In this document: positions 1-44,509 of the stretch, piece after piece | Position numbering within the stretch: position 1 is the first letter of the stretch | Layout of the letters: each line of letters begins with the position of its first letter | DNA from: a virus | Direction: 5' to 3' (one strand) | UHGV virus genome: UHGV-0169625 | DNA length: 44,509 nt | Notes under the pieces: generated by a model | Told to the model about the DNA's origin: nothing | Databases searched by the model: none | What the model saw: the letters and a program-made list of their open reading frames with translations, nothing else | Made by a program: the position numbers and the translations under genes

Positions 1-1446
1 CGGGAAAGTTCCGTCTAAAGTGCGGGTCATATCGTTCAAATCAAGACCTAAGTTTTTAGCAAACGTGACGAAAGCACCGACACCCCCCGCGTAGCCGAGG
101 CCCAGAACCATTGCTTTGGCTATTTGTCTTTGGTCCTTTGTTACATCCTCATAAGCAACGTTGAACACCGTTGATGCGAGTTTCTTATACACATCAACCC
201 CGTTTACAAATACTTCGATTAAATCGTCTTCGCCCGCCAGCCACGCAAGCCCACGGCCTTCAACGTTAGAGTAATCGGCGACGACAAACTTGTGCCCAGC
301 TTCCGGTATGATGCAGCTACGTACCGTCGATGCCGTTAGCTTGGCTACATCGAAACGGCGATGAGCGCGACCCTTAAGTAACGCTGAAATTCCTTTATCC
401 AGTTCATCATCGTGATAGTACCCGCGCGCCAGGTTCTGTGGCTGGAAGCCTTTACCTGCAAATCGTAACGTACGCTTTGCCCCGCCATACTGTATGCAAC
501 CACGGCGACGGTCGTCAGAAGAACGGCCCAACAGCAGTGGGTTATATTTAGTTGATGCAGTTGAAGCAGCCCCGAGGCGCATTTCGATAATCGTACGCGC
601 ATCGTCCGGTAAATCATCATCTGCCAGCAGGTCATTCAGCGTCGACTTCTGCGCGTTGTGGATACGGTGCGCCGGTGCGAGTTCGCGAAGAATCGGAAGG
701 AAGTCTTTACCAGTAAGAGAGCCGCCGTATTTGCGCTGGGCTTCTTCCTGTAACTGTGCCTTGTGCTTCTCCACGGCCTCGATAGCGGCTTCCGCCAGTG
801 CGACGTCAACCTTAAACCCGCGGTCGTTGATTAACTGGTCAAGTTCCAGTACACGGTCTTCGAACTCGGAGTTACCCCACCGCGGCAGCTTATGGAAGAC
901 TTCACGCATCGCAGTGATGTCGCTCACGGCGTACTTGATGAACAGCGCCCACTCGTCCGGGTGTGTTTCTGCGGTGTAGCGGCGGATTTTGTAATTCTTC
1001 GGTGTCGGTTTAGAGAAACGCTGAATCAGCGCCTTGCCGCGTTTATCTTTTGCATTGTCAGCATACACGCCAAGCACTTCACACAGCGCATCAAGTGAAC
1101 CCGGCAGCGCGTGACGAAACGCCCAAATCATCGTATCAATGGTGTTGCTTACGGGAATATCAAAGCCCCAGCAGTGTTTCATGATGAGCCTGTCGAACAT
1201 TGAGCCGTTGTGCCACACCATCTTAATACGACTGTTCGGCTTAACCAGGCGGCGCAGTGCGCGGTGCAAATCACCCGGCATGTCGCTGCCGTCGGTGCAA
1301 TCCCATACCCGCACAGGCTCGTCGTCAAAAGCATATGTGCAGATAAGCACTTCGGTAGTCGGGTGTTCGGCGTAAGCGTAGGAGCCGACTTTCTTTAAAT
1401 CGATGCCGCTGTAGGTTTCAAAGTCTAGATAGAGTAATTCTGGCAT
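1..1446 (-). CDS. DNA polymerase, family A (Pol I-like): N-terminal part with 3'-5' exonuclease domain through motif B; partial, runs off left edge
   Basis: ATG at 1446 (minus) with AAGGG upstream; translation MPELLYLDFETYSGIDLKK (Exo I DxE motif); near position 100 the same frame encodes RQIAKAMVLGLGYAGG (motif B); no stop before position 1, so absent from the ORF track. Confidence 0.85.
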   Translation of the reverse strand, partial: MPELLYLDFETYSGIDLKKVGSYAYAEHPTTEVLICTYAFDDEPVRVWDCTDGSDMPGDLHRALRRLVKPNSRIKMVWHNGSMFDRLIMKHCWGFDIPVSNTIDTMIWAFRHALPGSLDALCEVLGVYADNAKDKRGKALIQRFSKPTPKNYKIRRYTAETHPDEWALFIKYAVSDITAMREVFHKLPRWGNSEFEDRVLELDQLINDRGFKVDVALAEAAIEAVEKHKAQLQEEAQRKYGGSLTGKDFLPILRELAPAHRIHNAQKSTLNDLLADDDLPDDARTIIEMRLGAASTASTKYNPLLLGRSSDDRRRGCIQYGGAKRTLRFAGKGFQPQNLARGYYHDDELDKGISALLKGRAHRRFDVAKLTASTVRSCIIPEAGHKFVVADYSNVEGRGLAWLAGEDDLIEVFVNGVDVYKKLASTVFNVAYEDVTKDQRQIAKAMVLGLGYAGGVGAFVTFAKNLGLDLNDMTRTLDGTFP

Positions 1447-1463
1447 GGTATTTTGACCCTTAG

Positions 1464-1486
1464 TAAAAAGGCCCAATGAAGGGCCT
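1464..1486 (-). terminator. intrinsic terminator-like hairpin between SSB-like gene and polymerase start
   Basis: minus-strand stem AGGCCC/GGGCCT, 6-nt loop, then UUUUU; lies about 18 nt upstream of the polymerase ATG so may attenuate rather than fully terminate. Confidence 0.4.
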
Positions 1487-1506
1487 TAGTTAAATTAATT
1501 CAGATA

Positions 1507-2133
1507 TTAACGGCGACGACGTTCTCGGCGCGGTGCTTCATCTTCTTCTTCGTCTTCCAGGTCGTCGACACTTGCAGCTACTTTAGAACCGCCGAACGCT
1601 TTACCTTCGCCGACGTATTTAATAGCCAGCAGGTTAACGCCGAGGACTTTGTATTTCTGGCTGAACCAGATTTCAACGCTTACGTTAGCGACGCAGCCGC
1701 TGTAAACCTGTTCACCTTCAATCTGTTCCCCGTCTACGTTGAAGTCCTGTTCTACCTGAGTCTCACCCTTTTTAGAGGTTACGATCAGTGGCTGTTTCTG
1801 TGCCTTCGCTTTGAAGTAGAAGCCTTCCGGGAAGTCTTCAAACGGATTGTCGCGCTCGGCAATGTCTTTAATCGCGCATTTATCCATGTGCTTCCCTTCG
1901 CCGTAGTTGGACTTCATCCATTTCTCGGCAGCGGCTGCGCCTAACGCTTCTTCAACTACAGCGTAAACTGTGTCGTAGAGCGCGTCGATTTGCGCATGGT
2001 CAGACGACAGAATGATAGTCGCGCTGTACTGACCTTTAGTGATTGAGCCATCATCGTTTTCACGGTCTTTTTCGCGTTCGAATACGTTAACCCAAGCAGT
2101 GTTTACTTTACGCAGATTCAGTTTCAGTCCCAC
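1507..2133 (-). CDS. putative ssDNA-binding protein (T7 gp2.5-like architecture) with acidic then basic C-terminal tail
   Basis: 208-aa ORF, GTG start with GAGGG SD; C-terminus SVDDLEDEEEDEAPRRERRRR; sits in replication block; family assigned from recollection of pattern, not searched. Confidence 0.45.
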   Translation of the reverse strand: MGLKLNLRKVNTAWVNVFEREKDRENDDGSITKGQYSATIILSSDHAQIDALYDTVYAVVEEALGAAAAEKWMKSNYGEGKHMDKCAIKDIAERDNPFEDFPEGFYFKAKAQKQPLIVTSKKGETQVEQDFNVDGEQIEGEQVYSGCVANVSVEIWFSQKYKVLGVNLLAIKYVGEGKAFGGSKVAASVDDLEDEEEDEAPRRERRRR

Positions 2134-2196
2134 AGTTCAGCCCTCATTAAGTTTAGATTTTCAGTTTACTCCGGGAACTGCCCGGCCAGTGATTTA

Positions 2197-2225
2197 ACTA
2201 TAATAGTTAGCTATTCAGGTGTCAA
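2197..2225 (-). promoter_or_regulatory. sigma70-like promoter (leftward) with embedded palindromic operator
   Basis: minus strand TTGACA (2225-2220), 17-nt spacer, TATAGT (2202-2197); plus strand 2200-2217 reads ATAATAG-ttag-CTATTCA; about 57 nt upstream of the GTG start at 2133. Confidence 0.5.
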
Positions 2226-2229
2226 CACT

Positions 2230-2385
2230 TTATTTAAACGTTTCTTTTGTCATACGGATAATTTTCGCCGACTCGTCTCTAATTACCATACTGAATACAC
2301 GGTATACGGCTTTGCTCCGGCCTAGCTTTGCTCCGTTTCGGTGTTGTTGTAGATAGCTTTTATGCAGTTCTTGAATCGTGCTCAT
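2230..2385 (-). CDS. hypothetical small protein (51 aa)
   Basis: ATG at 2385 overlaps stop of upstream nuclease gene (ATGA), GGAGGA SD 7 nt upstream; track ORF 2230..2415 trimmed to this start. Confidence 0.4.
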   Translation of the reverse strand: MSTIQELHKSYLQQHRNGAKLGRSKAVYRVFSMVIRDESAKIIRMTKETFK

Positions 2386-3647
2386 TCCAAATCCTCCTCT
2401 GTTACCTGATTCCACTCAGGACGTTTGTCGTCCGCCGTTGCGACACATGGTGCACCCGGCTTACGTGTGATAAATGGCTCAAGCGCTGCCATCTCATCTG
2501 CCGAAAGAACTTTTGCCGCCTCCGTAGGGGACATCAATACCTCTTTTTTGAGAATGTCTCCGTGCGACACTTCAATCGCATCGGCGTCTTTCCACGCACG
2601 ATTACCAGGACGACCTTCTACCAGCTTGTACCCCGGTACTTTTTTACCGGAATGCAACGCAGCAGCCATCGCTTTCTCAACCTTGTCGATGTGCTGGCGC
2701 AACAACGGCAACTTCTCATACTCAGCTACAAGTTGCTCTGGCGTAAGTTCCAGTGCAAAGTCGTCTTCCAGTTCTTCCGCCAGTACATCGTTAACGGTTT
2801 TTGTACGCGCGGCGCACTGTTCCGAGAACCGACACCACTGACAACCGTCGACAGACGGCCGGAAGTCCGACGCTTTCAGGTTCTTCTTACCTCGGGAATA
2901 AGCATCAAGCGCTAACAGTGCTCGTTTCTGCGCGAACTTAGCGAACAGTTCCAGGCCTTCAACCGAGATGTCCCACTCCGACGCACCGCCCGCGTACGGC
3001 TGGAAGATGACCAGACGAACAGTCGTTATGTTATAACGTCTCTTGAGCCGGCGATAAACACCGAGAGCATAGAGCATAAGCTGCTTGTTTTCTTTCGCTT
3101 CGACACGATGCCGTCCAGTTTTCAGGTCGCCGATGATAAGCATGTGCTCGTCGGTGTTAGCCAGTTCCTGGACGGCAACAAGGTCAGCAGTTCCGAACGT
3201 CTCAACGCCTTCATACCCCGGATGCAACACCTCAGTAAGATTGACACGCATCTCGAGCTTCGCATAAGTCGCTACGTCGATAATCGGTTTGCAGTAGTCC
3301 GTGTACTTGCGCACCTGCTCAATCATGTCCGCCGTAATCAGTACCGCGCCTTTCATCGGACTGATTAGTGCCTTAATCTGACCTTTACCTTCATCCAGCA
3401 CGTAAGCGCCGACTTCACGCTCTAAAGGCAACGCAGTGCCTTTGATGTACTGGTTTAGATGGACCTCAGCTATGGTGTGCATGGCTGTACCTAATACAGC
3501 GGCTTTACCCGACGTGTTAGGAATATCTTTTTCACAAGCCAGAGATGCACTGCACGCCAGCCACTTTTTAGCGCCTGATGGTGACAGTAATGCGTGAACA
3601 TCGTTATTGCCACCGCGTTCCTTTAAAATCATACCCTGTTCTCCCAC
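2382..3647 (-). CDS. PD-(D/E)XK nuclease, Cas4/RecB-like (DUF2800-type) with 4-Cys cluster
   Basis: 421 aa; IIGDLKTGRHRVEAKENKQLMLYALG matches the D...ExK...QxxxY nuclease core; N-terminal Cys plus C-terminal CQWCRFSEQC resemble the Cas4 Fe-S cluster ligands; ends in acidic tail VTEEDLE. Confidence 0.6.
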   Translation of the reverse strand: MGEQGMILKERGGNNDVHALLSPSGAKKWLACSASLACEKDIPNTSGKAAVLGTAMHTIAEVHLNQYIKGTALPLEREVGAYVLDEGKGQIKALISPMKGAVLITADMIEQVRKYTDYCKPIIDVATYAKLEMRVNLTEVLHPGYEGVETFGTADLVAVQELANTDEHMLIIGDLKTGRHRVEAKENKQLMLYALGVYRRLKRRYNITTVRLVIFQPYAGGASEWDISVEGLELFAKFAQKRALLALDAYSRGKKNLKASDFRPSVDGCQWCRFSEQCAARTKTVNDVLAEELEDDFALELTPEQLVAEYEKLPLLRQHIDKVEKAMAAALHSGKKVPGYKLVEGRPGNRAWKDADAIEVSHGDILKKEVLMSPTEAAKVLSADEMAALEPFITRKPGAPCVATADDKRPEWNQVTEEDLE

Positions 3648-3901
3648 TGGTCAATTAAATGCCTGGTCTTGTGGTCGCAATGTAAGGCCCACCCATACAT
3701 CGACTCGAAGACATAAAAGTCAGGTTTGGCGAAAGTTGTGCGCTTAATCTGTGACACGTGACGGCCAATATCTTTATGCCGTGGTACTTTGCCTAAGTAC
3801 GCCATCTCTTCCATCTGGTGAGCACCGGACGGCGCACGCAATAGCCATAGCGCCTCTGTGTTATCCCGCCTGTCGACGGCGCGGTAGAGTTGGTAAATCA
3901 T
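3629..3901 (-). CDS. hypothetical protein (90 aa)
   Basis: track ORF in minus-strand operon, overlaps start of downstream nuclease gene by 19 nt; no recognisable motif. Confidence 0.35.
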   Translation of the reverse strand: MIYQLYRAVDRRDNTEALWLLRAPSGAHQMEEMAYLGKVPRHKDIGRHVSQIKRTTFAKPDFYVFESMYGWALHCDHKTRHLIDQWENRV

Positions 3902-3944
3902 AATTCCGACCCTCAGTTAAAGCGGCCCGAAGGCCGCGGGATAG

Positions 3945-4463
3945 TTATTCTTCTTCGAAATACTTGTTCTTGATTGCCATCAGGCGTTCCAGGTACTCGG
4001 CCAGGTCTTCGTCTTTAATCGCAGCAATCTTCATCTTCTTACCCGTGAACTCCTCCAGCAGTTCATCAGAATCGTCGCACGCGGCGTCGCTCGGGCCTTC
4101 GTTAATCGCATCGTCGATAGCCTGAATCTGGTCACGAAGAGACTGATAATCGACTTCCTTATCCTCTTCCGGCTCTGGCGTTGGTTCCTCTACTTTAGCT
4201 TTACGCGGCTTGCGTTTCGGCTTCTCTTCCTCCGCAGGTTTAGTGTCGACGATGTCTTCACCTTCAACCGGGATTTCTTTCGCCTTCTCGACTTCTTCAA
4301 GTGCTTTAGCCAGTTCTTTTTTAACTGTCTCTACCCCAGTTACCGCGACGTCAACAGTCAATTCACCTACAGATTTGCTAGTCGGTTGTTTCACACTGTT
4401 TGCAGCAATCAGTTCGTGGGCGACTACGAAACGTTCCAGTAATACTAAGAATTTCTCTAACAT
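3945..4463 (-). CDS. hypothetical acidic protein (172 aa)
   Basis: ATG at 4463 with GAGGAGAG SD; first gene downstream of leftward promoter 4495-4523; Glu/Asp/Lys-rich, ends YFEEE. Confidence 0.5.
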   Translation of the reverse strand: MLEKFLVLLERFVVAHELIAANSVKQPTSKSVGELTVDVAVTGVETVKKELAKALEEVEKAKEIPVEGEDIVDTKPAEEEKPKRKPRKAKVEEPTPEPEEDKEVDYQSLRDQIQAIDDAINEGPSDAACDDSDELLEEFTGKKMKIAAIKDEDLAEYLERLMAIKNKYFEEE

Positions 4464-4494
4464 TTGTTTCTCTCCTCTCGTTTGGTATGGGCTA

Positions 4495-4523
4495 ACTATA
4501 ATAGTGAACTATTCACATGTCAA
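4495..4523 (-). promoter_or_regulatory. sigma70-like promoter (leftward) with embedded palindromic operator
   Basis: minus strand TTGACA (4523-4518), 17-nt spacer, TATAGT (4500-4495); plus strand 4498-4515 reads ATAATAG-tgaa-CTATTCA. Confidence 0.55.
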
Positions 4524-4541
4524 TGGGCTTTTCTAAAATAA

Positions 4542-4559
4542 TTAATATGGTACTATTCA
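4542..4559 (+). promoter_or_regulatory. operator-like site overlapping extended -10 (TGgTACTAT) upstream of the HTH regulator gene
   Basis: TTAATAT-ggta-CTATTCA (degenerate copy of the recurring palindrome); TACTAT at 4551-4556 preceded by TG; weak -35; about 30 nt upstream of ATG 4588. Confidence 0.35.
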
Positions 4560-4587
4560 CATATCAACTAACTAAGGAGTAATTGTC

Positions 4588-4803
4588 ATGCAACCATCTG
4601 AACTAGGCATCCGTGTAGAAAAACGCCGTAAAGAACTCGGCATCTCCCAGCGCCGTCTGGCGGTGCTGACCGGGGTTTCCCAGGGCGCAATTAACCAGCT
4701 GGCACTTGGGGTAACCCAGGACGTCCGCCCGGCAACGCTGTTTAAACTGGCGGAAGTGCTGGAGGTAGACGCCAAGTGGCTGGCGCTAGGTGAAGGGGCT
4801 TAA
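4588..4803 (+). CDS. XRE-family (Cro/CI-type) helix-turn-helix transcriptional regulator
   Basis: 71 aa; ISQRRLAVLTGVSQGAINQLALG is a classic HTH_3 signature; AGGAG SD; the only plus-strand gene inside the minus-strand replication block, divergent from operator-bearing promoters. Confidence 0.8.
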   Translation: MQPSELGIRVEKRRKELGISQRRLAVLTGVSQGAINQLALGVTQDVRPATLFKLAEVLEVDAKWLALGEGA

Positions 4804-4820
4804 CGCCCCTTTCTTTTTAC

Positions 4821-7061
4821 CTATTCCAAATCCTCTTCTGTCACTACCAGCATTTCATTCGGTTCGTATATTGTCTTCGGTCTTAGTCTATCCCCTATTC
4901 TTTCAGGTATACGATACGTTCTCGGTACTACTTCGCCATTAGCATCACAGCCTAGCATTAGTTCACCATCTTTCAGCATTTTATCAAGATGGGTGTTAGT
5001 CACAGAAAAGTCACCGGAACGGGCCACTATCTGCTGCTGAGTAAAACCGCGACCTGTGTCATCTGACTGTTGCAGGTCTTCCAGTGCCGAAAGTATCGAC
5101 TCCTTCCTTACTTCATCCCTGCCGCGTTTAACTTCTTCCTTTACTTTTTGTTTACCTTCGTTAGTTAACCCTTCTTCCCGCTCCTTCTCCTCGTCAGTTT
5201 TGAACGGCTCGAAGCCCCACGGCATCAGAACAAGCGCCTTGTGTGGTTCCGGCAGGTCGAGGTTTACGATTGTGCCGTATTCCTCTGTGCTGCCCAGGAA
5301 CTCAACAGCACGGTACTCTTTCGGCGGTGGTGCTTCACGGAACTGTACAGACTCCAACACCATGCCAACCGTTTTCTGTTGAGGGCCGTGCTTAAATTTT
5401 GAGTGGTATACGTTTATCTGACGGTCGGTTGCGCGTTCAATTGTCAGTTCCACGTCGACCCCAGCATACAACGCCCCGCTGCCACGGGCTTTCTTTCCAC
5501 CTTTCGGTGTATGGTGGACAACACCCACCGCGGCTTTGGTTGCGTCGCGTACTTCTTTCAGGATGGCGATAACCTTACCCATGCCGATTGCCGTTGATGA
5601 ACTGTTCTCGTCGAACTTATCAATCGTCAGGGCCAGTGTCTGGTTGAGAGTATCGAACGCGACCATGCCGATGGGTTCGCCACCCGCAGTTTCTCGCATT
5701 AGCTTAATCAGGCTTTTCAGTTTGCCAACTTCGCCCATATCGATGACATGTACATAATATTTACCTTCCTCGCCGTATTTAGCCGCGAGTGCATCAATAC
5801 GGGTGCGTGTGGCAGCACCGCCCTCGCCGTCAATATAGAAATGGTGGCAACGCTGTGTATCAGCGCCGGCAAACCGGTACCCGGCGGCGCTCAGGTACAT
5901 CATCCCCAGCGTATAGAAGGATTTGTACGTGCCGGATTCCCCGACGATGTCCCAGATGCAATCCGAGGGCATGTACCCTTCAACGACGAAATCAGCCTTT
6001 ACCGGTTCAGGTAACTCGTCCTCCTCTGAGCCTTCGTCATCTTCCAGGTCGTCCAGGCTGCATGAAACGGACTCTCGCGCACCCCAACCGATAGCCTCTG
6101 CTACTTCACTGAATGGCAGCCCGGTCGCATCGCACGCATACTTCCACACCTCTTTCGGTGACATGCCTTCGGTTGCCGTAATGTCGGTGTCGTGAATCAT
6201 GGTTACGTTTGGCGCGGCGTAACCCTCTCGCGGAAAGCACAGCAGGAAATCATCCGGGCGTGGCGTCGGGTCGCTGTAGTTTTCTGCGTGTTCTGGTGTG
6301 GCAGGCATTTTAAGGCCGCGGGGTGTCATAATACCGCCATACTCGAATGCCAGTGCTTCAAACGCATCGGTAAACGCAGTGCGCAGTTCTTCCGGTATCT
6401 GGTAATCCGATGCGCTGCTAACGTCAACGGCGGGGATGCCTTCCAGCAGTTCTTCCGGGTCAATCAGGTCGTTGCGGCGCGACCAAATAACGGTAGAGCC
6501 AACCGGCGGCAGGTACATCGGCTGCGACAGAGTGAACCCGCTGCGGTCAGCGCCCATGCCTTTGAAGAAGTGCTCGAGCAATCCGTGGCGAACGCGGATG
6601 ATGTCGCCACCTTCGACCGGGCGACCAAGCGGCATAACGACGCGAAAGCGCGGTGACCCATCGGTATGTGATGCCGTGGTATAGAGGCACATGGCCAGGC
6701 GGCTGCGCTTAACCAGGTGCACAGCTTCCTGATACTCTTCCGGCGTTGCACTGTCGAAGTCCAGGTAGGCCAGTGATGATTTGCTTACAGAGGCGTCGCA
6801 GCGATAGAAGAAGCCTTTACGCGCTTGCTTAAAGTCCCCGGTTTCCTGGTCTTTTACGGTGCTGTGTGTTGAGTCGCACGCGGCTGTGATATAGCCGGGC
6901 GCGGTCTTAGGGTTAACCCCATCACGAACAGCATCGAGCGGCCGGATTAACTCTTTCAGGTCGTCCAGTGTTGCCGTGTGTGTGGTTCTGACGTTTATAT
7001 CCTTTTTCTCTGCCCGCGCGTTGCGACGAGACCACGAGTAGGATAAAATTACATCGGACAT
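4821..7061 (-). CDS. putative primase/replicative ATPase (prim-pol-like N-terminal domain plus P-loop-like ATPase domain)
   Basis: 746 aa; LAYLDFD (DxD) and TASHTDG resemble archaeo-eukaryotic primase motifs; central GESGTYKS P-loop-like and VHHTPKGG segments; ends in VTEEDLE; assignment by motif only. Confidence 0.5.
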   Translation of the reverse strand: MSDVILSYSWSRRNARAEKKDINVRTTHTATLDDLKELIRPLDAVRDGVNPKTAPGYITAACDSTHSTVKDQETGDFKQARKGFFYRCDASVSKSSLAYLDFDSATPEEYQEAVHLVKRSRLAMCLYTTASHTDGSPRFRVVMPLGRPVEGGDIIRVRHGLLEHFFKGMGADRSGFTLSQPMYLPPVGSTVIWSRRNDLIDPEELLEGIPAVDVSSASDYQIPEELRTAFTDAFEALAFEYGGIMTPRGLKMPATPEHAENYSDPTPRPDDFLLCFPREGYAAPNVTMIHDTDITATEGMSPKEVWKYACDATGLPFSEVAEAIGWGARESVSCSLDDLEDDEGSEEDELPEPVKADFVVEGYMPSDCIWDIVGESGTYKSFYTLGMMYLSAAGYRFAGADTQRCHHFYIDGEGGAATRTRIDALAAKYGEEGKYYVHVIDMGEVGKLKSLIKLMRETAGGEPIGMVAFDTLNQTLALTIDKFDENSSSTAIGMGKVIAILKEVRDATKAAVGVVHHTPKGGKKARGSGALYAGVDVELTIERATDRQINVYHSKFKHGPQQKTVGMVLESVQFREAPPPKEYRAVEFLGSTEEYGTIVNLDLPEPHKALVLMPWGFEPFKTDEEKEREEGLTNEGKQKVKEEVKRGRDEVRKESILSALEDLQQSDDTGRGFTQQQIVARSGDFSVTNTHLDKMLKDGELMLGCDANGEVVPRTYRIPERIGDRLRPKTIYEPNEMLVVTEEDLE

Positions 7062-7119
7062 GTTGTATTTCCTTCAGCAAGTAATTTGGCCTCGGCGTTC
7101 ACCGCGTCGGGGCTTTCTT

Positions 7120-7353
7120 TTATTCCAGGTCTTCTAAAGTAGCGGTCATTCCGCGAACTTCAGCAACGGCGCTATATTTCCCGCCAACATTTTTCACGAC
7201 ACCAGATTTAACCAGCACCTTCAACGACCCTTCAATAATGGCTGAACTATAGTACTTAAAATAACTACGGCGCAAGTCAATAACGCTACACGACCCTTTT
7301 TTACGTGTTAACGAAACGACTGCTGTAAATACGCGTGACTGAAACTCGGTCAT
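7120..7353 (-). CDS. hypothetical protein (77 aa), C-terminus LEDLE
   Basis: track ORF, start overlaps upstream gene stop; no domain recognised. Confidence 0.45.
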   Translation of the reverse strand: MTEFQSRVFTAVVSLTRKKGSCSVIDLRRSYFKYYSSAIIEGSLKVLVKSGVVKNVGGKYSAVAEVRGMTATLEDLE

Positions 7354-7520
7354 TTCACGTTCTCCTTAATCCATGCTTCCACTTTCTCCGGGTCAAACGT
7401 ACCTGGCTGACGACGGCCCATAATGCGGATGCAGCAATCCGGGAACTTCCCGCTCTTTAACCAGTTATTCAGCGTGCGACGGGTAACCCCGATACGCTCA
7501 GCTACCTCATTCTGTGTCAT
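7350..7520 (-). CDS. AlpA/Xis-like HTH DNA-binding protein
   Basis: start moved to ATG at 7520 (MTQNEVAERIGVTRRTLNNWLKSGKFP...EAWI) because the predicted -10 overlaps the track start at 7553; GAGGG SD. Confidence 0.6.
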   Translation of the reverse strand: MTQNEVAERIGVTRRTLNNWLKSGKFPDCCIRIMGRRQPGTFDPEKVEAWIKENVK

Positions 7521-7552
7521 TCTCAAACCCTCATTATTAGTTAACGAAACCA

Positions 7553-7581
7553 AGTATACATTGCGAATAATGGGAAATCAA
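7553..7581 (-). promoter_or_regulatory. sigma70-like promoter (leftward) for the minus-strand early operon
   Basis: minus strand TTGATT (7581-7576), 17-nt spacer, TATACT (7558-7553). Confidence 0.45.
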
Positions 7582-7960
7582 ACATAATCGCACCTATTGA
7601 CATTATGAAAATCTTCGTTTAAGGTGCTTCTATATCTTAGTTACTTTGATTCCTGTTCACCTTGTAAAACCGCTTAAAACGCAGCTGCGCGCAGCGCAAG
7701 CAAAGTGTTAAGCGAAAGTTTACTGAACACGAGAATTATCGTAACTTTCCTTCCTAAGTATCTCCGGTTGCCCTGGGCAAGCTCTATTCACATCGGCAGC
7801 ATATCTCTTAAGTATCTGATTTTCTTAATGTGCCGTAGATTCGCAACCGTAAAAATGTAACGATTATTGGGCAGGCTTAGGGCCTGCCCTTTAGTTACCA
7901 AGTAATAAGAATAAAGGCACAACCTTCCCAGAAGAATCACAACGGCAACGTAACTATCTC

Positions 7961-7989
7961 TTGCACGCCCCAACATAATAGGATACTAT
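7961..7989 (+). promoter_or_regulatory. sigma70-like promoter (rightward) with embedded palindromic operator
   Basis: TTGCAC (7961-7966), 17-nt spacer, TACTAT (7984-7989); 7975-7992 reads ATAATAG-gata-CTATTCA; about 35 nt upstream of ATG 8024. Confidence 0.5.
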
Positions 7990-8023
7990 TCACTTATCGA
8001 AACGAGACAGAGGAGTGAGGGTT

Positions 8024-8215
8024 ATGTTTAAGAAGGGTCAGTTGGTTAAATGCGCCGACGGTAAACACGGTGTGATTGAATTAAAATCCGCTTTATTTCC
8101 GGGAGAGTACCTAGTTACTGTGCAAAAGGTGAGAGGAGTAAATTCGGCGGCATACGTAGCGGAAGAGAATTTAAAACTCATCGGCAACAATTTTAAATTC
8201 AAAGAGGTGAAGTGA
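8024..8215 (+). CDS. hypothetical early protein (63 aa)
   Basis: ATG at 8024 with AGGAGTGAGGG SD; first gene of plus-strand early operon. Confidence 0.5.
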   Translation: MFKKGQLVKCADGKHGVIELKSALFPGEYLVTVQKVRGVNSAAYVAEENLKLIGNNFKFKEVK

Positions 8216-8424
8216 TGGAAGAATTAATTTGCGTGAAAAGTAAATTAACGGAGTTTAAGCCGGGGCGTTTATACAGCAGTTACCCAACACCTGATTACGA
8301 TTATGTTATTGATGAAACAGGAGGCGAATGGGTAGTTGACCAGTTCGGAGATGATGAGTTCGGTATATTTGATGGTGGACTGAGAGCCTCATTCACAACG
8401 GCATCGGATAAAGAGGCGAAGTGA
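8212..8424 (+). CDS. hypothetical early protein (70 aa)
   Basis: track ORF, start overlaps upstream stop (translational coupling). Confidence 0.45.
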   Translation: MMEELICVKSKLTEFKPGRLYSSYPTPDYDYVIDETGGEWVVDQFGDDEFGIFDGGLRASFTTASDKEAK

Positions 8425-8627
8425 TGCAAGAATTATTTGAAGAACTGAAACATCATGAACTAGAAGAAGTGCATTTCATAATTGGCCATTACAAAGTCAC
8501 TTTATTAGACGGTACAACCATTTCTTCAGGGGCAAGTGACGATTTGTTGAAATTTTTACGTTTACTACGAACGGCATCGAATCATGATGCGAGTGTCGAC
8601 GACTCTGAGGGAGGTTGCCGTGAATAA
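8421..8627 (+). CDS. hypothetical early protein (68 aa)
   Basis: track ORF, start overlaps upstream stop. Confidence 0.45.
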   Translation: MMQELFEELKHHELEEVHFIIGHYKVTLLDGTTISSGASDDLLKFLRLLRTASNHDASVDDSEGGCRE

Positions 8628-8681
8628 GTTTGTTTTAATCATCAGCGCCGTTTATGTGGTGCACGCGTTGCGGGGGTTAGT

Positions 8682-8837
8682 ATGAGAATCCGTATAACTG
8701 ACCGCAGGCTTATAGATTTCGGTATCTCGGTAGGTGATGTTTTTCTGGCGTTCAGCAGCAACCATTATGGTTTTATGATTGAGTACAAAGGGTCGTTATT
8801 GTTCGTGTATCGGGATGAGTGCGAGGTTCTGGTATGA
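8682..8837 (+). CDS. hypothetical small protein (51 aa)
   Basis: ATG ORF below track cutoff; stop overlaps next ATG (ATGA). Confidence 0.3.
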   Translation: MRIRITDRRLIDFGISVGDVFLAFSSNHYGFMIEYKGSLLFVYRDECEVLV

Positions 8838-8977
8838 GAGAAGCATTTGAACGGTGGGCCGTCATCGAGGGGCTGCCTGTTAATAAGGGTTCGAAGAAAG
8901 AGTACCTGAACGTTAAGACGCGTCTCGCGTGGCGGGCGTGGAAAGCTGGTGTGCAAGCTGTGATGAATACGAGGTGA
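8834..8977 (+). CDS. hypothetical small protein (47 aa)
   Basis: ATG ORF below track cutoff, coupled to flanking ORFs. Confidence 0.3.
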   Translation: MREAFERWAVIEGLPVNKGSKKEYLNVKTRLAWRAWKAGVQAVMNTR

Positions 8978-8980
8978 GAT

Positions 8981-9181
8981 ATGAGTAAGTGGATTAAGTG
9001 CAGTGAGCAGATGCCCGCTCCTTTCTCTCATGTACTTGTGACCGATGGGGGAGAGGTTGAGATTAAATGGTTCGATGATGATTCGGATGAGTGGGATAGT
9101 TGGGATGAATTCAACTCTGTCATAGACAACGAGGATATAACGCACTGGAGGAAATTGCCTAAACCGCCGAAACTGGTGTAA
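8981..9181 (+). CDS. DUF551-like small protein
   Basis: 66 aa; MSKWIKCSEQMP...ITHWRKLPKPP resembles the DUF551 pattern (W-I-x-C ... THW-x-x-LP-x-PP) from recollection. Confidence 0.5.
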   Translation: MSKWIKCSEQMPAPFSHVLVTDGGEVEIKWFDDDSDEWDSWDEFNSVIDNEDITHWRKLPKPPKLV

Positions 9182-9316
9182 CAGGTCAATAGGTTACTAT
9201 TTGACTGAGTGACTTACGCTGCTACACAGCAGCGTACAACTTTAGATTAGTGTCGTCAAAAAGCGACACTTTCACCGAACGCAACAATCGAAGCGACTAT
9301 TGCAGGAGATGCAACA

Positions 9317-9487
9317 ATGAAACTGAATGACATCGTAACCTGGACCGGTAGAAACGGAGAAAAGCGATTCGGGCTTATTGTTGCGTCAGACGGCAACAAG
9401 TACCGTGTTATGCGATGGCGTCAGTGGGCGAGACGCCCGAGATACTACTGGATTCGCAGCGAACGATTATCGTTAAAACACCAATAA
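9317..9487 (+). CDS. hypothetical small basic protein (56 aa)
   Basis: ATG with AGGAG SD; follows two hairpins after the 8981..9181 gene. Confidence 0.35.
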   Translation: MKLNDIVTWTGRNGEKRFGLIVASDGNKYRVMRWRQWARRPRYYWIRSERLSLKHQ

Positions 9488-9494
9488 AATTTAC

Positions 9495-9523
9495 TTGCAC
9501 GCTAGGATAGAATAGGCTACTAT
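9495..9523 (+). promoter_or_regulatory. sigma70-like promoter (rightward) with embedded palindromic operator
   Basis: TTGCAC (9495-9500), 17-nt spacer, TACTAT (9518-9523); 9509-9526 reads AGAATAG-gcta-CTATTCA. Confidence 0.5.
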
Positions 9524-9554
9524 TCATTTACACGAACGAGAGGAGAGACAGAAG

Positions 9555-9677
9555 ATGTACAGCGAATTTGATTTGTGGGACGTGGTTCTTATGTGGGCCT
9601 CCGGGGAAGATGTTGTTTGCGACGGCGACACATTAAGTATCATATGCGAGGAGCCAGAAGATGTTCCTGGAATGTAA
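9555..9677 (+). CDS. hypothetical small acidic protein (40 aa)
   Basis: ATG with GAGAGGAGAG SD; 3' end overlaps next gene. Confidence 0.3.
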   Translation: MYSEFDLWDVVLMWASGEDVVCDGDTLSIICEEPEDVPGM

Positions 9678-9879
9678 ATCCTACGATGGCTATTGGGTGC
9701 TGACTAAAAACGACCTGTACCACCTCAAAGAAGACGGCGACGAGAGCCGCTGCTACATAATAGACGACAACGGCACTGAACTCGATGTCTATTACACCGG
9801 GTATGGTCGATGGGCGTTATCGGCGGACGACGACTTTGTGTTCGAAGAATATAACGGGGAGGAGCCAGAAGATGAGTAA
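9661..9879 (+). CDS. hypothetical acidic protein (72 aa)
   Basis: track ORF; start lies in 16-nt repeat GAGGAGCCAGAAGATG that supplies SD and ATG. Confidence 0.45.
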   Translation: MFLECKSYDGYWVLTKNDLYHLKEDGDESRCYIIDDNGTELDVYYTGYGRWALSADDDFVFEEYNGEEPEDE

Positions 9880-10186
9880 CAAAAACGAGGTATTCGAGTA
9901 CCTGATTGACCAACTACGGCAGCAGGTAAATAACAACCAGTGCGAAGACCTGGCGCATGAGGTGCAGTCACTTAAGAATCAGTTACGTGATGCGTCGGCG
10001 CAGATTAAGGAGTTGAAGCTGGTGCTGGCAAAAGCTACAGGTGACGTAGAGGCGTACAAACTTATCCGCGAACAGGAGCAATCCGGTTGCCGTAAGGAAG
10101 ATACTCAGGAATGTGAGCACGTGTGGAATAGGTACATTGTACACCCTCACAGAAAGATATGTTTAGTATGCGGGTTAAAGAAATGA
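9872..10186 (+). CDS. hypothetical coiled-coil protein with C-terminal Cys/His cluster (104 aa)
   Basis: start trimmed to ATG 9872 inside the second copy of the 16-nt repeat; C-terminal CEHVWNRYIVHPHRKICLVCG. Confidence 0.45.
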   Translation: MSNKNEVFEYLIDQLRQQVNNNQCEDLAHEVQSLKNQLRDASAQIKELKLVLAKATGDVEAYKLIREQEQSGCRKEDTQECEHVWNRYIVHPHRKICLVCGLKK

Positions 10187-10386
10187 CCAGCATCCTATTT
10201 ATCTGGGTATTGTCCGCAGGCCAGATGCAACTCGCGGCAGCAGAAACGTTTTATTCGATGGAGGCGTGCCAGTCAGCGGCGCGCGCCGCAGAAAACGCGC
10301 ACTTCCTGTTTCAGGGCGACAAGCCCAACGATTCAGAGGTACGCGCTATCTGCTCACCTAAGCGACTTGGTAAACAGGAGAAGTGA
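10183..10386 (+). CDS. small exported protein (signal peptide)
   Basis: start trimmed to ATG 10183 (ATGA overlap); MTSILFIWVLSAGQMQLAAAE looks like a cleavable signal peptide. Confidence 0.45.
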   Translation: MTSILFIWVLSAGQMQLAAAETFYSMEACQSAARAAENAHFLFQGDKPNDSEVRAICSPKRLGKQEK

Positions 10387-10592
10387 TTATGGTACAGAGA
10401 TACTCTAAGTATGGGTCTGACAACCATTTCGGGGACCGTCACGGGGCGTGGGTTAAGTTTGAGGACTACCAGAATCTTGACCACAAGCTGTTGGAAGTTG
10501 AAGCCGAGTTACAGAAATACAAAGACCAGTTTCCGGATTACGTCGAGTGCGCGAACTGCGGGTCAATTACACATGTGGAAGGGGTGGAGTGA
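10383..10592 (+). CDS. hypothetical protein (69 aa)
   Basis: track ORF, start overlaps upstream stop. Confidence 0.45.
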   Translation: MIMVQRYSKYGSDNHFGDRHGAWVKFEDYQNLDHKLLEVEAELQKYKDQFPDYVECANCGSITHVEGVE

Positions 10593-10897
10593 TGATTGAC
10601 GCGTATATCTATTGGAGTGGGGTAGCTTTTAATTTTACCCTTATCCCTGTGATTCTTTGGGCACTTTGGTGTTTGGTACTGTTCCCCGCCGTAGAAGCTG
10701 CTAGCATGGCGCGGTACTACCGAAGAATCGGAAAAGTTCACGGGATTAAAGTGCACAGCTGGTTCAGGCTTTTCCGCGCTAACTACGAATTGTTTGGGCG
10801 CACGTTCACAGCACAGCGGTGCTCTTACGGCTATTGGGAAGGAGTAGGGCGATGGGAAGTATTTCCTGCGGAGGCCGAAAATGAGCCTCGCAACTGA
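10592..10897 (+). CDS. small membrane protein
   Basis: start trimmed to ATG 10592 (overlaps upstream TGA); hydrophobic segment FTLIPVILWALWCLVLFPAV. Confidence 0.45.
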   Translation: MIDAYIYWSGVAFNFTLIPVILWALWCLVLFPAVEAASMARYYRRIGKVHGIKVHSWFRLFRANYELFGRTFTAQRCSYGYWEGVGRWEVFPAEAENEPRN

Positions 10898-11174
10898 TAT
10901 CCTGAAACGAAGCGGCCTTGCGCCGCTGTCACCGAGAGTTAGAACACAGATATACAAGCGCCGCCATAACGCGCTGTACCCTGAGATTCAGGCCAGACGC
11001 AAAGCGGTCCGCGCCTGTGGATTCCAGAACGGGAAGGCCGTTAACCTCGGTGAGTTTAAAACACAGGAACGGGCAGCTATTGCGAACCGGCTATTTAATT
11101 ACTGGAAATCGCTGGGATACGATGATATTCCGACGAAACCACAGAGGCGACAATACATCTGGAGACATAAATAA
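10881..11174 (+). CDS. hypothetical basic protein (97 aa)
   Basis: track ORF; last gene before the lysis cassette. Confidence 0.45.
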   Translation: MSLATDILKRSGLAPLSPRVRTQIYKRRHNALYPEIQARRKAVRACGFQNGKAVNLGEFKTQERAAIANRLFNYWKSLGYDDIPTKPQRRQYIWRHK

Positions 11175-11206
11175 ACCGTTATTAGGATAATTCCTACCCG
11201 TGGTAT

Positions 11207-11242
11207 CCTCCAGTTACTGCATACTTAATACGCACCTGGAGG
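11207..11242 (+). promoter_or_regulatory. hairpin sequestering the holin Shine-Dalgarno site
   Basis: CCTCCAG (11207-11213) pairs with CTGGAGG (11236-11242) across a 22-nt loop; the 3' arm contains the GGAGG SD located 7 nt before the holin TTG start. Confidence 0.4.
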
Positions 11243-11249
11243 ATTCATC

Positions 11250-11558
11250 TTGGATAAATTTACTGAAACAGTGACGGGGTGGCTTCTCGCCGCCGCACTG
11301 GTCGGTGGATTGGTCGGGCTAAGACAACATAAAAAGTCTATATCCGGGCCGATTGACGGACTGGTATTTCTTCTCACCGGCTTCGCGTGTGCCATTTTCG
11401 GCGCACCTCTTGCGGCTCAATGGTTCGGTATTACTGGTGAGCGCGAGATAGCTGGCCTCGGATTCATCATTGCCATTCTCTGGATGCCTATCTATTCCCG
11501 CCTTTCTGGCATCGTATCGGGCGGCGATATTGCCCGCCCAGGAGGACCGCATGACTGA
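11250..11558 (+). CDS. holin (three predicted TM segments), TTG start
   Basis: 102 aa; hydrophobic stretches GWLLAAALVGGLVGL, LVFLLTGFACAIFGAPLAA, GLGFIIAILWMPIY; immediately upstream of endolysin. Confidence 0.6.
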   Translation: MDKFTETVTGWLLAAALVGGLVGLRQHKKSISGPIDGLVFLLTGFACAIFGAPLAAQWFGITGEREIAGLGFIIAILWMPIYSRLSGIVSGGDIARPGGPHD

Positions 11559-11823
11559 GCTATTCTGGTTTGTCGTAATGCTGGCGATGGGCGCTTCGTC
11601 CCTGTTCAACGTGTATAATGAACACGTGGACGACGGGCTATTTGGGCGTGTGCTCTATATCCTGACTGCTATCGTCTGCGCCGCCGGGTGTATCCACCTG
11701 TTACAAGGCAGCATGTCACCTACGTTGCCCGAGACGTTAATCACATTAGTTGCGCTGCGTCAGATTCGTCAGGCGTGGCTGTCGTATGGAGGACATAAGT
11801 GTGTCTCGAAATATTTCAGATAA
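11551..11823 (+). CDS. holin/antiholin-like membrane protein (two TM segments)
   Basis: start trimmed to ATG 11551 (overlaps holin stop); LFWFVVMLAMGASSLF and VLYILTAIVCAAGCIHLL. Confidence 0.45.
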   Translation: MTELFWFVVMLAMGASSLFNVYNEHVDDGLFGRVLYILTAIVCAAGCIHLLQGSMSPTLPETLITLVALRQIRQAWLSYGGHKCVSKYFR

Positions 11824-12286
11824 TGGATTGCATTTCACTGCCGCATTTGAGGGGTTCCGTGGAACTGCGTATCGTGCTACCCCGAATGAGAAGTACCTGA
11901 CTATTGGTTACGGGCACTACGGGCCAGACGTAACGCCCGGAAAGACCATCACGCCGGGACAAGGACTCCTGCTACTGAATCGCGATATGGCTAAGGCCGT
12001 AGCTGCGGTTGACGCAGCAGCACACCATTCACTGGCACAGGCGCAGTTCGATGCAGTGTGCGACCTGGTGTATAACGCGGGTGCTGGTGTGATTGCAGCT
12101 ACTACAGGCACGGGTAAGGCGCTGCGTTCCGGTGATATTGCGACTCTGCGGGATAAGCTGGCGCTGTTCATCAACCAGAACGGCAAACCGTTACTTGGCC
12201 TGCGTCGCCGTACAGCCGGTCGTTTGGCGCTGTTCGACGGTAAACCGTGGCGGGAGGCGGAAGCTATCGGGAGGGCTGTTAAATGA
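11786..12286 (+). CDS. endolysin, phage lysozyme (GH24-like)
   Basis: AAFEGFRGTAYRATPNEKYLTIGYGHY matches the lysozyme catalytic region (E...D...T); start set to first ATG 11786, in-frame GTG 11801 has a better SD. Confidence 0.8.
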   Translation: MEDISVSRNISDNGLHFTAAFEGFRGTAYRATPNEKYLTIGYGHYGPDVTPGKTITPGQGLLLLNRDMAKAVAAVDAAAHHSLAQAQFDAVCDLVYNAGAGVIAATTGTGKALRSGDIATLRDKLALFINQNGKPLLGLRRRTAGRLALFDGKPWREAEAIGRAVK

Positions 12287-12413
12287 TGGACGAATATGAA
12301 GGCGTTTAGTAAACTTATCCCTACGCTGTTTGTGCTTGCATACTAAGCCCCGGTAAACCCGAAGCAGCAGCCCAAGCGGTGGAGACTGCGTAGGGTTCAA
12401 GGGCTTATGACCG

Positions 12414-12444
12414 AAACCCGGACCGCGAATCCGGGTTTTATTTT
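12414..12444 (+). terminator. rho-independent terminator after lysis cassette
   Basis: stem ACCCGG/CCGGGT with 9-nt loop, then TTTATTTT. Confidence 0.7.
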
Positions 12445-12449
12445 ACCAA

Positions 12450-12478
12450 TTGACACCTGAGACCAATCAGACGATACT
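12450..12478 (+). promoter_or_regulatory. sigma70-like promoter between two terminators
   Basis: TTGACA (12450-12455), 17-nt spacer, GATACT (12473-12478). Confidence 0.4.
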
Positions 12479-12484
12479 TAAATC

Positions 12485-12549
12485 ACCTCCTGTTCCATCC
12501 CTCTGCTCTCCAGTTTTATCCCGGCACTGACCCAGCCGGGATTTTTTTT
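12485..12549 (+). ncRNA. candidate small RNA (~65 nt) with anti-SD-like 5' sequence
   Basis: predicted transcript from promoter 12450-12478 to terminator 12518-12549; no ORF with SD; 5' region AUCACCUCCU resembles the 16S rRNA 3' end. Confidence 0.3.
12518..12549 (+). terminator. rho-independent terminator
   Basis: stem ATCCCGGC/GCCGGGAT, 9-nt loop, then TTTTTTT. Confidence 0.7.
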
Positions 12550-12571
12550 ATCTATTTTCTGCAATGACTAG

Positions 12572-12600
12572 TTGACTATTACCCTCGACCTTATTATATT
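12572..12600 (+). promoter_or_regulatory. sigma70-like promoter
   Basis: TTGACT (12572-12577), 17-nt spacer, TATATT (12595-12600); about 30 nt upstream of ATG 12634. Confidence 0.45.
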
Positions 12601-12633
12601 TACTCCATCGACAACGAGAACGGAGTAGAGAAG

Positions 12634-12831
12634 ATGAGTAACGTATCGACGATAGAAATAACCGAGGAACTTGAAGCTAAATGCATCGCGTCTGCTATGG
12701 GTGGGGATTCGGTGGAAAAACTACAGATGAGGGCCGCTGCGGGCTACATACGTAGAGCTAATTCCGCGATGACTGATGTTTTACGTAAACGTTACCTCGT
12801 GAAAGCGTTAGAAATCCTGGAGAATAACTAA
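12634..12831 (+). CDS. hypothetical protein (65 aa)
   Basis: track ORF with GGAG SD. Confidence 0.45.
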   Translation: MSNVSTIEITEELEAKCIASAMGGDSVEKLQMRAAAGYIRRANSAMTDVLRKRYLVKALEILENN

Positions 12832-12980
12832 TGAAAATCACGGATATCGAAGCATTCAAAGACGCACAACTGATGGCGCGCATCGCCGTTAGTAACCTGA
12901 GCAACAGCATTCCCGCGGACGCGTTCTGGTTCGCTGCAATGCAGACACTGAAAGCAGCTTATGCAGGAGAGAAGAAATGA
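12831..12980 (+). CDS. hypothetical small protein (49 aa)
   Basis: ATG overlaps upstream TAA; below track cutoff. Confidence 0.3.
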   Translation: MKITDIEAFKDAQLMARIAVSNLSNSIPADAFWFAAMQTLKAAYAGEKK

Positions 12981-13135
12981 GCGAACACGGTGAAGTAAGC
13001 CAACCCTTACGAGTAGGCCGTAAAGTCAGTCACACCCCGTTCCCGACACGCGAGGAACTGATGAAACGTAACAGTTTCCCGGGACCGGACAAGAACAAGT
13101 ATCTCAATCGCATGTGGGGAGAGCGTAAAGAATGA
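12977..13135 (+). CDS. hypothetical small protein (52 aa)
   Basis: ATGA coupling at both ends. Confidence 0.3.
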   Translation: MSEHGEVSQPLRVGRKVSHTPFPTREELMKRNSFPGPDKNKYLNRMWGERKE

Positions 13136-13350
13136 AAAAGTATAAATTCATAATTGGTGACAATCTTATGTATAACTCAACCCATTTGCGCCGTGTCCGT
13201 TGGTACAATCTACTATTTGTACGTGCAGGATTAGTTAACGTTATTGAGTGGGAGGGCATTGAGTCTGACGTTAAGGTGGCGGAGGGTTTTGCGCGCTTGT
13301 ACTTCAAGAAACGCGGCATGACACCGCATGTTATGGGGCACGAGTTATGA
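13132..13350 (+). CDS. hypothetical protein (72 aa)
   Basis: track ORF, coupled start. Confidence 0.45.
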   Translation: MKKYKFIIGDNLMYNSTHLRRVRWYNLLFVRAGLVNVIEWEGIESDVKVAEGFARLYFKKRGMTPHVMGHEL

Positions 13351-13592
13351 CCGACCGTGAATACGAAAAGATGATGGTAGAGGCTGTTAACGGCGGCGTA
13401 GACATCGGTCGCGTGATGCACGTCCTGAATACTAAAATCGCGGTAGCGGAGCAAATGGTTGAGTCGCTCTATGAGACACGCCGTGAACTGATTAACCGCT
13501 TCAACCTGAACAAGTGCGAACATAAGTTCGACTACAATCCGAAAGATATGTGCGGCCAGTGTGTTAAATGTGGGGTACAGAGACATGCCTAA
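13347..13592 (+). CDS. hypothetical protein with C-terminal Cys cluster
   Basis: 81 aa; CEHKFD...CGQCVKCG. Confidence 0.45.
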   Translation: MTDREYEKMMVEAVNGGVDIGRVMHVLNTKIAVAEQMVESLYETRRELINRFNLNKCEHKFDYNPKDMCGQCVKCGVQRHA

Positions 13593-13788
13593 AATCACAA
13601 TCGCATCACTCGAGCGCCGTATCCTGGTGCTTGAGTCTGAGAAACAGACGTTAGGCGGACAACTGTCAATTAACGGTGAGTTTCAACTGGAGGCGTTTAA
13701 GTTGTTGCTCGTGAAATTGAAGGAAGAAGAGCAGAAGCTACTACTTTCCCCTGAGTTCGATTACGGTGTTGACGATGAAAGCGCCTGA
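13585..13788 (+). CDS. hypothetical coiled-coil protein
   Basis: start trimmed to ATG 13585; track shows GTG alternative at 13561. Confidence 0.4.
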   Translation: MPKITIASLERRILVLESEKQTLGGQLSINGEFQLEAFKLLLVKLKEEEQKLLLSPEFDYGVDDESA

Positions 13789-13957
13789 GCCAGTAGTTAT
13801 CGATGACGTCCTGTGGAAACCTTACTCGGTTAACCACATCGACGCCGACGGGAAGAAGTTCAGCTTCTACATTTTTGCAATTAGCCGTGAACACGCCGCT
13901 TGTGTGGTCGACGATATACGAGAAACGGCGTGGCTCGGTGATGAGATAGTGGGGTGA
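13775..13957 (+). CDS. hypothetical protein (60 aa)
   Basis: start trimmed to ATG 13775. Confidence 0.4.
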   Translation: MKAPEPVVIDDVLWKPYSVNHIDADGKKFSFYIFAISREHAACVVDDIRETAWLGDEIVG

Positions 13958-13961
13958 GAGT

Positions 13962-14192
13962 ATGTTTCACGAACTAAAGATATTACCTGAGCATTTTGAA
14001 CCTGTTATGGTAGGAATCAAGCTGGCGGAACTGCGATTAAACGACCGCGATTTCAAGGAAGACGACACTCTGTGCCTGCGAGAATACGAAAACGGTGAAT
14101 ACACAGGCCGTATCGTTTACCGCCGCGTTATTCATGTTGCGGACGTAGGTGCTTACCTGCCTGGATACGTGCTATTAAGTATGGAGGATTGA
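13962..14192 (+). CDS. DUF3850/ASCH-like (PUA-fold) small protein
   Basis: 76 aa; HELKILPEHFEPVMVGIKLAELRLNDRDFKEDDTLCLREY resembles the DUF3850 pattern from recollection. Confidence 0.45.
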   Translation: MFHELKILPEHFEPVMVGIKLAELRLNDRDFKEDDTLCLREYENGEYTGRIVYRRVIHVADVGAYLPGYVLLSMED

Positions 14193-14194
14193 TT

Positions 14195-14365
14195 ATGTTC
14201 AGTGACATTAACGCAGCAATAGAAGAAGCAATCTGGCGCCGGTACAACGGCGATCAACAACGGCACTTCTGCCTGGTGCAGCGCGGTAACATGATTGCCG
14301 TAGTGCAGGACCGCGATAATAAATACCCAAATGCAATGTGGACGACGAGGAATTTCTTAGGATGA
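14195..14365 (+). CDS. hypothetical small protein (56 aa)
   Basis: ATG ORF coupled to both neighbours; below track cutoff. Confidence 0.3.
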   Translation: MFSDINAAIEEAIWRRYNGDQQRHFCLVQRGNMIAVVQDRDNKYPNAMWTTRNFLG

Positions 14366-14598
14366 TTACCAGCATTCCGAACCTGATTAAAGAATTTGGC
14401 ACGATGGCCGAGACATGCCGACAAACCGGCCTCAACGAAATGACGATTGCGAAGTACAGTAAAGACGTTAACTGTGAGCGCCACGTAATTTATAACAACC
14501 GTCTCATGACGCACGTTAAGACAAGCCCTGTGTTATTCACCCGCCGGGGTATCACTAAAACTGAGCAACGTATCGCACGAGAGGAGGGTGATGTATGA
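14362..14598 (+). CDS. hypothetical protein (78 aa)
   Basis: start trimmed to ATG 14362 (ATGA overlap). Confidence 0.4.
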   Translation: MITSIPNLIKEFGTMAETCRQTGLNEMTIAKYSKDVNCERHVIYNNRLMTHVKTSPVLFTRRGITKTEQRIAREEGDV

Positions 14599-14750
14599 AA
14601 AAGTTAACGGTGTACTGGAAGACAGGCGCTACATCAGAACTTGATGTTTTCAGCGTAACGCAATGTGAGAAGTTCTGGTACGCCGAAACATTCAACGGTG
14701 AAGTGAGAATCCCGTTAGCACTGGTAGACGGCGGATATATCACCGGGTAA
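14595..14750 (+). CDS. hypothetical small protein (51 aa)
   Basis: ATG with GAGGAGGG SD; last ORF of early block. Confidence 0.35.
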   Translation: MKKLTVYWKTGATSELDVFSVTQCEKFWYAETFNGEVRIPLALVDGGYITG

Positions 14751-14760
14751 CCGACCATCA

Positions 14761-14785
14761 AGCCCTCTACGGAGGGCTTTTCTGT
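14761..14785 (+). terminator. rho-independent terminator closing the early block
   Basis: stem AGCCCTC/GAGGGCT, 4-nt loop, then TTTCTGT. Confidence 0.6.
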
Positions 14786-14877
14786 ACATCCAGCCCAATC
14801 CCCTTATATAATCCCTTTAGACGCGTAGGGCGCGTCTGATGCGCTCTGATGGTCAGACGCATATGTCAGGGGGTTAT

Positions 14878-15423
14878 ATGAAACTTACACTTAAGCAACC
14901 ATCACCTGAGGTGGTGCAAGCTGCACATGAAGAGGCTGTTAGTGCCAACCGTCGCCGTAAACGACCGCGCGGTAAACAGAGTCTTTATCAATCATCCCGT
15001 AATTCCGCCGCGTTGTGGGACCCGGACTATTGCGACGCGTTAATCGAGTTCTTCGACCGCACGTCTTGGGAGCTTGTGCCTACGTCTAAGGGTGACGAAC
15101 GCCCGTTGATTCAGGATAAACCCCCGTCACTGGCCCGCTTCGCCTTACATATCGGCGTCACTATCCCTATTATTAAGCTGTGGCTGCGCGAGATTCCCGC
15201 ATTTGCAGAAGCCTGGGAAACCGCTCAGGCGCTGGAAGAGGCGTATTTCACTGAGACAGGCGCTGCCGGTATCTCCGCTACGTTTGCTGCGGCTAAGCTG
15301 GGCTTAAGCAAAGAGAAACCTGTTGAATCCTCCGAAGAAACTGCGCCGACTGAGATTGTGTTCACCGTAGCGGAGCCGGTAGGTAAAATCGTTACCACGA
15401 ACATGGGTGAGGTAGGGGAATGA
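14878..15423 (+). CDS. terminase small subunit (putative)
   Basis: start trimmed to ATG 14878 (AGGGGG SD); basic RRRKRPRG patch; stop overlaps terL start; assignment mainly by position. Confidence 0.5.
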   Translation: MKLTLKQPSPEVVQAAHEEAVSANRRRKRPRGKQSLYQSSRNSAALWDPDYCDALIEFFDRTSWELVPTSKGDERPLIQDKPPSLARFALHIGVTIPIIKLWLREIPAFAEAWETAQALEEAYFTETGAAGISATFAAAKLGLSKEKPVESSEETAPTEIVFTVAEPVGKIVTTNMGEVGE

Positions 15424-16670
15424 GTATTCAGCTATCCGCTCCTCAGGCGCTGTTCCTTAACTGCGATAACAAATACAAGGCCTATGTCGGTGGCTTCGGT
15501 AGCGGTAAGACGTTTGTTGGCTGTCTGGACCTGCTTACATTCATGCTTAAGCACCCCGGTACGCGCCTTGGTTACTTCGGCCCGACCTACCCGGCTATCC
15601 GCGACATCTTCTACCCGACATTCGAGGAAGCTGCTAACCTCCTGGGCCTTGATGTGCTGGTTAAATCCGGCGACAAAGAGGTCGTCGTTGCGAGAGGTAA
15701 GACAGTAATCGGTACAGTAATCTGCCGTTCGATGGATAACCCAGGCTCTATCGTCGGTTTCAAAATAGCCGCGGCGGTCGTTGATGAACTGGACGTTCTG
15801 AGCCGCGAGAAAGCGGAACTGGCGTGGAACAAAATCGTAGCCCGTATGCGTCTGGTTATCCCTGGAGTGGTAAACCACATCTCCGTTACCACGACACCGG
15901 AGGGATTCAAGTTCGTCTATGCCAAGTTCAAAGAGAACCCGACACCTAGCTACTCGATGGTGCAGGCTTCCACACACGAGAATGCGCGGTTCCTCCCGCC
16001 GGATTACATTAGCTCGCTGACCGAGACTTACCCCGCGCAGCTGATTAACGCGTATCTTAACGGGGAGTTCGTCAACCTGACATCCGGCAGCGTGTATTAC
16101 GCCTACGACCGGCGCAAGCACCGCAGCAAAGAGACAATTCAACCTGGTGACACTTTGTACATCGGCCAGGACTTCAACGTTACGAAGAATGCAAGCGCCG
16201 TGTATGTGCAACGTAAAGACGGCTGGCACGCAGTAGCAGAACTGAAAGGTCTGTTCGATACGCCGGATACCGTGCGCGTAATTACAGAGAAGTGGAAGTC
16301 ACAAGGCCACCGCATCGTCGTTTACCCCGACGCCAGCGGCAAGAACCGCAAGACCAACTCGGCGTCCATCTCTGACATCGCCTTACTACAGCAGGCTGGT
16401 TTCGATGTACGGGCTAAATCAGCCAACCCGCCAGTTAAAGACCGTGTTTTAGCAGTGAATACCGCACTGGAAAAAGGTAAGCTGTGGGTTAATGACCACT
16501 TATGCCCTGAGATAGCGAAGACGCTGGAGCAGCAGGCTTACGACGATAACGGGGAGCCATCCAAAGACGGCATCATAGACCATATGGCGGATGCTCTCGG
16601 CTATCCTGTAGTTTACGAGATGCCGGTGGTTAAACCAGTAATCAACATCCCGGTGACTTTTGCACTTTAA
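15420..16670 (+). CDS. terminase large subunit
   Basis: 416 aa; Walker A GGFGSGKT near N-terminus; precedes portal. Confidence 0.85.
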   Translation: MSIQLSAPQALFLNCDNKYKAYVGGFGSGKTFVGCLDLLTFMLKHPGTRLGYFGPTYPAIRDIFYPTFEEAANLLGLDVLVKSGDKEVVVARGKTVIGTVICRSMDNPGSIVGFKIAAAVVDELDVLSREKAELAWNKIVARMRLVIPGVVNHISVTTTPEGFKFVYAKFKENPTPSYSMVQASTHENARFLPPDYISSLTETYPAQLINAYLNGEFVNLTSGSVYYAYDRRKHRSKETIQPGDTLYIGQDFNVTKNASAVYVQRKDGWHAVAELKGLFDTPDTVRVITEKWKSQGHRIVVYPDASGKNRKTNSASISDIALLQQAGFDVRAKSANPPVKDRVLAVNTALEKGKLWVNDHLCPEIAKTLEQQAYDDNGEPSKDGIIDHMADALGYPVVYEMPVVKPVINIPVTFAL

Positions 16671-16682
16671 GAGGATTATTCA

Positions 16683-18164
16683 ATGTTAACTATGAACGGT
16701 CAGAATCAGGGTGTTAAGACAAAACACCGGGAATGGCTGCATCACTTCGATAAATGGCAGAAGGTACGCCACGCTCTGGAAGGCGACCTTATTCGTTATC
16801 TGCGCAATGTCGGGAAGAACGAGCCGGACCCGACCTACGCGGCACAGCGGCAGGAAGAATACGAGAACGGCGCTATCTGCTACAACTTCACCAAGCGCAC
16901 TCTGGCGGGGATGGTGGGGTCGGTGATGCGCAAAGACCCAGAGCAGATTATTCCGCCTGAACTGGAGTACCTGTTACGCAATGCGGACGGTTCCGGTGTC
17001 GGGCTGTGGCAGCACGCGCAAGACACTCTTATGGAAATTGACTCGGTAGGCCGTGGCGGGTTGCTGGTCGACGCCCCGGAGACCGCCGCCGCAACGGCAG
17101 CAGAGCAGAACGCAGGATTATTAAACCCGGTCATCGCTTTCTATACCGCAGAGAACATCATCAACTGGCGACTGACCCGCATCGGTTCGGTTAACCGTGT
17201 GACAATGGTCGTGCTGCGTGAGGTGTGGGAATACTCAGAACCTGGCGCAGAGTTTGAAACCAAGTTCGGTGGGCAATACCGTGTCCTTGACCTGATTGAC
17301 AGCCGCTATCGCCAGCGCATATACCGTTTCGATGCCGAAGGTGGTGCGCAGGGCGAAGTAATCGAAATATTCCCTGAACTTGGCGAACAGTTACGCGGCA
17401 AAATCCCGTTCACGTTCATCGGGGCAAGCAACAACGATGCCACCATCGACGACGCACCTTTGCTACCGTTAGCTGAGCTGAATATCGGGCATTTCCGTAA
17501 CAGCGCGGACAATGAAGAGTCCAGTTTCGTTGTAGGCCAGCCCACTCTGTTCATCGCCCCGGGCGAGAACATGAGCATGGAACAGTGGAAAGAGGCCAAC
17601 CCACACGGCGTGCGCATGGGGTCTCGTTCAGGCCATAACATCGGGTACGGCGGCAACGCGTTTCTGGTTCAGGCAGGGGAGAACAACCTGGCTAAGCAGA
17701 ACATGCTGGATAAAGAGAATCAGGCCATCCAGATTGGCGCGCAGCTTATCACCCCGACGCAGCAAATAACCGCTGAATCGGCCCGCCTGCAACGTGGTGC
17801 GGATACGTCTGTTATGGCGACAATCGCACGTAACGTAAGCATGGCGTACACCGATTCGTTGCGCTGGGTGGCTGCGATGCTAGGGTTGCGTGAAGGCACA
17901 GAGATTGAGTTCAAACTTAACATGGAGTTCTTCCTGCAACCGATGACCGCTCAGGACCGCGCTCAGTGGATGGCGGACATTAACGCTGGCTTGTTACCCG
18001 CCACTGCTTATTACGCCGCGCTGCGTAAGGCTGGCGTAACCGACTGGACCGACGAGGACATTCAGAACGCTATTGAGGATGCGCCGCTGCCGTTGGGTGC
18101 GGTTACTCAGGTGACAGGCGAGATTCCGCAGGAGGCGCAGCAACAAGACGCCACTCAGCAGTAA
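16683..18164 (+). CDS. portal protein
   Basis: 493 aa, AGAGGA SD, immediately downstream of terL; by position and size. Confidence 0.65.
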   Translation: MLTMNGQNQGVKTKHREWLHHFDKWQKVRHALEGDLIRYLRNVGKNEPDPTYAAQRQEEYENGAICYNFTKRTLAGMVGSVMRKDPEQIIPPELEYLLRNADGSGVGLWQHAQDTLMEIDSVGRGGLLVDAPETAAATAAEQNAGLLNPVIAFYTAENIINWRLTRIGSVNRVTMVVLREVWEYSEPGAEFETKFGGQYRVLDLIDSRYRQRIYRFDAEGGAQGEVIEIFPELGEQLRGKIPFTFIGASNNDATIDDAPLLPLAELNIGHFRNSADNEESSFVVGQPTLFIAPGENMSMEQWKEANPHGVRMGSRSGHNIGYGGNAFLVQAGENNLAKQNMLDKENQAIQIGAQLITPTQQITAESARLQRGADTSVMATIARNVSMAYTDSLRWVAAMLGLREGTEIEFKLNMEFFLQPMTAQDRAQWMADINAGLLPATAYYAALRKAGVTDWTDEDIQNAIEDAPLPLGAVTQVTGEIPQEAQQQDATQQ

Positions 18165-18174
18165 GTTCACATAT

Positions 18175-18196
18175 AGCCCCGAAAGGGGCTTTCTTA
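18175..18196 (+). terminator. rho-independent terminator-like hairpin
   Basis: stem AGCCCC/GGGGCT, loop GAAA, then TTCTTAT. Confidence 0.5.
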
Positions 18197-18200
18197 TAGT

Positions 18201-19277
18201 ATGCTATTAACTTTAGCGTCACAGGGTTTATCTATGAGCTTACTTACATCCCTAATCAGCCACCAGATATGGCTGCAACGCACCGCATCCGGTGAAGTGA
18301 AAGACCTCGCACCGTTCCTTCAGGAGATGCGGGACGAAATCAAACGGCAGGTGCTGTTATTCGGCGACGACGGGCGAAGCACCGCGCGACTGAATAAACT
18401 GTTACGCGACCTTGAAGAAGCACTTACCGCGCTTACCGGTGACTGGCAAACGAAGCTGACAGAAGACCTTAAGGAGCTGGCCGCGTATGAGGCTGAGTGG
18501 AACGTAAAGACACTGGCAACCAACGTTAACGCGGAATTTGTTACGCCTACCGCCGAACAAGTGTGGGCCGCTGCTGAGTTTCAACCGCTCTCACTGAGCG
18601 ACAAGCCAGTTGATTTCGTGAAGCTGATGGAAGGCTGGGGTGAAACGGAAGTATCGCGCCTTGTAACCGGCGTTAAGATGGGCTTTGTACAAGGTCAAAC
18701 CACACGGCAGATTGTTAAGAATGTTGTAGGTGCTGGTGGGCTGGCGGACATCTCTGAACGCAACGCGGCTACGGTAATCCGCACCGCGCTTTCCCATGTA
18801 TCAAACGAAGCCCGTAACGAGACGTACCGTCAGAACGACGACATCATCGAGAAATACGAGTGGGTGTCAACGCTGGACAGCCGTACCAGTACGATTTGCA
18901 GAGCCAGAGACGGAATGACATGGGAAATTGGTAAAGGGCCGATGCCCCCCGCCCATCCGAACTGTCGGTCGTGCACGGCGCCAGTAATCAGTTCCGAGTT
19001 CGACTTCCTAGATAAAGGTGCAAAACGCGCGGCTAAGGGTGCGGACGGCGGTATGCAGGTAAGCGCAGACACCACCTATTACGAGTTCCTGAAACAGCAA
19101 CCGGCATGGTTCGTGGATGAAGCACTCGGCCCGGTGCGGGGTAAGATTTTCCGCAACAGCGGTATATCGCCGGAAGAGTTTCGCGTAATATCTGTAGATG
19201 GTTTCGGGAATCCGCTGACGCTTAAGCAGATGGCGGAACTCGATAAACGTGTTGCTGATTATCTGAAAGGGGAATAA
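18201..19277 (+). CDS. head morphogenesis protein (Mu F / SPP1 gp7-like)
   Basis: 358 aa, directly after portal; by position and general similarity to minor head protein F pattern, not searched. Confidence 0.5.
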   Translation: MLLTLASQGLSMSLLTSLISHQIWLQRTASGEVKDLAPFLQEMRDEIKRQVLLFGDDGRSTARLNKLLRDLEEALTALTGDWQTKLTEDLKELAAYEAEWNVKTLATNVNAEFVTPTAEQVWAAAEFQPLSLSDKPVDFVKLMEGWGETEVSRLVTGVKMGFVQGQTTRQIVKNVVGAGGLADISERNAATVIRTALSHVSNEARNETYRQNDDIIEKYEWVSTLDSRTSTICRARDGMTWEIGKGPMPPAHPNCRSCTAPVISSEFDFLDKGAKRAAKGADGGMQVSADTTYYEFLKQQPAWFVDEALGPVRGKIFRNSGISPEEFRVISVDGFGNPLTLKQMAELDKRVADYLKGE

Positions 19278-19738
19278 TGATGGGCTTTTTCAAAGTAACT
19301 GATGTGCTGTCACGTCGTGTAGTCCAGTACGCCCGCGTGTCTGGCTCTGGCGAGAACGTGGTATTTATCGAAGATGAAAGTGTACTGGGTACACCAGTAG
19401 ACGATATGCCGTTTGCGGATAAAACCGGTATTGCGTTGCCAGCCGCGGGTATGCTTTATGAAATTCCGTATCTGGCTGACGCAGGCGACGTGTACTTCTC
19501 GGCGCAACCGCAGGACGCTGAACTGGCGGACGGCAGCGCAACTATCACTGTCGAAGTTAAGGCGGGCAAAGCGCCGTATGCTCTTACCTGGTACAAAGAC
19601 GGTAAGGAAGTTGTAAACGCACCTGAAGAGGCCTTGTCTCTGACGGTTAACGCAGCAGGTGAATACTTCGTTAAAGTCACCGATGCCGGTGGCGTAGAGG
19701 CCGTCAGTAAAGCGGCGAAGGTAACTAAGCCAGAATGA
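19277..19738 (+). CDS. Ig-like domain protein (probable capsid decoration)
   Basis: C-terminal ATITVEVKAGKAPYALTWYKDGKEV...EYFVKVTDAGG resembles a bacterial Ig-like domain; paralogous to 22475..22813. Confidence 0.5.
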   Translation: MMGFFKVTDVLSRRVVQYARVSGSGENVVFIEDESVLGTPVDDMPFADKTGIALPAAGMLYEIPYLADAGDVYFSAQPQDAELADGSATITVEVKAGKAPYALTWYKDGKEVVNAPEEALSLTVNAAGEYFVKVTDAGGVEAVSKAAKVTKPE

Positions 19739-19743
19739 TAAAA

Positions 19744-19765
19744 AGCCCCGTTAAGGGGCTTTTTA
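19744..19765 (+). terminator. rho-independent terminator
   Basis: AAAAGCCCCGTTAAGGGGCTTTTT, stem flanked by A and T runs. Confidence 0.7.
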
Positions 19766-19828
19766 GTGCCTGTGATTATTCCAGTTATTCCACTAAATTG
19801 TAAATGTTGGAATAAACTATTCGAATAG

Positions 19829-19857
19829 TTGACTTTTCACTGAAAATATGATAAGCT
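19829..19857 (+). promoter_or_regulatory. candidate promoter abutting a 16-bp perfect palindrome
   Basis: TTGACT (19829-19834), 17-nt spacer, TAAGCT (19852-19857); AACTATTCGAATAGTT palindrome at 19815-19830 overlaps the -35. Confidence 0.35.
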
Positions 19858-19864
19858 CCACCTG

Positions 19865-20035
19865 AGCTTGTGAAGTATGAACAAGCGACCGCGGCGCGGG
19901 CAGGTAACGGAGCGGGACGTAAGTCCTGAGTGTAGTTACGCTGACGCGTTCGGAAGGGCCATACTCTATTGCTTGTGTAAAAAGTAACTGGTTTACTGAG
20001 ATTACGCCGTTTCTATGTTTAAATGATAAGGACTA
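19865..20035 (+). ncRNA. candidate structured leader/ncRNA upstream of spanin genes
   Basis: about 170 nt without SD-led ORF between candidate promoter and terminator 20038-20062; several local dyads (CTTGT...ACAAG, CCGCGG, ACGCGT). Confidence 0.3.
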
Positions 20036-20037
20036 GC

Positions 20038-20062
20038 GCCCCGCTTTATGGCGGGGCTTTAC
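20038..20062 (+). terminator. rho-independent terminator 20 nt upstream of Rz start
   Basis: stem GCCCCGC/GCGGGGC, 6-nt loop, then TTTACTT. Confidence 0.55.
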
Positions 20063-20081
20063 TTATCGAGAAAGGAGAAAC

Positions 20082-20468
20082 ATGAATCTTAAAGCAACTG
20101 TCGTAGCGGGAGCATGTTTCATCATCCTGGCTTACGCACACGGCATCTACCAGTATCGCAGCGGCTGGAACGAAGGCCGGGCGAATCTCGTTTCGCAGCA
20201 ACAGCATGAAGCACAAGCTGAGTTAGCGAAGAAAACACAACGGCAGCAGCAGGATGAATCAAAGGCCGCCGCCGCCGACAACGAAGGCAAGACGAAATCA
20301 GAGGTCATTACCCGTGAAGTCGTTAAGTACATTAAAACGCCTGGTCGCAGCGTGTGCACTTTCGATGATGCTCGCGTCCTGCTCAAGTCCCGAGCCGTCG
20401 CAAACGCCAATTCCATACCCGGATACGACAATGATGCAGCCGCCGTGCAAACTGGCCGCACCAAGTAG
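20082..20468 (+). CDS. i-spanin (Rz-like)
   Basis: 128 aa; AAAGGAG SD; N-terminal TM segment ATVVAGACFIILAYAHGIY then charged coiled-coil periplasmic region. Confidence 0.65.
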   Translation: MNLKATVVAGACFIILAYAHGIYQYRSGWNEGRANLVSQQQHEAQAELAKKTQRQQQDESKAAAADNEGKTKSEVITREVVKYIKTPGRSVCTFDDARVLLKSRAVANANSIPGYDNDAAAVQTGRTK

Positions 20469-20577
20469 CGATGCCGACGAGGATTTGGCTATCGACGTCC
20501 AGAACGCCGAATGTGTACGGCAACTGAGGCTGAAAGTGTTCATGTTGCAGGATTACGTGAGGAATATTCTGGAATAG
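20314..20577 (+). CDS. o-spanin (Rz1-like lipoprotein) in +1 frame overlapping Rz
   Basis: GTG start with GAGG upstream; signal peptide plus lipobox (V)KSLSTLKRLVAACALSMMLASC, then Pro-rich PEPSQTPIPYP; starts inside Rz and extends beyond it. Confidence 0.6.
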   Translation: MKSLSTLKRLVAACALSMMLASCSSPEPSQTPIPYPDTTMMQPPCKLAAPSSDADEDLAIDVQNAECVRQLRLKVFMLQDYVRNILE

Positions 20578-20659
20578 TTGCCTTGCATGTTGGAATAATT
20601 TATTCTTGACATGTAAATCCGGGCGGCCCGGGTTCCAACGTCCAGGGGACATACTGACT

Positions 20660-21361
20660 ATGAATCGTTTTTTACGTTATCCGTTCCAGGAAGAAGCTGG
20701 AGCAGAAGATAAAGCTGGTGGCGGTGACGCACCAAAAATGTTCACCGCTGAAGAAGTTCAGGCGCTGATTGAGAAAGAAGTTGCCGGGCTTAAGGCAAAT
20801 CAGGAAGCGTTGCTGGCGGAGAAGAAAGAAGCCGCTCGCAAAGCAAAAGAGGCCGAAGAACAACGGCAGCGCGCGCACCAGGAGGCGTTAAAGGCTGCTG
20901 GTAAGATGGACGAGTTCGAAAAAACGATTCGTAGCCAGTATGACCCGGTGTTAGCCGAGAAAGATGGTCGCATCTCCAAAATGGCGGAGCGCATCCTCGG
21001 CAGCGAACGTAAAGCGGTGTTAGGCTCTTTTGCGGGTGACTTTATTACCCCGGAAGCAGCGGACATTCTTGCACCGTTCGTCAAGACTGAGTTCGAAGGT
21101 GATGATGTGGTTACTAAGTTTGTCGGCCCAGACGGCAACGTAATCACGACTGACCCGGAACAGTTCCGCAAATACCTGCGCGAACACAAAGCGTTTTCGC
21201 ATTTGATTAAAGCAAATGCAGCTTCCGGCGGCGGGGCTTCCGGTAGCAAAGGCGGCGGGGCCGCACCAGCGTTTAAAGACATGAGTGAAGCAGAGCGTTT
21301 AGCCCTGTATAAATCGAACCCTGCCGAATTTGAACGGCAACTTAAAGCCCTGAGGAAATAA
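20660..21361 (+). CDS. scaffolding protein (putative)
   Basis: start trimmed to ATG 20660; Ala/Glu/Lys-rich helical protein directly upstream of major capsid gene. Confidence 0.55.
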   Translation: MNRFLRYPFQEEAGAEDKAGGGDAPKMFTAEEVQALIEKEVAGLKANQEALLAEKKEAARKAKEAEEQRQRAHQEALKAAGKMDEFEKTIRSQYDPVLAEKDGRISKMAERILGSERKAVLGSFAGDFITPEAADILAPFVKTEFEGDDVVTKFVGPDGNVITTDPEQFRKYLREHKAFSHLIKANAASGGGASGSKGGGAAPAFKDMSEAERLALYKSNPAEFERQLKALRK

Positions 21362-21363
21362 TA

Positions 21364-22413
21364 ATGGCAATTACCACTATCGGCGATATCGTAACTGGCA
21401 ACATCCCGGTCCTGGCGTCTTACATGACCGAGGACCCGGTAGAAAAAACTGCGTTCTTCCAGTCCGGTATTCTGACCCCGACTCCGCACGCTGCCGAGAT
21501 TGCCCGCGGCCCGTCCAACGTCGCTAATATTCCGTTCTGGAAAGCGATTGACACTTCCATCGAGCCTAACTACTCGAACGACGTATACCAGGACATCGCT
21601 ACCCCGCGTAACGTGCAGACCGGCGAGATGATGGCGCGCGTTGCATACCTGAACGAAGGCTTTGGCCAGGCGGACCTGACCGTTGAACTGACCAGCCAGA
21701 ACCCGCTGCAATCTGTGGCTTCTCGCCTGGATAACTTCTGGCAGCGTCAGGCACAACGCCGTCTGATTGCTACTGCGCTCGGTCTGTACAATGACAACGT
21801 AGCTGCTACCGACGAATACCATGAGCAGAACGACATGGTAATCGACGTGTCCTCTACTCTGGGCTTCGACGCTGGCGCGTTCATCGACGCTACCCAGACT
21901 ATGGGTGATGCACTGATGGGTAACGGTGGTGAAGTGCTGGGCGCTATCGCTATGCACAGCTTCGTATACGCGCAGGCGCGTAAGCAGCAGCTCATTGACT
22001 TCACCAGAGACGCCGACAACGACACCCTGTTTGCCACCTACCAGGGCTACCGTGTGATTGTTGACGACAGCATGACTGTAGTCGGTACCGGCAGCAGCCG
22101 TAAGTTCATCTCCATCATCTTCGGCAACGGCGCTATCGGTTACGGAGAAGGTAACCCGACCAATCCGCTGGCATATGAGCGCGAAGAGTCCCGCGGCAAC
22201 GGCGGTGGCGTCGAAACCCTGTGGACACGTAAGACTTGGTTGCTGCACCCACTGGGCTACCGCTTCACCAGCGCGGAGATCACCGGCAACGGCACCGAGA
22301 CCGTCGCACGCTCCGCTTCCTGGCAGGACCTGGCGAACGCCTCCAACTGGAACCGTGTTGTTGGCCGTAAGCACGTACCGATTGCCTTCCTGGTAACTGG
22401 TGTAGGGTCTTAA
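21364..22413 (+). CDS. major capsid protein
   Basis: 349 aa, GAGGAAA SD, follows scaffold and is followed by a strong terminator; by position and size. Confidence 0.75.
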   Translation: MAITTIGDIVTGNIPVLASYMTEDPVEKTAFFQSGILTPTPHAAEIARGPSNVANIPFWKAIDTSIEPNYSNDVYQDIATPRNVQTGEMMARVAYLNEGFGQADLTVELTSQNPLQSVASRLDNFWQRQAQRRLIATALGLYNDNVAATDEYHEQNDMVIDVSSTLGFDAGAFIDATQTMGDALMGNGGEVLGAIAMHSFVYAQARKQQLIDFTRDADNDTLFATYQGYRVIVDDSMTVVGTGSSRKFISIIFGNGAIGYGEGNPTNPLAYEREESRGNGGGVETLWTRKTWLLHPLGYRFTSAEITGNGTETVARSASWQDLANASNWNRVVGRKHVPIAFLVTGVGS

Positions 22414-22430
22414 GGTTAAGATATAATCGA

Positions 22431-22454
22431 GAGGGACTTCGGTCCCTCTTTTCA
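22431..22454 (+). terminator. rho-independent terminator after capsid gene
   Basis: stem GAGGGAC/GTCCCTC, loop TTCG, then TTTTCATTT. Confidence 0.7.
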
Positions 22455-22474
22455 TTTACTAAGAGGATTCCTCA

Positions 22475-22813
22475 ATGGCAGACGTACTGAAACGACGCAC
22501 TACTGGTGTTTCTGCGGATTGCGGATACAGTTGGCGCATGGAGACGATTTCTCCCGCGTCTTTCTCATCCGCTCTTAACCCTACTACCGCGGTAACCGCA
22601 AGTGAAACTATGACACTGACCGTAACCGTAACAGGCGGTCTGGAGCCGTATTCCTACCAGTGGTACAAGAACAACAACGCTATCGCCGGGGCGAACGCTG
22701 CTTCCTATGTGAAGGCGTCCACTACTACCGCAGATTCCGGTACGTATAAAGTGGTTGTTCGCGATGTGTATGGTAATATTATCTCCAGCAGCACTGTAGC
22801 AACTGTGTCTTAA
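22475..22813 (+). CDS. Ig-like domain protein
   Basis: 112 aa; TMTLTVTVTGGLEPYSYQWYKNNN...GTYKVVVRD; paralogous to C-terminus of 19277..19738. Confidence 0.5.
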   Translation: MADVLKRRTTGVSADCGYSWRMETISPASFSSALNPTTAVTASETMTLTVTVTGGLEPYSYQWYKNNNAIAGANAASYVKASTTTADSGTYKVVVRDVYGNIISSSTVATVS

Positions 22814-22849
22814 TGCGACGGCCCTTCGGGGCCGTAATAAGGAAAGGTC

Positions 22850-23029
22850 ATGGCAGATAATTATGTAATCCGCGAAAAATACACCCACGTTGATGTTGTT
22901 GACGGTCAGGTGATACCAGTTCGCGGTGTTGTAGAAGCGGACGAGCTGGTTGCAACCCAACCGGACAGCGAAGAAGCGCACAACAACGGCGGCGGTACTA
23001 AGCGTCGTCGCCGTAAGTCAGAGGAATAA
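22850..23029 (+). CDS. hypothetical small virion-region protein (59 aa)
   Basis: ATG with AAGGAAAGG SD; basic C-terminus KRRRRK; just below track cutoff. Confidence 0.4.
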   Translation: MADNYVIREKYTHVDVVDGQVIPVRGVVEADELVATQPDSEEAHNNGGGTKRRRRKSEE

Positions 23030-23032
23030 TTT

Positions 23033-23545
23033 ATGCCGCTAATCGTGGAAACGGGAGAAATCGTACCTGGCGCTGACAGTTACATTAGCCTGGCTGACGC
23101 CCGCGCGTTAGCGGCTAATTATGGCCTTGAGCTACCGGAAGACGATACCGCAGCAGAGGTGGCCTTGCGCAACGGCGCTACTTATGTCGGCCTGTCCGAA
23201 CCGCAGATGTGTGGTCGCCGTGTGTCAGCCGAGCAGTCGCTGGCGTACCCACGAACCGGGGTAACGCTGAACGGCTTCCCTGTGGCGAACAATGTAATCC
23301 CTAAGCAGGTAATTCTTGCTCAGGTAATCGCCGCGGTAACATACGGCGCAGGCACAGAGGTGCGTGCTAACTCAGACGGGCGTTCAGTACAGACCGAACG
23401 CGTAGAGGGCGCGGTAACCGTCACCTACTTCAATAACGGCAGCTCTGGCGCTACTACATCAATCACCGCAGCCGATGACGCCTTACGCCCGCTTCTTTGC
23501 GGCGGACTTAACAATGGCTTCTCGTTTAACGTGTACCGGGGTTAA
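23033..23545 (+). CDS. head-tail connector/adaptor protein (putative)
   Basis: 170 aa, GAGGAA SD; N-terminal MPLIVETGEIVPGADSYISLADA resembles head-tail adaptor family pattern; mainly positional. Confidence 0.4.
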   Translation: MPLIVETGEIVPGADSYISLADARALAANYGLELPEDDTAAEVALRNGATYVGLSEPQMCGRRVSAEQSLAYPRTGVTLNGFPVANNVIPKQVILAQVIAAVTYGAGTEVRANSDGRSVQTERVEGAVTVTYFNNGSSGATTSITAADDALRPLLCGGLNNGFSFNVYRG

Positions 23546-23547
23546 AA

Positions 23548-24198
23548 ATGGCGAAGACTAAAACAGAGATATTTACGCTAATCGGGTCAGAATTACCGGA
23601 TAACACAACCGGGCTAATCACCCCGGAGAAGTTACGCGGGGTGCTAACCCAAATGGCCGACTCTCCTATTTATGCCACTCCTGGTGTGAAAGAGGTTGAG
23701 GTGCTTCGTGCGGCGTCTACTGTCGTCCAGGCTCCGTCCGCGGTTGATACCGCGTTGCAGCTAACCTTCGGTGCCGCGCAAGGCAGCGCCTCAGACCTGG
23801 TTATGATTAACGCGGCGGGTCTGGTGACTTTCAACACCGCCGGTAACTACGCCGTTCGCATCAAGTTACAGGCCGGGCGCACGGGCGCTAGCGGGACATC
23901 TATCCTGCTATCGCGCATCCTCATCAACGGCGCTCAGTACGGCTCTCCCGCTGCCACAAAACTGGTAAGTGCCGACACCACAATCCCGATTGAATCTCGC
24001 GTCGTTATCAATCCTACCGCAGGTCAGACGTTTTCCGTGCAGATTATGCGGGATAGCGCCTTCCGCACTACTGGTTATTTCGAGACTGGAGGCCGCCTGA
24101 TGAATAAGTTCACATGTGGTGTAGTTTTTGGTTTTCTTACCGCGGTAGTCTTGCACAGTTACGGTGTTCTTTTGACGCTGCAAGAGGTGCTAAAATGA
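23548..24198 (+). CDS. hypothetical virion structural protein
   Basis: 216 aa track ORF in head-tail joining region; hydrophobic C-terminal extension. Confidence 0.45.
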   Translation: MAKTKTEIFTLIGSELPDNTTGLITPEKLRGVLTQMADSPIYATPGVKEVEVLRAASTVVQAPSAVDTALQLTFGAAQGSASDLVMINAAGLVTFNTAGNYAVRIKLQAGRTGASGTSILLSRILINGAQYGSPAATKLVSADTTIPIESRVVINPTAGQTFSVQIMRDSAFRTTGYFETGGRLMNKFTCGVVFGFLTAVVLHSYGVLLTLQEVLK

Positions 24199-24554
24199 GC
24201 ACCGCTTTCAGTAAACGTATGCAAGGCGTCGGTACACGCCTGCTAACCAAATTTGGTAGCACGGTATCCCTGGTTCGCGCTGGCTCGAAAGTGTGGGATG
24301 AAGTTCTCGGTGAGTATGTCCGGTCCGCGGATGAAGTGCTGCCGTTGAAAGCTGTTCCGGTTCCTGTTAACGCAGGACTGGTGAACGGTACGACGATTCA
24401 GGCGGGCGACATGATTGTTAAAGCGGATTGCAGTGTCGTACCGAAGATGGAAGACAAGGTGCAATCCGGCGGCGAGCAATGGTCTGTCGTAGCCATTGAG
24501 AAGAAGATGGTTAACGATGATGTCGTGGCATACTTTATTCAGGTGAGAAAATGA
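24195..24554 (+). CDS. head-tail joining protein (putative)
   Basis: start trimmed to ATG 24195 (ATGA overlap, AGAGGTG SD). Confidence 0.4.
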   Translation: MSTAFSKRMQGVGTRLLTKFGSTVSLVRAGSKVWDEVLGEYVRSADEVLPLKAVPVPVNAGLVNGTTIQAGDMIVKADCSVVPKMEDKVQSGGEQWSVVAIEKKMVNDDVVAYFIQVRK

Positions 24555-24946
24555 GTTTCGCGCTTGATGTCTCTAAGTTCGTGGAAAAGGCGAAGAAGAA
24601 CCCAGAGAAGGTGATGCGTCAGGTGTCTATCAAGCTGTTTTCCGCTATTATAAAGGCGAGTCCGGTAGATACAGGCCGCTTTCGTATGAACTGGATGGTA
24701 TCTGGTGGTACTCCTGCTTCCGGGATTACGGACGCTACGGATAAATCAGGAAACACAGCAACCGGAAACGCTACAAGTTTCGTACTGAAAGCCGCCGACT
24801 GGCGCGAGTTCACGCTGACAAACAACCTGCCGTATGCTCAACGGCTGGAGTATGGCTGGTCGCAGCAAGCGCCCGCCGGGATGGTCAGGACTAACGTGTC
24901 TCGCTTCCAGCAACTCATTAATGAAGAAGCCAACAAGGTGAAATAA
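24551..24946 (+). CDS. HK97 gp10-like tail component
   Basis: 131 aa; KASPVDTGRFRMNWMVS matches the gp10-family vDTGrlr motif from recollection. Confidence 0.55.
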   Translation: MSFALDVSKFVEKAKKNPEKVMRQVSIKLFSAIIKASPVDTGRFRMNWMVSGGTPASGITDATDKSGNTATGNATSFVLKAADWREFTLTNNLPYAQRLEYGWSQQAPAGMVRTNVSRFQQLINEEANKVK

Positions 24947-25359
24947 TGGGCTACTTTGAGGACTTAACCAAAGCGTTTGATGTGCCGTTGGTAGCCTTCG
25001 GGAACGCAAACGGCATCAAGGTTGCGCTTGAAAACATCGACGCGCCGACGTCAACCGATACGCCGTATCTGGCGAGTTACATGTTGCTGGCAGATACGGA
25101 ACAGGCGGATTTGTTCTTCACCGAGCAACGCTCTGGTATCTATCAGGTCGACATTAACTACGCATCGGTGAAAGGTAGCGCGCCAATCAATAAAATGGCA
25201 GACTTACTTAACACGGCGTTTAAAGCAGGTAAGTCATTTTCACGTAACGACATCTGCGCCGAGGTTCAATCGGTTAGCCTGGGGCCGCTGATTGTAGAAA
25301 ACGGATGGGCCAAAAGACCATTGTCAATTAACTTTATTACATTCACCAAGAGGCTGTGA
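24946..25359 (+). CDS. tail terminator-like protein (putative)
   Basis: 137 aa, coupled start, immediately upstream of major tail protein; positional. Confidence 0.35.
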   Translation: MGYFEDLTKAFDVPLVAFGNANGIKVALENIDAPTSTDTPYLASYMLLADTEQADLFFTEQRSGIYQVDINYASVKGSAPINKMADLLNTAFKAGKSFSRNDICAEVQSVSLGPLIVENGWAKRPLSINFITFTKRL

Positions 25360-25361
25360 AT

Positions 25362-26528
25362 ATGGCTACAACTCCTTTTAAGGGCGCGACTACCGCGCAA
25401 TTCTATGTGGCGGAAGTCACCCCGGGCGTAACACCGGCTAACCCTGTCTGGTCGCCGTTGCGTAACACTGGCGGTGTTCCTGCTATCACCCGCGACACGC
25501 TGACCTCCAACGAACTGGACGGCAGCCGTGAAACTACATCCATCCGCACCGGTAACAAACAGGTTAGCGGTGAATACGCGATCGAGCTTAGCTCGAAAAG
25601 CCAGGATGACTGGCTGGCTGGTGCTTTAGGCTCTACGTGGCAATCCGGTGTTTCCCTGTCCAGTCTGTCGATTACCGTCGCACCCGCGGGCAAGACGTTC
25701 ACACGCGCTACCGGCAGTTTTATCGCTGACGGAGTTGGGGTAGGCGACCTGATTGCATTTACCGATTTAACAGGCGATAACGCAAAACCATTTATTGTTA
25801 CTGCAGTAACGGCTACGGTTGTTACTGGTGCGGGCATCCAACACACCCTGACCACCGAGACAAAAACTAGTAAGGCTAAAACCGGCGACACGCTGGAAAC
25901 CGGTAACACGTGTAAGACGTTCTCTATCCTTACCTGGTACAAAGGCCAGTGCGGCGGTACTGACGCGTACACGTTAACCAAAGGCGTGGAAGTTTCTGGT
26001 TTTACCATCGAACAGGCTGTTAACGCGATGGTAACTGGCAGTTTCCCGTTCATCGGGCGCAGCCAGGAGATTCTCGCCACGCCGCCGACAGGTTCTGATT
26101 TCTCCTCTGTCACGTTTGGTGACGAGCCGTTCTCTTCGGTTGACGTTTCTGTGTTCGATGGCTCAACACCGTTGCGCTGCGACAGCCTGACCATCACCAA
26201 CGATAACAGCGCGTCCGCTCAGTTCGAACTCGGTAATACTAACGTAGCGTTTATTGAGCGTAGCCGCGCGGCTAACACCTTCTCCATCTCCGGCAAGCTG
26301 TACGACATGGCTATGATTCAGAAGTTTATCAACGAACAACAGGTAGAGATTAACTCTATTCTGGCGGGGGTAAACGGGGCTATGTCTTTCAGTCTGAAAC
26401 GTGCAGAACTCACGGCGGTTACGCCAGAGATTGGCGGGCCTGAGTCAATCACTCAGAGCATAGAAGGACAGTCCACAGGCAATCAATACCAGTCGTCTAT
26501 TGTTATCCAGCGTATCACCTACGCATAA
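25362..26528 (+). CDS. major tail (tube) protein (putative)
   Basis: start trimmed to ATG 25362 (AAGAGG SD); Thr/Gly/Ser-rich 389 aa; followed by strong terminator. Confidence 0.5.
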   Translation: MATTPFKGATTAQFYVAEVTPGVTPANPVWSPLRNTGGVPAITRDTLTSNELDGSRETTSIRTGNKQVSGEYAIELSSKSQDDWLAGALGSTWQSGVSLSSLSITVAPAGKTFTRATGSFIADGVGVGDLIAFTDLTGDNAKPFIVTAVTATVVTGAGIQHTLTTETKTSKAKTGDTLETGNTCKTFSILTWYKGQCGGTDAYTLTKGVEVSGFTIEQAVNAMVTGSFPFIGRSQEILATPPTGSDFSSVTFGDEPFSSVDVSVFDGSTPLRCDSLTITNDNSASAQFELGNTNVAFIERSRAANTFSISGKLYDMAMIQKFINEQQVEINSILAGVNGAMSFSLKRAELTAVTPEIGGPESITQSIEGQSTGNQYQSSIVIQRITYA

Positions 26529-26534
26529 AACTAA

Positions 26535-26556
26535 GGCCCCTTTCGGGGCCTTTTTC
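26535..26556. terminator. bidirectional intrinsic terminator
   Basis: AAGGCCCCTTTCGGGGCCTTTTT with A-run upstream and T-run downstream; lies between convergent genes. Confidence 0.75.
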
Positions 26557-26560
26557 TCAC

Positions 26561-26737
26561 TCACTCACTTTTGAATGGCATTTCGTAGAAGTTAGTTAAC
26601 TGCCCCCGGTCACTCCGTTCTGTCATTTCTTTCGAAGCCTCTTCCTTACTACCCACGGCGTAAATATCTACCCACTCGTCCCATTCTTTGTCGTATACGC
26701 GGATTACGTATATTGTTTTCATTACATTCTTACTCAT
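26561..26737 (-). CDS. hypothetical small protein (58 aa), antisense island
   Basis: ATG ORF on minus strand; start overlaps stop of 26730..26936 gene. Confidence 0.35.
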   Translation of the reverse strand: MSKNVMKTIYVIRVYDKEWDEWVDIYAVGSKEEASKEMTERSDRGQLTNFYEMPFKSE

Positions 26738-26936
26738 CAATATTACTCCTGTACTCCCGTAACTTCTCCAGACTTTCTATTGCTTCTGCTAAGTCGGTTC
26801 CTGTGTCTTTGTGTCCGCGAAGGCCCATACACAACAGCTTCTTCAATGCGTGCTGTAGCGCCGGGTCGCGTATATCGAAGGCGCGTAGCACATCATAAAC
26901 GTCTACTGTCATAGTGCTGCCGTGAGTGTTTGTCAT
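26730..26936 (-). CDS. hypothetical protein (68 aa), antisense island
   Basis: start trimmed to first ATG (26936); track shows GTG alternative at 26960. Confidence 0.4.
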   Translation of the reverse strand: MTNTHGSTMTVDVYDVLRAFDIRDPALQHALKKLLCMGLRGHKDTGTDLAEAIESLEKLREYRSNIDE

Positions 26937-26965
26937 TGTGCGGTTGTATTTATTTGTCACTGTTA

Positions 26966-27015
26966 ACTCTCTTAAATCTGGCTATGCCTGACTCTCTTAA
27001 ATCTGGCTATGCCTG
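26966..27015. repeat. perfect 25-bp tandem duplication (2 copies)
   Basis: ACTCTCTTAAATCTGGCTATGCCTG at 26966-26990 and again at 26991-27015; spans the stop codon of gene 26972..27175. Confidence 0.9.
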
Positions 27016-27175
27016 ACTCGTTAATGCTGCCTATTTCAAAGAAGCTGCGATATTTAGGCGAATACATTCTTACGTCGCCGTTCTCTAGGGTGACCCCTTC
27101 ATATACAGCGCCTACTTCGAATCCATTTTTCTCCGCGTACGGACTCACATCGGTGCATTCATACATATCTTTCAT
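26972..27175 (-). CDS. hypothetical protein (67 aa), antisense island
   Basis: track ORF; last 14 codons are encoded inside the tandem duplication. Confidence 0.4.
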   Translation of the reverse strand: MKDMYECTDVSPYAEKNGFEVGAVYEGVTLENGDVRMYSPKYRSFFEIGSINESGIARFKRVRHSQI

Positions 27176-28302
27176 CCCAGCATCTCCGGTGAAATAGTTA
27201 AACGTGCGACCTCGCCATATTCGGCACTATAGGTAATTACATTTGCGCTACGGCCTGACATCCATCCACCGCGCGAGGCGTAGGCGTCTTTAGCCGCCAG
27301 GGTGCGGTGTTGCTCAACAATCATGTTACGGCTTTCCACAATCTTCTGATGGTGGAGGTGGCCTACGTGGGCGTAGCTGTAAACGCTTTCGCCAAATGCT
27401 TTGCGGAACTTGGCAATCATAACCGGTTCGATAGCGTCGAATCGTGCCTTATGCCCGTGGTGAAAGAACAGCGTCGTTTTGCCGTGTTGCACCATCTTGT
27501 AAACATCTGGCGACGTATCGACGAACACACGAGGCTCATTGTCGTACAGCGTACTAAACATCTCAGCTAACCAAATCATTCCGCTTTCGTCGTGGTTTCC
27601 TTGCACGATAAGCAAGCGAACATTTTTATGCTTAACCAGCGCCATACCGACAACACGGCGGACCATACGAATCATGTAGCGGACAAGTTTCTGATAGCGA
27701 GTGTCCGCATCAAGGGCGTGACCGCTTGCAGGCGTAACGGCAACCAGACTGTCGAAGTGCGCGAAGTCGCCCAGCAGGTTAATAACTCCAGTTCCTGCAT
27801 CCGGCGCTTTCTGGAACGCCGCATCGAACCAGCGAGAAAACAGGTCTTCCGCAATCTTCATATCCCAGTCGTCGCCACTCTCGTCGGCCCAGGCCAGCAT
27901 ACCAAGATGGAAATCAGATACAGTGTAAAGATTGAGTAGTTTATCGTCACGTTTGGTGCGAACGGCTTTAACTGGTACAACGGGAGTAATCTCCGACTTC
28001 ATGCCTTCGATTACGGCTTTCATCAACTCGACCTGACGTTCAGCGTCAGTGTCTGTCTTAACCCATTGCAACTTAGTGTTGCCGAACTCGTCCACAAGCG
28101 ACGACGTTCCTTTAATCTTGTAGCCGTCCGGGACAAGATGGCTAACGTCACGACCGTGACCTACGCCTTTCTTCGCCAGCTTCGCTTTACGGATACGAAT
28201 AACGCGGTCTGAGATGCCGTATTTACGGGCGATGTCTACATTCTTCATCCCGGCGTTCAATTCTTCCTGTAACTGTTCGTCGGTTATTTTCTTCTGGGCC
28301 AT
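27172..28302 (-). CDS. HTH domain fused to calcineurin-like metallophosphoesterase
   Basis: 376 aa; N-terminal NVDIARKYGISDRVIRIRK (HTH); metallophosphatase motif series SDFHLG (D-x-H), GDFAHFD, GNHDE, HHGH, GHLHH. Confidence 0.6.
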   Translation of the reverse strand: MAQKKITDEQLQEELNAGMKNVDIARKYGISDRVIRIRKAKLAKKGVGHGRDVSHLVPDGYKIKGTSSLVDEFGNTKLQWVKTDTDAERQVELMKAVIEGMKSEITPVVPVKAVRTKRDDKLLNLYTVSDFHLGMLAWADESGDDWDMKIAEDLFSRWFDAAFQKAPDAGTGVINLLGDFAHFDSLVAVTPASGHALDADTRYQKLVRYMIRMVRRVVGMALVKHKNVRLLIVQGNHDESGMIWLAEMFSTLYDNEPRVFVDTSPDVYKMVQHGKTTLFFHHGHKARFDAIEPVMIAKFRKAFGESVYSYAHVGHLHHQKIVESRNMIVEQHRTLAAKDAYASRGGWMSGRSANVITYSAEYGEVARLTISPEMLG

Positions 28303-28367
28303 GCTTACTTCCTCGTGTTTAGGATTTGTCCTATTTAACCACAGTGGATTCCTTTAAATAAAGGCAA

Positions 28368-28694
28368 CTATTTACTTTCTGCGCCTATTGCCCATCCAGT
28401 CATTACCATTTGCAGACGGGTGGCTGTCAGTAGGCTGTAAAACGCGTCTCCGTTTTTCTCTACCGAACGTATTACCGTGTATGTTACGGCTTGCGGAGGC
28501 AGGCCCGATTTACCAACCTCTACGGCGGACTCGCACTCGCGAACTGTAGAGTCCTTAAATGCCTTTACAAGAGTAGGGTTGGCTTTCTCAAGCACACCAG
28601 AAGTCATAAGAACAGATTCACTAAATACCTGTTCGCACGGGGACCCAAAAGTAGCAAAAGACATAAACCCCAGAGCTAGTACTAATTTACGCAT
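28368..28694 (-). CDS. exported protein with signal peptide, first gene of antisense island
   Basis: 108 aa; MRKLVLALGFMSFATFG signal peptide; GAGGAA SD; about 22 nt downstream of leftward promoter. Confidence 0.5.
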   Translation of the reverse strand: MRKLVLALGFMSFATFGSPCEQVFSESVLMTSGVLEKANPTLVKAFKDSTVRECESAVEVGKSGLPPQAVTYTVIRSVEKNGDAFYSLLTATRLQMVMTGWAIGAESK

Positions 28695-28712
28695 AATTAT
28701 TTCCTCGGTAAG

Positions 28713-28751
28713 TTACAAGTGAATAGTACCCTATTATATTGGGGTGCGCAA
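28713..28751. promoter_or_regulatory. overlapping divergent promoters sharing one palindromic operator
   Basis: leftward: TTGCGC (28751-28746), 17 nt, TACTAT (28728-28723); rightward: TTACAA (28713-28718), 16 nt, TATATT (28735-28740); 28720-28737 is the inverted copy of ATAATAG-N4-CTATTCA. Confidence 0.45.
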
Positions 28752-28858
28752 GTAGTGTGCTAGAATAAGTTTGCGCCTAGTGTCGCACACGAAAAGCGGG
28801 TGGTTCCCGTCTGGCGCGTCAACCTTAACCTGTAACCTCTTAACCAAAGGATTAAAGA

Positions 28859-29275
28859 ATGAAACTTTCTGATTTTTATTTTGCCGACCGCCACGCTACT
28901 GGCACTAAAATGCCTATCCTTCTGCCGAGTGGTAAAGACTCCGGTGAATGGCTGCAGGTCATTGGCCCCGATTGTGATGCGGGTGTTCGTGCAGGCCGCG
29001 CCTACACAACGGCAATTCGACGCCTTACGGAAGAACTTGCGCCATTAGATAAAGAGTGTGAGGCGCTGAATAACTGGGCGCGCTATAACGATGAGAAGGG
29101 CTGGCGGGTGATGGACCTGAACAAGCAGCTCGCTGTCGAAATCGTCACCGGTTGGTCATTCGACGAGCCGTTCAGCAAAGAGGCGCTGGCTAACCTGTTC
29201 GACCAGTACAGCGGACTGGCAGAAGCCGTGGTTAAACACCACACCGATAGCCGCGAGAAACTCTCGGAAAAGTAA
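28859..29275 (+). CDS. tail assembly chaperone (G-like)
   Basis: 138 aa, AAAGGA SD, immediately upstream of tape measure; -1 frame stays open from 29251 to 29637. Confidence 0.6.
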   Translation: MKLSDFYFADRHATGTKMPILLPSGKDSGEWLQVIGPDCDAGVRAGRAYTTAIRRLTEELAPLDKECEALNNWARYNDEKGWRVMDLNKQLAVEIVTGWSFDEPFSKEALANLFDQYSGLAEAVVKHHTDSREKLSEK

Positions 29276-29637
29276 AAGCGCTGTATGAATTTGCGCAATG
29301 GTGCTTTGTCGACCGCCACAAACGTAAGCAATTCGACGACATCGCGGCAGGCCACCAGGCGGCTTTGATTGCAATGGGCGTGATTAAAGAACCGCAGATG
29401 AAAGAAGCGACGGGGCCAGAATGCCCCGTTTCTCTTATCGACGCGTTCGAGAAATACCGTGCCATTAAATTCCTACAGCGCGAAACAGATGATACTATCG
29501 TTATAATCCCGCGCGATGCGCTCAAATGGCAAGATTTGGTAGCGTTTCGTGATGTCGCCGGTTACGGCATAAGTTTGTTCGAGGCCGAGGTTATCATGGG
29601 CTTAGACGGAATATTTGAGGGCAGAGAAGATGGCTGA
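28859..29637 (+). CDS. predicted tail assembly chaperone -1 frameshift fusion (GT-like)
   Basis: -1 frame has its last stop at 29248-29250 and is open to 29637; candidate shift site CGGAAAAGTAA at the last sense codons of the zero frame; downstream ORF has only a TTG start. Confidence 0.4.
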
Positions 29638-31942
29638 TACGGCTTCCCTAATTGCCAGAGTAAAAACAGAAGGTGCTGACGTAGCTGCCAAACAGCTTGA
29701 CGCTATGGCGTCGTCTGCAGACCGCGCGGATACCGCGGTAAACAAGCTGACTCCGGACGTTAATAAAGTAAACTCCACCACGTCTAAAGCGGCCTCCGAC
29801 GGTTTCGCTAAGTTCCGTAACGCCGCAGGGCAGGTTGGCTTCCAGGTGCAGGACATGGTGGTCCAGTTGCAATCCGGCACGTCTGCATTCGTCGCGATAG
29901 GGCAGCAAGGTTCGCAGCTTGCCGGTGCTTTCGGTCCAGGTGGCGCGGTGCTAGGTGCGGTAATAGCGCTAGCGTCGGCGGTTGGTGGCGTTCTTTACAA
30001 ATCATTAACTGAGGCTGAGGGTAGCTCAAAAGACCTGGAAGCCGCACAGAAACAGTTAAAGGACACCTTCCAACAAACGGCATCTGGCTCTCTTGAATTG
30101 ACAGATGGTCTTATCCAGCTTACCCAAATCAGCAGAGAAGCGGCGGAGACTCAGCTTGCTCTGGCTAAGGCTAACGCGGACCTTATTGCACAGCAAACAG
30201 CTAAAGCCGTTCGTGAGGACGCAGAGTCGTGGGAAACGTGGAAGGCCTCCACGACATCGGCGATCAGCCAGTATGATGCGCTGGTCTCTAAGGGCGCCGA
30301 TGTAGGCGACACATTAGAAAAACTAGGCGGCACTTACGAGGGTAACATCGTAGGCGTCAACATGCTGGCGCAGAATATCGCGGAGCTTAGCAGTAAGTTC
30401 GGGGTTAACCGTGACCAGGCGCTGGAGATGATAGCGGCGCAGAGTGCGTTTAACAAAGAACCAACCGCCGAGAATGCCCGTCGTATCGCCGATGTGTTTA
30501 CCGACTGGCTAGGTAATACAAAACAGTTGAACCCGGAACTTATCCGCCTGACCGACAACGCCAACAAGAACGCCACGGCACTGGAGAACGCGGAGAAGTC
30601 AGCAAACGCGGCGGCAGAGGCCCAAAAGAATCTCGGTCGTAACGTCAACTCGACCACGCAGAGGTTCCAGGAACAGAACGAAGCTATCGTCAAAAACCAG
30701 CAAATTGCCATCTTAAGTGACCGTGAGCGCGTCCGGGCGCAAGCTGAACTGGATAAGCAGGCGTTTGCTAAACGTGAAGCTGTCACCAAAGAACAGATAG
30801 CCGCGTATAACGCTGCCCGTGACGCGGAAGCACAGCAAGACATCGCTCGCATCGACGCGACCGAAAAAGCGAAGGCAGACCGCGAGGCTAAATCGAACGA
30901 GAAACGTCTGGCGGCACAAGCCAAACGCGAAGAAACTGCAGCGCAACGCCAGAAGAAAGCCGCGGAAGATTTCCTCGCTACGGTCGACCGAACAACGGGG
31001 GATGAAATTTCTCGTATCACAGCGGCAGAAGAGCAGAAACTGGCGAAACTTGAAGAGTTCAACCGCGCCGGAACAATAAGTCAGCAGCAGTACGAAAACG
31101 CCAAAACGCAGATTATGCTCACCGCCGAGCAGGCCCGACAGGAAGAACTGGATAAGAAAAGAAAAGAAGCCCAGGAAAAGCAGCAGAAAGGTGACGACTT
31201 CATGGCTCAGATTATGGGCCAGAACGCCGCTGAGCTTGAGCTTCTCGACATCCAGGAACAGCAGAAACTGGCGGTCGCAGATAAGTACCGTGAGCAAGGG
31301 CTTATTAGTGAGAAGCAGTATCAGGCCGCGCTTAACGCCATCAACGAGCAATACGCAACCAAGCGTGCCGACGCAACGGCAACCGCCTTCGGTAACATGG
31401 CCTCAAACATCGGGTCTGCGTTGGGTGAGGCTTCTGGCGCGTACAAGGCATTCGCTATCGTACAGGCCACCATAGCCACGTACACCGCAGCTATCGAGGC
31501 GTACAAGTCCACGGCGGCTATCCCCGTAGTCGGCCCGTTCCTGGCCCCTGTAGCCGCTGCCGCTGCCGTTGGGGCGGGTATGGCGCAGATTTCCGCTATC
31601 AGGTCCGCGCGTGAGCAGGGCGGTCAGTTGTCCGCAGGGCAGGCTTCCACCATCGCAGAACGTGGTAAACCAGAAGTTATCATGCCCGCTGGCGCATCGC
31701 GTGTTCGCACCGCACAGCAGATGAAGGAAATTATGGGCCAAAACGGGTCTTCTTCCGGCCCATCTAATGTTACCATCGTAAATAACACATCGAGTCAGAT
31801 TGGCAACGTATCCACTGAGCAAGATGATGAAGGCCGTTTGCGTATCATCATCGAAGAGCAAGTGGCGGCCTCTTTGCAGAACAGCAACAGTAAGATTAGC
31901 AAGGCTCGCAAGGCCACAAGAAACGCGCCGGGGTTCAAGTAA
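29630..31942 (+). CDS. tail tape measure protein
   Basis: about 770 aa, Ala/Gln/Glu/Lys-rich coiled coil with C-terminal hydrophobic segment; start trimmed to ATG 29630. Confidence 0.85.
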   Translation: MADTASLIARVKTEGADVAAKQLDAMASSADRADTAVNKLTPDVNKVNSTTSKAASDGFAKFRNAAGQVGFQVQDMVVQLQSGTSAFVAIGQQGSQLAGAFGPGGAVLGAVIALASAVGGVLYKSLTEAEGSSKDLEAAQKQLKDTFQQTASGSLELTDGLIQLTQISREAAETQLALAKANADLIAQQTAKAVREDAESWETWKASTTSAISQYDALVSKGADVGDTLEKLGGTYEGNIVGVNMLAQNIAELSSKFGVNRDQALEMIAAQSAFNKEPTAENARRIADVFTDWLGNTKQLNPELIRLTDNANKNATALENAEKSANAAAEAQKNLGRNVNSTTQRFQEQNEAIVKNQQIAILSDRERVRAQAELDKQAFAKREAVTKEQIAAYNAARDAEAQQDIARIDATEKAKADREAKSNEKRLAAQAKREETAAQRQKKAAEDFLATVDRTTGDEISRITAAEEQKLAKLEEFNRAGTISQQQYENAKTQIMLTAEQARQEELDKKRKEAQEKQQKGDDFMAQIMGQNAAELELLDIQEQQKLAVADKYREQGLISEKQYQAALNAINEQYATKRADATATAFGNMASNIGSALGEASGAYKAFAIVQATIATYTAAIEAYKSTAAIPVVGPFLAPVAAAAAVGAGMAQISAIRSAREQGGQLSAGQASTIAERGKPEVIMPAGASRVRTAQQMKEIMGQNGSSSGPSNVTIVNNTSSQIGNVSTEQDDEGRLRIIIEEQVAASLQNSNSKISKARKATRNAPGFK

Positions 31943-33354
31943 TGAGCGACTTATATTTCCCACGTAGCCTTAAGCCAGTGGTATCGAAAGGCTACTCAAT
32001 GACCAGACGCAACAACGTCTGGAGCGTCGATTTAGCCGGTGGCGGGGTGCGTCAGGGGCGTGACACGTATTACGACGTGTTTCCGATAAGCGTAACCCTG
32101 ATTACATCTGCACTAGGGCGGCAGGCGTTCCTGTCGTTCCTCGAAAAAGTCGATGGTGGTGCGTCAAGTTTCTGGATGGCGCACGACTTCGGCATGGGCA
32201 TCGAGGATTATCAGGTAACAATCACGTCAACCATCGCCGAGTCCACAGAAGATGGGATTAACTGGACAATCACTTTCACAGCAACCGCCGAGAAATCCCC
32301 GTTCCAGAACCTCGAGAATCAGTGCCTGATTAACAATCTGCCAGATTTGTATGGTTGCTACGGGGATTGTCTGGGTAGTTTCCTGAAAATATACGCGAAC
32401 TATGAGACTACGTTCCCGCGCATCTGGAGCGATGAAGGGCCCGCAGGATACCCGCCGATTAACCTTCTGGCGTCCGCCCTGGATAGCCGCATTGTGTACG
32501 ACGGGCCGCAGGTTTATTACATCAACCGCAACGGCAATCTTGTGCAATCAGCCACTAATGAATGGCCCCTAACATTTATTGATGGTGTTGCCGTTGGGCG
32601 TGTGCCGCCAGAAAACGCTGCTACAAATTTACTCTATAAATCTGAGGATTATTCTATTCAAGACGGCGCCTGGAGTAGCGTAAGGGTTAGCGTAAACTAC
32701 GGCGAAACTGAGGCGCCTACAGGAGAGAATACCGCAGGAAAAGTTACACCAACAACTGATAACAACACCCATACAATTATACAGACTATTACACCGGACG
32801 GTAATTCTGAATATGTGCTATCAGTATTTCTCAAGAGTAACGGCTACACCAACGCTATGGTTCAGATAGGCATCTTCGCAAGCCAAACAGCGCGCAACGT
32901 GGTACATGTAGATTTATCAAATGGGGTTATCACTTCGGCCTCCGATAGTAGCCGCTGTGGCATTCATATAATCGGCGACGGTTGGTACCGGGTGTGGACG
33001 AGAGTATCCACCATTGAATCCCCCACGACAATAAATGCTTCGGTATACGTAGCCGGTACCCGCGGTAATACTTCATTTGCGGGAGACGGTGTTAGTGCTA
33101 TATCAGTTTTTGGCGCCCAAATGGAGAAATCTACCAATTCATCGTCGTATGTTAAAACCGAAGAAAATTTAATTACACGCCCCGCGGCATCGGCAAAAGT
33201 AGCCATGAATGGTGCGACAAGCATCGACATTACATACTCTGATGGTTCCACCGTAAACGTGCCCGCAGTAGATAACTACGCCACCATCCCCCAAGCGGAT
33301 TCGGCGTGGGGTAGTAAATATATCACCCGTATTGATTTTAATGTGGACGGTTAA
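31942..33354 (+). CDS. minor tail protein (distal tail protein position) with C-terminal extension
   Basis: 470 aa, start overlaps TMP stop; positional. Confidence 0.45.
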   Translation: MSDLYFPRSLKPVVSKGYSMTRRNNVWSVDLAGGGVRQGRDTYYDVFPISVTLITSALGRQAFLSFLEKVDGGASSFWMAHDFGMGIEDYQVTITSTIAESTEDGINWTITFTATAEKSPFQNLENQCLINNLPDLYGCYGDCLGSFLKIYANYETTFPRIWSDEGPAGYPPINLLASALDSRIVYDGPQVYYINRNGNLVQSATNEWPLTFIDGVAVGRVPPENAATNLLYKSEDYSIQDGAWSSVRVSVNYGETEAPTGENTAGKVTPTTDNNTHTIIQTITPDGNSEYVLSVFLKSNGYTNAMVQIGIFASQTARNVVHVDLSNGVITSASDSSRCGIHIIGDGWYRVWTRVSTIESPTTINASVYVAGTRGNTSFAGDGVSAISVFGAQMEKSTNSSSYVKTEENLITRPAASAKVAMNGATSIDITYSDGSTVNVPAVDNYATIPQADSAWGSKYITRIDFNVDG

Positions 33355-33357
33355 CTT

Positions 33358-33873
33358 ATGAGCCAGGAATCAGTAGAAGCAGCCTACCGCCGTAAGCTGG
33401 CGTCTAACCCGGACGGCGAGATGGATTACATCACGTTGCAAATCAGCCATCCGTTGCTGTCAAAGACGTATTATCTTGTGCGCGGGCTACAGGAACTTAC
33501 GGCAACACTGGAGACAGGCGAAACAATAACATTCGAGCCAACCCCGATGGAGGCGTCGGGAGCGGCTAACAACAGTGATATGGACCAGACTACGACGTTT
33601 ACTTTACCGGATATCCTCAATCAACTGGATGATGAGATGGATAAAATCCCGATGAGCAATACTGAGTTGCCTAAGTTCGTCTTCCGTCGTTATGTCAGCA
33701 CCGACCTGTCTTACCCGGCTGACGGCCCTGTCGTGTACGAGTTACAGGCCATCAACCAGGAGAAGGGCGAGTTCTCCGCGGATGTCGGTACACCTATGCT
33801 GAACCAACGAAGCACTGGTATACTGATGACACCTAAAGAGATACCGTTATTACGCGGCCTGTTGACAACATGA
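33358..33873 (+). CDS. minor tail protein
   Basis: 171 aa track ORF in tail tip module; positional. Confidence 0.4.
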   Translation: MSQESVEAAYRRKLASNPDGEMDYITLQISHPLLSKTYYLVRGLQELTATLETGETITFEPTPMEASGAANNSDMDQTTTFTLPDILNQLDDEMDKIPMSNTELPKFVFRRYVSTDLSYPADGPVVYELQAINQEKGEFSADVGTPMLNQRSTGILMTPKEIPLLRGLLTT

Positions 33874-34235
33874 ATATTAACGACTACACGGGCATACCTT
33901 ACGACTTTCGCAAGCGCAATTGCTGGCATCATGTGCGAATTGTGCGGGCGGATGCCGGGTTAGAAACCCCGGCGTTCGACGTCACAAGCCCAACGGCAAT
34001 TAATGAAGCGTTCGACGAAGGACATCGCAACACGAAGGGGCTTACGAAAATAGATAAGCCTGAAAACTTCTGTGCGGTGCTTATGGGGTATCGCCGTGGT
34101 GGTCGTATCGTGTGGCACGCAGGAGTTTACTTCGACGGGATGGTTAGCCATTGCGAGCTTGCTTCTCGTCAGGTACGGCTTGACAGGCTGGCGGACCTCA
34201 GAGACACGTACACGGAGATTGAATTTTGGCGATAA
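33870..34235 (+). CDS. small tail protein, possible Cys-His hydrolase fold (lambda K-like position)
   Basis: 121 aa; NCWHHV and WHAGVY segments could supply Cys/His catalytic residues; weak. Confidence 0.35.
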   Translation: MNINDYTGIPYDFRKRNCWHHVRIVRADAGLETPAFDVTSPTAINEAFDEGHRNTKGLTKIDKPENFCAVLMGYRRGGRIVWHAGVYFDGMVSHCELASRQVRLDRLADLRDTYTEIEFWR

Positions 34236-36781
34236 TCCTGCACTACACGCGAAACGCTGATGGCGCTTTCGACCGTACAAAACACGTCGGGATGCCGATG
34301 GAGTTTGTCGTTAACCGTATCCCGGACGGCGTGCCGGTGCGCGTCTACCTCGGCGAAATTGGTGATGATACCGACGTAACTGACGACTTCGACGCACTCA
34401 AAGACGAAGACGCCGTGTACCACATTATAGAGGGTGCTGGTAGCGGGGCGCTTGGTGCCGTTAGTAAGGTGTTTGGTTTTATCCTTAAGCCAATCGCTAA
34501 GTTGTTTGGTCTGAACATGTCCGCAAACGCCAACTATACGGCGACTAACAACCAGACAACATCACCAAATAACAGCCTCACAGACCGCTCAAACAAACCA
34601 CGCCCTTACGAGCGCTCCTATGACATCTGCGGGACCGTGCAGACGATCCCTAATGACCTGATGCGGACGTATAAGGCGTTCAACTCCACTGGTGCTTTGC
34701 TGGAATATTCGTACTATGACGCAGGGCGCGGACATCTGCATATTGAGGCTGATGGCGTCACAGAGGGCGACACCCTGATAAGCGACATCACAGGTTCCTC
34801 TGTTGCCATATATGCACCGTATACGTCACTGAACAACACCACATCGCCGCAACTACAAATCGGCGACGTCATTGACCAGAAACTCTATGTGACATACTCC
34901 AACGACGACGTTGACGGTATTGTACTGAAAGCACCAAACGACATCGGGGCCAACCCAAGCTCCGGTGGAACCGCCAAACGTATTTCGACCACCGGCTACC
35001 TATATGACCCGTCGGGTGATTCTGCTTTTTCTGAGTTTCTTAGTGTTGGTGATGTCGCAGTGTTGAGCAATTTCGACGTTAAGGACGTCACTAACCTAAA
35101 CGGCTCGTTTGAAGTTTTATACGTCGACGACTTTGAGGTTCGGTTGTACGTCGGGGATATAGGTAACTGGGGCAATCTTAATAACGGAGAGACTTACGCA
35201 CTTACAGAGCGTTCTGACACGTTTATCGCCCCGAGCAACACCTATGACGTATCTCTTACGGACTGGTATTACATGGTGCGCGGAGAGGTTGACCGGGTGC
35301 TTGCTAACGTTGCCGGGCAGAACGGCCTCTACAAATACGACGGGGGCTATAACCGCACCAGTGTAACGGTGGAACTCCAGTACCAGATGATTGACTCCCA
35401 ACGCAACCCTTTGAGCGACATTTACACGGTACAGGCTACAATTACAGGCAACAGTACGGATTACGTCGGTACGTCTATCTACGGGCAGTTGCCGACCGCG
35501 TCTCGTTTCCGCGCCCGCATGCGCCGTATAACTAATTTCGACAAGGACTACGACGGTACAGTAAGCGACGAGATAACGTTCATCAACCTGTACGGTCAGT
35601 CACTGGACACTACCCCGCATTACGGCAACCGAACTACAGTACATTGCGCCCGTAAACAGACACCACGCGCCGCCAGTATCGATAACCCTGAACTGCGCAT
35701 GATTGCTACAGAGATGTGCTATAAATACCTCGGCAATGGGGTATTCGATACAGTAATGTCGCCAAACACTCAGGCCGTGCAGTCGCTAATCAGACTGGCT
35801 CGCGACCCGGCGGTGGGCAATCTGGAACTGACAACGGCAAACATGGATAAGTTGCTTGCCGTGCAGGAAGAAATTGAGTCCTATTTTGGCAGTGAATTAG
35901 CCGGACAATTCTGCTACACGTTCGACGACTACGATACCACGATGCAGGACATAGTTCAGACCATAGCGGAAGCCGTATTCTGTACTGCGTACCGCAAAGG
36001 TGCAGATATTATGCTGCGATTCGACCGTCCGGTTGCGGGGCCTGAAATGGTGTTCACCCACCGCAGTAAGACGACCGGTACGGAGAAATGGACACGCACG
36101 TTCAATGATTCGACAACCTACGATAGCTTGTCGTTCTCGTACATCGACCCGGATACTAACGTACAGGAAACGATTTATATCCCGGAAGAACTCGGCGCAA
36201 ACACCGAGGAATACGAATCGAAGGGCGTACGTAACTATCAGCAGGCGTATTGGCTGGCGTGGCGGCGCTACCAACGCAACGCGTTAAGTAAAGTTGTCGT
36301 AGAGTTTGAAGCTACCGAAGAAGGTGCGCTCGCTACCCCAGGCGGCGTAATCAGCGTTGTTAAAGGTTCACGTATTGCGCCGCAGGATGGTTATGTTGTT
36401 GCCGTTAATGGGCTCACACTTACGCTGTCACAGCCAGTTACGTTCACACCCGGCGACGACCACTCAATCATCCTCAAGAAGCGCGATGGCTCCGTGCAGA
36501 GTATCTCGGTTATCAAAGGAAGCCACGACCGCGAGGTGATTATGCTATCCGCGCCAGAGGAAGCGATTTATACCGGGAATAGCGCACTAAAAACTGAGTT
36601 TTCATTCGGCAACGAAGCAAGGCATAATGCACAGAGGATAGTTGTCTCTTCAATAGACCCTGGTGATGACCGCACGGTTAAGATTACAGGTTACAACTAT
36701 GACGAAGGTTTCTACAAATACGACGGCGTCGCGCCTTTCGGTCGCGGTTTCTCCGACGGATTCAGCAACGGTTTTTATTAA
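34226..36781 (+). CDS. tail tip/central fibre protein (host specificity J-like)
   Basis: 851 aa, TTG start with GGAG SD overlapping upstream stop; by size and position. Confidence 0.5.
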   Translation: MAIILHYTRNADGAFDRTKHVGMPMEFVVNRIPDGVPVRVYLGEIGDDTDVTDDFDALKDEDAVYHIIEGAGSGALGAVSKVFGFILKPIAKLFGLNMSANANYTATNNQTTSPNNSLTDRSNKPRPYERSYDICGTVQTIPNDLMRTYKAFNSTGALLEYSYYDAGRGHLHIEADGVTEGDTLISDITGSSVAIYAPYTSLNNTTSPQLQIGDVIDQKLYVTYSNDDVDGIVLKAPNDIGANPSSGGTAKRISTTGYLYDPSGDSAFSEFLSVGDVAVLSNFDVKDVTNLNGSFEVLYVDDFEVRLYVGDIGNWGNLNNGETYALTERSDTFIAPSNTYDVSLTDWYYMVRGEVDRVLANVAGQNGLYKYDGGYNRTSVTVELQYQMIDSQRNPLSDIYTVQATITGNSTDYVGTSIYGQLPTASRFRARMRRITNFDKDYDGTVSDEITFINLYGQSLDTTPHYGNRTTVHCARKQTPRAASIDNPELRMIATEMCYKYLGNGVFDTVMSPNTQAVQSLIRLARDPAVGNLELTTANMDKLLAVQEEIESYFGSELAGQFCYTFDDYDTTMQDIVQTIAEAVFCTAYRKGADIMLRFDRPVAGPEMVFTHRSKTTGTEKWTRTFNDSTTYDSLSFSYIDPDTNVQETIYIPEELGANTEEYESKGVRNYQQAYWLAWRRYQRNALSKVVVEFEATEEGALATPGGVISVVKGSRIAPQDGYVVAVNGLTLTLSQPVTFTPGDDHSIILKKRDGSVQSISVIKGSHDREVIMLSAPEEAIYTGNSALKTEFSFGNEARHNAQRIVVSSIDPGDDRTVKITGYNYDEGFYKYDGVAPFGRGFSDGFSNGFY

Positions 36782-36793
36782 AGAGGATTCTAT

Positions 36794-39031
36794 ATGTCAA
36801 GCGGATGCGGTGACGTTTTAAGCCTGGCGGATTTACAAACCGCCAAGAAGCACCAGATTTTCGAAGCTGAGGTTATCACCGGTAAATCCGGCGGTGTTGC
36901 TACGGGTGCTGATATCGATTACGCGACAAATCAGGTTACTGGGCAGACACAGAAGACGTTACCTGCCGTGTTGCGTGATGCTGGTTTTTCTCCTGTATCG
37001 TGGGACTTTTCTACAGGCGGTACGTTAACAGTTAATGACCGCGACAAAGTGGTGTACGACCCTGTAAGTAAAACGTGGTACTCGTACGCGGGGACGTTAC
37101 CAGTTACAGTTCCCGCGAGTTTTAATCCTGTAGGTAACGCTAACTGGAGGCCACAGACCGATCCTAATTTACGTGGTGAGTTATCCATCATTGAAAACAT
37201 AGCTGAGCTTATGTCTAAAACGCCAAACCCAGAACTCACGTACACCGTGAAAGGCTATGCCCCAGGTACGACTTTCGGCGGGGGCATTTTCTACTGGGAC
37301 GCCACCCTCCCTAAGTCACAACACAACGGCATCACTGTATTTAGTCCAACGGTGCCATGGGACGGAACCTACACCACTCTCGCGACCTTCTTAGCTGGCA
37401 CAGGGGAAACCACCCCATCCGGCAGCGGATGCTGGGTCCGTATGCAGAACAGCCGCGACATGCTCGTTTCTTGGGGCGGCGTTGACATCACAGGGACGAA
37501 CGTTGCGGACGCCGCTGTAACCGCTGTTATTAAGTATGCTAATACGGTCAAGCGTTCTGTTAGATTTGACTCTGGTGCAAATATTAAATGGGGCTTCTCT
37601 ACCCTTGTCCAGCACTTTGACAAGTTCAATCGTAATGTGCAATGTTCTGTTGTTCTGGAGAATATCAGCGGGATTAAGGTTTACGCGGAGAATGACGTTG
37701 AGTTCAACACTGACCACCCTACTTATGCGGAGCGTGTTGTCTTTCGCCTTAAAAACTGTAGCGAAGTAGAATTCTCTGGATTCAACTTCAACTCCAATTT
37801 CACCGACTATTCGACGACGACATCGGACACTACGTACAAGCCCCAAGAATGGTGGCAGGGCTTCACGGCCGAAGGTTGTTCTAATCTAGAAATCACTAAG
37901 CATCACGTTAATGCGTGCCAAGTATTTGTAGGGGCTGATTGTACAAACTTAGCAGCAAACCTTCATAACATAGATATTCATGTTACAGATAACATGTTTA
38001 AGTATGTAACGAATTACTGCGTTATTTCCAGAAACATAAATCTGGTTGAATTCAGCCGCAACAAGGTTTCATTTAATGGGCGTAACTGGCACACATTCGG
38101 AGAGGCGTTCGCCCCTACGACAGGCTCCCTTAATATAATTGCCAAAGATAACATTTTTACTAACCAAATTGCGCAGCAGTCGTGTATTACGCCAACTCTG
38201 GGCGCTTCATCTGTAACTATTCAAGGTAATTATTGCCGTCGACATTATGGTATTTTTGTCGAACTCGGTAGTTCGAGCAATGTGTTAATTTCAGGTAACA
38301 CATCAATAAGTACTGGCGAACGTGCGGATACACCACACATTCTTATGGTTGGAGAGGTAGACGGCAACCCGGCGGGAGGTCTTTCAAACGTCAACATTAC
38401 TGCAAACTATTTTGAGGGTGGTGGTTTTGCCGTTCAAGAATACAATACCGGGTCTGCATTGCGCAGGGGTTTCAGTATAACTAACAACCATATGGTTGAC
38501 TGCAAGTTACCCGCCATAACCAACCAATCTTACATTGGCGTGACTGTTCGCGGTAACTATATGGAAGCACCCACTAACTTTCCTGATTTAGCTATCGCAG
38601 GACAGAGGCCTGTTATAGACGGTAACATGTTTGTTGGCGTTAGGGTGCGTGCAAGAGATTTAGGGTATAGCGTAATAGCTCCTAAGGTAACCAACAACGT
38701 ATGGAGAGCAAACTCCATAGGGGAATCATATCCAGCACTTATCGACTATACCGAATTCACCGCATTAGTGGCGGATGGCAACGACTCAACAGCAGCGGCG
38801 TACACGGACTTCATTGTCCACCCTTTAAATTGTAATAATGTAGGGTTCCGCAGAGTAGGCCATACTGAAGGGTTTACTGTCAGCCCTACTGCAAGATTTG
38901 GAGCCAAGCTCACTGATGCCAGAGTAGGTGATTTTGTAGCTAATTCGTCCCCTACAGCATCTGGTGCTTATGCGTGGGTATGCGTTAGCCAATCAACAAA
39001 AGCGTTCAGTTCTATCGCATTGCGCGCATAA
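36794..39031 (+). CDS. tailspike/tail fibre protein (probable beta-helix receptor-binding enzyme)
   Basis: 745 aa, last tail gene, AGAGGA SD, Asn/Gly/Thr/Val-rich repetitive C-terminal two-thirds; followed by strong terminator. Confidence 0.55.
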   Translation: MSSGCGDVLSLADLQTAKKHQIFEAEVITGKSGGVATGADIDYATNQVTGQTQKTLPAVLRDAGFSPVSWDFSTGGTLTVNDRDKVVYDPVSKTWYSYAGTLPVTVPASFNPVGNANWRPQTDPNLRGELSIIENIAELMSKTPNPELTYTVKGYAPGTTFGGGIFYWDATLPKSQHNGITVFSPTVPWDGTYTTLATFLAGTGETTPSGSGCWVRMQNSRDMLVSWGGVDITGTNVADAAVTAVIKYANTVKRSVRFDSGANIKWGFSTLVQHFDKFNRNVQCSVVLENISGIKVYAENDVEFNTDHPTYAERVVFRLKNCSEVEFSGFNFNSNFTDYSTTTSDTTYKPQEWWQGFTAEGCSNLEITKHHVNACQVFVGADCTNLAANLHNIDIHVTDNMFKYVTNYCVISRNINLVEFSRNKVSFNGRNWHTFGEAFAPTTGSLNIIAKDNIFTNQIAQQSCITPTLGASSVTIQGNYCRRHYGIFVELGSSSNVLISGNTSISTGERADTPHILMVGEVDGNPAGGLSNVNITANYFEGGGFAVQEYNTGSALRRGFSITNNHMVDCKLPAITNQSYIGVTVRGNYMEAPTNFPDLAIAGQRPVIDGNMFVGVRVRARDLGYSVIAPKVTNNVWRANSIGESYPALIDYTEFTALVADGNDSTAAAYTDFIVHPLNCNNVGFRRVGHTEGFTVSPTARFGAKLTDARVGDFVANSSPTASGAYAWVCVSQSTKAFSSIALRA

Positions 39032-39035
39032 AACT

Positions 39036-39058
39036 AAGGCCCCTAACGGGGCCTTTTT
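39036..39058. terminator. bidirectional intrinsic terminator (near-copy of 26535-26556)
   Basis: AAGGCCCCTAACGGGGCCTTTTT between convergent tailspike and replication-block genes. Confidence 0.75.
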
Positions 39059-39059
39059 C

Positions 39060-39197
39060 TTACTCTTCTGATAACTTCTCCAGTACAAACGCCAGTTGCG
39101 CATTAGCGGCATATCTTTGCTGGCGTAGGCGTAGAACCTCCTCCTCGAGTTCCTTGATACGTTTTTGCAATGCTGGAATCGGGGCTATGATGTTCAT
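39060..39197 (-). CDS. hypothetical small coiled-coil protein (45 aa)
   Basis: ATG overlaps stop of TOPRIM gene (ATGA); GAGGAAAT SD. Confidence 0.35.
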   Translation of the reverse strand: MNIIAPIPALQKRIKELEEEVLRLRQQRYAANAQLAFVLEKLSEE

Positions 39198-39709
39198 CTG
39201 GTAAATTTCCTCGCAAGATACGTTATTTCTTCTTCACAAAGTTCATCGAGGTCGTTAGATACAAATCCTCTGGTGAATGTTTTGCTGAACTTTAAGCCCG
39301 CTTTATCATTGTCACCGGCGCACACCCATTCATACGGCAAAAGTGACATTTGCTGCCGTAAGTCAGCTGGTATGTTCGACCCCAATGCGCTAACTGCATT
39401 AAACCCGCAATTCATCAAAGCAACAGCTTTAAATATGCTTTCGGTAACAAATACCACCCCGCTACTTGGCAAATACTCAAGTCCCCATAAACACGGCCTT
39501 GTTGTTCGGGTAAAGTACCGCGCATCCTTTGGGTTCTTGCAGTTCTTTTCAGCATGTGGCTTGTAATGCTGGTACCCGCGTAGCTTACCGTCAAAACCCC
39601 ACAGGTAAAACGTAGCTACTCCAGGGCCTAAGACTACACGTAAACGGTCCGCGTCAAAACCTCGTGACAGCAGATGCGCCTTAAGTAGTAACTCCTCGCC
39701 GTCCATCAT
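39194..39709 (-). CDS. TOPRIM-domain protein (primase-like)
   Basis: 171 aa; VFVTESIFKA (conserved Glu) and CAGDNDKAG (DxD) match TOPRIM motifs. Confidence 0.5.
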   Translation of the reverse strand: MMDGEELLLKAHLLSRGFDADRLRVVLGPGVATFYLWGFDGKLRGYQHYKPHAEKNCKNPKDARYFTRTTRPCLWGLEYLPSSGVVFVTESIFKAVALMNCGFNAVSALGSNIPADLRQQMSLLPYEWVCAGDNDKAGLKFSKTFTRGFVSNDLDELCEEEITYLARKFTR

Positions 39710-41049
39710 TTCTTACCTCGTCTCTTCATGTAATTAAGCAACTCTTCCTGTACCGATTTCTTCTCGTCCGTACGCGCGGCAACAACCTCATCCAGTGTGT
39801 CTTTAGCGACGATGTGATAGAGGAACACCGGGCGCTCGTGCCCCGCCTGCTTCTGGCGAACAGGGCCTATGCGCTCGACAACCTGCAAATAGTGTTCAAG
39901 GTTCCAGCCTTGTGAGATGAACGCCAGATGATGCCCGCCGTCCTGTAAATTCAAACCATGACCGGCTGACGCAGGGTGCACGCATAAAATCTCGATTTCA
40001 CCACGGTTCCATGCTTCCATCTGCTTGTTCCCCTTAGCGCCTTTGGCGAACGCCTGTGCCTGTGGGAATCGCTTAAGGATACGCTCCAGTTCGTGTTTAA
40101 ACTGATAGGCTACCAGCAACGGCTCACCCTGCAACTCCTCAACAATCGACTCGAGCGCATCCAGTTTCGTGTCGTGCACTTTCTCCCAGTCTTTGGTCGC
40201 TTCGCCATCCGGCCCTGACACATACACGGCACCGGATGCAATCTGCAAACATTTCGACGTCTTCGCCGCGGCGTTAGCCGCTTCGACTTCTCCGCTCTCC
40301 AGCTCAGCGAATAACTTCTCCTCCATATCGATGTACGCCTGACGCGCTTTCTTCGGCAGGTCGATTTCAACCGGCACAATAATCGGCGCTTCACAACCGA
40401 ACCACTCGGCAGGGTCGATGGTCAGGCTGATGTCTTTCATCTTCTGATGAATTTCATTATCTGCACCTGGTCGCGCATGATATTCACGCGCCATAGCCGA
40501 CTTACCTTTCTGTACCGAGTTAAACCAGCGGTCTGTGAATGCCGTATACGAAGAGCCGAGGCGCTCGCCAGCGTCGATAAACCAGTTCTGACCCCACAAG
40601 TCTTTGAGGCCGTTTGGTGACGGTGTGCCAGTCAGGTTGATGAAACGCTTAACCTTTCCGAACGCAACCTTGCTGAGCGCCTTTGCCCGCTTGCTACCAC
40701 CCGAACGGCTGCGGAACGATTTAAGCTTCGTGCTTTCATCGGCAACGATAACCGTAAAAGGCCAGTCGTCTTTGCCGTAGTAGTCAATTAGCCACTCGAT
40801 AACTTCGTAGTTAGTGCACACCACGTTAGCATCTGACTCCAGCCCCCCGATGGCGCCCTTCTCCGCACCACATGCATCTAACAAACCCAGACAACCGGAA
40901 TCGCCCTGTCGTGTTGGCGTTAGTTGCCAATTCGCCAGCCTAAATTTGGGTTTTTTGTCAACACCACGTTCCCATCTCACTCCCGGGCCGCGAGGGGGCG
41001 CTTCTCCGAACCAGTTGCATCTACGACACGCAGACAAGGGAATTGCCAT
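39706..41049 (-). CDS. SNF2-family helicase, C-terminal ORF (lacks Walker A)
   Basis: 447 aa; VIVADESTKLK (motif II-like), LTGTPSPNGLKDLW (motif III); N-terminal 50 codons read a diverged duplicate segment in an alternative frame. Confidence 0.6.
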   Translation of the reverse strand: MAIPLSACRRCNWFGEAPPRGPGVRWERGVDKKPKFRLANWQLTPTRQGDSGCLGLLDACGAEKGAIGGLESDANVVCTNYEVIEWLIDYYGKDDWPFTVIVADESTKLKSFRSRSGGSKRAKALSKVAFGKVKRFINLTGTPSPNGLKDLWGQNWFIDAGERLGSSYTAFTDRWFNSVQKGKSAMAREYHARPGADNEIHQKMKDISLTIDPAEWFGCEAPIIVPVEIDLPKKARQAYIDMEEKLFAELESGEVEAANAAAKTSKCLQIASGAVYVSGPDGEATKDWEKVHDTKLDALESIVEELQGEPLLVAYQFKHELERILKRFPQAQAFAKGAKGNKQMEAWNRGEIEILCVHPASAGHGLNLQDGGHHLAFISQGWNLEHYLQVVERIGPVRQKQAGHERPVFLYHIVAKDTLDEVVAARTDEKKSVQEELLNYMKRRGKK

Positions 41050-41273
41050 TTCTCTTGTTCAGCGGGCCACGTACCGGACGCAACACGTAACGGGGCAAGG
41101 ATTAACACGCGGTCCTCTTCCGTAAGCTGCCCGTTGCGGAACAGGCGGTTGAGCACCCACATAGTGGAGGAGGTTTTACCTCCCCCCATTCCGCACCAGA
41201 TATTACAGCGCGGGTGTTGCAGCATGAACGAAGTCATGAGCTTCTGGTATTCGCGCCTTTGAAACTTACTCAT
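40977..41273 (-). CDS. SNF2-family helicase, N-terminal fragment with Walker A
   Basis: 98 aa; CGMGGGKTS Walker A and LILAPLRVASGTWPAEQEKW; terminates at TGA inside a diverged duplicate segment, different frame from the C-terminal ORF. Confidence 0.5.
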   Translation of the reverse strand: MSKFQRREYQKLMTSFMLQHPRCNIWCGMGGGKTSSTMWVLNRLFRNGQLTEEDRVLILAPLRVASGTWPAEQEKWQFPCLRVVDATGSEKRPLAARE

Positions 41274-42219
41274 TTACCGCCCCCATGAATGCCTTTATAA
41301 ATTCAGCGGCTACTTGCGGGACGATGGCATTGCCATAACCGCGCAATCGTCCCACTCTGGCGGGTATCCCATTAGCCAGCGGGAATGCGCCGGGTTCAAC
41401 TGGCCTGAATTTTCCATCCCGGCATCCGAGCCAGTCAGTATCTGACCAGAAGCCGTGATGCGGATTGGTTGTGTTATTTTCAGACCCTGCTCCGTCGAGT
41501 AGTCCAGCCTGTCGAATGTTCTGTCTTTTCCGTCCTTGCGAATAACTGTCTCTCCGCTCCCTCTGTAATCGTTCGCTGTTGGGGTCGGCCATGCCAAAAG
41601 GTATTGTGCGTGCGTCGCCAGATTGCAATTCGCATTCGGTCTGTTGAAGCGTTTTTCCGCGTAGGCTTGTGGGTCTTTCGCTCTGCTGTTGTTGTCGTCC
41701 GCAACCGCTGGCGTCGGCCAGGTTGTGCGCGCCGAAGAACAGTCTGTCGCGTTTGTGCGGTGCGCCGACGCTACAAGCTGGGAGTACGGCAAACCCGACG
41801 GCGTAGTCTTCTCCTTCCAGGTGAGTTTGTAAATCGCACATCCACGATTTTGCAATTGCTGGCGCAACCTGCTCCCCAAAGAGGACTGGAGGTCGGCACT
41901 CGCTGATAAGGTCGAGGAACACAGGTGCGAGGTGTCTCTGGTCGAACTGTCCGAGTTGCTTTCCCGCCGCGCTAAACGGTTGGCAAGGCGGGCTTCCCGT
42001 CCAGAGAGGCGCATCTTCCGGAACTCCCGCAAGTCTGAGCGCGAGAGGCCAGCCGCCGATACCAGCGAAAAAATGACACTGGGTGAACCCGTCAAGGTCT
42101 TCTGGCTTAACTTCGGTAATGCTTCTTTCATCTACAACTCCAAAAGGTATGTGACCCTGTTTTATCAACTCACGCAGCCACGCGGCTGCGCCTTTATCCC
42201 ATTCATTGTAATAGTTCAT
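41266..42219 (-). CDS. DNA (cytosine-5) methyltransferase, orphan
   Basis: 317 aa; FAGIGG (motif I), PPCQPFSAAGK (motif IV PCQ), FGEQV (ENV-like), GNAIVPQVA (motif X); no adjacent restriction endonuclease. Confidence 0.8.
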   Translation of the reverse strand: MNYYNEWDKGAAAWLRELIKQGHIPFGVVDERSITEVKPEDLDGFTQCHFFAGIGGWPLALRLAGVPEDAPLWTGSPPCQPFSAAGKQLGQFDQRHLAPVFLDLISECRPPVLFGEQVAPAIAKSWMCDLQTHLEGEDYAVGFAVLPACSVGAPHKRDRLFFGAHNLADASGCGRQQQQSERPTSLRGKTLQQTECELQSGDARTIPFGMADPNSERLQRERRDSYSQGRKRQNIRQAGLLDGAGSENNTTNPHHGFWSDTDWLGCRDGKFRPVEPGAFPLANGIPARVGRLRGYGNAIVPQVAAEFIKAFMGAVNE

Positions 42220-42407
42220 TTCGCCACCAGAACTAACTCTTTACGACCGAACGCCGTAACGTTACCGGTTACATCTTCGATAACCAGTTTACCGTTTGAC
42301 TCGACGTACACCGTATCAACGGCAACAGGGTGGCGGGTCTTAACGCTGAAAATCATGTCGCCTGGTACGATGTCACGTGCTGGCTTGCGGTCATATTCGT
42401 GTTTCAT
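42216..42407 (-). CDS. hypothetical protein (63 aa)
   Basis: track ORF, AAGGAA SD, first gene downstream of promoter 42441-42469. Confidence 0.45.
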   Translation of the reverse strand: MKHEYDRKPARDIVPGDMIFSVKTRHPVAVDTVYVESNGKLVIEDVTGNVTAFGRKELVLVAK

Positions 42408-42437
42408 TTCTCAATTCCTTATATTGTTGGTGTGTGA

Positions 42438-42722
42438 TTAACTATAATAGCTCGCTATTAGGTCGTCAACCTGTTTAAACGAACCAACGACAAAAACATT
42501 TGCACCACGTTTACGCATCCGCTCATGCTCGCGTAACTGGTGCGGGTCTGGCTTCGTGTTTTCGTCTTTTTTAACCTCGACGAACCAGATGATGCCGCCG
42601 GGGAGAATTACCAGCAGGTCGGGAGCGCCGGAGCGCCCCTCGTAGGAAAGTTTACGAACGAGGCCCCCAATGGCCTCGAATCGCTCTTTTGCGTATTTCT
42701 GAATCTTGCCTTCCGGTGTCAT
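42438..42722 (-). CDS. VRR-NUC domain nuclease
   Basis: 94 aa; PDLLVILPGGIIWFVEVKK gives the PD...(D/E)xK core. Confidence 0.6.
   Translation of the reverse strand: MTPEGKIQKYAKERFEAIGGLVRKLSYEGRSGAPDLLVILPGGIIWFVEVKKDENTKPDPHQLREHERMRKRGANVFVVGSFKQVDDLIASYYS
42441..42469 (-). promoter_or_regulatory. sigma70-like promoter (leftward) with embedded palindromic operator, inside 3' end of VRR-NUC gene
   Basis: minus strand TTGACG (42469-42464), 17 nt, TATAGT (42446-42441); plus strand 42444-42461 reads ATAATAG-ctcg-CTATTAG. Confidence 0.5.
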
Positions 42723-43002
42723 CAGTCCGTTACCTTACACAAAACGGCAACACCTAAAAACACGGCTACGATTACCATAATAAGGGTAAGCATTGTCATA
42801 ATACACACCCCTCACGTTTCGTATGCTCAATCCCGCAGCGCGGACAGATTCGACAGTCTTCTTCGTAGAACCAGTAAATTTTCATTCCAGCACCCACAGA
42901 TAAATTGCGATGAGCATGCCTAATACGGCGACAGTCATGCCGTATTGACCCTCGTGACAGTAGACACCGGCGGCGAATCCCGCCAGTACCGCGATAATAA
43001 GT

Positions 43003-43698
43003 TTACTTAGCATCTCTACATTCTCCTTCAGGCCACCTATTAGGGAAAGACGGTATATGTGAAACTTCTCTCGCCGCTTTTATTCTTTTAATGGCGGGAC
43101 CTATCTCCGTAACCATTTCGATGAATGTAAACCGGTGTCCTCTGGTAAGATTACATGTCTGACAACAAGAAACGCAGTTAGATACTATGTGTCCGCTTGT
43201 GTTATCAATGCGGTCTACCCCGACTTTTGTAGTGCTTCCGCAATAATGACACGGCTGTGATATCAGTTTAATAACACTTTCCAGTGTTAAATCGCACATA
43301 AGCCCTTTCCCTGAATCCGCTCTTTTGTACCCCAACAAAAGCGCGTACGCCCGCGTCCTTTGGTCCTTATTCACCAGTTCCCTGCGTTGCTTGTTGAGAC
43401 ACTCTCGGCAATCTTTCCGGATATGAGAGCCGTTGCTTTTATTTCCTTTCCGGAAGTTTTCCTCTGTTAAGGGTTTTATCTCTCCGCACTTTCTGCATTT
43501 AACAGGCTTCCCCGTGAAAACATACCAAGGGCTTTCTCGCCGTGATTTACCTTGTAATTTAAGTTTTTCGTCATACTTTTCCTTCCTGTTGGCGTTTACA
43601 CACTCTTTACACCAGCTTTGCAGACCGAGGCGCGTTGACTTTGAAAAATACTCCGTAGTCGCGGGTTTATCTTCACCACATCTTGAACACTTTTTCAT
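43003..43698 (-). CDS. HNH homing endonuclease (free-standing)
   Basis: start trimmed to ATG 43698 (MKKCSRCGEDK, GGAG SD); C-terminal CHYCG...VDRIDN...GH...N...CN matches the HNH motif; lies directly downstream of the polymerase gene. Confidence 0.7.
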   Translation of the reverse strand: MKKCSRCGEDKPATTEYFSKSTRLGLQSWCKECVNANRKEKYDEKLKLQGKSRRESPWYVFTGKPVKCRKCGEIKPLTEENFRKGNKSNGSHIRKDCRECLNKQRRELVNKDQRTRAYALLLGYKRADSGKGLMCDLTLESVIKLISQPCHYCGSTTKVGVDRIDNTSGHIVSNCVSCCQTCNLTRGHRFTFIEMVTEIGPAIKRIKAAREVSHIPSFPNRWPEGECRDAK

Positions 43699-43708
43699 TA
43701 GTAACTCC

Positions 43709-43741
43709 AAAAAAAATACCGACATAGTCATTATATCGGTA
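43709..43741 (-). terminator. terminator-like hairpin between polymerase stop and HNH gene
   Basis: minus strand stem TACCGA/TCGGTA, 13-nt loop containing TATAAT, then eight U. Confidence 0.45.
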
Positions 43742-43774
43742 TTTACATTTTCTACAGCGTATTTCCTAAATCTA

Positions 43775-44509
43775 CTACTTGGCGTATCTGTACATTTCGC
43801 TGCCTTCTGCAACCAAAGGGAAGCCTTCTGCCCATTCCGGTAATTCGCACATCAACCGCTCAAGCTCTGCGACATTGTATTCCGGTAAATCTGGCGTCTC
43901 GCAGATAATCTCATCGTGTACGTGAAGTACAATCGGGTAGCCGTTTGCTTCTACGTTCAGCAGTGCATTAGCCAGCAAATCACGGCACAGCGCCTGAGTA
44001 CAGTTTTCCACCAGTTTACCGGAGTAGGTGTACTGGAATCCCCACTGACGAGTTAACTGGTTTTCTCCCTGATACTTGATGCGCACGTTAGTAGACACCT
44101 TTCCATCTTCGTCTGTCTCTTTCGACACGCTCAATCCGACGCCGGGGTAGGACATAACGCGGCCAGACGGCAACGTCATACGCAACCACCAACCGGCGAC
44201 CTTGTTGCCGTTGTTGTCCGTTTCTACGTTGCGCGAAAACTTAACACCCCGCGGCCCTGCAGTGAACTCTTTACCAGGATTGCGGATGGCCGCCATAGCC
44301 GCGTCTTCAATATCGCGCCAGAATTGTACTATCGCCGGATTGGCCTCTCGGTACATGCGTTTCAGAGCGTCACATGTTCTCCATACTTTCTTATCAAGTA
44401 TATATGATGGTCGGTCATCCTTTTCACCAGGACGCGGTGGTCGCTTGGCGTCCTGAATACGCGCCCACTAGTAACCGCGTGCGGTAGCCCCCCAAATATG
44501 GTCCGGGAA
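43775..44509 (-). CDS. DNA polymerase, family A: C-terminal part incl. motif C; runs off right edge; in-frame TAG at 44468-44470
   Basis: frame of track ORF 43775..44356 (YPIVLHVHDEIICE = motif C) stays open upstream to a TAG at 44470-44468 and again to the window end; same frame as the N-terminal part at the left edge if the window is circular. Confidence 0.75.

Follow-up and report, generated by a model that had tools for sequence, protein, structure and literature searches.

The window analysed here is the whole genome of a Kagunavirus-like coliphage in permuted form (44,509 nt), and the gene for its family A DNA polymerase is therefore split across both window ends. The genes and motif copies discussed below are collected in Table 1. 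The sequence statements of the preliminary description hold: the DUF2800/Cas4-like nuclease and the primase-helicase both end in VTEEDLE and the 77-aa protein in ATLEDLE, and the SSB-like protein carries an acidic, DDLE-containing stretch near its C-terminus (SVDDLEDEEEDE, followed by APRRERRRR).

Table 1. Genes and motif copies of the replication region in the window
Feature	Position	Strand	Basis or remark
Family A DNA polymerase, N-terminal part (candidate receptor)	1-1445	-	
gp2.5-type SSB gene (DUF2815)	1507-2133	-	PF10991 (E=7.5e-15), phrog_112 (E=3.1e-41)
SSB basic extension APRRERRRR, after the motif copy	1510-1536	-	Sequence
SSB motif copy SVDDLEDEEEDE	1537-1572	-	Aligns with DDFDD[IL] of other DUF2815 SSBs
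51-aa gene, translationally coupled to the nuclease gene	2230-2385	-	phrog_32796 (E=6.5e-39); SD inside tail codons
DUF2800/Cas4-like nuclease gene	2382-3647	-	PF10926 (E=1.9e-68), PDDEXK_1
Nuclease C-terminal tail VTEEDLE	2385-2405	-	Codons read from sequence; kept in orthologues
Primase-helicase gene	4821-7061	-	phrog_3228 (E=2.3e-296), AAA_25
Primase-helicase C-terminal tail VTEEDLE	4824-4844	-	Sequence; synonymous variation in relatives
Internal motif copy CSLDDLEDDEGSEED, primase-helicase residues 334-348	6018-6062	-	Linker between primase and ATPase domains
77-aa protein gene	7120-7353	-	phrog_5169; generic winged-helix matches
77-aa protein C-terminal tail ATLEDLE	7123-7143	-	Codons read from sequence
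Family A DNA polymerase, C-terminal part	43775-44509	-	

Only three ORFs of this genome end in DLE, namely the nuclease, the primase-helicase and the 77-aa protein, and the looser pattern [DE]L[DE] ends the same three genes among 537 stop-to-stop ORFs of at least 40 aa (3/537). Across the 68 proteins that make up the whole proteome of the window, the regular expression [ST]x[DE]DL[DE] gave five matches: the three C-terminal tails, the SSB tail, and a copy in the interdomain linker of the primase-helicase that had gone unnoticed before; it matches at residue 335 and reads CSLDDLED. The probability that a tetrapeptide is common to at least 3 of the 68 gene ends by chance is about 1e-5. The shared acidic tail is real, well beyond chance, and confined to these replication proteins.

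The preliminary description had also pointed to near-identical 21-nt 3' ends of the nuclease and primase-helicase genes. The two ends do agree at 19 of 21 nt, but once the peptide is fixed this identity is unremarkable under the codon usage of the window (P ~ 0.07); the similarity signal lies at the peptide level, not the nucleotide level. The further claim that the nuclease tail doubles as the SD of the next gene holds: GAGGAGGA at 2392-2399 lies within the tail codons, 6 nt upstream of an ATG at 2383-2385 that overlaps the nuclease TGA stop (ATGA) and opens a real gene, that of the 51-aa protein. Downstream of the primase-helicase tail there is a terminator-like hairpin and no gene, and no gene follows the 77-aa gene.

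The proteins that carry the tail differ in architecture. The nuclease has four invariant Cys, and no informative domain fusion was seen in its longer homologues. The AF2 model of the 77-aa protein (pLDDT 88) shows an H-H-H arrangement plus a beta-hairpin, with lower confidence in the tail; this protein has no Pfam match, and a PDB sequence search gave two chance-level matches only (E 0.23 and 0.96). Its origin as a duplicated primase end was considered and rejected, as it has no sequence similarity to the primase C-terminal region.

To follow the motif in orthologues, we used 50%-cluster representatives, IMG/VR loci and annotated phages, assigning genes by all-ORF homology; searches of proteins clustered at 90% identity returned near-identical matches only (nuclease at least 96%, 77-aa protein at least 87%). 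The motif is conserved in orthologues at 33-64% identity overall. Jerseyvirus keeps it in all three tail proteins (TTEDDLE, TTEGDLE and ATPEDLE), and in Dhillonvirus, Cornellvirus and eiAU it lies near the C-termini of the nuclease and primase at 33-58% identity. Seven divergent orthologues keep the internal primase copy in the form C[TQD]x[ED]DLxD[DE]. Among 14 aligned homologues of the 77-aa protein the tail is near-invariant (one EELE, one EDLA); at 88-97% identity these count for little, and the informative comparison is the Jerseyvirus orthologue with its ATPEDLE end. Conservation in orthologues, which the preliminary description had proposed as a check, is thus borne out in these four groups, and also by joint change in remote lineages (see below).

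Within this phage group the Leu at position -2 is invariant, and Phe, Trp or Val take the same role in other lineages. The hydrophobic residue of the motif is here neither terminal nor aromatic, and residues after it are tolerated. In some Jerseyvirus nucleases DLE is followed by 1-4 further residues, or the chain stops at EEDL, so that the motif does not need a free C-terminal carboxylate at a set distance. In the tail codons of Kaguna/Jersey relatives, GAG and GAA, TTG and TTA, ACA, ACC, ACG and ACT, and GTA, GTG and GTT are swapped while the peptide stays constant. Asp-Leu is always written GAT-TTR in the nuclease and primase, as against GAC-CTK in the 77-aa protein. These synonymous changes, together with the different codons of the 77-aa protein, indicate that purifying selection acts on the peptide, not on the DNA.

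One genome thus bears the same motif on its SSB (SVDDLED) and its primase (VTEEDLE and CSLDDLED), and likewise in seven related lineages. In the AF2 model of the SSB, the core has pLDDT > 90 and the tail 62-73, values that neither indicate docking nor rule it out. The acidic-F-acidic motif DDFDD[IL] is present in the tails of 116 of the 120 top-scoring DUF2815 SSB matches, and the DDLE of our SSB stands at the homologous position. By this alignment, the motif is positionally homologous to DDFxD[LIV], a tail motif that nearly all of the sampled DUF2815 SSBs possess. In the nuclease family, the last 15 aa have a mean charge of -3.2, compared with -0.5 for internal windows, and acidic-F-acidic falls within the last 25 aa in 64 of 146 cluster representatives (9.4 in control windows).

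In distant phages with the DUF2800–DUF2815–PolA genes, SSB and nuclease share an acidic-hydrophobic tail that is specific to the lineage (…DDFxDL…DLV; …WDEDEV) and sometimes also found on the primase, helicase or small terminase. For example, BPP-1 has …DDFADVSGETVEDLV at the end of its nuclease and …DEFDDITEGAAAADLV in its SSB tail, Staphylococcus phiSa2wa has AEDDFDKL in the nuclease and AEDDFDEL… in the SSB, and Bacteroides BF494P1 has YDDLA in the SSB and YEDDLM in the primase. In Chi, [DE][DE]V ends five proteins (primase, gp4, nuclease, SSB and small terminase). We examined this by permutation over 20 loci dereplicated at <50% nuclease identity and treated as phylogenetically independent. 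Matches in the last three residues within a genome numbered 20 for nuclease and SSB (9.5 expected, p <= 5e-5), and exact matches numbered 2 for nuclease and primase (0.18 expected, p = 0.009), whereas the control pairs nuclease-polymerase, SSB-polymerase and nuclease-helicase showed no significant tail matching over the same loci. Additional ORFs with the same tip in the genome were also in excess (9 vs 2.3 expected, p = 0.004). Several lineages (L055, L059, L068 and L070) had no nuclease-SSB tail match. The gamma-proteobacterial group has one consensus and no covariation (within-genome identity 3.7 and between-genome identity 3.6 of 6), and the covariation therefore rests on a few deep lineage splits. 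Across major lineages, these comparisons indicate that variants of the motif change jointly in different proteins of one genome.

We consider it likely that [AVT]-[TS]-x-[DE]-D-L-[ED] is a short linear docking motif of the T7 kind, directed at a common partner that the phage itself encodes. The preliminary description had offered a common docking motif as a hypothesis, and both the conservation in orthologues and the joint change support it; we infer that the motif binds a protein, and likewise what its receptor may be. In this model, the motif would sit on flexible acidic segments of proteins of the replication/recombination fork (SSB, nuclease, primase-helicase with two copies, and winged-helix protein), and one basic-hydrophobic site on the partner would receive its acidic residues together with the sole conserved hydrophobic one. 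The carriers would be recruited to this common site, where they may compete or be handed over.

The foremost candidate receptor, still a tentative one, is the polymerase, by the precedent of T7; next comes, as a possible site, the OB-fold surface of the SSB, where tails dock in crystals of T7-type SSBs, and some other partner would be a less probable choice. An example of the last is the SNF2-type helicase, which has a conserved basic C-terminus. By alignment only, the polymerase segment corresponding to the front basic patch of T7 (VKWKRR, K587-R591) reads VKFSR here and is only partly basic; it is LKxRR in BPP-1-like phages and non-basic in Chi.

A more specific and rather unlikely arrangement would reverse the usual SSB hub: instead of offering its tail to pockets on client proteins, the SSB would accept the identical peptide from other proteins on its own tail-binding surface, which would otherwise take the tail of the next SSB in the filament. 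The clients would be the nuclease, the primase-helicase with two copies per subunit and the winged-helix adaptor, to which Chi-like phages would add the helicase and the small terminase, and any protein so labelled could cap or enter SSB-coated ssDNA. If true, one evolvable peptide code would tie together replication, recombination and perhaps packaging across DUF2800–DUF2815–PolA phages.

The tails might instead act in cis, each folding back as a DNA mimic on the DNA-binding surface of its own protein and auto-inhibiting it, with no shared partner. The tails of gp2.5 and T4 gp32 auto-inhibit in this way. All four carriers here are predicted DNA-binding proteins, their tails are strongly acidic, and the SSB tail is less than fully disordered in the AF2 model. 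In addition, deletion of the acidic, unstructured tail of Enc34 ORF6 alters its DNA selectivity (PMC5686142). We nevertheless regard this explanation as improbable, since four unrelated folds are unlikely to converge on one seven-residue motif, its single hydrophobic residue included, and joint change of tails between lineages would not be expected. Because cis and trans roles coexist in T7, mimicry may be an added function alongside shared docking.

Docking to a host protein, such as an SSB-tail-binding protein, the beta sliding clamp or a protease adaptor, seems more doubtful still. An acidic run with a hydrophobic C-terminal residue resembles the E. coli SSB tip DDDIPF, and some distant lineages do end in DLF, DLI or DLL, but the chain here ends in Glu, and the tails, ending in …D-L-E, lack the …D-I-P-F-COOH-like tip of an SSB-Ct mimic. 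VTEEDLE and ATLEDLE have neither the Gln nor the second hydrophobic residue of the beta-clamp motif (Q-L-[SD]-L-F or Q-x-x-L-x-x-F), and their charged C-terminus is no ssrA-like degradation tag with an apolar tripeptide such as LAA. The phage has its own SSB, polymerase, primase-helicase and helicase genes. Moreover, phages that infect the same enterobacteria differ in their variant (DLE, DLSNE/DLKD or DLxxE, WDEDEV), which suggests a co-evolving phage receptor rather than a fixed host one.

An origin in the DNA or in history, as a sequence for ribosome binding or recombination, a recent duplication of a gene end or a chance product of acidic tails, would suit the 19/21-nt identity, the SD inside the nuclease copy and the constant GAT-TTR, but is very unlikely given that this identity is unremarkable for the peptide, that synonymous changes are many among relatives, that the 77-aa protein uses other codons, that neither the primase nor the 77-aa gene has a gene after it, and that the motif survives in lineages with identity as low as 33% and also occurs inside the primase, with chance excluded.

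The DUF2800–DUF2815–PolA genes are among the commonest replication/recombination cassettes of tailed phages, and 1,512 phage records, ranging from Salmonella to Staphylococcus and Bacteroides, contain DUF2800 homologues. To our knowledge, the assembly of the proteins of this module has not been studied so far, and we found no earlier description of a shared tail on it in the searchable literature. A shared peptide code would provide a concrete and cheaply testable interaction map, in which tails predict replisome members (the 77-aa protein here, Chi gp4 and the Chi small terminase), and would offer handles for engineering or inhibiting these phages, among them therapeutic phages of Salmonella and E. 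coli K1. There is a link to defence as well: in a Dhillonvirus, the DUF2800 nuclease, whose C-terminal region is predicted to be disordered, triggers a type IX retron.

The closest known system is T7, and the preliminary description cited this precedent correctly: the tails of gp2.5 (…EDGDF) and gp4 (…NDTDF) bind basic patches of the polymerase and compete there. Like T7, this phage has a gp2.5-type OB-fold SSB (PF10991, phrog_112) and a family A polymerase, and acidic tails with one conserved hydrophobic residue are shared by the SSB and primase-helicase of one genome. Unlike T7, where the tail ends in …D-F with a terminal Phe, the motif here, …T-x-[DE]-D-L-E, has its Leu at -2; its carriers also include a Cas4-like nuclease and a winged-helix protein, whereas the T7 gp6 exonuclease has no such tail; the primase-helicase, AAA_25/RepA-like here and DnaG-DnaB-like in T7, has a second, internal copy; and in the SSB the copy is internal, with an Arg-rich extension behind it. 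The polymerase patches are the receptor in T7, whereas here the receptor is a candidate.

In E. coli, the SSB tip DDDIPF is an acidic disordered tail with a hydrophobic end that serves as a common address for many DNA-metabolism proteins. There, one peptide carrier meets many pocket-bearing clients, whereas here many clients carry the peptide, which differs in sequence and has no Pro-Phe end. In crystals of Enc34 ORF6, which belongs to the same SSB family as ours, of two other DUF2815 proteins and of gp2.5, the tail packs against the concave beta-sheet of an adjacent SSB with 842 A2 buried, and in Enc34 ORF6 the last 11 residues, tip included, are not visible (PMC5686142). That paper covers the SSB only, with no shared tip on other proteins. 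Chi, with …DEV on five proteins, is a close relative of Enc34. The trio duf2800-gp2.5-polA, found here as well, has been described as a conserved recombination/replication module, present in phages that infect Firmicutes and Gram-negative bacteria, from its gene context only, the tail motif being unmentioned (PMC8093625). Set against these systems, the shared tail is probably a new variant of the T7 docking-tail principle, conserved across a very widespread phage replication module.

The window represents a complete, circularly permuted 44.5 kb genome of a Kagunavirus-like siphophage (Guernseyvirinae). Its replication block, with every gene on the minus strand, shows ~90% identity to that of phiWAO78-1 and of K1H and K1ind, two E. 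coli K1 phages, with the Salmonella Jerseyviruses as more distant relatives.

Replication genes and tail-related sites in the window
Feature	Position	Strand	Remarks
Family A DNA polymerase	43775-44509 + 1-1445	-	crosses the window ends; 6 nt (CGGGAA) duplicated there
In-frame TAG in polymerase	44468-44470	-	conserved Glu in all relatives (…ARGY-E-WARIQ…)
Extra polymerase segment after motif B	about 44330-44480	-	basic stretch …ARIQDAKRPPRPGEKDDRPSY…
gp2.5-type SSB	1507-2133	-	PF10991 "Enc34 ssDNA-bd"/DUF2815, phrog_112
Arg-rich extension of the SSB tail (APRRERRRR)	1510-1536	-	
51-aa gene	2230-2385	-	
DUF2800 PD-(D/E)XK nuclease	2382-3647	-	four invariant cysteines as in Cas4/AddB
Asp-Leu codons, nuclease	2388-2393	-	
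Gene without assigned function	3629-3901	-	
Very acidic 172-aa protein, no assigned function	3945-4463	-	phrog_3127
Cro/CI-type HTH gene	4588-4803	+	convergent; between the 172-aa protein and primase-helicase genes
Primase-helicase	4821-7061	-	phrog_3228, AAA_25 ATPase
Asp-Leu codons, primase	4827-4832	-	
Internal motif copy, primase-helicase	6018-6062	-	residues 334-348
77-aa gene	7120-7353	-	phrog_5169
Asp-Leu codons, 77-aa gene	7126-7131	-	
Excisionase-like HTH gene		-	in the replication block
SNF2-type helicase	39709-41273	-	split over two reading frames
Helicase basic C-terminus	39706-39740	-	

The preliminary description had reported an acidic tail common to several of these proteins, and all of its statements on the tail sequences were correct on re-check. 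VTEEDLE closes both the nuclease and the primase-helicase (19 of 21 nt identical), ATLEDLE is the end of the 77-aa protein, and the SSB carries the acidic stretch SVDDLEDEEEDE near its C-terminus, followed by APRRERRRR. The tail codons of the nuclease double as an SD (GAGGAGGA, 6 bases upstream of an ATG), and this ATG overlaps the nuclease TGA stop and opens a genuine 51-aa gene. Of 537 stop-to-stop ORFs, [DE]L[DE] closes just three, those of the nuclease, the primase-helicase and the 77-aa protein, and the probability of any tetrapeptide being common to 3 of 68 gene ends is ~1e-5. The pattern [ST]x[DE]DL[DE] occurs only five times in the 68-gene set; four occurrences are the known tail sites, and the fifth, CSLDDLEDDEGSEED, is a new site in the linker joining the primase and ATPase domains, closely similar to the SSB segment. 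The sharing of this motif among the replication proteins is not due to chance.

On the sequence evidence, the signal shared by the tails is the peptide, not the DNA. Given the identical heptapeptide and the codon usage of the genome, the 19/21 nt identity has P ~0.07, and tail codons change synonymously with the peptide retained among some thirty Kagunavirus and Jerseyvirus relatives. In all of these relatives, Asp-Leu is encoded by GAT-TTR in the nuclease and primase genes versus GAC-CTK in the 77-aa gene, a split that may be a trace of separately originated tails. The SD function is real for the nuclease and cannot account for the other copies; 3' of the primase and 77-aa genes lie terminator-like hairpins and no gene needing an SD.

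The C-terminal motif is also kept in orthologues. In Jerseyvirus jersey, whose primase is 64% identical, the ends of the three proteins are TTEGDLE, TTEDDLE and ATPEDLE. Cornellvirus SP-031, Edwardsiella phage eiAU, Dhillonvirus and several uncultured relatives, with identities to the window of 46-58% for the nuclease and ~33% for the primase, have the nuclease/primase ends …ATDSDLDD/…EEDDLEN, …KDDDLVD/…ATNSDLED, …ATDEDLSNE/…ATDDDLKD and …SDEDLS/…SDEDLNS. Their SSBs carry ATD[DSN]DL[DSG]D immediately C-terminal to the OB fold (in SP-031, the octapeptide ATDSDLDD is identical in the SSB and at the nuclease end), and each of these relatives keeps the internal primase copy in the form C[TQD]x[ED]DLxD[DE]. 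This orthologue group follows one single consensus, [AVT][TS]x[DE]DL[EDS], with no genome-specific variants.

The DUF2800-DUF2815-PolA trio is an already known, very widespread module (PMC8093625); in a tblastn search, 1,512 phage records contained the nuclease. We compared 79 IMG/VR loci (L-numbers below) and eight annotated phage loci, assigning replication genes by homology. In most lineages, the SSB and nuclease have in common a bipartite tail, [DE][DE]F[DE][DE][LIV]…[DE]L[VIA]-COOH, whose tip varies between lineages and matches within one genome.

Matching protein ends within single genomes
Phage or locus	Proteins	Ends
BPP-1	nuclease / SSB	…DDFADVSGETVEDLV / …DEFDDITEGAAAADLV
L048	nuclease / SSB	ADLI / EALI
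L058	nuclease / SSB	EAIA / ESLA
L066	nuclease / SSB	DDLA / DDLA
L047	nuclease / SSB	GDLF / DLLF
Staphylococcus phiSa2wa	nuclease / SSB	AEDDFDKL / AEDDFDEL…
Bacteroides BF494P1	SSB / primase	YDDLA / YEDDLM
L084	SSB / primase	YDDDL / TDDDL
L078	SSB / helicase	DDDLVG / EDLVG
Chi	primase, gp4, nuclease, SSB, small terminase	[DE][DE]V

The Chi nuclease, SSB and helicase also have a …WD[DE]E… element in common. Because the window's VDDLED lies opposite DDFDD[IL] in the SSB alignment and its TEEDLE opposite ADDFAD in the nuclease alignment, the Leu of the motif is the counterpart of the Phe/Trp of other lineages.

In permutations that ignore phylogeny, over 20 loci dereplicated at <50% nuclease identity, nuclease and SSB gave 20 residue matches in the three C-terminal positions where 9.5 were expected (p <= 5e-5) and identical last two residues in 5 cases against 0.55; nuclease-primase and SSB-primase matching was also significant (p ~0.009), and nuclease-polymerase, SSB-polymerase and nuclease-helicase matching was not. 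A family-blind scan, likewise ignoring phylogeny, found 9 further ORFs with the same tip versus 2.3 expected (p = 0.004). This covariation depends on deep lineage splits, and the match is absent in a few of the lineages compared. Of 146 full-length nuclease representatives of 50% clusters, acidic-F-acidic falls within the final 25 residues in 64 (9.4 in the control) and [DE]L within the final five in 48 (9.7 in the control); the acidic-F-acidic element is present in 116, and the acidic-hydrophobic tip in 100, of the best 120 SSB hits.

Several further ends were observed. The window's SSB tail lacks an acidic-hydrophobic tip at its end and runs on into the Arg-rich segment. The SSBs of L002, L003, L004, L026 and L030 are extended by Arg-rich or alternating acidic/basic blocks (…DDEDEDDDEDEAPRKRRRR), an extension absent from SSBs of the BPP-1, Chi, Staphylococcus-phage and Bacteroides-phage types. 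The Chi (L006) small terminase subunit (10743-11312) ends in …DEVDDDEV and its helicase in …GVWDDEE. The phrog_3127 protein, with an internal KDEDLAEY element, ends in a conserved motif of its own, [YF][YF][DE]x[DE][DE] (here …KNKYFEEE; VETYFELED, VGKYYEVEE and DEFFEFEEE in relatives), which may represent a second tail class.

Two explanations fit the in-frame TAG in the polymerase gene: an amber mutation, or an assembly error near the contig end. The extra segment after motif B, ~45 residues in polymerases of the window's group, is shorter in BPP-1-like phages and absent in Gram-positive and Bacteroides phages. In the split helicase, frame -3 covers residues 1-115 and frame -2 residues 80-474 of the 474-aa relatives, suggesting a frameshift, small duplication or sequencing error. 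Some relatives have polymerase ORFs of 1031-1032 aa (L001, L012, L021-L023; 733 aa elsewhere) or helicase ORFs of 821 aa (L001, L021, L022, L033; 474 aa elsewhere), which suggests inteins or fused homing-endonuclease genes.

On the precedent of the T7 tails, we interpret the motif as a short linear docking peptide, which would send the SSB, the nuclease, the primase-helicase and the 77-aa protein to a single site; by this analogy, it probably docks all four on one common partner. The 77-aa protein is modelled as a three-helix winged-helix domain (pLDDT 88, the tail less confident) with generic, weak structural matches (T4 MotA N-domain, LexA N-domain, RPA32C; best E = 4.5e-3), and its sequence is not similar to that of the primase C-terminus. 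A guess, though a reasonable one, is a small DNA- or protein-binding adaptor with a replisome address.

By analogy with T7, the polymerase is a plausible receptor; against this, its segment aligned with T7 VKWKRR is only VKFSR in the window, LKxRR in BPP-1-like phages, and non-basic in Chi. The SSB's own OB surface is also plausible. Crystal structures of gp2.5, Enc34 ORF6 and two further DUF2815 proteins place the tail on the neighbour's concave sheet, burying 842 A2, and tail deletion in ORF6 alters DNA selectivity (PMC5686142). In the AF2 model of the window's SSB, the tail has intermediate confidence (pLDDT 62-73), compatible with docked and free tails alike. Also conceivable as a partner is the C-terminus of the SNF2-type helicase; no other tail in the module is both conserved and basic, and it occurs in nearly all loci (…LLNYMKRRGKK, …LLEAMKRRRT; for example in the window, L005 and L048). 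A host receptor is disfavoured because phages of the same hosts carry different tail variants. With Glu at its end, the tail can be neither an E. coli SSB tip mimic nor a clamp-binding motif nor an apolar degron.

Acidic C-terminal docking tails are textbook knowledge for T7, T4 and E. coli SSB. What is new is the motif itself, the fact that a winged-helix protein, a primase linker and a Cas4-like nuclease carry it, and its joint variation across the phage replication modules of a very large family. The searchable literature on DUF2800 or DUF2815 deals with gene context, with the structure of the SSB or with the nuclease's role as retron trigger, and does not mention the shared tail. Such a tail is unsurprising in principle, yet general and cleanly testable, and useful for spotting unrecognised replisome members. 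The closest precedent is T7, in which no protein other than gp2.5 (…EDGDF) and gp4 (…NDTDF) has such an end, the gp6 exonuclease included. The gp2.5 and gp4 tails bind the basic patches of the polymerase front and thioredoxin-binding domain, competing there, and the preliminary description's appeal to gp2.5 and gp4 docking on a polymerase basic patch agrees with this published work.

Follow-up and report, generated by a model that had tools for sequence, protein, structure and literature searches.

The window, i.e., the whole 44,509-nucleotide stretch analysed here (UHGV-0169625), is affiliated with Kagunavirus (Guernseyvirinae) and represents a virulent phage of E. coli. Its largest open reading frames are tail, tape-measure, tailspike and helicase-primase genes, most of its small early ORFs carry no annotation, and Rfam gives no match at gathering score anywhere in it. 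On the plus strand at 4588–4803 lies a gene for a 71-aa XRE protein (Pfam HTH_3), with a bidirectional terminator-like hairpin after it (4792–4812). A divergent operon runs away from this gene on the minus strand and comprises genes for a 172-aa protein (3945–4463), a 90-aa protein (3629–3901) and a DUF2800-exonuclease (2382–3647).

Two copies of an 18-bp palindrome occupy the 124-bp divergent intergenic region, 44 bp apart centre-to-centre. The first putative operator, O1 (ATAATAGTGAACTATTCA, 4498–4515), matches ATAATAG-N4-CTATTCA exactly and fills the spacer and the -10 edge of the leftward promoter of the exonuclease operon (-35 TTGACA at 4518–4523, -10 TATAGT at 4495–4500, score 11/12). 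The second, O2 (TTAATATGGTACTATTCA, 4542–4559), has two mismatches and a degenerate left half (TTAATAT), and it overlaps the -10 TACTAT (4551–4556) and extended-10 TG (4548–4549) of the rightward XRE promoter; an alternative XRE promoter, TTCACA-16-TAAAAT, can be drawn at 4512–4539. A preliminary description of this DNA had the XRE gene sitting between two copies, but both are upstream of it. One strong and one conserved-weak copy between a regulator gene and a divergent operon, each overlapping -10/-35 elements, is the classic autoregulatory layout.

Two further putative operators lie in the spacers of leftward promoters resembling that at O1 (class L, TTGACA/G-17-TATAGT, 11/12 matches). The copy at 2200–2217 (exact; -35 TTGACA at 2220–2225, -10 TATAGT at 2197–2202) is upstream of a Gp2.5-like ssDNA-binding protein gene (1507–2133, minus strand). 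The copy at 42444–42461 (ATAATAGCTCGCTATTAG; -35 TTGACG at 42464–42469, -10 TATAGT at 42441–42446) has two mismatches, its right flank being AG, and its promoter serves minus-strand genes for a 63-aa protein (42216–42407), a DNA methyltransferase (41266–42219), a helicase (39706–41049) and a primase-domain protein (39194–39709).

Class R promoters have a weaker -35 (TTGCAC/TTGCGC-17-TACTAT), and here the putative operators cover the spacer and the -10. Two are rightward: that at 7975–7992 (exact; -35 TTGCAC at 7961–7966, -10 TACTAT at 7984–7989) serves a run of small genes from ~8015, and that at 9509–9526 (AGAATAGGCTACTATTCA, one mismatch, AGAATAG; -35 TTGCAC at 9495–9500, -10 TACTAT at 9518–9523) heads a unit of small genes followed by holin (11470–11823) and endolysin (11750–12286). 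The third, on the minus strand at 28720–28737 (exact; -35 TTGCGC at 28746–28751, -10 TACTAT at 28723–28728), drives an antisense island within the tail module (28368–28694, 27172–28302 and 26972–27175), of which the second gene encodes a metallophosphoesterase/DNA repair exonuclease. Orthologs of this site occur in phiWAO78-1 (at 15683) and PVP-SE2 (at 27267). All seven copies in the preliminary description were thus found where it had placed them, and its promoter assignments held at six; at 4542 the TTGCAC -35 it had proposed is absent, and an extended -10 (TGgTACTAT) is present instead.

Further copies lie outside that earlier list. The one at 9186–9203 (TCAATAGGTTACTATTTG) has an exact core and a -10-like TACTAT (9195–9200) with no recognisable -35; it is intergenic, is followed by a hairpin and is conserved in 28 Kagunavirus loci. 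Two others have one core mismatch and overlap a TTGACT -35 hexamer. The first (12565–12582, core ACTAG-TTGA-CTATT, -35 at 12572–12577) belongs to a TTGACT-17-TATATT promoter (12572–12600) located 3' of a terminator and 5' of small genes leading to terminase, and its Jerseyvirus equivalent has the mismatch in the opposite arm (AATAG-TTGA-CTAGT). The second (19822–19839, core AATAG-TTGA-CTTTT, -35 at 19829–19834), whose membership is uncertain, is at a promoter-like site in a late-region intergenic gap; the same site is found in phiWAO78-1 at 6175, and its fBC-Eco01 equivalent is listed as host promoter HP1 (PMC9825357). A relic-like copy is present at 18193–18210.

The ideal form of the dyad is approximately TGAATAG-N4-CTATTCA, with AATAG-N4-CTATT as its symmetric core, and it overlays at least eight host-type promoters. 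Apart from O2 with its extended -10 and the 9186 copy without a -35, the sites have sigma70-type -35 and -10 hexamers 16–18 bp apart, and strong copies fall solely on promoter-like sites with a 17-bp spacer (a -10-like element only at 9186). The dyad takes three registers within these promoters: centred at approximately -18.5 it fills the spacer, at -12.5 it covers the spacer and -10, and at -33.5 it lies over the -35. The common element is therefore the dyad and not one promoter layout. Regarding transcription starts, we found no 5'-end data in the literature for Guernseyvirinae phages, the K1B4 RNA-seq being coarser than start-site resolution.

Enrichment over shuffled sequence had been set beforehand as a test of the motif, and the result was strong: 15 matches to the 18-mer with ≤3 mismatches, compared with 2.6 in shuffles (maximum 8). 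Against first-order Markov controls, the counts at 0/1/2/3 mismatches are 4/5/8/15 observed and 0/0/0.16/2.3 expected. The exact core occurs at 7 sites (0.04 expected) and the core with ≤1 mismatch at 12 (1.0 expected).

Two other causes of such symmetry were considered and rejected. The first is an RNA hairpin, but folding of the 18-mers is weak (-1.4 to -7 kcal/mol), and they are positioned upstream of the predicted transcription starts. The second, rejected as a general cause, is a bidirectional promoter, but at 4498 and 7975 the opposite arm has no usable -10/-35 pair. A plausible opposite promoter, a weak TTACAA-16-TATATT facing the tail chaperone gene, occurs only at 28720.

It is also conceivable that no dedicated factor is involved, i.e., that the motif recurs through duplication of one promoter cassette that travelled around the genome with inserted genes, or that an AT-rich symmetric spacer is intrinsic to strong promoters in this phage. 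Class R promoters are alike over ~60 bp beyond the dyad, sharing CCCCAAyAT in the spacer, a similar 5' leader and a ribosome-binding site, and phiWAO78-1 has three more such cassettes, each before antisense inserted genes. Many class R promoters resemble copies of one ~60-bp cassette, and recurrence of the motif is therefore partly common descent. One arm of the dyad, moreover, always doubles as part of the -10 hexamer. However, class L, class R and the -35-overlapping class are alike in the dyad alone, with registers 6 and 15 bp apart, and both arms are kept despite unrelated spacers (9509, 4542, 9186 and the Jerseyvirus types). The spacer arm, which has no known sigma70 role, is invariant while N4 varies, and in other clades both arms change together. 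We therefore regard the absence of a dedicated factor as unlikely.

Comparison with relatives speaks to the same point. In 48 loci from Kagunavirus and Jerseyvirus the half-sites hardly vary, conservation of the central N4 falls to 50–80%, and the half-site that sigma70 could dispense with is retained at every site. (In our pooled-promoter information-content profiles the sites were chosen by their core, so these profiles show only the variability of N4 and the outer spacers.) For example, O1 is conserved with a variable N4 in 38 Kagunavirus loci, in which the O2 sequence is almost invariant, and orthologs of the 42444 site occur in 44 loci from the two genera, their N4 again 50–80% conserved.

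More distant clades have diverged versions of the dyad at the same promoter positions. In phiEap-2, 10 copies within one mismatch are located at promoters (1.3 expected). Cornellvirus SP-031 and TS6 have AWTAS-N4-STAWT (5 copies, 0.6 expected), the IMG/VR locus L055 has AATAC-N4-GTATT, with both arms changed, and the L068/L074 clade has three TTAGC-N2-GCTAA sites and a one-mismatch copy on the -35 of its XRE promoter. The preliminary description had reasoned from the second half-site and the constant 4-bp spacing to an operator for a dimeric regulator. This reasoning is supported: sigma70 needs neither feature, the dyad alone is common to three architectures, the half-sites are fixed in two genera while N4 drifts, and distant relatives change both arms in place.

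Which protein would bind this operator? The preliminary description offered two candidates, the XRE protein and an AlpA-like HTH_17 protein encoded at 7350–7520 on the minus strand, and the evidence favours the former (434-Cro-like, syntenic and with two copies in its own promoter region) over the latter. The XRE protein matches HTH_3 (PF01381) over residues 11–65 with 47.1 bits (cut-off 23, E=2.5e-12). Its closest solved relative in a phmmer search of PDB sequences is 434 Cro (E=2.2e-6, residues 6–68), with which it shares a length of 71 aa, ~40% identity in end-to-end alignment and the same five-helix fold. A single-sequence AF2 model (pLDDT 85.9; helices 5–17, 21–28, 32–39, 48–57 and 62–65) is superimposable on 434 Cro, with Foldseek TM scores of 0.77/0.83 for 2cro and 0.79/0.85 for 3cro. 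Its structural neighbours, i.e., 434 Cro, P22 c2, SinR (TM 0.77–0.83) and restriction-modification C proteins, are all dimeric dyad binders. This homology and the 7-4-7 form of the dyad suggest that the XRE protein would bind it as a dimer.

The XRE gene is syntenic and in the same divergent position in all clades compared, though the related loci were all retrieved via XRE homology, so its constant presence is partly built into the sample. Helix 3 of the protein keeps the pattern [ST]-Q-[GS]-x-[IV]-x-[QH], whereas over the remainder identity falls to 39–49%. The Kagunavirus and Jerseyvirus proteins are 48% identical and differ at 4/7 helix-3 positions (SQGAINQ vs SQSLITH), yet the two genera have the same core dyad. 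We looked for residue-level covariation between helix 3 and the half-site and rejected it: clades vary in helix 3 as well as in the half-site, without a one-to-one correspondence, and we therefore use it as clade-level support only.

That difference in helix 3 would also fit a binder other than XRE, for instance a small phage protein of unknown function not recognised as DNA-binding, leaving XRE a narrower role, and the many unannotated small early ORFs could supply one. No such protein was identified, however, and a PHROGs scan of 30 ORFs in the small-gene and replication regions gave no transcription regulator besides XRE. The small-gene complement varies widely among clades, whereas the XRE gene is retained along with the dyad system, and the 7-4-7 geometry fits an XRE dimer, a fit based on published 434 and P22 structures. 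An unrecognised phage protein as the binder is, in our judgement, distinctly unlikely.

The AlpA-like gene is the first of the helicase-primase operon, whose promoter is TTGATT-17-TATACT (7581–7553). Its product could bind the dyad, where it would either repress or load onto RNA polymerase as do AlpA and the Q antiterminators, whose recognition elements are located inside promoters. It does have an HTH_17 domain, its identity is 80–88% between the genera that have the exact core, Kagunavirus and Jerseyvirus, and the gene is undetectable in clades without enrichment of that core. Its distribution nevertheless does not follow the dyad sites. The dyad or a variant of it occurs without the gene in L025, phiEap-2, SP-031, TS6 and the L068/L074 clade: in L025, a Kagunavirus contig, it is replaced by genes for 149-aa and 47-aa proteins while all eight sites and XRE are kept; phiEap-2 has its near-consensus copies at promoters; and related dyads occupy the same positions in the Cornellvirus-like phages and in the L068/L074 clade. 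Furthermore, its own promoter has no copy of the dyad, and the 56-aa protein has no evident dimerisation element and no solved homologue by sequence. We rejected it on this phyletic pattern and consider its binding to the dyad very improbable.

If a host transcription factor shared by E. coli and Salmonella bound the dyad, it could tie the phage promoters to a host signal. The nearest known resemblance is to the TrpR operator, ACTAG-N4-CTAGT, which has the same spacing and 4/5 of the half-site bases. The same core in phages of E. coli, Salmonella and Enterobacter with differing XRE proteins would suit a host factor, as would the weak 12565 copy, with its perfect ACTAG arm in Kagunavirus and mirror CTAGT arm in Jerseyvirus. 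TrpR sites have a CTAG core in each half-site, but the strong copies here have ATAG/CTAT, half-site position 2 being A and not C at essentially all of them in ~50 genomes, and a CTAG arm occurs once, at 12565. Cornellvirus also infects Salmonella but has a different dyad, and that of the L068/L074 clade is different again. Because the dyad differs among clades, a phage-encoded factor fits better, and we judge a host factor to be quite improbable.

The motif itself has been seen before. In Kagunavirus fBC-Eco01 it was published as seven PHIRE "phage RNAP promoters", PP1–PP7, with the consensus tgAATAGTa-ccTATTat-T and with PP5 equivalent to O2; it was assigned to a phage-encoded RNA polymerase, and no operator or repressor reading was given (PMC9825357). 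In PVP-SE2 (Jerseyvirus, NC_073186), phiSITE promoters are annotated at orthologous places with the same motif. The phage RNA polymerase label does not fit: the sites have ordinary -35/-10 elements, none of the 83 annotated genes of phiWAO78-1, a complete Kagunavirus genome, encodes an RNA polymerase, and the largest window ORFs are those for tail, tape measure, tailspike and helicase-primase. The motif was thus already in print as a phage promoter, and its most likely role, as operator of a Cro-like repressor, would make it part of an ordinary kind of phage circuit.

Phage 434 is the closest known parallel. Its OR/OL operators share with this phage a 14-bp dyad core with conserved outer bases and a variable centre, and both have copies of unequal quality over divergent promoters beside the regulator gene. 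The half-site is AATAG here but ACAA in 434, and the operators here are spread over at least eight promoters genome-wide, whereas 434 has two clusters of three. Unlike 434, this strictly lytic phage has no CI partner, integrase or immunity region. PHROG scans of 40 window ORFs gave no integrase or CI-type repressor, the annotation of phiWAO78-1, a complete relative, includes neither an integrase nor a second repressor, and no lysogeny genes are reported for fBC-Eco01 (PMC9825357). A lambdoid immunity switch (CI, Cro and OR/OL) includes a partner CI-type repressor and integration functions, and these are missing here, so the system is Cro-like in its working and not a lambdoid immunity region.

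Other systems are alike in part. The P22 C2/Cro operators are 18 bp with a 7-4-7 layout (AnTnAAG-N4-CTTnAnT), and they share with the dyad (ATAATAG-N4-CTATTAT) 7-bp arms ending in AG/CT and a non-contacted 4-bp centre. The P22 c2 N-terminal domain is a neighbour of XRE in sequence (weakly, E ~0.006) and structure, but the half-site sequence is another one and P22 is temperate. The repressors P1 C1, which has dispersed operators, and mycobacteriophage L5 gp71, whose sites are called "stoperators", serve lysogeny and bind asymmetric sites, those of gp71 acting within transcribed regions. Here too a small regulator would have sites genome-wide that tie separate units to one signal, but the sites are symmetric and in promoter cores, in a phage without lysogeny. 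Finally, C proteins are small XRE dimers (C.BclI and C.AhdI are structural neighbours, TM 0.77–0.80) whose C-boxes, located in front of their own gene, are pairs of dyads that differ in strength, giving concentration-dependent autoregulation. They differ in being 22–28% identical to XRE and in controlling one operon instead of a genome-wide promoter set.

Taken with the enrichment, positions, conservation and clade-specific divergence of the dyad, the homology of the XRE protein leads us to propose that the dyad is probably the operator of this 434-Cro-like protein, acting as repressor of most of the phage's promoters. We infer binding, dimerisation, repression and timing as follows. On phage entry, host polymerase would fire the dyad promoters. 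As the XRE protein accumulated, its dimers would bind the dyads, one subunit per half-site, and would exclude host RNA polymerase because the dyad lies within the sigma70-type promoter core. This would turn down the small-gene operons, the antisense tail island and the operons for replication and recombination, as well as the XRE gene itself via the conserved weak copy O2. The phage, which has neither CI repressor nor integrase, would thus have a feedback or shut-off circuit of the Cro-only type. The preliminary description spoke of an "early regulon" that includes the antisense tail island. The island promoter does carry the dyad, but the term is too narrow, given that the operons for replication and recombination are among the units and that one unit reaches holin and endolysin.

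A broader and more tentative reading, which we offer as a possibility with the odds against it, concerns the strictly lytic Guernseyvirinae as a group. One Cro-only regulator may be wired to nearly all host-type promoters via a portable ~60-bp promoter-operator-leader cassette, so that newly acquired antisense genes in the structural module bring or acquire the cassette and join one global timer. The strong O1 might also serve to activate the alternative XRE promoter in a CI-like way, since its centre is ~40 bp upstream of that promoter's start.

Cro-type repressors on promoter dyads are textbook, so the proposal contains no new kind of biology. Its interest lies in the phages concerned: the Guernseyvirinae (Kagunavirus and Jerseyvirus) are among the most frequently isolated of the phages proposed for use in therapy and food safety, yet the control of their genes has received almost no study. 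If the proposal is true, one 71-aa protein and one 18-bp site would account for the turn-down of most host-type promoters, providing a simple, testable model of the lytic programme, and the published label of "phage RNA polymerase promoters" would be corrected. It would also provide a compact repressor/operator pair for engineering, with natural variants in related clades.

The 18-bp palindrome ATAATAG-N4-CTATTCA (the dyad), of which the preliminary description named seven copies, was found at all seven places: exact at 2200, 4498, 7975 and 28720 (minus strand), with one mismatch at 9509 and with two each at 4542 and 42444. It is strongly enriched, with 15 copies at up to three mismatches versus 2.6 in shuffled sequence. 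A first-order Markov control gave expectations of 0, 0, 0.16 and 2.3 for zero, one, two and three mismatches (observed: 4, 5, 8 and 15). Seven window sites match the symmetric core AATAG-N4-CTATT exactly (0.04 expected), the seventh being a previously unlisted copy at 9186-9203, and cores with one mismatch at 12565, 18193 and 19822 all lie in intergenic gaps.

Within promoter cores, the dyad takes three registers. Class L promoters (leftward; 2200, 4498 and 42444) read TTGACA/G, 2 bp, TGAATAG-N4-CTATTAT, then AGT. Here the dyad takes up the 17-bp spacer and supplies, with its last three bases, the start of the -10 (TATAGT); its centre is near -18.5. Class R promoters (7975, 9509 and 28720 on the minus strand, with weaker examples at 4542 and 9186) read TTGCAC/TTGCGC, 8 bp, ATAATAG-nnTA-CTATTCA, the -10 TACTAT being the last two spacer bases plus the right arm, with the centre near -12.5. 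In the third arrangement (12565, perhaps 19822), a -35 hexamer TTGACT lies across the dyad centre and right arm, with the centre near -33.5. The 4542 copy has a deviant left arm (AATAT) because its promoter uses an extended -10 (TGgTACTAT) and has no -35; an alternative promoter there is TTCACA-16-TAAAAT (4512-4539). Every class has one arm with no sigma70 sequence requirement, so the partner half-site is indeed dispensable for sigma70. None of the registers matches a usual activator position, and a dyad occupied in any of the three would block RNA polymerase.

These promoters serve a varied set of genes: a 63-aa gene, DNA methyltransferase, helicase and primase-domain protein (42444); a Gp2.5-like ssDNA-binding protein (2200); a 172-aa protein, a 90-aa protein and a DUF2800/PD-(D/E)XK exonuclease (4498-4515, O1); the gene for XRE, a 71-aa HTH_3 protein (4542-4559, O2); small-gene runs (7975, 9186 and 9509); small genes leading to the terminase (12565); and the antisense tail island, including a metallophosphoesterase/DNA repair exonuclease (28720). 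The 9509 unit extends into holin and endolysin, so while the tail island does belong, the set is broader than the "early" regulon first suggested. The gene for the AlpA-like protein, the other candidate regulator, is first in a helicase-primase operon whose promoter (TTGATT-17-TATACT, 7581-7553) has no dyad.

At 3.9-9.7 kb, the window is 89-92% identical to Escherichia Kagunavirus (Guernseyvirinae) phages (e.g., phiWAO78-1 and Bas73), and several hundred Salmonella Jerseyvirus genomes are more distant relatives of this segment. These are lytic siphoviruses of ~44 kb, and one complete annotated relative has no integrase, CI-type repressor or RNA polymerase gene. We compared 80 IMG/VR loci, gathered by XRE homology, and several complete genomes. 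AATAG-N4-CTATT ranks first among palindromes in the loci of Kagunavirus and Jerseyvirus, and orthologous promoters carry it in both genera. Its arms are near-invariant in their alignments and the central four bases just 50-80% conserved at several sites, a contrast that is moderate, not decisive, because background divergence is low. The tail-island copy of Jerseyvirus PVP-SE2 lies 3 bp nearer the -35 and provides another -10 (TATTAT), so the position of the dyad relative to promoter elements moves.

Class R promoters share a ~60-bp cassette, and motif recurrence is therefore partly common descent; both arms are nevertheless kept in cassettes with unrelated spacers and in the other two classes. 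Pure cassette paralogy is an unlikely account, as it leaves unexplained both a dyad common to three registers and the changes in both arms in other clades. PhiEap-2 has ten copies with at most one mismatch where 1.3 are expected, and they occur at promoters of every class. Cornellvirus SP-031 and TS6 carry a related dyad, AWTAS-N4-STAWT (5 versus 0.6 expected), at the same promoter set, including the one adjoining the XRE gene. In the L068/L074 clade, three copies of TTAGC-N2-GCTAA show the same promoter geometry and a further copy, with one mismatch, lies on the -35 of the XRE promoter; locus L055 has AATAC-N4-GTATT, altered in both arms. Given this enrichment, positioning, conservation and change in both arms between clades, an operator is the best-supported reading of the dyad.

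A host factor is very unlikely to be what binds it: the nearest known look-alike is the E. coli trp operator, ACTAG-N4-CTAGT, but virtually every strong copy has A at half-site position 2, and Cornellvirus, also Salmonella-infecting, has a different dyad. That another, unrecognised phage protein binds it is quite unlikely, and the 30 small-gene and replication-region ORFs that were scanned yielded no further regulator.

XRE (gene 4588-4803) is closest by sequence, among solved structures, to 434 Cro, also 71 aa (aligned residues 6-68). Its confident AF2 model has five helices, and its structural neighbours (434 Cro, P22 c2, SinR and restriction-modification C proteins) are all dyad-binding dimers. 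The gene keeps the same divergent position in phiEap-2, SP-031, TS6, the L068/L074 clade and other compared clades, a constancy to be read with the caveat that loci were sampled by XRE homology. In all of these phages helix 3 conforms to [ST]-Q-[GS]-x-[IV]-x-[QH], which is compatible with the related half-site family A-W-T-A-S. A real difficulty for XRE is that the two genera with the same exact core share the AlpA-like protein (gene 7350-7520, minus strand) better, at 80-88% identity versus only 48% for XRE (helix 3 SQGAINQ versus SQSLITH). The AlpA-like protein was undetectable in the other compared clades, and as dyad regulator it was rejected: Kagunavirus locus L025 has swapped it and adjacent genes for unrelated ones yet keeps XRE and all eight sites, and the dyads of phiEap-2, SP-031, TS6 and the L068/L074 clade persist without it. 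Between the two candidates originally offered, XRE rather than AlpA-like is thus the best-supported putative regulator.

Several other features were observed. At L025 12559-13230, a 149-aa gene and a 47-aa Cys-rich gene replace the AlpA-like gene and a 77-aa gene, and upstream of them is another palindrome with 10-bp arms (TTGAAGTACC-N8-GGTACTTCAA). The weak dyad at 12565-12582, on the -35 of the promoter toward the terminase, matches a half-site of the E. coli trp operator with one arm in each genus: ACTAG in Kagunavirus and its mirror, CTAGT, in Jerseyvirus. PhiWAO78-1 has three class R cassettes (4198, 6084 and 15683) ahead of small antisense genes gp04, gp07 and gp27, which are insertions within the structural module. 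Where phiWAO78-1 carries the first of these cassettes, all that the window shows is a relic-like TATAG-N4-CTATT (18193-18210) pointing into a terminator, as might remain after loss of the inserted gene. Another palindrome that recurs, GAATAA-N-TTATTC (often GGAATAAnnTATTCC), clusters in intergenic gaps near lysis and head genes in SP-031 (25438, 26069 and 26596) and phiEap-2 (11501, 11874, 12637 and 12670), and may be the site of a different, perhaps late, regulator. A similar element, GGAATAAACTATTC (19809-19822), adjoins the weak dyad at 19822. A TTGACT promoter-like site precedes a conserved stretch of ~120 nt that has no ORF (ctccacctgagcttgtgaagtatgaacaagcgaccgcgg...); the two are found in the window's late region (19829-19960) and beside the helicase-primase operon in L025 (13270-13400). 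The stretch matches no Rfam family and could represent either a small RNA or some mobile non-coding module. Immediately upstream of the 9186 copy, GGTGTAACAGGT (9175-9186) is single in the window and tandemly duplicated in the Kagunavirus loci L010, L025, L027 and L033, and a conserved hairpin, cgctgctacacagcagcg, lies downstream. The 420-bp ORF-free gap from the AlpA-like gene to the 7975 promoter (7553-7975) contains a GC-rich palindrome (~7683-7699), a terminator-like hairpin (7869-7889) and a 10-nt inverted repeat (7671-7680/7705-7714), and could hold an origin or non-coding RNA. Just upstream of the terminase, ORF 14338-14598 (phrog_268, no known function) occupies roughly the place of a NinH-like DNA-binding protein annotated in phiWAO78-1, and could be a further small late-region DNA-binding protein.

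Earlier work had already recorded the motif itself. In the fBC-Eco01 paper (PMC9825357), seven "phage RNAP promoters" from PHIRE have the consensus tgAATAGTa-ccTATTat-T, and the supplementary table identifies them with the dyad, including the O2 equivalent; the Golestan paper also has seven PHIRE promoters, and several orthologous sites carry phiSITE promoter annotations in the PVP-SE2 record. None of the three interprets the motif as an operator, and we found no start-site mapping or binding study in the Guernseyvirinae literature. Temporal RNA-seq of Kagunavirus K1B4 places one HTH gene among four early genes (in that study's own numbering). RNA hairpins and known RNA families were excluded as explanations of the dyad.

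We infer XRE binding, its stoichiometry, the sign of regulation and its timing as follows. Host RNA polymerase would fire the dyad promoters upon infection; XRE would then build up, bind the dyads as a dimer and block the promoter cores. The divergent exonuclease operon would be shut first, through strong O1, and the XRE gene itself would be limited at higher concentration via the conserved weak O2. The circuit would be of a well-known kind: XRE would act in the same mode as 434 and lambda Cro, but without a CI partner.

Follow-up and report, generated by a model that had tools for sequence, protein, structure and literature searches.

The 470-nt region at positions 7554-8023 of the phage genome UHGV-0169625 is conserved non-coding DNA, and it may well combine the early control region of this phage with a replication origin, one that the helicase-primase tail of the phage would read and that a structured non-coding early transcript would cross. 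We analyzed the whole stretch of 44,509 nt (the window) and compared it with the genomes of its relatives. The 3' module of the region was found to co-vary with a DNA-binding-like segment at the tail of the helicase-primase, and for this reason the region most likely contains the replication origin.

The phage of the window is a Kagunavirus (Guernseyvirinae), a siphophage of E. coli. The nearest records over the 470-bp region are phiWAO78-1 and Bas73, with 93-97% identity. Guernseyvirinae (Kagunavirus, Jerseyvirus) are among the siphoviruses most frequently isolated for biocontrol of E. coli and Salmonella, therapy, and synthetic-phage work, and our searches of the literature on this subfamily brought up neither a mapped origin nor an early promoter or a non-coding RNA. 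A genome-reduction study of phage seszw was set aside as a source on the region, as it concerns a Skatevirus. The region is bounded by an HTH_17 gene (ATG 7520, minus strand) and by the first rightward ORF (ATG 8024), at which an early operon of small ORFs opens. In relatives, the rightward early operon runs co-directionally on into the lysis and morphogenesis genes. On the other side, the region adjoins the replication operon, which we counted in favor of an origin. This layout is common to all Guernseyvirinae examined. In AG11, the sole relative for which a full annotation table was examined and the one genome behind this ranking, the equivalent gap is 620 nt long and is the largest intergenic gap, while the runner-up is 204 nt. 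The genes of the leftward operon and the predicted promoters are listed below.

4821-7061, minus strand: helicase-primase gene, 746 aa (AAA_25 and PHROG 3228)
4881-5150, minus strand: variable C-terminal cassette of the helicase-primase, ~85-90 aa, of type CTD1 in the window (alignment A7)
7120-7353, minus strand: gene for a 77-aa protein (PHROG 5169)
7350-7520, minus strand: HTH_17 gene, excisionase/MerR-type (Pfam HTH_17, E 2e-7, and PHROG 66)
7553-7581, minus strand: PL, predicted leftward promoter, with -35 TTGATT (7581-7576), a 17-nt spacer, and -10 TATACT (7558-7553), from the promoter scan
7597-7625, plus strand: P1, predicted distal rightward promoter, with -35 TTGACA (7597-7602), a 17-nt spacer, and -10 TAAGGT (7620-7625)
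7961-7989, plus strand: P2, predicted proximal rightward promoter, with TTGCAC, 17 nt, and TACTAT, followed by the RBS GAGGAG (8010-8015) and ATG 8024

The initial annotation had read this stretch as a divergent control region holding the promoters of both operons, which was borne out. PL and P1 are predicted to be back-to-back sigma70-like promoters for the host RNA polymerase, and both are conserved. That annotation had also judged the region far larger than two promoters need; PL and P1 occupy just 7553-7625, and ~330 nt remain. Its count of one leftward and one rightward promoter held for the two directions but not for the number, as the predicted rightward promoters are two, the distal P1 and the proximal P2. 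Across the E. coli and Salmonella relatives, both hexamers of PL were invariant while its spacer varied. The -35 and -10 of P1 were likewise kept among relatives with a variable spacer, and its start site is predicted at ~7632. A P1 counterpart was found in every sequence type (TTGACA, TTGACT, or TTGAAA, then 16-18 nt, then TAAGGT, TAAGTT, TAAGCT, TAAAAT, or TATAAT), and the AG11 record annotates a promoter at the P1 position. P1 was absent from the promoter-scan list because its -10 matches the consensus at just 3 of 6 positions. P2 was present in all types (TTGCAC or TTGTGT, 17 nt, TACTAT), and it matches the consensus at 7 of 12 positions, with both hexamers weak. The calls of P1 and P2 are therefore based on conservation, and for P2 also on position, rather than on consensus strength. 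The HTH_17 protein, encoded by the first gene of the leftward operon, is a possible regulator of PL and P1.

We examined whether the region encodes a protein in relatives, which would have contradicted the initial annotation, and found no conserved gene. The two internal ORFs, 7705-7860 (plus) and 7788-7976 (minus), had no match to a Pfam or PHROG family. Substitutions relative to Salmonella relatives lacked 3-nt periodicity: identity was equal in all three phases of the region (72-75% and 78-80% for two relatives), whereas in the flanking genes it fell from 72-77% at the first two codon positions to 40% at the third. Relatives have frame-shifting indels inside the two internal ORFs, one of 1 nt in the A-run at 7850-7855 and one of 10 nt at ~7926-7935. 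In the majority of GenBank records the region carries no annotation. The few hypothetical ORFs annotated there (Bas73_0055, NTEC3 UDG73278, and those in Hrm2, TU03, and Bas70) are the one point in favor of a small coding gene, but their strand, frame, and length vary from record to record, and indels interrupt them. No Shine-Dalgarno sequence with a start codon was conserved between the regions of relatives. A protein-coding gene in the region is thus excluded, with a next to negligible residual probability. The region is non-coding yet strongly constrained, a property that we also counted for an origin.

We then compared the interval between P1 and P2 across Guernseyvirinae and found five sequence types, represented by the window and Jersey, Shashou and RP180, K1G, Hrm2 and Bas70, and SETP13. 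All five contain P1, 180-260 nt of non-coding sequence, the core motif AAGTnnCTGA...TGCCGTA, a GC hairpin, and P2. They are otherwise unalignable, and the order of P1, structured 5' domain, core motif, GC hairpin, and P2 is kept. The GC hairpin sequences are unrelated between types (GGGCAGGC, GGGTGGGC, and GGTGCC or CTTGCC). The 3' modules were found to be of exchangeable types, denoted A/B, K, and S, and they recombine independently of the 5' domains: the Shashou 5' domain is paired with K or S modules, and that of the window with any of A, B, and K. In AG11, two paralogous 3' units, one A and one B, follow each other in tandem, while SETP13 has the B module only, and SETP13-type phages lack a U-tract terminator. 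In the window, the elements between P1 and P2 are the following.

7639-7746, plus strand: rod-like RNA hairpin, ~110 nt, the 5' domain of the predicted P1 transcript (folding and covariation)
7639-7644/7741-7746, plus strand: rod helix a
7647-7659/7724-7738, plus strand: rod helices b and c
7660-7663, plus strand: conserved CCUU bulge of the rod
7664-7668/7719-7723, plus strand: rod helix d
7671-7714, plus strand: variable tip stem-loop of the rod, which includes the palindrome at 7680-7689
7747-7785, plus strand: linker rich in C and U, which includes the first copy of AAGTATCT (7756-7763) and the small hairpin UGCC/GGCA (7769-7772/7776-7779)
7786-7960, plus strand: module A, a highly conserved 3' module of 175 nt, the proposed origin core
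7791-7800: module A motif CATCGGCAGC
7810-7819: module A motif AAGTATCTGA
7831-7842: module A motif TGCCGTAGATTC
7869-7896, plus strand: terminator-like hairpin GGGCAGGC-UUAGG-GCCUGCCC, then a UUUAGUU tail (terminator scan, dG -17 kcal/mol)
7890-7920: AT-rich stretch of module A
7940-7955: module A motif CAACGGCAAC-GTAACT

Module A was 94-96% identical between this phage and Salmonella Jerseyviruses. Identities in the same genome comparison were 63% for the helicase-primase, 68% for the 77-aa gene, and 84% for the HTH gene. Among 100-nt windows compared with the whole AG11 genome, an identity of 0.93 marks the 99th percentile, a value that describes the genome-wide distribution for AG11 rather than the rank of module A itself. 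AG11 has the 10-nt deletion in the module, and the top-ranked windows lie elsewhere in the genome. Module A could be identified in 340 GenBank records at an identity of at least 87%. Its conservation continued undiminished for 65 nt beyond the terminator-like hairpin. The lack of a drop at this point would be hard to account for if the RNA alone matters.

To characterize the tail of the helicase-primase, we aligned the proteins of the relatives. Primase and helicase lie on a single polypeptide (PHROG 3228, E 2e-296, with N-terminal primase PHROG matches and AAA_25 at residues 354-522). Near its C-terminus is a variable cassette that is flanked on both sides by conserved sequence. The cassette was found in three types, CTD1-3, which are ~50% identical to one another, in contrast to an identity of 96-97% in the N-terminal and middle domains. 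An AF2 model from an alignment of seven sequences gave a pLDDT of 75 and a winged-helix topology (H-b-H-H-b-b). The top Foldseek matches in the PDB were all winged-helix DNA binders (H1/H5, PefI, LexA, MarR, and ORC2), with weak E values of 0.1-0.6. The cassette is thus predicted to be a winged helix, on a model whose Foldseek matches have E values of at least 0.1. Modeling from the single sequence gave an unusable pLDDT of 48, and the protein homologue search returned six fragments. In a sequence search of the cassette against the PDB nothing specific was found, and a profile search gave a spurious summed match to BurrH repeats.

The type of the cassette was found to follow the type of the 3' module. 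Among the 34 loci with a complete helicase-primase gene, all 18 with CTD1 had A/B, all 9 with CTD2 had K, and 5 of the 7 with CTD3 had S, so that cassette and module agreed in 32 of 34 loci although the two sites are 2.7 kb apart. The adjusted Rand index (ARI) between cassette and 3' module was 0.83. The other segments compared with the same module scored at most 0.31: the 5' domain type reached this value, the N-terminal and middle helicase domains gave 0.11, the 700 nt flanking P2 on the right 0.04, and the 700 nt flanking the cassette on the left -0.07. The cassette and the module co-assort while the intervening and flanking segments do not, which argues against a simple clonal-frame or linkage explanation. 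Recombinants that share the middle block and differ in their flanks retained the coupling (L139 and BEU33), and CTD3 still accompanies S in RP180-like phages, where it is carried on a different helicase body. In GenBank, records with the S module and records with CTD3 were the same (20 of 20 both ways); all 32 K-module records had CTD2, and 32 of 34 CTD2 records had K. The exceptions listed are L144, L190, PQ429079, and OR594180, of which the first three combine module A with a non-CTD1 cassette. Because the sequences are phylogenetically non-independent, the significance of the coupling cannot be given as a P value. As a correlation seen in sequence, the coupling has the signature expected of an initiator specificity domain and its cognate site. 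We therefore propose the cassette as the specificity domain that would recognize module A.

The initial annotation had offered a small transcript as one possible content of the region and conservation and covariation in relatives as a check. The results favored this option. The interval ~7632-7897 folded more stably than shuffled sequences, with z = -3.9 on the plus strand and -1.9 on the minus strand. The same minimum-free-energy rod architecture was obtained in 30 of 31 distinct relatives, each folded independently, and the sequence of the rod was just 44-59% identical to its Salmonella counterpart. A covariance model based solely on the E. coli types was used to align all relatives (alignment A5). 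In this alignment 98.7% of cells were paired, compared with 26-45% when the partners were slid, and compensatory changes on both sides occurred in 10 of 28 rod pairs; the alignment is fitted to the structure, so these counts are biased toward it, and the independent folds of 30 of 31 relatives serve as the control. The rod covariation score was 0.341, whereas slid partners gave no more than 0.075, and none of 500 shuffles reached the observed score. The rod alignment contained 68 G.U cells and 3 A.C cells. Such an excess of G.U points to selection for a structure on the plus strand, as for an RNA and unlike a duplex-DNA site. The Shashou-type 5' domain, which is unrelated to that of the window, also forms a long hairpin with compensatory changes (the pair 34/93 is UA, AU, or CG). 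A search of the whole window against Rfam gave no match at the gathering score, the best sub-threshold match scoring 19 bits and covering the terminator only, and no second copy of the RNA element was found in the genome. Downstream of the rod, in the linker, an xAGTATCT motif recurs in all sequence types, and AAGTATCT occurs twice in the region, 54 bp apart.

The GC-rich hairpin GGGCAGGC-TTAGG-GCCTGCCC of the initial annotation was confirmed at 7869-7889 and is conserved. About 0.04 hairpins of this kind (8 bp, GC) are expected by chance in the region. Its stem shows a compensatory change from C-G to U-A in 6 of 24 relatives, and in other sequence types unrelated GC hairpins occupy the corresponding position. 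On the plus strand only, it has the form of an intrinsic terminator, with a 9-pair stem and 5 U in the first 8 tail bases, although the U-tract is imperfect. This hairpin is the predicted 3' end of the P1 RNA, and from sequence and folding P1 is predicted to yield a ~265-nt structured non-coding RNA that ends there.

The following model would connect these elements. PL would express the HTH protein, the 77-aa protein, and the helicase-primase. P1 would transcribe the non-coding RNA, the 5' half of which would fold into the rod hairpin (7639-7746), and the RNA would continue through module A and mostly stop shortly before P2, at the hairpin with its U-tract (7869-7896). The winged-helix cassette of the helicase-primase would recognize module A (7786-7960), where the enzyme would load and prime. 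Transcription from P1, or the RNA itself, may help to open or prime module A, as in transcription-activated origins. We infer from the coupling and the layout that the cassette binds the module as DNA rather than RNA, that the module acts as an origin, and that the transcript has a role in initiation. The origin that the initial annotation had suggested for the region gained an origin-like feature, a module co-varying with the cassette, but not the classical ones. The region contained no classical iteron array (CGGCA/TGCCG and GTAAC are present in three copies each), and the AT-rich stretch of module A is modest and is not a strong DNA-unwinding element.

The proposed origin resembles known systems in part. 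Phage P4 alpha with ori and crr follows the same logic of initiator specificity. AAA_25 is RecA/RepA-like, while the SaPI Reps and P4 initiators are SF3/MCM-like. In Rep and PriRep5, the self-loading initiator-helicases of SaPIs, the origin is recognized through a C-terminal winged helix (PMC9371898). As in those proteins, a primase-helicase polypeptide here carries cassette types that match the sequence types of the origin, or here of the module, with a winged helix that is predicted. The helicase here is nevertheless Pfam AAA_25 and not a SaPI-type Rep by sequence; AAA_25 was the only Pfam match of the helicase-primase core, which matched no PDB chain, SaPI Reps included. The candidate origin is also located upstream, at a distance of 2.7 kb and three genes from the cassette, rather than directly downstream of the gene, it lacks the 6-12 opposite-orientation iterons around an AT-rich center, and it is embedded in a predicted transcribed structured non-coding RNA.

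The layout parallels that of Ceduovirus c2. There, the origin is a non-coding stretch flanked by divergent gene blocks and by the first two early promoters, it gives rise to a non-coding RNA (PE1-T), and it exists in several sequence types (PMC7150918). Similarly, the region here is non-coding, lies between divergent blocks, and is bounded by PL/P1 (7553-7625) and P2 (7961-7989), between which neither an ORF nor an RBS is conserved, with a distal promoter, a predicted non-coding transcript, and several unrelated sequence types. However, the c2 origin replicates a plasmid without phage proteins, whereas here the cassette of a phage helicase-primase co-varies with the module. The hosts and phage families of the two are unrelated, the likeness is one of layout, and sequence homology would not be expected.

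Transcription-primed or transcription-activated origins also include ColE1 RNA II, T4 oriF and oriG, and the activated lambda ori. These share with the present region a promoter upstream of the (here proposed) initiation zone, a folded transcript (here a predicted one), and a 3' end near an AT-richer segment. We identified here neither a G/C-rich stretch suited to R-loop formation nor an RNase H site, and the analogy is purely architectural. Origins specified by a cassette, transcribed origins, and terminated leaders are each known as kinds of element. We found no description of their combination for Guernseyvirinae in the literature searchable here. It differs from SaPI and P4 in the helicase family, the position, and the missing iterons, and from c2 in the link to a phage initiator.

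If the model holds, the origin would be module A, K, or S, its reader would be the C-terminal cassette of the helicase-primase, and the matched pairs would be natural swap experiments. The model would explain the mosaic hotspot and would add a structured RNA family absent from Rfam. For genome minimization or rebooting, it would recommend keeping the apparently empty 470 bp and removing spurious ORF annotations.

Several other explanations share part of this evidence. The region could be purely a transcription-control leader with no origin, in which the P1 leader is terminated as in lambda PR'-6S-tR' and a phage factor (Q- or AlpA-like, perhaps the HTH_17 protein) or a put-like RNA allows read-through into the ~29-kb rightward operon. 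This is unlikely in our assessment. A promoter, a predicted ~265-nt non-coding transcript, an intrinsic terminator, and a long same-strand operon are in place, a small HTH_17 gene is encoded divergently, and in the E. coli as well as the Salmonella types, positions +2 to +7 of P1 read as a -10-like TAnCTT. The same set of promoter, short terminated non-coding leader, long operon, and nearby gene for a small DNA-binding protein characterizes lambda PR'-6S-tR'/Q and the AlpA system of P. aeruginosa, where AlpA acts by antitermination at the promoter/leader (PMC7969949), which we counted for the leader. However, we detected no homologue of Q or Phage_AlpA, the HTH protein included, and no binding element conserved within the promoter; the P1 spacer, the place expected for an AlpA-type site, is unconserved though the HTH protein is ~88% identical. 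The single copy of the RNA element in the genome, the lack of an Rfam match, and the SETP13-type phages without a U-tract terminator also speak against a leader. Such a leader would leave unexplained why the module type tracks the cassette, and the lambda Q and AlpA systems have no link to a replication protein. The coupling is equally unexplained if the RNA from P1 to the terminator is a trans-acting sRNA whose conserved single-stranded motifs UUCCUUCCU, AAGUAUCUGAU, and UGCCGUAGAUUCGCAACCG pair with host or phage RNAs, which presumes partner RNAs conserved in E. coli and Salmonella. We give this only a small probability. The layout of promoter, structure, and terminator is that of an sRNA gene, the primary sequence of the 3' domain is near-invariant across phages of different hosts, and the G.U-tolerant changes are biased to the plus strand, but the conservation extends 65 nt past the terminator, complementarity within the phage genome is at chance level (11-mers), and a BLAST comparison with 5,426 E. 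coli genomes, which misses short seeds, gave no match to the region. We also considered and rejected pairing between the RNA and the start region of the first gene, as its 7 bp in E. coli types are unconserved in Salmonella types.

The coupling itself is compatible with a different substrate: the cassette might read the 3' domain of the P1 transcript, or an R-loop, instead of duplex DNA, so that the RNA would be a specificity adaptor of the replisome. We consider this rather improbable; if true, RNA would specify the origin, and the swappable 3' modules of the RNA and the protein cassettes would be matched parts that recombine among phages. The cassette might also have some other function linked to the module. 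The least probable of the regulatory explanations, and very unlikely, is a DNA operator array through which HTH_17 or Cro-like regulators time PL, P1, and P2, with neither a functional RNA nor an origin. The initial annotation had listed a regulator-binding array among its options, and no classical operator array was found in the region. AGTTAC/GTAACT does occur 4-5 times, a perfect GTAACTTCAAGTTAC palindrome is present at P1 +1 in Salmonella types, and the two spaced copies of AAGTATCT would suit such an array. However, two of the AGTTAC/GTAACT copies, at 7639 and 7741, make up the two sides of the covarying rod helix a, the GTAACTTCAAGTTAC palindrome is absent from E. coli types, and the compensatory and G.U changes are strongly strand-asymmetric, while DNA-binding sites need no such pairing. 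Relative to all of these, an origin read by the helicase-primase tail is the reading that we prefer.

Two smaller elements of the initial annotation were located where it had placed them, but were not conserved. The 10-bp palindrome CGCAGCTGCG is at 7680-7689 and occurs in 4 of 31 distinct relatives. About 0.5 such palindromes are expected per 470 nt and this one lies at the tip of a variable hairpin, so that it is not significant in itself. The half-site CTATTCACAT is at 7784-7793. Its CTATTCACA was found in this window alone, where relatives have TTCTCA. A DnaA box at CTATTCACA was rejected on the same ground, although 8 of 9 positions match. P4-type TGTTCACC iterons were also rejected, with one copy in the region and five genome-wide, unclustered. 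A resemblance to Tus/Ter at GGTAACTAAAG (8 of 10 core positions by eye) was accounted for by the recurring GTAAC motif. The tip hairpins were considered as CRISPR-repeat mimics, as the K1G stem CCCCGC/GCGGGG resembles a type I-E repeat, but they differ among types and are thus no fixed mimic. A match of the region to a bacterial contig was phage contamination, and a match to a "plasmid" is probably a phage genome. The GC-skew check proposed in the initial annotation placed the minimum, or switch, at the region, but is confounded by gene orientation, which switches at the same place. A pac site or physical end was considered, as the records of celemicas and horsemountain open inside the module. 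The offsets at which further records of that collection end within the intergenic region vary, however, and the record ends are most likely a convention.

The decamer CAWCGGCARC occurs 15 times across the window against an expectation of 0.54, with copies at the following positions:

2703, 7791, 7940, 8179, 17092, 18086, 20238, 20861, 24338, 31374, 31562, 32587, 40737, 42317 and 44204

The copies were found in every reading phase and in both orientations relative to the genes, and the decamer is therefore a DNA-level motif. The core of the decamer, CAACGGCA, outnumbers every other 8-mer both in this genome (23 copies) and in the Salmonella phage AG11, a Jerseyvirus (13 copies). Three copies of the motif, counting the inverted TGCCGTAG, are located in the non-coding region between the leftward replication operon and the rightward early operon. 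The motif may serve in priming or loading, or as a Chi-like signal. The hexamer AGTTAC/GTAACT was also found to be enriched window-wide, with 44 copies compared with 22 expected, a count that none of 100 shuffles reached. Four of these copies lie within 7639-7955.

In the Salmonella-type loci (L004, L125-L128 and others), a perfect palindrome, GTAACTTCAAGTTAC, directly follows the -10 element of the distal rightward promoter, P1. The right arm of this palindrome doubles as the 5' arm of helix a of the rod, the RNA hairpin at 7639-7746, and a small alternative hairpin can therefore compete with the rod. In one of these loci, L125, the minimum free energy fold takes the small hairpin at the palindrome over the rod. 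The left arm of the palindrome is absent from the E. coli types.

The S type of the exchangeable 3' module (L153, L154, L161 and others) carries a CTCA tandem tetranucleotide repeat just upstream of the GGTGCC hairpin and a TTTCG repeat after it. The CTCA repeat varies in copy number, with three units in most S-type modules and six in L161. These repeats are iteron-like or slippage-prone features. The RP180-like phages L168, L172, L175 and L200 have a different helicase body, with the N-terminal and middle domains falling in another cluster, yet they carry the same CTD3 type of C-terminal helicase-primase cassette together with the S module. The cassette is thus mobile between helicase backbones.

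Two strong terminator-like hairpins were observed on the plus strand within the replication operon, which runs leftward on the minus strand:

7088-7114, plus strand, between the helicase-primase gene and the 77-aa gene
4792-4812, plus strand, just beyond the helicase-primase stop codon

These hairpins may be bidirectional or directed against antisense transcripts.

Hypothetical ORFs are annotated within the non-coding region in the records of Bas73, NTEC3, Hrm2, TU03 and Bas70, at these locus coordinates:

L002, 3320-3640
L003, 1845-2060
L132, 1321-1689
L126, 988-1916
L157, 621-988

Neither frame nor strand is conserved among these ORFs, which look like gene-caller artefacts.

Two GenBank records end inside the module A type of the 3' module, 6 nt apart: MT074484.1 (celemicas) at the equivalent of 7849/7850 and MT074482.1 (horsemountain) at that of 7843/7844. 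Because further records of the same collection likewise end in the non-coding region, these openings probably reflect a re-orientation convention and not a physical DNA end. A Bacteroidota assembly scaffold (L158, NZ_JACVEL010000022.1, Taishania pollutisoli) shares ~90% identity with AG11 across several kb, a sign that the assembly is contaminated with phage DNA. An E. coli 'plasmid' record of 44 kb, CP088689.1, matches the region of the proximal rightward promoter, P2, and is probably a Kagunavirus genome.

Follow-up and report, generated by a model that had tools for sequence, protein, structure and literature searches.

A conserved hairpin over the holin ribosome-binding site of Kagunavirus and related phages overlaps a promoter-like element and may switch between RNA species

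We describe an RNA hairpin at the head of the lysis cassette of a Kagunavirus genome that buries the only Shine-Dalgarno (SD) sequence of the first holin gene, holin 1, and whose 5' arm is overlapped by a motif resembling an extended -10 promoter element. The hairpin is conserved with covariation, and the motif keeps a fixed geometry relative to the arm. We propose that the hairpin is an analogue, working with host sigma70, of the control of gene e in phage T4: RNA reading through from upstream would be silent for holin 1, and RNA started close by, at the embedded promoter, would be translatable. We hold this reading with a probability of about one half.

The stretch of DNA that was analysed (the window, 44,509 nucleotides, UHGV virus genome UHGV-0169625) is a complete or nearly complete Kagunavirus genome, that of an E. 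coli phage, a K1G/K1ind-like siphovirus of the Guernseyvirinae. Between 10800 and 12400 it shares 96% identity with Escherichia phage vB_Eco_ORH_001 and 92-93% with K1G and K1ind1-3. The hairpin stands in front of holin 1, holin 2 and a lysozyme, the same three genes that are annotated in relatives. Holin 1 (11250-11558, + strand) starts with TTG, encodes 102 aa and matches PHROG 2359 'holin' (E 2.4e-32); it is small, shows three hydrophobic segments by hydropathy and is followed by a second holin-like gene and the endolysin, which agrees with the usual picture of a holin, a small membrane protein with a charged C-terminus encoded beside an endolysin, and its pore activity is predicted. Among kagunaviruses its identity drops to about 80%, and the gene upstream of it is replaced in about a third of them. 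Holin 2 (11551-11823, + strand; 90 aa; PHROG 2508, E 1.7e-34) begins with an ATG that overlaps the holin 1 stop, and has its own SD, AGGAGGA, at 11540-11546 and two hydrophobic segments by hydropathy; folding of its ribosome site revealed no unusual structure. The endolysin, a phage lysozyme (11786-12286, + strand; PF00959, E 7e-27), showed no signal or SAR segment by hydropathy, and folding leaves its ribosome site, like that of holin 2, exposed. A terminator-like hairpin, AAACCCGGA/TCCGGGTTT followed by a T-run (12414-12445, + strand), was found by inverted-repeat scanning and inspection of the sequence; it is a putative terminator that would close the lysis transcription unit, and fresh predicted promoters stand beside it after the endolysin. 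Gene calls in the window place no gene on the minus strand at the holin leader.

The preliminary description of this leader had paired CCTCCAG (11207-11213) with CTGGAGG (11236-11242). Both strings are present on direct reading, and the pairing really spans 9 bp. An inverted-repeat search returned the 5' arm ATCCTCCAG (11205-11213, + strand), which is the anti-SD strand, and the 3' arm CTGGAGGAT (11236-11244, + strand), 100% complementary to each other and separated by a 22-nt loop (11214-11235, + strand), within which folds show a weak inner helix (UGC 11218-11220 with GCA 11232-11234). The 3' arm contains GGAGG at 11238-11242, and this is indeed the only SD of the gene, as had been stated, with no other purine-rich SD in 11229-11249; a spacer of 7 nt (ATTCATC) separates it from the TTG at 11250. 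Taken in isolation, the hairpin has a folding energy of -14.2 kcal/mol, where shuffled sequences average -5.1 (z -4.62; none of 200 shuffles was equally stable), and it is retained in both the MFE and the centroid structure when the wider leader is folded. Inverted repeats of this length are not rare in the window, where 36 pairs of at least 9 nt lie within 45 nt of each other, mostly as overlapping palindromes; the significance of the hairpin therefore lies in the repeat covering the SD and being conserved in relatives, not in its length as such. Among 72 crude gene calls in the window, the holin 1 SD is the costliest to open, at 10.6 kcal/mol; the median is 2.1 kcal/mol and the 90th percentile 5.7. 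The 9-mer ATCCTCCAG/CTGGAGGAT is found nowhere else in the genome. Searching the leader against Rfam families gave no match beyond a sub-threshold chance hit to COG2908 RNA, which scored 20 bits where the gathering score is 58.7.

The start codon on which this leader opens was examined through the reading frame and through relatives. An in-frame TAA at 11226-11228 shuts the frame upstream, so that TTG 11250 is the first possible start. The TTG aligns with the ATG of the Dhillonvirus homologue (ATG-GAT-AAG), both proteins starting M-D-K; from codon 5 onward, substitutions among relatives fall at third codon positions; and the TTG is invariant in 38 of 38 Kagunavirus leaders. On these comparative grounds the TTG start proposed for holin 1 is sound. 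Sister lineages start with TTG, GTG or ATG, and with ATT in one sequence; non-ATG starts occur in three lineages. Annotators of relatives have chosen differently, with a downstream GTG in RP180 and an upstream extension in EcoPhCCP1. A dual start of the lambda S type was considered and rejected: the sole other near in-frame start is the GTG of codon 8 (11271), which has no SD, would follow a net acidic MDKFTET and is missing from homologues in other genera.

Comparison across phages shows that the helix itself is maintained. The SD-in-hairpin layout was found in 85 sequences, which correspond to 37 unique leaders, and MFE folds place the SD in the 3' arm in all 37. These leaders span at least six lineages: Kagunavirus, Jerseyvirus, a Cornellvirus-like lineage, a group of Serratia/Enterobacter phages, Dhillonvirus and the metagenomic lineage L056; in the five groups beyond Kagunavirus, holin 1 homologues of 25-50% identity start the lysis cassette. 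Within Kagunavirus, sampled as 38 leaders from IMG/VR and GenBank, the hairpin arms and SD are essentially unvarying, and the few changes that touch the helix keep or lengthen it. A11212>G gives a G-U pair, as in EcoPhCCP1 and PK1 and in leaders L037 and L038, T11214>G adds a tenth base pair (in L012 and L037), and in LSPA1 and PK1, which are kagunaviruses of Salmonella, substitutions at two loop sites, those of 11233 and 11235, extend the stem to 13 bp, ATCCTCC(A/G)GTTAC/GTAACTGGAGGAT. Between lineages the stems differ in sequence and keep their complementarity: ATCCTCCAG/CTGGAGGAT in Kagunavirus, GTCCCAGTGAG/CTTACTGGGAC in Dhillonvirus, ATCCCCCGTG/CACGGGGGAT in L056, AATCTCCGAA/TTCGGAGATT in Jerseyvirus, CTCCGTAT/ATACGGAG in the Cornellvirus-like lineage, and CCCCCGAA/TTCGGGGG, CCCCTG/CAGGGG and GCCTCGG/CTGAGGC in the Serratia/Enterobacter group. 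In a pair table anchored on the upstream hexamer, between three and five kinds of pair, Watson-Crick or G-U, occur at most positions of the stem; the table uses the MFE of each sequence itself, so that its 'percent paired' is circular.

The non-circular evidence comes from shuffles and chimeras. Opening the SD costs 6.6-20.6 kcal/mol in 14 lineage representatives, and when the 5' half of each leader was shuffled 300 times, no shuffle matched the native SD lock in 13 of the 14, the exception being Tsm2 (12 of 300). Chimeras whose 5' and 3' halves came from different lineages averaged 5.7 kcal/mol against 13.9 for native leaders, and none of 156 reached the native mean. Run on a MAFFT alignment of 20 leaders, RNAalifold found no consensus structure, as the arms fall in different alignment columns from one lineage to the next. 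Lineages differ in the length of the arms (7-13 bp), in their sequence and in the spacing that separates them (6-22 nt). The architecture also has an outer limit. It was not seen in the distant homologues of Pectobacterium Arno18 and Salmonella PCSE1, where the holin is coupled to an upstream endolysin or lies elsewhere, and the hairpin thus belongs to this cassette design and not to the protein family as a whole. Word-indexed protein searches for holin 1 homologues recovered close relatives only; an exhaustive protein search added 31 distant representatives, whose alignment was too divergent for locus finding; there were no viral contigs for P0024 and P0025 and no phage match for P0027.

These patterns also bear on whether the inverted repeat acts as RNA at all. 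Two 9-mers in perfect palindromic arrangement over a promoter-like element could instead be a DNA operator, bound by a dimeric regulator, from phage or host, that represses or activates the lysis promoter, or could act in an antisense RNA; this phage does carry another palindrome, AATAGnnnnCTATT, inside its promoters, and in about half of the leaders the antisense hairpin is at least as stable as the sense one (the sense form is more stable in 19 of 37 and the antisense form in 17 of 37). We nevertheless regard this explanation as very improbable. Arm length, sequence and spacing vary freely with complementarity kept, which argues for a nucleic-acid helix and not a protein site; G-U pairs are tolerated on the sense strand, both in A11212>G (L037, L038) and as G-T closing pairs in Serratia and Dhillonvirus stems; and the 9-mer is confined to this one site in the genome, opposite which no minus-strand gene is called.

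A second possibility is that the hairpin serves mainly as an intrinsic terminator or insulator of the upstream operon, the SD having ended up in its G-rich arm merely for want of space. The stems of Dhillonvirus, Jerseyvirus and L056 have the canonical shape, with 10-12 bp and then, just ahead of the start codon, a 9-nt stretch that contains six or seven T. The window does not look like this: its loop is 22 nt, the tail TCATCTTGG has only four scattered T in place of a T-run, and a terminator scan is silent here, so we rejected terminator function for the window itself. In the Cornellvirus-like lineage, Tsm2 and L077 there is likewise no T-run, yet the SD stays in the stem. A cassette insulated in this way would, moreover, still need a promoter inside or after the terminator, which leads back to the switch between RNA species. 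As a general account of the hairpin, termination seems to us improbable.

What may tie the hairpin to transcription is an element that the preliminary description did not include. The sequence TG-G-TATCCT (11201-11209, + strand; TG 11201-11202, n 11203, hexamer 11204-11209) runs into the 5' arm and resembles an extended -10 element of sigma70 promoters, in which TG at -15/-14, one base and TAnnnT precede a purine start by about 7 nt; here an A stands at 11216, and its promoter role is our interpretation of the sequence. It is comparable to the galP1 element, TG-n-TATGGT. TG and TATCCT are invariant in the 38 Kagunavirus leaders, in which the intervening base alone varies (G or C), as it also does within Jerseyvirus. 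Every lineage has TGnTAnnnT or TTGCAG-18-TATACT in the same register, overlapping the 5' arm or adjoining it: TG-A-TATAGT in Dhillonvirus, TG-(T/C)-TAATCT in Jerseyvirus, TG-(A/C)-TAA(T/C)CT in the Cornellvirus-like lineage, TG-T-TAATAT with TTGGAC 17 nt upstream in L056, and in the Serratia group an invariant TTGCAG-18-TATACT with a variable spacer and no TG. Where TGn is present the -35 is generally poor; in the Serratia group a -35 takes the place of TG, and L056 has both. Every lineage thus appears to hold either TG or a usable -35, as working promoters would.

An unsupervised MAFFT alignment of 20 leaders points to the same bases: ahead of the SD it leaves no invariant position except two in the hexamer, T and A, and the last T of the hexamer comes close to invariance. 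The first T and A and the final T of a -10 hexamer are the positions most important for sigma70 recognition. In Dhillonvirus, the Cornellvirus-like lineage and the Serratia group they fall outside the stem and are conserved all the same, so pairing does not explain their conservation. The C-rich anti-SD stretch always falls at positions 7-12 counted from the hexamer, where a promoter has its discriminator, between the -10 element and the start site, and the base 7 nt past the hexamer is a purine in nearly all lineages. For the window, standard sigma70 spacing accordingly puts the predicted transcription start 7 nt past the hexamer, at about 11216 (A). The motif taken alone says little: TATCCT agrees with the consensus at four of six positions, no -35 can be recognised in Kagunavirus, and a count of the loose motif TGNTANNNT in the window gives 76 where 74 are expected. 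With the motif at chance frequency, the case for a promoter rests on register and cross-lineage conservation. Published in-silico lists of promoters and terminators for two kagunaviruses place no promoter at the holin leader and do not include the element. One other candidate, GAGACA-18-GATAAT (11162-11191), was considered as a classical -35/-10 promoter and rejected, since its -35 is not conserved and falls within a gene for which many relatives have another.

The position of the predicted start has a direct consequence for the ribosome site. A transcript begun at about 11216 would be without the anti-SD arm and its SD correspondingly easier to open: in the window the cost is 9.3 kcal/mol in read-through RNA (folded with 100 nt of upstream sequence) and 2.0 in RNA starting at 11216, which shows no unusual structure (z -0.09), and across five lineages it is 9.3-18.8 kcal/mol in read-through RNA against 0.5-2.2 from the predicted start. 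The preliminary description held that the buried SD and the TTG start would both throttle holin translation. The direction of that claim survives, as the stem, the sole SD inside it and the conserved TTG would each lower translation; its degree does not, since opening takes 9-15 kcal/mol for a -14 kcal/mol helix that spans the SD, and 9-19 kcal/mol over the leaders compared, which brings the hairpin closer to an off switch than to a throttle. Helices this costly over a ribosome site reportedly leave it nearly off and not merely throttled, as in the work of de Smit and van Duin. In T4 gene e, synthesis drops 100-fold under a comparable structure (PMC3014915).

The main rival to the switch is a constant translational brake, along the lines of the preliminary description. 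It would dispense with an internal promoter: all holin 1 mRNA would carry the hairpin, and rare breathing of the stem, or its late release by RNase E cleavage in the AU-rich loop or by a phage factor, would combine with the TTG start to give a slow trickle of holin that sets the lysis time. In its favour, the hairpin, the buried SD and the TTG start are all real and conserved, three lineages use non-ATG starts, and lambda S provides a precedent in which an upstream stem-loop limits SD access (bioRxiv 10.1101/2025.05.14.654169). The embedded start, furthermore, is predicted only, Kagunavirus lacks a -35, and the loop is highly conserved within E. coli kagunaviruses, which could mark a processing or binding site. 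Against it stand the opening cost, which is nearer to off than to throttled, and the distance from the upstream gene, whose stop (11172-11174) lies 30 nt from the arm, so that a terminating ribosome should, judging from footprint size, not melt the stem. Nor does a constant brake account for the conservation, outside the stem, of TA...T, of TG or a -35, and of the fixed spacing from -10 to arm. That geometry suggests that the hairpin acts only on transcripts from upstream, as a switch between RNA species, and we consider the constant brake rather unlikely.

For the switch to operate, upstream transcription has to reach the leader. A consensus-like sigma70 promoter, TTGCAC-17-TACTAT, occurs at 9495-9523 (+ strand), with the palindrome AATAGGCTACTATT in its spacer, and a second copy at 7961-7989 (+ strand); both face the lysis cassette, and the palindrome AATAGnnnnCTATT lies in the spacer of each. 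On the + strand between the 9495-9523 promoter and 11205, a single weak terminator-like site is predicted (10439-10451). The promoter at 9495-9523 is thus a likely source of read-through RNA by sequence, and read-through into the holin leader is plausible. The stop of the upstream gene falls 15 nt from the arm in relatives that have an HslV-like gene there; translational coupling to the upstream gene was considered and rejected, as a stop 30 nt or 15 nt from the arm should be outside the reach of a terminating ribosome.

We envisage the switch between RNA species as follows. The promoters at 7961-7989 and 9495-9523, strong and of host type, would carry transcription across the small genes that precede the lysis cassette and on into it. 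In the resulting read-through RNA, the C-rich arm (11205-11213) would pair with the SD arm (11236-11244), and the paired SD would exclude 30S subunits, so that upstream transcripts would yield no holin 1. A weak extended -10 promoter for host sigma70 (TG-G-TATCCT, 11201-11209) would sit atop the 5' arm, and its transcripts would begin at about 11216, in the loop, without the anti-SD strand and with GGAGG free. Even on this hairpin-free RNA, the TTG start would keep the yield of holin 1 low. Further points count against the scheme. The hairpin has no systematic advantage in stability on the sense over the antisense strand; the ribosome sites of holin 2 and the endolysin are exposed, so read-through RNA would still express both; and an embedded promoter that is constitutive would leave the delay of the holin unaccounted for.

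A bolder version of the switch would address regulation as well. Across Guernseyvirinae and Dhillonvirus, the element might act as three devices in one, silencing or terminating upstream transcription, locking the holin ribosome site and carrying the holin promoter, whose discriminator would be GC-rich because the anti-SD arm must be C-rich; such a discriminator could make the promoter sensitive to ppGpp/DksA and to the initiating NTP, and so tune lysis to host physiology. We offer this as a speculation that is probably wrong as it stands. If true, lysis time would follow the physiological state of the host rather than a late factor encoded by the phage.

The expression of the holin sets the time of host lysis, a central fitness trait and one relevant to therapeutic phages; K1-specific kagunaviruses, jerseyviruses and dhillonviruses are common candidates for therapy and biocontrol. 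If the switch between RNA species is real, widespread siphoviruses avoid premature lysis by T4-like RNA logic with the host sigma70 polymerase alone, and do so with a compact, portable design in which three parts, promoter, insulator and ribosome-site lock, overlap. For annotation, the leader matters because gene callers disagree on the holin start, choosing the TTG, a downstream GTG or an upstream extension. For engineering, lysis timing should move when one base is changed in the 5' arm, in the TG or in the TTG, and with a comparative set that covers at least six lineages in 37 distinct leaders, the hypothesis can be put directly to the test.

Literature searches on Kagunavirus, Jerseyvirus and Dhillonvirus found no description of this hairpin and no transcript mapping or expression data. 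The closest known system is gene e of phage T4, whose long early transcripts hide the ribosome site and lower synthesis 100-fold, and whose late promoters, sited within the 5' strand of that structure, produce RNA that can be translated, an arrangement conserved among T4 relatives (PMC3014915). T4 soc, gene 49 and I-TevI likewise carry hairpins that sequester the ribosome site on early read-through transcripts (PMC3014915). The likeness extends to several details: a lysis gene lies downstream of earlier units with its SD or start buried on long transcripts, a -10-only element lies in or just before the 5' strand, and the layout is kept in relatives whose stem sequences differ. The differences are equally clear. 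The T4 gene e promoter is the gp55-dependent TATAAATA, whereas here it would be a putative extended -10 or -35/-10 pair for host sigma70; the phage is a small siphovirus without a known late sigma factor; the controlled gene is a holin and not the endolysin; the transcript starts here are predicted ones; and in some of our lineages the hairpin is also terminator-like.

In lambda S, a stem-loop named 'sdi' in the holin leader limits access to the SD, and initiation efficiency sets the timing of lysis (bioRxiv 10.1101/2025.05.14.654169). By folding, the present leader likewise has a stem-loop that occludes the SD of a holin gene. The lambda structure, however, divides initiation between two starts (Met1 for the antiholin, Met3 for the holin), and there is a single start here; the lambda stem is short, weak and present on all late transcripts, whereas ours has 9-13 bp and is coupled to a promoter-like element. 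The original work on the lambda S stem-loop and dual-start motif is said to be that of Blasi and Young. Rho-independent terminators share the GC-rich stem and, in Dhillonvirus, Jerseyvirus and L056, the T-run after it, but the universal feature of our set is the SD inside the stem and not the T-run.

A further parallel comes from mobile elements. The 'fold-back inhibition' of transposase translation in IS10 and IS50, reportedly described by Davis, Simons and Kleckner in 1985 and by Krebs, Schulz and Reznikoff, insulates a dangerous gene in the same manner, with the ribosome site hidden on incoming transcripts and the element's own promoter inside the hairpin; IS10 and IS50 are, however, mobile elements whose controlled gene is a transposase and not a phage lysis gene, and no sequence relationship links them to this leader. 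Hairpins over ribosome-binding sites that act only on read-through transcripts are thus already classical. What would be unusual here, as read from the sequences, is the use of a host extended -10 promoter with a holin as the target, together with the terminator-like doubling of the hairpin in some genera and its conservation, with clear covariation, over at least six lineages.

Homology between the window and its relatives picks up again at ~11178, and the leader therefore moves with the lysis cassette as one module. In many kagunaviruses and in jerseyviruses, an HslV-like peptidase gene lies ahead of the holin; its place in the window is taken by 10881-11174 (PHROG 9632, unknown function), and what is left of it is TAGGATAATTCCTA (11182-11195), the final codon and stop (GGA TAA) of the peptidase gene (see relatives L007, L008, L036 and L059).

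Public annotations conflict over where holin 1 begins. The start is placed on a GTG at codon 8 in RP180 (L036, position 1292) and on an ATG far upstream in EcoPhCCP1 (L037, position 1148), the latter because a loop substitution has removed the in-frame TAA, while the JGI gene call for the metagenomic leader L056 uses a GTG within the hairpin (position 1501). Homology points to a TTG or ATG located 5-11 nt past the 3' arm as the likely start. One Serratia-group contig (L086) carries ATT at 398-400 in place of the ATG of its relatives (...TTTTTGATT GAC...), which represents either a rare ATT start or else a sequencing error or a defective phage.

Cornellvirus-like leaders (L071-L073, L075) contain a perfect TTGACA just 6 nt 5' of their -10-like TGnTAATCT element, some 20-25 nt before the hairpin, and jerseyviruses (L059-L070) carry TTGTCG 9 nt upstream of the -10-like element; in both, the distance is wrong for a -35 hexamer. 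MFE folds show this stretch forming weak pairs with the region of the start codon. In Dhillonvirus (L039-L055), Jerseyvirus (L059-L070) and L056, the stem of the SD-containing hairpin measures 10-12 bp, and the TTTTTT or TTTTATT after it leads straight into the start codon. With such a stem and T-run, the hairpin therefore also resembles an intrinsic terminator in shape, one lying 5-8 nt ahead of the holin start.

Within the cassette, holin 1 (11250-11558) carries three hydrophobic segments, compared with two in holin 2 (11551-11823). Measured against the usual topology-based classes, GenBank relatives appear to have the labels 'class II' and 'class I' swapped. The ATG of holin 2, which has a strong SD of its own, overlaps the stop of holin 1 (ATGACTGA). 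This junction is spanned by a sub-threshold Rfam match to the COG2908 RNA (11532-11592; 20.1 bits, E 0.015, with the gathering score at 58.7), most likely a chance hit. Downstream of the endolysin, a terminator-like hairpin with a T-run (AAACCCGGA/TCCGGGTTT, 12414-12445) is followed by TTGACA-17-GATACT (12450-12478), and a second one (CCCGGC/GCCGGG with T8, 12520-12550) by TTGACT-17-TATATT (12572-12600), together a tightly packed terminator-promoter junction between the lysis unit and the next small-gene block.

Across the window, the 14-nt palindrome AATAGnnnnCTATT occurs 12 times against ~1 expected (2202, 4500, 4544, 7977, 9188, 9511, 12567, 18195, 19824, 28722, 35872 and 42446). In many cases it falls between the two hexamers of a consensus-like sigma70 promoter, inside the 17-nt spacer: on the plus strand TTGCAC-17-TACTAT (7961-7989 and 9495-9523), on the minus strand TTGACA or TTGACG-17-TATAGT (2202, 4500 and 42446). 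In two genome papers (PMC9825357, PMC7203180), AATAGnnnnCTATT is given as a 'phage RNA polymerase promoter', but no RNA polymerase is encoded by these phages; it resembles an operator for a phage regulator, placed within host-type promoters.

Follow-up and report, generated by a model that had tools for sequence, protein, structure and literature searches.

Directly downstream of the lysis genes of a Kagunavirus-like phage, a promoter-like site is closely followed by a strong terminator. The question that this locus raises is whether it gives rise to an RNA of its own and, if so, on what that RNA acts. The stretch of DNA analysed, here called the window (44.5 kb), is a complete or near-complete Kagunavirus-like siphovirus genome (Guernseyvirinae). 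In a preliminary description, a small RNA of about 65 nt with a copy of the anti-Shine-Dalgarno (SD) sequence of 16S rRNA had been proposed, with a conceivable role in the timing of lysis. The best explanation, for which we see an even chance, is a trans-acting sRNA that is transcribed independently and would pair through its CU-rich 5' end with GA-rich SD/AUG regions.

Genomic setting and conservation of the unit

The plus strand of the window carries small genes of unassigned function from 8024 to 11174, followed by two holin-like genes and the endolysin gene (11786-12286). The locus lies 3' of the endolysin gene, directly after the holin/endolysin cassette as first described, and is followed on the same strand by small genes from 12634, the terminase (14839, 15420) and structural genes. 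Annotations of phages Jersey, Schulenburg, SE2, and others show the identical gene order. The following features were defined.

12413-12444, plus strand: T1, intrinsic terminator that ends the endolysin operon (hairpin 12413-12439, then UUUUAUUUU)
12450-12478, plus strand: P1 promoter (-35 TTGACA at 12450-12455, 17-bp spacer, -10 GATACT at 12473-12478; 10 of 12 consensus positions)
12485-12549, plus strand: predicted 65-nt small RNA (start from promoter geometry, 3' end in the U tract)
12485-12517, plus strand: pyrimidine-rich, single-stranded 5' region of this RNA, the candidate seed (A-CCUCCUG-UUC-CAUCCCUCUG-CUCUCCAG-UUUU)
12518-12549, plus strand: T2 terminator (hairpin 12518-12542, AUCCCGGC / GCCGGGAU with a 9-nt loop; U8 at 12542-12549)
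12572-12633, plus strand: P2 promoter and GA-rich leader (TTGACT-17-TATATT, 10 of 12 consensus positions; leader ...ACGAGAACGGAGUAGAGAAGAUG, ATG 12634)

The promoter TTGACA-17-GATACT between two strong intrinsic terminators, as initially reported, is present, with folding energies of -14.4 kcal/mol for T1 (z -3.3) and -14.3 kcal/mol for T2. The consensus match of P1 alone is at chance level, with 15 promoter-like sites in positions 1-15000 against 15.0 expected. A comparative set of ~130 related loci from IMG/VR and GenBank was reduced to 33 distinct versions of the RNA region, in which three lineages could be told apart: type-A Kagunavirus, including the window, type-B Kagunavirus (L004, L030), and Jerseyvirus. 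In all three the -35 element is TTGACA or TTGACG and the -10 element GATACT or CATACT, with exactly 17 bp between them; the Jersey homologue reads TTGACG-17-GATACT. In sequence, the type-A spacer shares only ~55% identity with that of Jersey, and the type-B spacer is essentially unrelated. Hexamers and 17-bp spacing that are kept while the spacer diverges are the pattern expected of selection on a promoter. P1 also shares TTGACACCTGA...TAAATCAC with a strong minus-strand promoter at 2225, the common parts being the first 11 nt of P1 and the 8 nt after the -10 element. Because of these common flanks, P1 is assigned to the phage's own promoter set. Its hexamers and spacing are presumably the same as those of lambda PL.

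A 400-nt query around the sRNA locus matched 445 phage records, with explicit Kagunavirus and Jerseyvirus entries; 325 of the records are named Salmonella phages and 102 Escherichia phages. Absence from related phages had been named beforehand as an observation that would speak against the locus, and the opposite was found. The best identity of the query to phage records was 93-97%. Escherichia phage JSSK01 was 92.8% identical to the window in the region tested. The flanks are mosaic on both sides of the module, and the first gene behind P2 varies between phages, whereas the P2 leader is nearly invariant. Together this indicates that P1, the RNA, T2, P2, and the leader travel as one module. 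The locus is thus a real, conserved, unannotated promoter-to-terminator unit, a judgement on comparative sequence that is based on its conservation in the 445 records and not on the consensus matches.

Conservation of the DNA could also be explained without any function of an RNA, if the hexamers were inactive or irrelevant and the region were kept as a recombination module with the terminator and P2. The chance frequency of promoter-like matches fits such a reading, as does the identity of ~70-77% between genera over the whole intergenic block, in which the 5' part is not exceptional. However, the retention of both hexamers and their exact spacing in type-B Kagunavirus, where the spacer has been replaced, is hard to explain in this way, and the purine-poor, unpaired character of the 5' part persists across lineages. 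A complete lack of RNA function has in our view hardly any probability.

T2 is a constant part of the unit. Its stem comprises 7 pairs in the consensus of 24 variants, one of them compensatory (CG in 16, UA in 8), its U tract measures 7-14 nt in the relatives, and a U-rich patch (GUUUUAU, UUUAU, or GUUUCU) directly precedes the stem in all variants. T1 lies outside the conserved module and is part of an optional 165-nt insert (12287-12449) that is present in only some Kagunaviruses; it is absent from Jersey and many Kagunavirus relatives. In relatives without the insert the endolysin stop codon overlaps the P1 -35 element. The non-coding insert matched no Rfam family and no tRNA. With a simple terminator scanner (loop limit 8; the T2 loop has 9 nt), T1 and T2 were both missed in the window and the homologous Jersey terminator was flagged. 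T-rich sequence, made up of the T2 tract and the spacer behind it (TTTTTTTTATCTATTTTCT; 12543-12571), lies ~20-30 bp upstream of the P2 -35 element, at the position of an UP element, and the T2 tail may double as upstream sequence of the P2 promoter.

The variable presence of T1 bears on a possible role of the element in cis. T2 would then be mainly the terminator or insulator of the lysis operon, and the CU-rich stretch would mask the P2 ribosome-binding site (RBS) in read-through RNA. Only P2-initiated mRNA would be translated, and the short P1 RNA would be a by-product. In Jersey and many Kagunaviruses without T1, the element is in fact the 3' UTR of the endolysin mRNA, with the Jersey-type T2 directly after the endolysin stop codon, and the terminator-ATCT-P2 arrangement is kept even in genera without the CU-rich sequence. 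A hypothetical read-through RNA (12485-12655) pairs its CU-rich part with the P2 SD/AUG in both the minimum free energy (MFE) and the centroid fold, but the fold was not significantly better than those of shuffled sequences (z -1.65). Moreover, read-through should be rare at a terminator as strong as T2 (GC stem, 8-14 U), the window and several relatives have T1 before P1, which isolates the unit, and a cis role leaves the conserved promoter just upstream, with its correct spacing, unexplained. We consider it unlikely that the element serves in this way.

The same arrangement of promoter and terminator could be the substrate of antitermination, as in the PR'-tR' region of lambda. A phage factor would later modify the polymerase at the constitutive P1, so that transcription passes T2 and the terminators behind it and reaches the terminase and structural genes; the short RNA might have a second role as an sRNA, like StxS. 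A near-consensus promoter with a strong terminator within ~65 nt, upstream of ~26 kb of same-strand morphogenesis genes with several internal terminators, would suit this purpose. However, comparison of ten small neighbouring proteins from both sides with Pfam and PHROG detected no Q-like domain, and the Jersey annotation lists no such antiterminator. In addition, the second strong promoter P2 right behind T2 makes read-through unnecessary, the promoter spacer and the initially transcribed bases, where a Q element and a pause signal would lie, are the least conserved part, and the unit is located downstream of the lysis genes, in contrast to its upstream position in lambdoid phages. Antitermination at P1 therefore appears quite improbable.

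The predicted RNA and its CU-rich 5' region

In the preferred explanation, host sigma-70 RNA polymerase would initiate at P1, with A12485, the 7th nucleotide after the -10 element, as the predicted start, and stop at the strong intrinsic terminator T2. From 5' to 3', the product of ~65 nt would consist of an unpaired stretch poor in purines, a patch rich in U, a GC hairpin, and a long U tail. It is probable from the sequence that a discrete non-coding RNA is made. The predicted layout is that of an enterobacterial base-pairing sRNA of the Hfq type, which denotes a functional class and not a homology family: a promoter and a terminator with U tail, a single-stranded conserved seed, and a U-rich patch were all found. 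We infer the accumulation of the RNA, its binding to Hfq, and the identity of its target RNAs.

Neither the MFE nor the centroid fold of the window RNA pairs any of the 33-nt 5' region, and across 24 variants the consensus fold leaves 33-40 nt free at the 5' end, with the terminator stem as the only conserved structure. Its pyrimidine content of 82% places the 5' region among the 7 most extreme stretches of 33 nt on the two strands of the genome. Two of its motifs are near-invariant, CUCCU(G) at the predicted 5' end and the central UCAUCCCUCU, while the remainder varies; a third CU-rich motif occurs as CUCUCC, AGCUCC, or CUCUCUG, and the purine-poor composition is also kept. Between lineages the seed overall does not clearly exceed the adjoining intergenic DNA in conservation, so that the case for the 5' part is built on its invariant motifs, its composition, and its lack of structure. 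The unstructured 5' part, together with the kept hexamers and spacing and the compensatory terminator pair, agrees with the discrete non-coding unit originally proposed.

The statement that the transcript has no SD-led ORF was likewise borne out. Its coding capacity is limited to a 26-amino acid TTG ORF, which starts in the -35 element, and a 28-amino acid minus-strand TTG ORF through the terminator, neither of them credible. Indels between the lineages (+3, -4) are not all multiples of three, which rules out a conserved reading frame.

In L017/L145 (same contig: L115, L238), an insertion of ~110 nt is located between the P1 -10 element and CCUCCUG (L017 2190-2300). It has 13-bp perfect terminal inverted repeats (TTAGGCGAGTAGT...ACTACTCGCCTAA), which would add a long 5' hairpin domain, and includes a copy of the P2 -35 context (TAGTTGACTA). 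The sequence from CCUCCUG to the terminator is kept intact despite the insertion.

The match to the anti-SD tail of 16S rRNA was only in part confirmed. An exact 10-nt match, ATCACCTCCT, occurs once in the window, at 12482-12491; we estimate the chance of an exact 10-mer in 89 kb at ~0.09, and with one mismatch allowed the count is at chance. The full AUCACCUCCU was found only in type-A Kagunavirus relatives. Its counterpart is CUGCUCCUG in Jerseyviruses, CACUCCUUG in two Kagunavirus variants, and CAACCUCCUG in type B, and only the CUCCU core is general. The "AUC" of the 10-mer belongs to the start-site motif TAAATCAC and probably lies upstream of the transcription start. Mimicry of the 16S rRNA 3' tail was rejected, as identity to GAUCACCUCCUUA is neither conserved among the homologues nor fully inside the predicted transcript. 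Because the 10-mer is limited to one lineage and its first three bases probably precede the transcript, we regard the 16S mimic as an over-reading of a more general anti-SD-like, CU-rich seed.

A related possibility is a free-floating anti-SD copy that would be abundant right after infection from a promoter of PL strength and, with three motifs per molecule, would coat strong SDs genome-wide. This would mean competition with the 30S subunit and a re-partitioning of translation between host and phage, a global reprogramming rather than the regulation of a few targets. We consider it very improbable. A Rho-loading (rut) site, suggested by the C-rich, G-poor stretch, was rejected since the stretch is only ~33 nt long and is directly followed by an intrinsic terminator. 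An R-loop or replication primer was set aside on hybrid stability, pyrimidine-rich RNA:DNA hybrids being the least stable.

To search for homologues, a covariance model (R1) was built from 24 variants. It detected a single copy in the window with 99.3 bits and scored 77 bits in Jersey; in other Guernseyvirinae genera it gave only weak, terminator-driven matches of 15-27 bits. An Rfam 15 scan of positions 11500-13500 and 11 related loci yielded no family above its gathering threshold; the best scores were 23.8 and 19.4 bits for two Burkholderia families with thresholds of 50 and 49.5, respectively. No tRNA or tmRNA was detected in the window. A blastn search of 5,426 E. coli genomes gave no host homologue, and among the matches listed in a pattern scan of 185,579 species genomes there were only chance ones, with a single E. 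coli match that lacked a terminator. A literature search gave no paper on sRNAs in Kagunavirus, Jerseyvirus, or Guernseyvirinae and one Kagunavirus RNA-seq paper with gene-level data only. Reads of a vB_Eco_K1B4 time course are public (PMC12645636); RNAs of 65 nt may be lost from standard libraries.

In other Guernseyvirinae genera the same slot holds a different sequence that is not CU-rich. In L040-L052 and L175, the endolysin gene has a promoter-like site at its 3' end; a non-coding stretch comes next and is closed by a strong terminator, with ATCT and a P2-like promoter behind it. Examples of the slot are as follows.

L050, 1995-2350
L045, 1995-2290
L175, 4962-5044

The non-coding stretches in these genera are 45-350 nt long and differ in sequence; some look structured, and none matched an Rfam family. 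The slot between endolysin and P2 may be a hotspot for phage non-coding RNAs.

Leaders as candidate targets

The 5' stretch contains three anti-SD-like motifs (CCUCCUG, CCCUCUG, and CUCUCC), with which it would pair with GA-rich SD/AUG regions and block initiation of translation. The likeliest partners would be the GA-rich leaders of the phage's own promoters Py (ATG 9555), Px (ATG 8024), and P2 (ATG 12634). Besides P2, the candidates and the related promoters are as follows.

9495-9557, plus strand: Py promoter and leader (TTGCAC-17-TACTAT, leader ...ACGAGAGGAGAGACAGAAGAUG, ATG 9555)
7961-8026, plus strand: Px promoter and leader (leader ...ACGAGACAGAGGAGUGAGGGUUAUG, ATG 8024, gene MFKKGQL...), a weaker candidate
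7961-8026, 9495-9557, and 12572-12636, plus strand: cassettes/promoters
4523-4461, 2225-2197, and 42469-42441, minus strand: cassettes/promoters

Px, Py, P2, and the minus-strand leader with ATG 4463 form a promoter-plus-leader family with an extended GA-rich RBS (...ACGAGA..GGAG..AGA..AUG). The operon that Py heads extends through the lysis genes. P2 is always linked to the sRNA gene and is annotated as a promoter in Jersey; its leader is conserved despite different first genes in the relatives. The cassette leader in general is conserved across Kagunavirus and Jerseyvirus while the gene that comes first after it varies between phages, which places the recombination joints at the start codon. 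These shared cassettes point to a regulation built on a small number of portable 5' UTRs. A 16-nt junction of RBS and ATG, GAGGAGCCAGAAGATG, is repeated exactly at 9648-9663 and 9859-9874 in successive small overlapping genes, as a result of which two proteins end in ...EEPED, and a 14-nt sequence, AGAAGATGAGTAAC, is common to the gene starts at 9867-9880 and 12629-12642. Both repeats look like reused gene-linker modules.

The 33-35-nt seed was tested against the leaders with RNAduplex. The duplexes cover the SD and the AUG, with the following energies.

Window: Py -25.1 kcal/mol, Px -23.1 kcal/mol, P2 -20.7 kcal/mol, minus-strand leader -16.2 kcal/mol
Jersey: Py -26.5 kcal/mol, Px -22.7 kcal/mol, P2 -22.0 kcal/mol

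Py is the best predicted target in the window. It ranked 3rd among 196 SD-led candidate starts, and its positional counterpart ranked 1st of 196 in Jersey; these starts were collected per genome by a simple rule, are not curated genes, and include false positives. Px and P2 were roughly in the top 10-12% of the 196. The summed energy of the three leaders was compared with dinucleotide shuffles of the seed, which resulted in P = 0.028 for the window, 0.055 for type B, and 0.0007 for Jersey. Hence the base order of the seed, and not just its composition, fits the leaders, clearly in Jersey and marginally in the window. When single leaders were compared with shuffles in the window, only Py was better (matched by 2.4% of the shuffles), with P = 0.10 for P2 and P = 0.35 for Px; in Jersey the P2 leader reached P = 0.009. 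The RBS of Jersey gp54, the orthologue of the Px gene, contains a perfect 12-nt complement to the Jersey seed, and that of Jersey gp57 forms ~19 bp with two bulges by hand count (RNAduplex -26.5 kcal/mol). For Py, cognate pairs of seed and leader were more stable than cross-lineage pairs (-25.1 versus -17.3 and -26.5 versus -22.8 kcal/mol).

All of these values are subject to the caveat that any CU-rich RNA pairs on paper with GA-rich RBSs. Across ~60 loci, comparison of the seed with the variants of the Py, Px, and P2 leaders showed no consistent, clean sRNA-target covariation. Where the seed (L167) or the leader (L169, L134, L160) has changed, pairing falls to between -9 and -15 kcal/mol, and several Jersey-like phages have unrelated Py leaders alongside an unchanged sRNA. 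As clean covariation is absent, we infer the targets from complementarity. Pairing with ribosome-binding sites as the mode of action is accordingly put forward as a tentative proposal, in which doubt slightly outweighs belief. If it holds, a block at the leading RBS could shut down an entire series of genes, because the genes behind the leaders overlap start-to-stop. The c4 RNA of phage P1 acts in this way on icd-ant.

The search for partners at phage RBSs, recommended in the preliminary description, thus pointed most consistently to promoter-proximal leaders, among them those of the lysis-gene operon and of the downstream operon, and gave inconsistent results for the RBSs of the lysis genes themselves. 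The second holin SD, CAGGAGG (11539-11545), matches the 5' end of the RNA in the window, but the holin and endolysin RBSs of Jersey are without a match. The lysis genes were rejected as targets, and the suggested role in lysis timing was not sustained. A 17-nt, 88% complementary site at 8311-8327 was also rejected; it lies inside a coding region and is within the noise of similar repeats.

Significance and relation to known RNAs

The phage sRNAs characterised to date were almost all described in temperate phages or prophages (PMC12197685). Strictly virulent phages have contributed few characterised examples. For therapy and biocontrol directed at E. coli K1 and Salmonella, Kagunaviruses and Jerseyviruses are frequently considered, and their expression programme is essentially unmapped. 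If real, the RNA would be an unannotated regulator in hundreds of genomes and a handle on the timing or balance of operons. It would also offer a simple experimental system, comprising an RNA of 65 nt, three leaders as candidate targets, and naturally occurring variants of the seed.

Phage sRNAs of the StxS/6S type, c4, the P4 CI RNA, and sar of P22 have been reviewed together (PMC12197685). The unit, as predicted, shares with StxS and lambda 6S RNA a constitutive sigma-70 promoter, a nearby intrinsic terminator, the location in the late/lysis region, a hairpin with U tail, and a length of 65-80 nt. It differs from them in that it has no Rfam match, lies downstream of the lysis genes, has a separate promoter, P2, after the terminator, and has no Q-type antiterminator among its ten neighbouring proteins; furthermore, the window phage is virulent and not lambdoid. 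StxS is an Hfq-binding sRNA, and 6S RNA is the short PR'-tR' transcript of lambdoid phages.

C/U-rich anti-SD sRNAs of bacteria, such as the Burkholderia toxic sRNA RF02278, anti-hemB (RF02837), and the RsaE/RoxS type of Firmicutes, likewise consist of an unstructured C/U stretch, complementary to SDs, followed by a terminator. For RF02278 and RF02837 the scores are far below the thresholds, which makes this a resemblance of type and not homology, and unlike the window RNA all of these are chromosomal RNAs of other bacterial groups.

Like c4 of P1/P7 and the P4 CI RNA, which as same-strand antisense RNAs act on an RBS further downstream, the window RNA is a predicted small RNA on the same strand just upstream of an operon, with whose first RBS it can pair. 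Whereas c4 RNA is cut out of the operon transcript, the window RNA has its own promoter and terminator, and there is no similarity in sequence or structure (no Rfam c4 match). Its complementarity to the adjacent P2 leader is interrupted and, in the window, only marginally above that of shuffles (P = 0.10). With sar of P22, an RNA of 68-69 nt that blocks the ant RBS, it has in common that it is phage-encoded, measures ~65-70 nt, has its own promoter and terminator, and is predicted to cover an SD/AUG. However, sar is a cis-antisense RNA with perfect complementarity, and the window RNA is on the same strand as its candidate targets and would pair imperfectly. Homologous to none of these RNAs, the unit resembles StxS and 6S RNA in its predicted production and c4 or sar in its possible action.

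Follow-up and report, generated by a model that had tools for sequence, protein, structure and literature searches.

A promoter-linked, highly structured leader RNA ahead of the spanin genes of Guernseyvirinae phages and its possible role in transcription elongation

Why should a phage genome maintain a stretch with no recognizable gene directly ahead of its spanin genes? The window, by which we mean the whole stretch of DNA analyzed here (44,509 nucleotides, virus genome UHGV-0169625), carries such a stretch between an Ig-like gene and Rz. On the left, the unit is bounded by the bidirectional terminator of the Ig-like gene (19739-19765), which reads AAAAAGCCCC GTTAA GGGGCTTTTT (inverted repeat I9, 11 nt, 100% complementary) and is also annotated as a terminator in phage Shashou; a ‘tRNA-Ser’ of two GenBank records is a false minus-strand call across this terminator, and ARAGORN recognizes no tRNA or tmRNA in the window. 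On the right, on the + strand, follow the Shine-Dalgarno (SD) sequence AAGGAG of Rz (20072-20077), its start codon ATG (20082-20084), and Rz itself, encoding the i-spanin (20082-20468), with the embedded Rz1, encoding the o-spanin (end at 20577), as read from the ORFs and the Shashou annotation, these being the first genes downstream served by the leader. An earlier note, made from the sequence alone, described the interval as non-coding and structured, ending in a terminator that would have to be read through for spanin expression, and proposed attenuation, antitermination, or an independent structured RNA. We find that positions 19829-20081 comprise a promoter and a transcribed, non-coding, highly structured 5' leader of about 215 nt, which serves the spanin genes and, probably, the scaffold and capsid genes farther on. 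No similar DNA was found in E. coli genomes, and the leader is thus neither a host mimic nor prophage-borne.

As to coding potential, the sole ORF of the region, of 36 aa (19877-19987, + strand), lacks a good Shine-Dalgarno sequence, and we reject it as a gene. Several GenBank records list it as a hypothetical protein, but 6 of the 31 distinct Kagunavirus leaders (L006, L011, L015, L018, L023, and L029) carry a frameshift, a truncation, or no start codon, and in two more the stop is shifted. All of the substitutions observed in it are amino-acid changes, and the ORF annotated in the Jerseyvirus records is another one. A conserved upstream mini-ORF after GGAAGGG was also considered and rejected, its frames and peptides varying between clades. 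The region has no conserved ORF, in agreement with the earlier reading, and a conserved protein-coding gene, looked for in the relatives, is absent. A DNA-level element, such as an origin or a packaging site, could be suspected from the repeated GGAATAA sites, which look like iterons, but the helices described below retain G-U pairs, and these would be A-C mismatches on the opposite strand. A small protein gene or a DNA-level element is the least credible explanation of this locus that we have considered.

The leader is preceded by what, judging from its sequence, appears to be a host-type (sigma-70, extended -10) promoter (19829-19857, + strand), with a -35 hexamer TTGACT (19829-19834), a 17-nt spacer, an extended -10 element TGaTAAGCT (19849-19857), and a predicted transcription start near 19864. 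A simple promoter scanner omits this site because TAAGCT matches TATAAT at only three of six positions. The form TGnTA(A/C)(G/C)CT is conserved across genera, phage phi135 has a promoter annotated at the corresponding place, and in L121 and Shashou this form has been copied along with the RNA module discussed below. Upstream lies a cluster of operator-like GGAATA half-sites (19776-19830), recognized through enrichment of TGGAATAR, which is present eight times in the window versus 2.15 expected (0 of 100 shuffles reach eight), with five of the eight sites flanking the spanin genes. The cluster is composed of copies of TGGAATAA at 19776-19783 and 19785-19792 (both on the - strand) and at 19808-19815 (+ strand), followed by AACTATTCGAATAGTT (19815-19830), a perfect 16-bp palindrome that shares 2 nt with the -35 hexamer and is the sole one of such length in the window. 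The overlap of such a palindrome with a candidate -35 had been pointed out before, and both are indeed there. Taken alone, the palindrome is not significant, as block shuffles contain 0.65 on average, and 48% of them contain at least one; it is meaningful because it is made of GGAATA/TATTC half-sites. The positions of the GGAATA motif are kept in most Kagunavirus and Jerseyvirus loci, and the motif is found too in Cornellvirus SP-031, TS33, and phiEap-2. A second operator cluster (20570-20605) follows Rz1, with TGGAATAG at 20570-20577, TGGAATAA at 20591-20598, and a palindrome GAATAAtTTATTC at 20593-20605, and is overlapped by a possible promoter of the scaffold gene (TTGCCT, 17 nt, TATTCT). 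Nucleotide diversity at this second cluster is 0.05-0.07, and its GAATAATTTATTCTT block is invariant in the aligned Kagunavirus, Jerseyvirus, phiEap-2, and TS33 sequences. GAATAAnTTATTC may be a protein-binding DNA site common to both promoters.

From its 5' end, the leader folds into the hairpin P1 and the rod P2, continues through a single-stranded centre, and closes with a 3' rod made of H0 and P4. Folding z-scores versus shuffles are -3.1 for P1, -2.2 for P2, -4.6 for H0 plus P4, and -1.8 for the whole leader; the internal dyads noticed earlier are present and fold better than shuffles. P1 (19866-19886, + strand), a 5'-terminal hairpin of GCUUGU and ACAAGC around a 9-nt loop, starts 1-2 nt from the predicted transcription start and reveals compensatory changes between genera in four of its six pairs. 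P2 (19889-19953, + strand) is a 65-nt irregular rod whose MFE structure is also its centroid structure (-30 kcal/mol), composed of the helices CCG/CGG (at the base), GGCGCG/CGCGUU, CAG/CUG, and GUAAC/GUUAC, a conserved internal loop with GGAGC on the 5' side and GAGUGUA on the 3' side, and an apical hairpin GGGAC-GUAA-GUCC(U). Its covariation is seen in Kagunavirus alone as well as with Jerseyvirus and the early-operon copies, and the frequent G-U pairs in the helices point to an RNA encoded on the + strand. Single-stranded motifs follow (19951-19974, + strand), CGGAAGGGCC at 19951-19960 and CUAUUGCUU at 19966-19974, their columns invariant or almost so in alignments A1 and A10, with similar motifs in the type B leaders and in the early leader of the window. 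The segment 19954-20008 gives no structure signal (z +0.5). A further conserved motif, AGAUUACGCCGU (19999-20010, + strand), contains AGATT, invariant in Kagunavirus and Jerseyvirus, the remainder being invariant or nearly so within Kagunavirus, and related UUACGGCA motifs are present in the type B and type C leaders. In the 3' rod (20009-20081, + strand), H0 encloses P4. The H0 strand GUUUCU (20009-20014) pairs with AGAAAC (20076-20081), covering the last two SD nucleotides and the SD-AUG spacer, and its changes among the relatives include U-A to A-U, along with wobble changes. P4 (20024-20068, + strand; z -4.8), a long stem-loop with a terminator-like match, consists of a lower stem UGAUAAG/CUUAUCG, a GAC bulge, UAG/UUA, and an upper G+C stem at 20038-20057. 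MFE folding predicts 6+3+7+3+8, or about 27, base pairs for the interrupted H0/P4 rod. A long-range helix between the 5' end and the sequence past the hairpin was also proposed by RNAalifold; we keep it only as a possible alternative pairing, since the lower stem of P4, with which it is in competition, has the better support.

Comparisons with the relatives indicate that every helix of the leader is maintained by compensatory changes. In a MAFFT alignment of Kagunavirus only, 97.3% of the cells are paired, versus 95.5% in shuffled alignments (0 of 500 reach the observed value) and 27-41% with slid partners, and double changes are observed in four pairs versus 0.9 expected. In structure-aware alignments 96-97% of the cells are paired, versus 80-81% shuffled and about 30-44% with slid partners, covariance-model alignments being biased toward the model's own structure. 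The number of compensatory pairs is 15 of 30 with Jerseyvirus added and 18 of 30 with the early-operon copies added, with a covariation score of 0.444 versus 0.163. For the 3' domain (H0 plus P4), whose covariance model holds 24 of the predicted pairs of the rod, compensatory changes are seen in 8 of the 24, seven of these in P4, and 95% of the cells are paired, versus 84% shuffled and 40-51% slid. The structured RNA suggested in the earlier note is therefore genuinely structured, with pairing far above that of slid partners, and the structure is conserved in related phages. Constraint at the nucleotide level is stronger on the leader than on the flanking genes: nucleotide diversity, at 0.03-0.05, is lower in the leader than anywhere else in the 3.4 kb compared. 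It is 0.06-0.16 in Rz and 0.11-0.17 in the Ig-like gene, and in the scaffold gene most values are 0.15-0.26. Rfam 15 contains no match at gathering score for the whole window or for nine relatives, and at E values up to 10 the region gave chance matches only, on the two terminator hairpins; a literature search found nothing on the leader RNA. The one Kagunavirus RNA-seq paper found presents gene-level values only, with no intergenic data. By these comparisons, the leader appears to represent a hitherto undescribed RNA family across Guernseyvirinae. When model R1 was run on the type B and type C leaders, it produced one weak but correctly placed match, in phiEap-2 (17.5 bits, E 0.005), suggestive of homology between the leader types. 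Among metagenome pattern matches, 19 of 50 were not recognized by the covariance model and were treated as chance.

Does this leader end in a terminator? The hairpin at 20038-20057, the top terminator-like match, has eight pairs (seven G-C), a 4-nt loop, and a tail TTTACTTATC, and so a terminator-shaped hairpin does stand before Rz, 20 nt ahead of its ribosome binding site. With intrinsic terminators it shares, in this phage, the 8-bp G+C stem, the 4-nt loop, and the tail UUUACUUAUC after the stem, with 6 U in 10; it differs from them in that the U-run is not conserved in Jerseyvirus or type B leaders and in that the hairpin forms only the end of a rod that is longer and conserved. The corresponding tail is UUAGCGUAU in Jerseyvirus, UGUUACGAU in SP-031, and UCAUUCGAA in TS33 (the latter two Cornellvirus-type); the U-tract is passable in Kagunavirus only, whereas Jerseyvirus and the Cornellvirus-type phages keep the stem-loop without the U-run. 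The stem itself is compensatory, with C-G, G-C, A-U, and U-A all seen at one pair, and the conserved feature is a longer stem-loop of about 18 bp, along with a closing helix that pairs the SD-AUG spacer. As the U-run is confined to Kagunavirus, the idea of a terminator that must be read through is only partly supported: the hairpin with a passable U-tract stands for Kagunavirus, and the U-run is not kept in the sister genera.

A promoter, a structured RNA of 200 nt, and a terminator-shaped hairpin, all of them present here, could also define an independent trans-acting sRNA of some 200 nt, either terminated by the hairpin 20038-20057 or excised from the leader, with the spanins expressed from a minority of readthrough transcripts. 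The very high sequence conservation and the two paralogous copies in many genomes, common for sRNAs, would fit, and the centre of the leader, being conserved and unstructured, could act as a seed. However, the U-tail is short here and missing in the sister genera, the early-operon copies possess other 3' parts and hairpins without good U-runs, and H0 covaries with sequence past the hairpin. As the 3' strand of H0 sits past the U-run, H0 can only form in readthrough RNA, and as it covaries, the leader likely works, at least partly, as an mRNA leader. We consider an sRNA unlikely. A riboswitch, or another ligand-sensing attenuator timing spanin expression, is highly improbable: a long leader does end in a hairpin adjoining the ribosome binding site, but there is no Rfam match, even at permissive settings, the fold, made up of hairpins and rods, lacks both a pseudoknot and a multi-helix junction, Kagunavirus and Jerseyvirus share no alternative terminator/antiterminator pairing, and the module heads an unrelated operon too. 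Pairing of CGCCGU with the hairpin arms, as an antiterminator, was also tried and was rejected as inconsistent between genera.

The rod at the 3' end lends itself to a different reading, of a post-transcriptional leader with no effect on RNA polymerase. On the model of the T7 RNase III sites or the lambda N leader, P1 would serve as a 5' stabilizer hairpin, and P2 and H0/P4 would be operators, for a protein or for RNase III, that determine how long the mRNA lasts, how it is processed, and how well Rz is translated. Consistent with it are the position of P1 next to the predicted start, the covariation of the rod, which has about 27 bp and at its base pairs with the SD-AUG spacer, the long stem-loop that Jerseyvirus and the type B relatives without a U-run keep before the SD, and a small ASCH/DUF3850 protein encoded at 13962-14192, whose PHROG family is labelled ‘RNA-binding protein’. 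In the full leader, the predicted unpaired probability at 20076-20081 is 0.0. The predicted masking of the SD as a whole is moderate, with a mean unpaired probability of 0.40 in the full leader versus 0.65 in a short transcript, similar to other genes, which speaks against this reading, while the AH01-type leader, with predicted values of 0.06 versus 0.54, has strong masking and speaks for it. It also leaves unexplained why the core promoter moves with P1-P2 on duplication, and why the sequence of the P2 internal loop is fixed beyond pairing. We view a purely post-transcriptional role as possible, if on balance doubtful.

The core promoter and P1-P2 constitute a self-contained portable module. 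BLAST with this module finds 223 places in 181 records, and in at least 42 of the 181 related genomes the early rightward operon, too, begins with a copy. In L121 (88 bits) and in Shashou (62 bits, E 3e-15), the covariance model recognizes this additional copy, together with the same core promoter, at a distance of 11.7 kb upstream and ahead of the first early + strand gene. The operator cluster is left out of the copied module, and downstream of the early-operon copies stand other 3' parts and hairpins without good U-runs. In late and early leaders alike, the module has a promoter on one side and, on the other, a G+C hairpin whose U-run is imperfect. The window itself possesses one copy, no second one being found with filters off, and a weak R2 match at 7828-7916 represents the hairpin of its early leader; as the early operon of the window lacks the module, the module must be dispensable there. 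Its additional place ahead of the early operon in many sister phages suggests a reusable RNA control element. The element is not specific to the spanins: a promoter and a structured leader do precede Rz, but in many Kagunaviruses the module also heads the early operon.

The reading that we tentatively prefer, while rating it somewhat below an even chance, is that the leader is a cis-acting, promoter-proximal RNA governing elongation or readthrough, similar to nut or put sites. Attenuation or antitermination thus remains the leading reading, for reasons partly other than those of the earlier note. The module would act in cis, on the polymerase that has just transcribed it, with the nascent P1-P2 RNA either working alone, as HK022 put does, or binding a phage factor, as lambda nut does. 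The recognition surface would be the internal loop GGAGC/GAGUGUA, along with the following stretch of CGGAAGGGCC...CUAUUG. Candidates for proteins that might bind the leader are the ASCH/DUF3850 protein mentioned above and an Arg-rich protein of 56 aa encoded at 9317-9487. The modified elongation complex would then pass the leaky hairpin/terminator at 20038-20067 and later ones, such as 22429-22450, so that the spanin and head genes would be expressed at the right time; further + strand terminators are indeed found downstream of the leader, with no scanner-detected promoter behind them (scanner and Shashou annotation). In the readthrough RNA, the H0/P4 rod would also mask the SD-AUG spacer of Rz, keeping spanin translation low or dependent on processing. 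In a more far-reaching version, which we rate as rather improbable, the virulent Guernseyvirinae would possess in the core promoter and P1-P2 a portable antitermination device of a new kind, processive and made of RNA, either factor-free like HK022 put or docking an unrecognised phage factor. Polymerases from the promoters so marked would ignore the many + strand terminators, and this would set the course from early to late expression, spanin and capsid genes included. Some observations weigh against elongation control. As the U-run is weak or absent outside Kagunavirus, termination may be minor, and a device for overcoming it would not be needed; the candidate promoter just before the scaffold gene would also make readthrough less necessary. 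The early operon of the window does without the module, boxA and boxB are absent, and the predicted masking of the SD is moderate. An antiterminator-like protein, of the N, Q, or any other type, was recognized neither in annotations (no Q-family protein is annotated in Shashou or Shelanagig) nor by Pfam and PHROG among eight early small proteins.

The question is of some consequence. Few coliphages and Salmonella phages are isolated for therapy and food safety as often as Guernseyvirinae (Kagunavirus, Jerseyvirus, and relatives); almost nothing is known of their gene timing, and no late regulator is annotated. Around the head genes no stretch is more conserved than the leader, and records routinely give it, wrongly, as a hypothetical protein. 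If control of elongation proves true, this would be only the second known kind of phage RNA-based antitermination module, or else the site of a new factor, and it would account for the string of + strand terminators. Even as an operator of stability or translation, the leader would be a new RNA family with clear covariation, ready for Rfam.

How does this leader compare to known systems? In lambda, the late leader from pR' is a 194-nt ‘6S’ RNA ending at tR', and antitermination by Q is needed for late expression. The locus described here shares with it the order of a promoter, a leader of about 200 nt, and a terminator just before lysis and head genes, as well as a -10-like repeat at about +1 (TAAGCT...TGAGCT here, TACGCT...TACGCT in Jerseyvirus). 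It differs in that the repeat here, TGAGCT (19863-19868), lacks the key A at position 2, whereas Jerseyvirus repeats TACGCT exactly, in that no Q homologue is recognized, and in that the hairpin has no U-run in the sister genera; the lambda late leader is not known for a conserved covarying structure. The lambda N leader combines nutL with a hairpin that is sensitive to RNase III and lies before the ribosome binding site of N; like it, the leader described here is over 200 nt long and would join an elongation-control site to a long irregular hairpin that reaches the first gene's ribosome binding site. The T7 RNase III sites have an upper stem, an internal loop, and a lower stem, and the H0/P4 rod has this layout, its interrupted duplex extending over about two turns; P2 is an interrupted duplex of 30 kcal/mol. 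Unlike the lambda N leader, the one described here has no boxA or boxB. The boxA consensus is CGCUCUUA or UGCUCUUUA, and we rejected a boxA reading of ACUCUAUUGC because its CUCU core varies among the relatives (AGGCUAUUG, GUCUAUUG, CUAUAUUG); a 15-nt boxB hairpin with a GNRA-like pentaloop is absent, the tip of P2 being a GUAA tetraloop on a 65-nt rod, versus UCACAA in Jerseyvirus. A further comparison is with putL and putR of HK022, which act in processive antitermination as RNA only, as two irregular stem-loops formed from the 5' end of the transcript (PMC9378689). The phages considered here are virulent siphoviruses and not lambdoid, the window possesses one copy, and the P1-P2 region is of 88 nt versus about 73 nt for put, which depends on the zinc-binding domain of the beta' subunit of RNA polymerase. 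The likeness is a resemblance in architecture and position: two irregular stem-loops, interrupted by bulges and containing non-canonical pairs, open the transcript, the element would act in cis, and many of the relatives have copies at the heads of two terminator-containing operons.

The DNA separating the Ig-like gene from the spanin genes Rz/Rz1 encodes a structured leader RNA of a new and well-supported family, whose promoter-proximal module is portable; neither Rfam nor the literature searched contained anything on it. The spanin-gap region is 100% identical in Escherichia phage K1ind3 and Kagunavirus 536P11 and 94-99% identical across some 180 records of Kagunavirus and related phages, and has no match among 5,426 E. 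coli genomes. Genes in the well-annotated relative Shashou run from terminase, portal, head morphogenesis, and Ig-like protein to a terminator and the gap, then i-spanin/o-spanin, scaffold, major capsid, and a second terminator, ahead of the other head and tail genes; holin and endolysin genes are some 8 kb distant. In the window, a strong bidirectional terminator (19739-19765) comes directly after the Ig-like gene, which stops at 19738. The leader is the most conserved part of the 3.4 kb compared: in 36 Kagunavirus loci, nucleotide diversity between the promoter and the start of Rz is 0.03-0.05, versus 0.11-0.17 for the Ig-like gene, 0.06-0.16 for Rz, and mostly 0.15-0.26 for the scaffold gene.

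The claim of an earlier note that the region is non-coding has held, as a conserved protein gene was sought in relatives and the ORF was found broken. The sole ORF in the leader (19877-19987, 36 aa), a 'hypothetical protein' in some records, has no real Shine-Dalgarno (SD) sequence. It was rejected as a gene because it is frameshifted, truncated or startless in 6 of the 31 distinct Kagunavirus leaders (the stop being moved in two more), all substitutions observed in it are amino-acid changing, and Jerseyvirus annotators have annotated a different ORF. Many deposited genomes (e.g., MK931440, MK931446, MH992509) label the leader as a small 'hypothetical protein', with the ORF differing by genus, and two GenBank records carry a 'tRNA-Ser', a false minus-strand call covering the upstream terminator; both labels are likely annotation errors. 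ARAGORN detected no tRNA or tmRNA in the window.

The predicted fold starts with hairpin P1 at the extreme 5' end of the RNA (19866-19886, +) and P2 (19889-19953, +), an irregular rod of 65 nt that is tipped by GUAA and interrupted by a conserved internal loop (5' strand GGAGC, 3' strand GAGUGUA). The centre of the RNA (19954-20008, +; z +0.5 for folding) is single-stranded and carries the conserved motifs CGGAAGGGCC, CUAUUGCUU, and AGAUUACGCCGU. At the base of the 3' rod, helix H0 (GUUUCU at 20009-14 pairing with AGAAAC at 20076-81, +) encloses the P4 stem-loop (20024-20068, +), whose tip had been named a terminator. Conservation of the structure has been checked in related phages, and the helices are kept, with compensatory changes, in both Kagunavirus and Jerseyvirus. 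When 19 distinct Kagunavirus 5' domains are aligned by MAFFT alone, paired cells amount to 97.3%, versus 95.5% in shuffled alignments (0 of 500 reaching the observed value) and 27-41% with slid partners, and double-sided changes are found in 4 pairs, versus 0.9 expected. A covariance model built from this alignment detects the Jerseyvirus leaders at E 1e-9 to 1e-12 (4e-8 for one older record, MB78). With Jerseyvirus added, 15 of 30 pairs are compensatory, as are 8 of 24 in the 3' domain model, H0 contributing one of them and the P4 lower stem two, bearing in mind that model-fitted alignments are biased toward the structure of their own model. The slid controls, together with the alignment made by MAFFT alone, argue for a real covariation signal, and the RNA can be assigned to the + strand by its many G-U pairs. 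Rfam 15 returned no match for the window and nine relatives, which, along with the absence of a junction, a pseudoknot, and any conserved alternative pairing, makes a riboswitch unlikely.

The features named in the earlier note were all found in place. One is the perfect palindrome AACTATTCGAATAGTT (19815-19830), the sole 16-bp one within the window, which by itself proves nothing, since about half of shuffled sequences contain at least one. It is composed of GGAATA/TATTC half-sites, and the window has 8 copies of TGGAATAR versus 2.15 expected, a count reached in 0 of 100 shuffles. Five of the eight copies fall into two clusters, one on either side of the spanin genes, and the positions are retained in most Kagunavirus and Jerseyvirus loci. 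The first cluster spans 19776-19830; the second (20570-20605), immediately upstream of the scaffold gene, comprises the palindrome GAATAAtTTATTC, invariant in the aligned Kagunavirus, Jerseyvirus, phiEap-2, and TS33 sequences, and adjoining GGAATAG/GGAATAA sites, and is overlapped by a conserved promoter candidate (TTGCCT, 17 nt, TATTCT). The GGAATA-type sites appear to be operator-like, for a putative DNA-binding protein, and the second cluster looks like a candidate operator, with a putative phage regulator that would govern both the spanin promoter and a scaffold/capsid promoter. The former (TTGACT 19829-34, 17 nt, TGaTAAGCT 19849-57, +; predicted transcript start ~19864, +) is not listed by the promoter scanner because its -10 fits TATAAT poorly; its important A and T are present, as is the TG extension, and the extended -10 form TGnTA(A/C)(G/C)CT is recurrent across genera. 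A second version of the -10 hexamer follows it within a few bases (19852-19868; TAAGCT...TGAGCT in Kagunavirus, TACGCT...TACGCT in Jerseyvirus, L002 2613-2627), the repeat covarying with the -10 between genera, and could be a sigma-dependent pause signal or merely the 5' arm of P1. Many other Kagunaviruses possess 170-770 nt of additional DNA between the Ig-like terminator and the first cluster, at a site (19762-19773) where the window has none. The insert is variable minus-strand cargo (L007 603-1124 (-); L025 400-1128 (-)), examples being a 173-aa protein and a 242-aa putative DNA methyltransferase-like protein, called by a DPPY-like motif, and the site is an insertion hot spot. A good minus-strand promoter match within the first cluster (TTTACA, 18 nt, TG-AATAAT, 10/12; 19804-19775 (-)) is aimed at this site; in this phage it would lead straight into the bidirectional terminator.

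As to the terminator proposed before Rz, the hairpin at 20038-20057 is the top terminator-like match, and its tail in this phage (UUUACUUAUC) is passable, not worse than those of other terminators of the genome, but the U-run is not kept in sister genera. The Jerseyvirus tail is UUAGCGUAU, and no U-run follows the stem-loop in Cornellvirus SP-031, TS33, phiEap-2, or AH01; all of these retain a long stem-loop a few bases upstream of the Rz ribosome binding site. The conserved feature is therefore the rod, and termination at the P4 hairpin would at best be confined to Kagunavirus. H0, as its pairing needs sequence past the U-run, is present solely in readthrough RNA and, since it covaries, the leader has at least some function as an mRNA leader. 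At 20076-81 the full leader has a predicted unpaired probability of 0.0, but overall SD masking is predicted to be moderate (mean unpaired probability 0.40, versus 0.65 in a short transcript). A post-transcriptional role only, as a 5' stabiliser, an RNase III or protein operator, or a translational mask of Rz, is the second most probable reading, a little less likely than control of elongation.

The module, consisting of the core promoter and P1-P2, is also found at early operons, and thus the element is not spanin-specific. A metagenome pattern scan returned 50 loci, 30 of them with the leader. One example of duplication is locus L121, where a further 5'-domain copy (88 bits) lies 11.7 kb upstream in the same orientation. 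This copy shares the core promoter (TTGACT, 17 nt, TGcTAAGCT), shows new compensatory variants, and heads the early rightward operon, divergent to an AlpA-like helix-turn-helix gene and without the GGAATAA cluster. Another is Shashou (37536-37650; 62 bits, E 3e-15). BLAST located 223 places in 181 records, and so at least 42 genomes have two copies. With four early-operon copies added, compensatory pairs rise to 18 of 30, and conservation persists in UUCGGAAGGGCC, in CUAUUG, and in the internal loop GAGUG(U)A. The element is a cassette of promoter and nascent RNA, heading + strand transcription units with several terminators. The window has a single copy, as does Jerseyvirus Shelanagig, and their early leaders (7597-8023 in the window) are distinct in sequence from the module and carry a GGGC(A/G)AGCU(C/A)UAUUC motif; a G+C hairpin whose U-run is weak, flanked by GUAAC/GUUAC (7858-7899), is present at least in the window. 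This leader of the window's early rightward operon is untranslated, about 400 nt long, with its own promoter (TTGACA, 17 nt, TAAGGT) and the motif GGGCAAGCUCUAUUC at ~7775-7789; the Jerseyvirus leader is related, and P1-P2 takes the place of the 5' part in 42 or more sister phages.

Elsewhere in the subfamily, pre-Rz leaders are of type B (SP-031, L071, phiEap-2, TS33), of another type (AH01, L072), and of type C (Serratia phages Otaku and Smarc3), none aligning with the Kagunavirus leader. Common to all is a layout of a 5' hairpin, a G+C-rich structured part, and an A+U-rich part, and all except Otaku and Smarc3 have the long stem-loop upstream of the SD; the GGAATAA cluster and the extended -10 are retained in SP-031, L071, phiEap-2, and TS33. 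Shared pieces include ACCGCGCGGAAGGG, UAGCG, GUAAC..GUAA..GUUAC, and UUACGGCA, and the model, run with filters off, matches phiEap-2 weakly (17.5 bits, E 0.005) at the expected position. Common descent is likely but not established. In type B leaders (L073 954-1084, phiEap-2; L055, L057, L071), ACCGCG-CGGAAGGG is contiguous, with the GUAAC..GUAA..GUUAC hairpin upstream; in the window the long P2 rod separates ACCGCG from CGGAAGGG, which looks like a rearrangement of shared pieces.

Overall, the observation of the earlier note is confirmed as a whole and its interpretation is supported in part: the non-coding structured leader with a promoter stands, the terminator is passable in this phage and not the feature that relatives conserve, and the element is not restricted to the spanin genes. 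The proposed attenuation or antitermination has the promoter, the structured RNA, and the hairpin in its favor; against it, the U-run is not conserved, no N-like or Q-like protein was found in relatives' annotation or among early small proteins, and no boxA/boxB was found in the leader. Control of elongation or readthrough by the leader is the leading but tentative reading, somewhat short of an even chance, and a possible pre-scaffold promoter would lessen the need for readthrough. The module would act in cis, on the transcribing polymerase or the nascent transcript, as indicated by the core promoter moving with P1-P2, by the position of the module between promoter and leaky hairpin in both operons, and by the internal-loop sequence being fixed beyond mere pairing; a trans-acting sRNA is improbable. 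The mechanism is directly testable. One candidate for a putative partner of the RNA is a 76-aa protein encoded just upstream of the terminase genes (13962-14192, +), with a DUF3850/ASCH-like domain (Pfam E 4.7e-18), which falls in PHROG family 986, a family bearing the label 'RNA-binding protein'. A 56-aa early protein (9317-9487, +; PHROG 9384) with an arginine-rich C-terminal stretch, RVMRWRQWARRPRYYWIRSER, is noted solely because lambdoid N proteins use arginine-rich motifs to bind RNA hairpins. The nearest analogues of the leader are the lambda nut sites, the lambda late leader, and HK022 put, the latter represented by two irregular stem-loops at the transcript start, whose action is protein-independent (PMC9378689).
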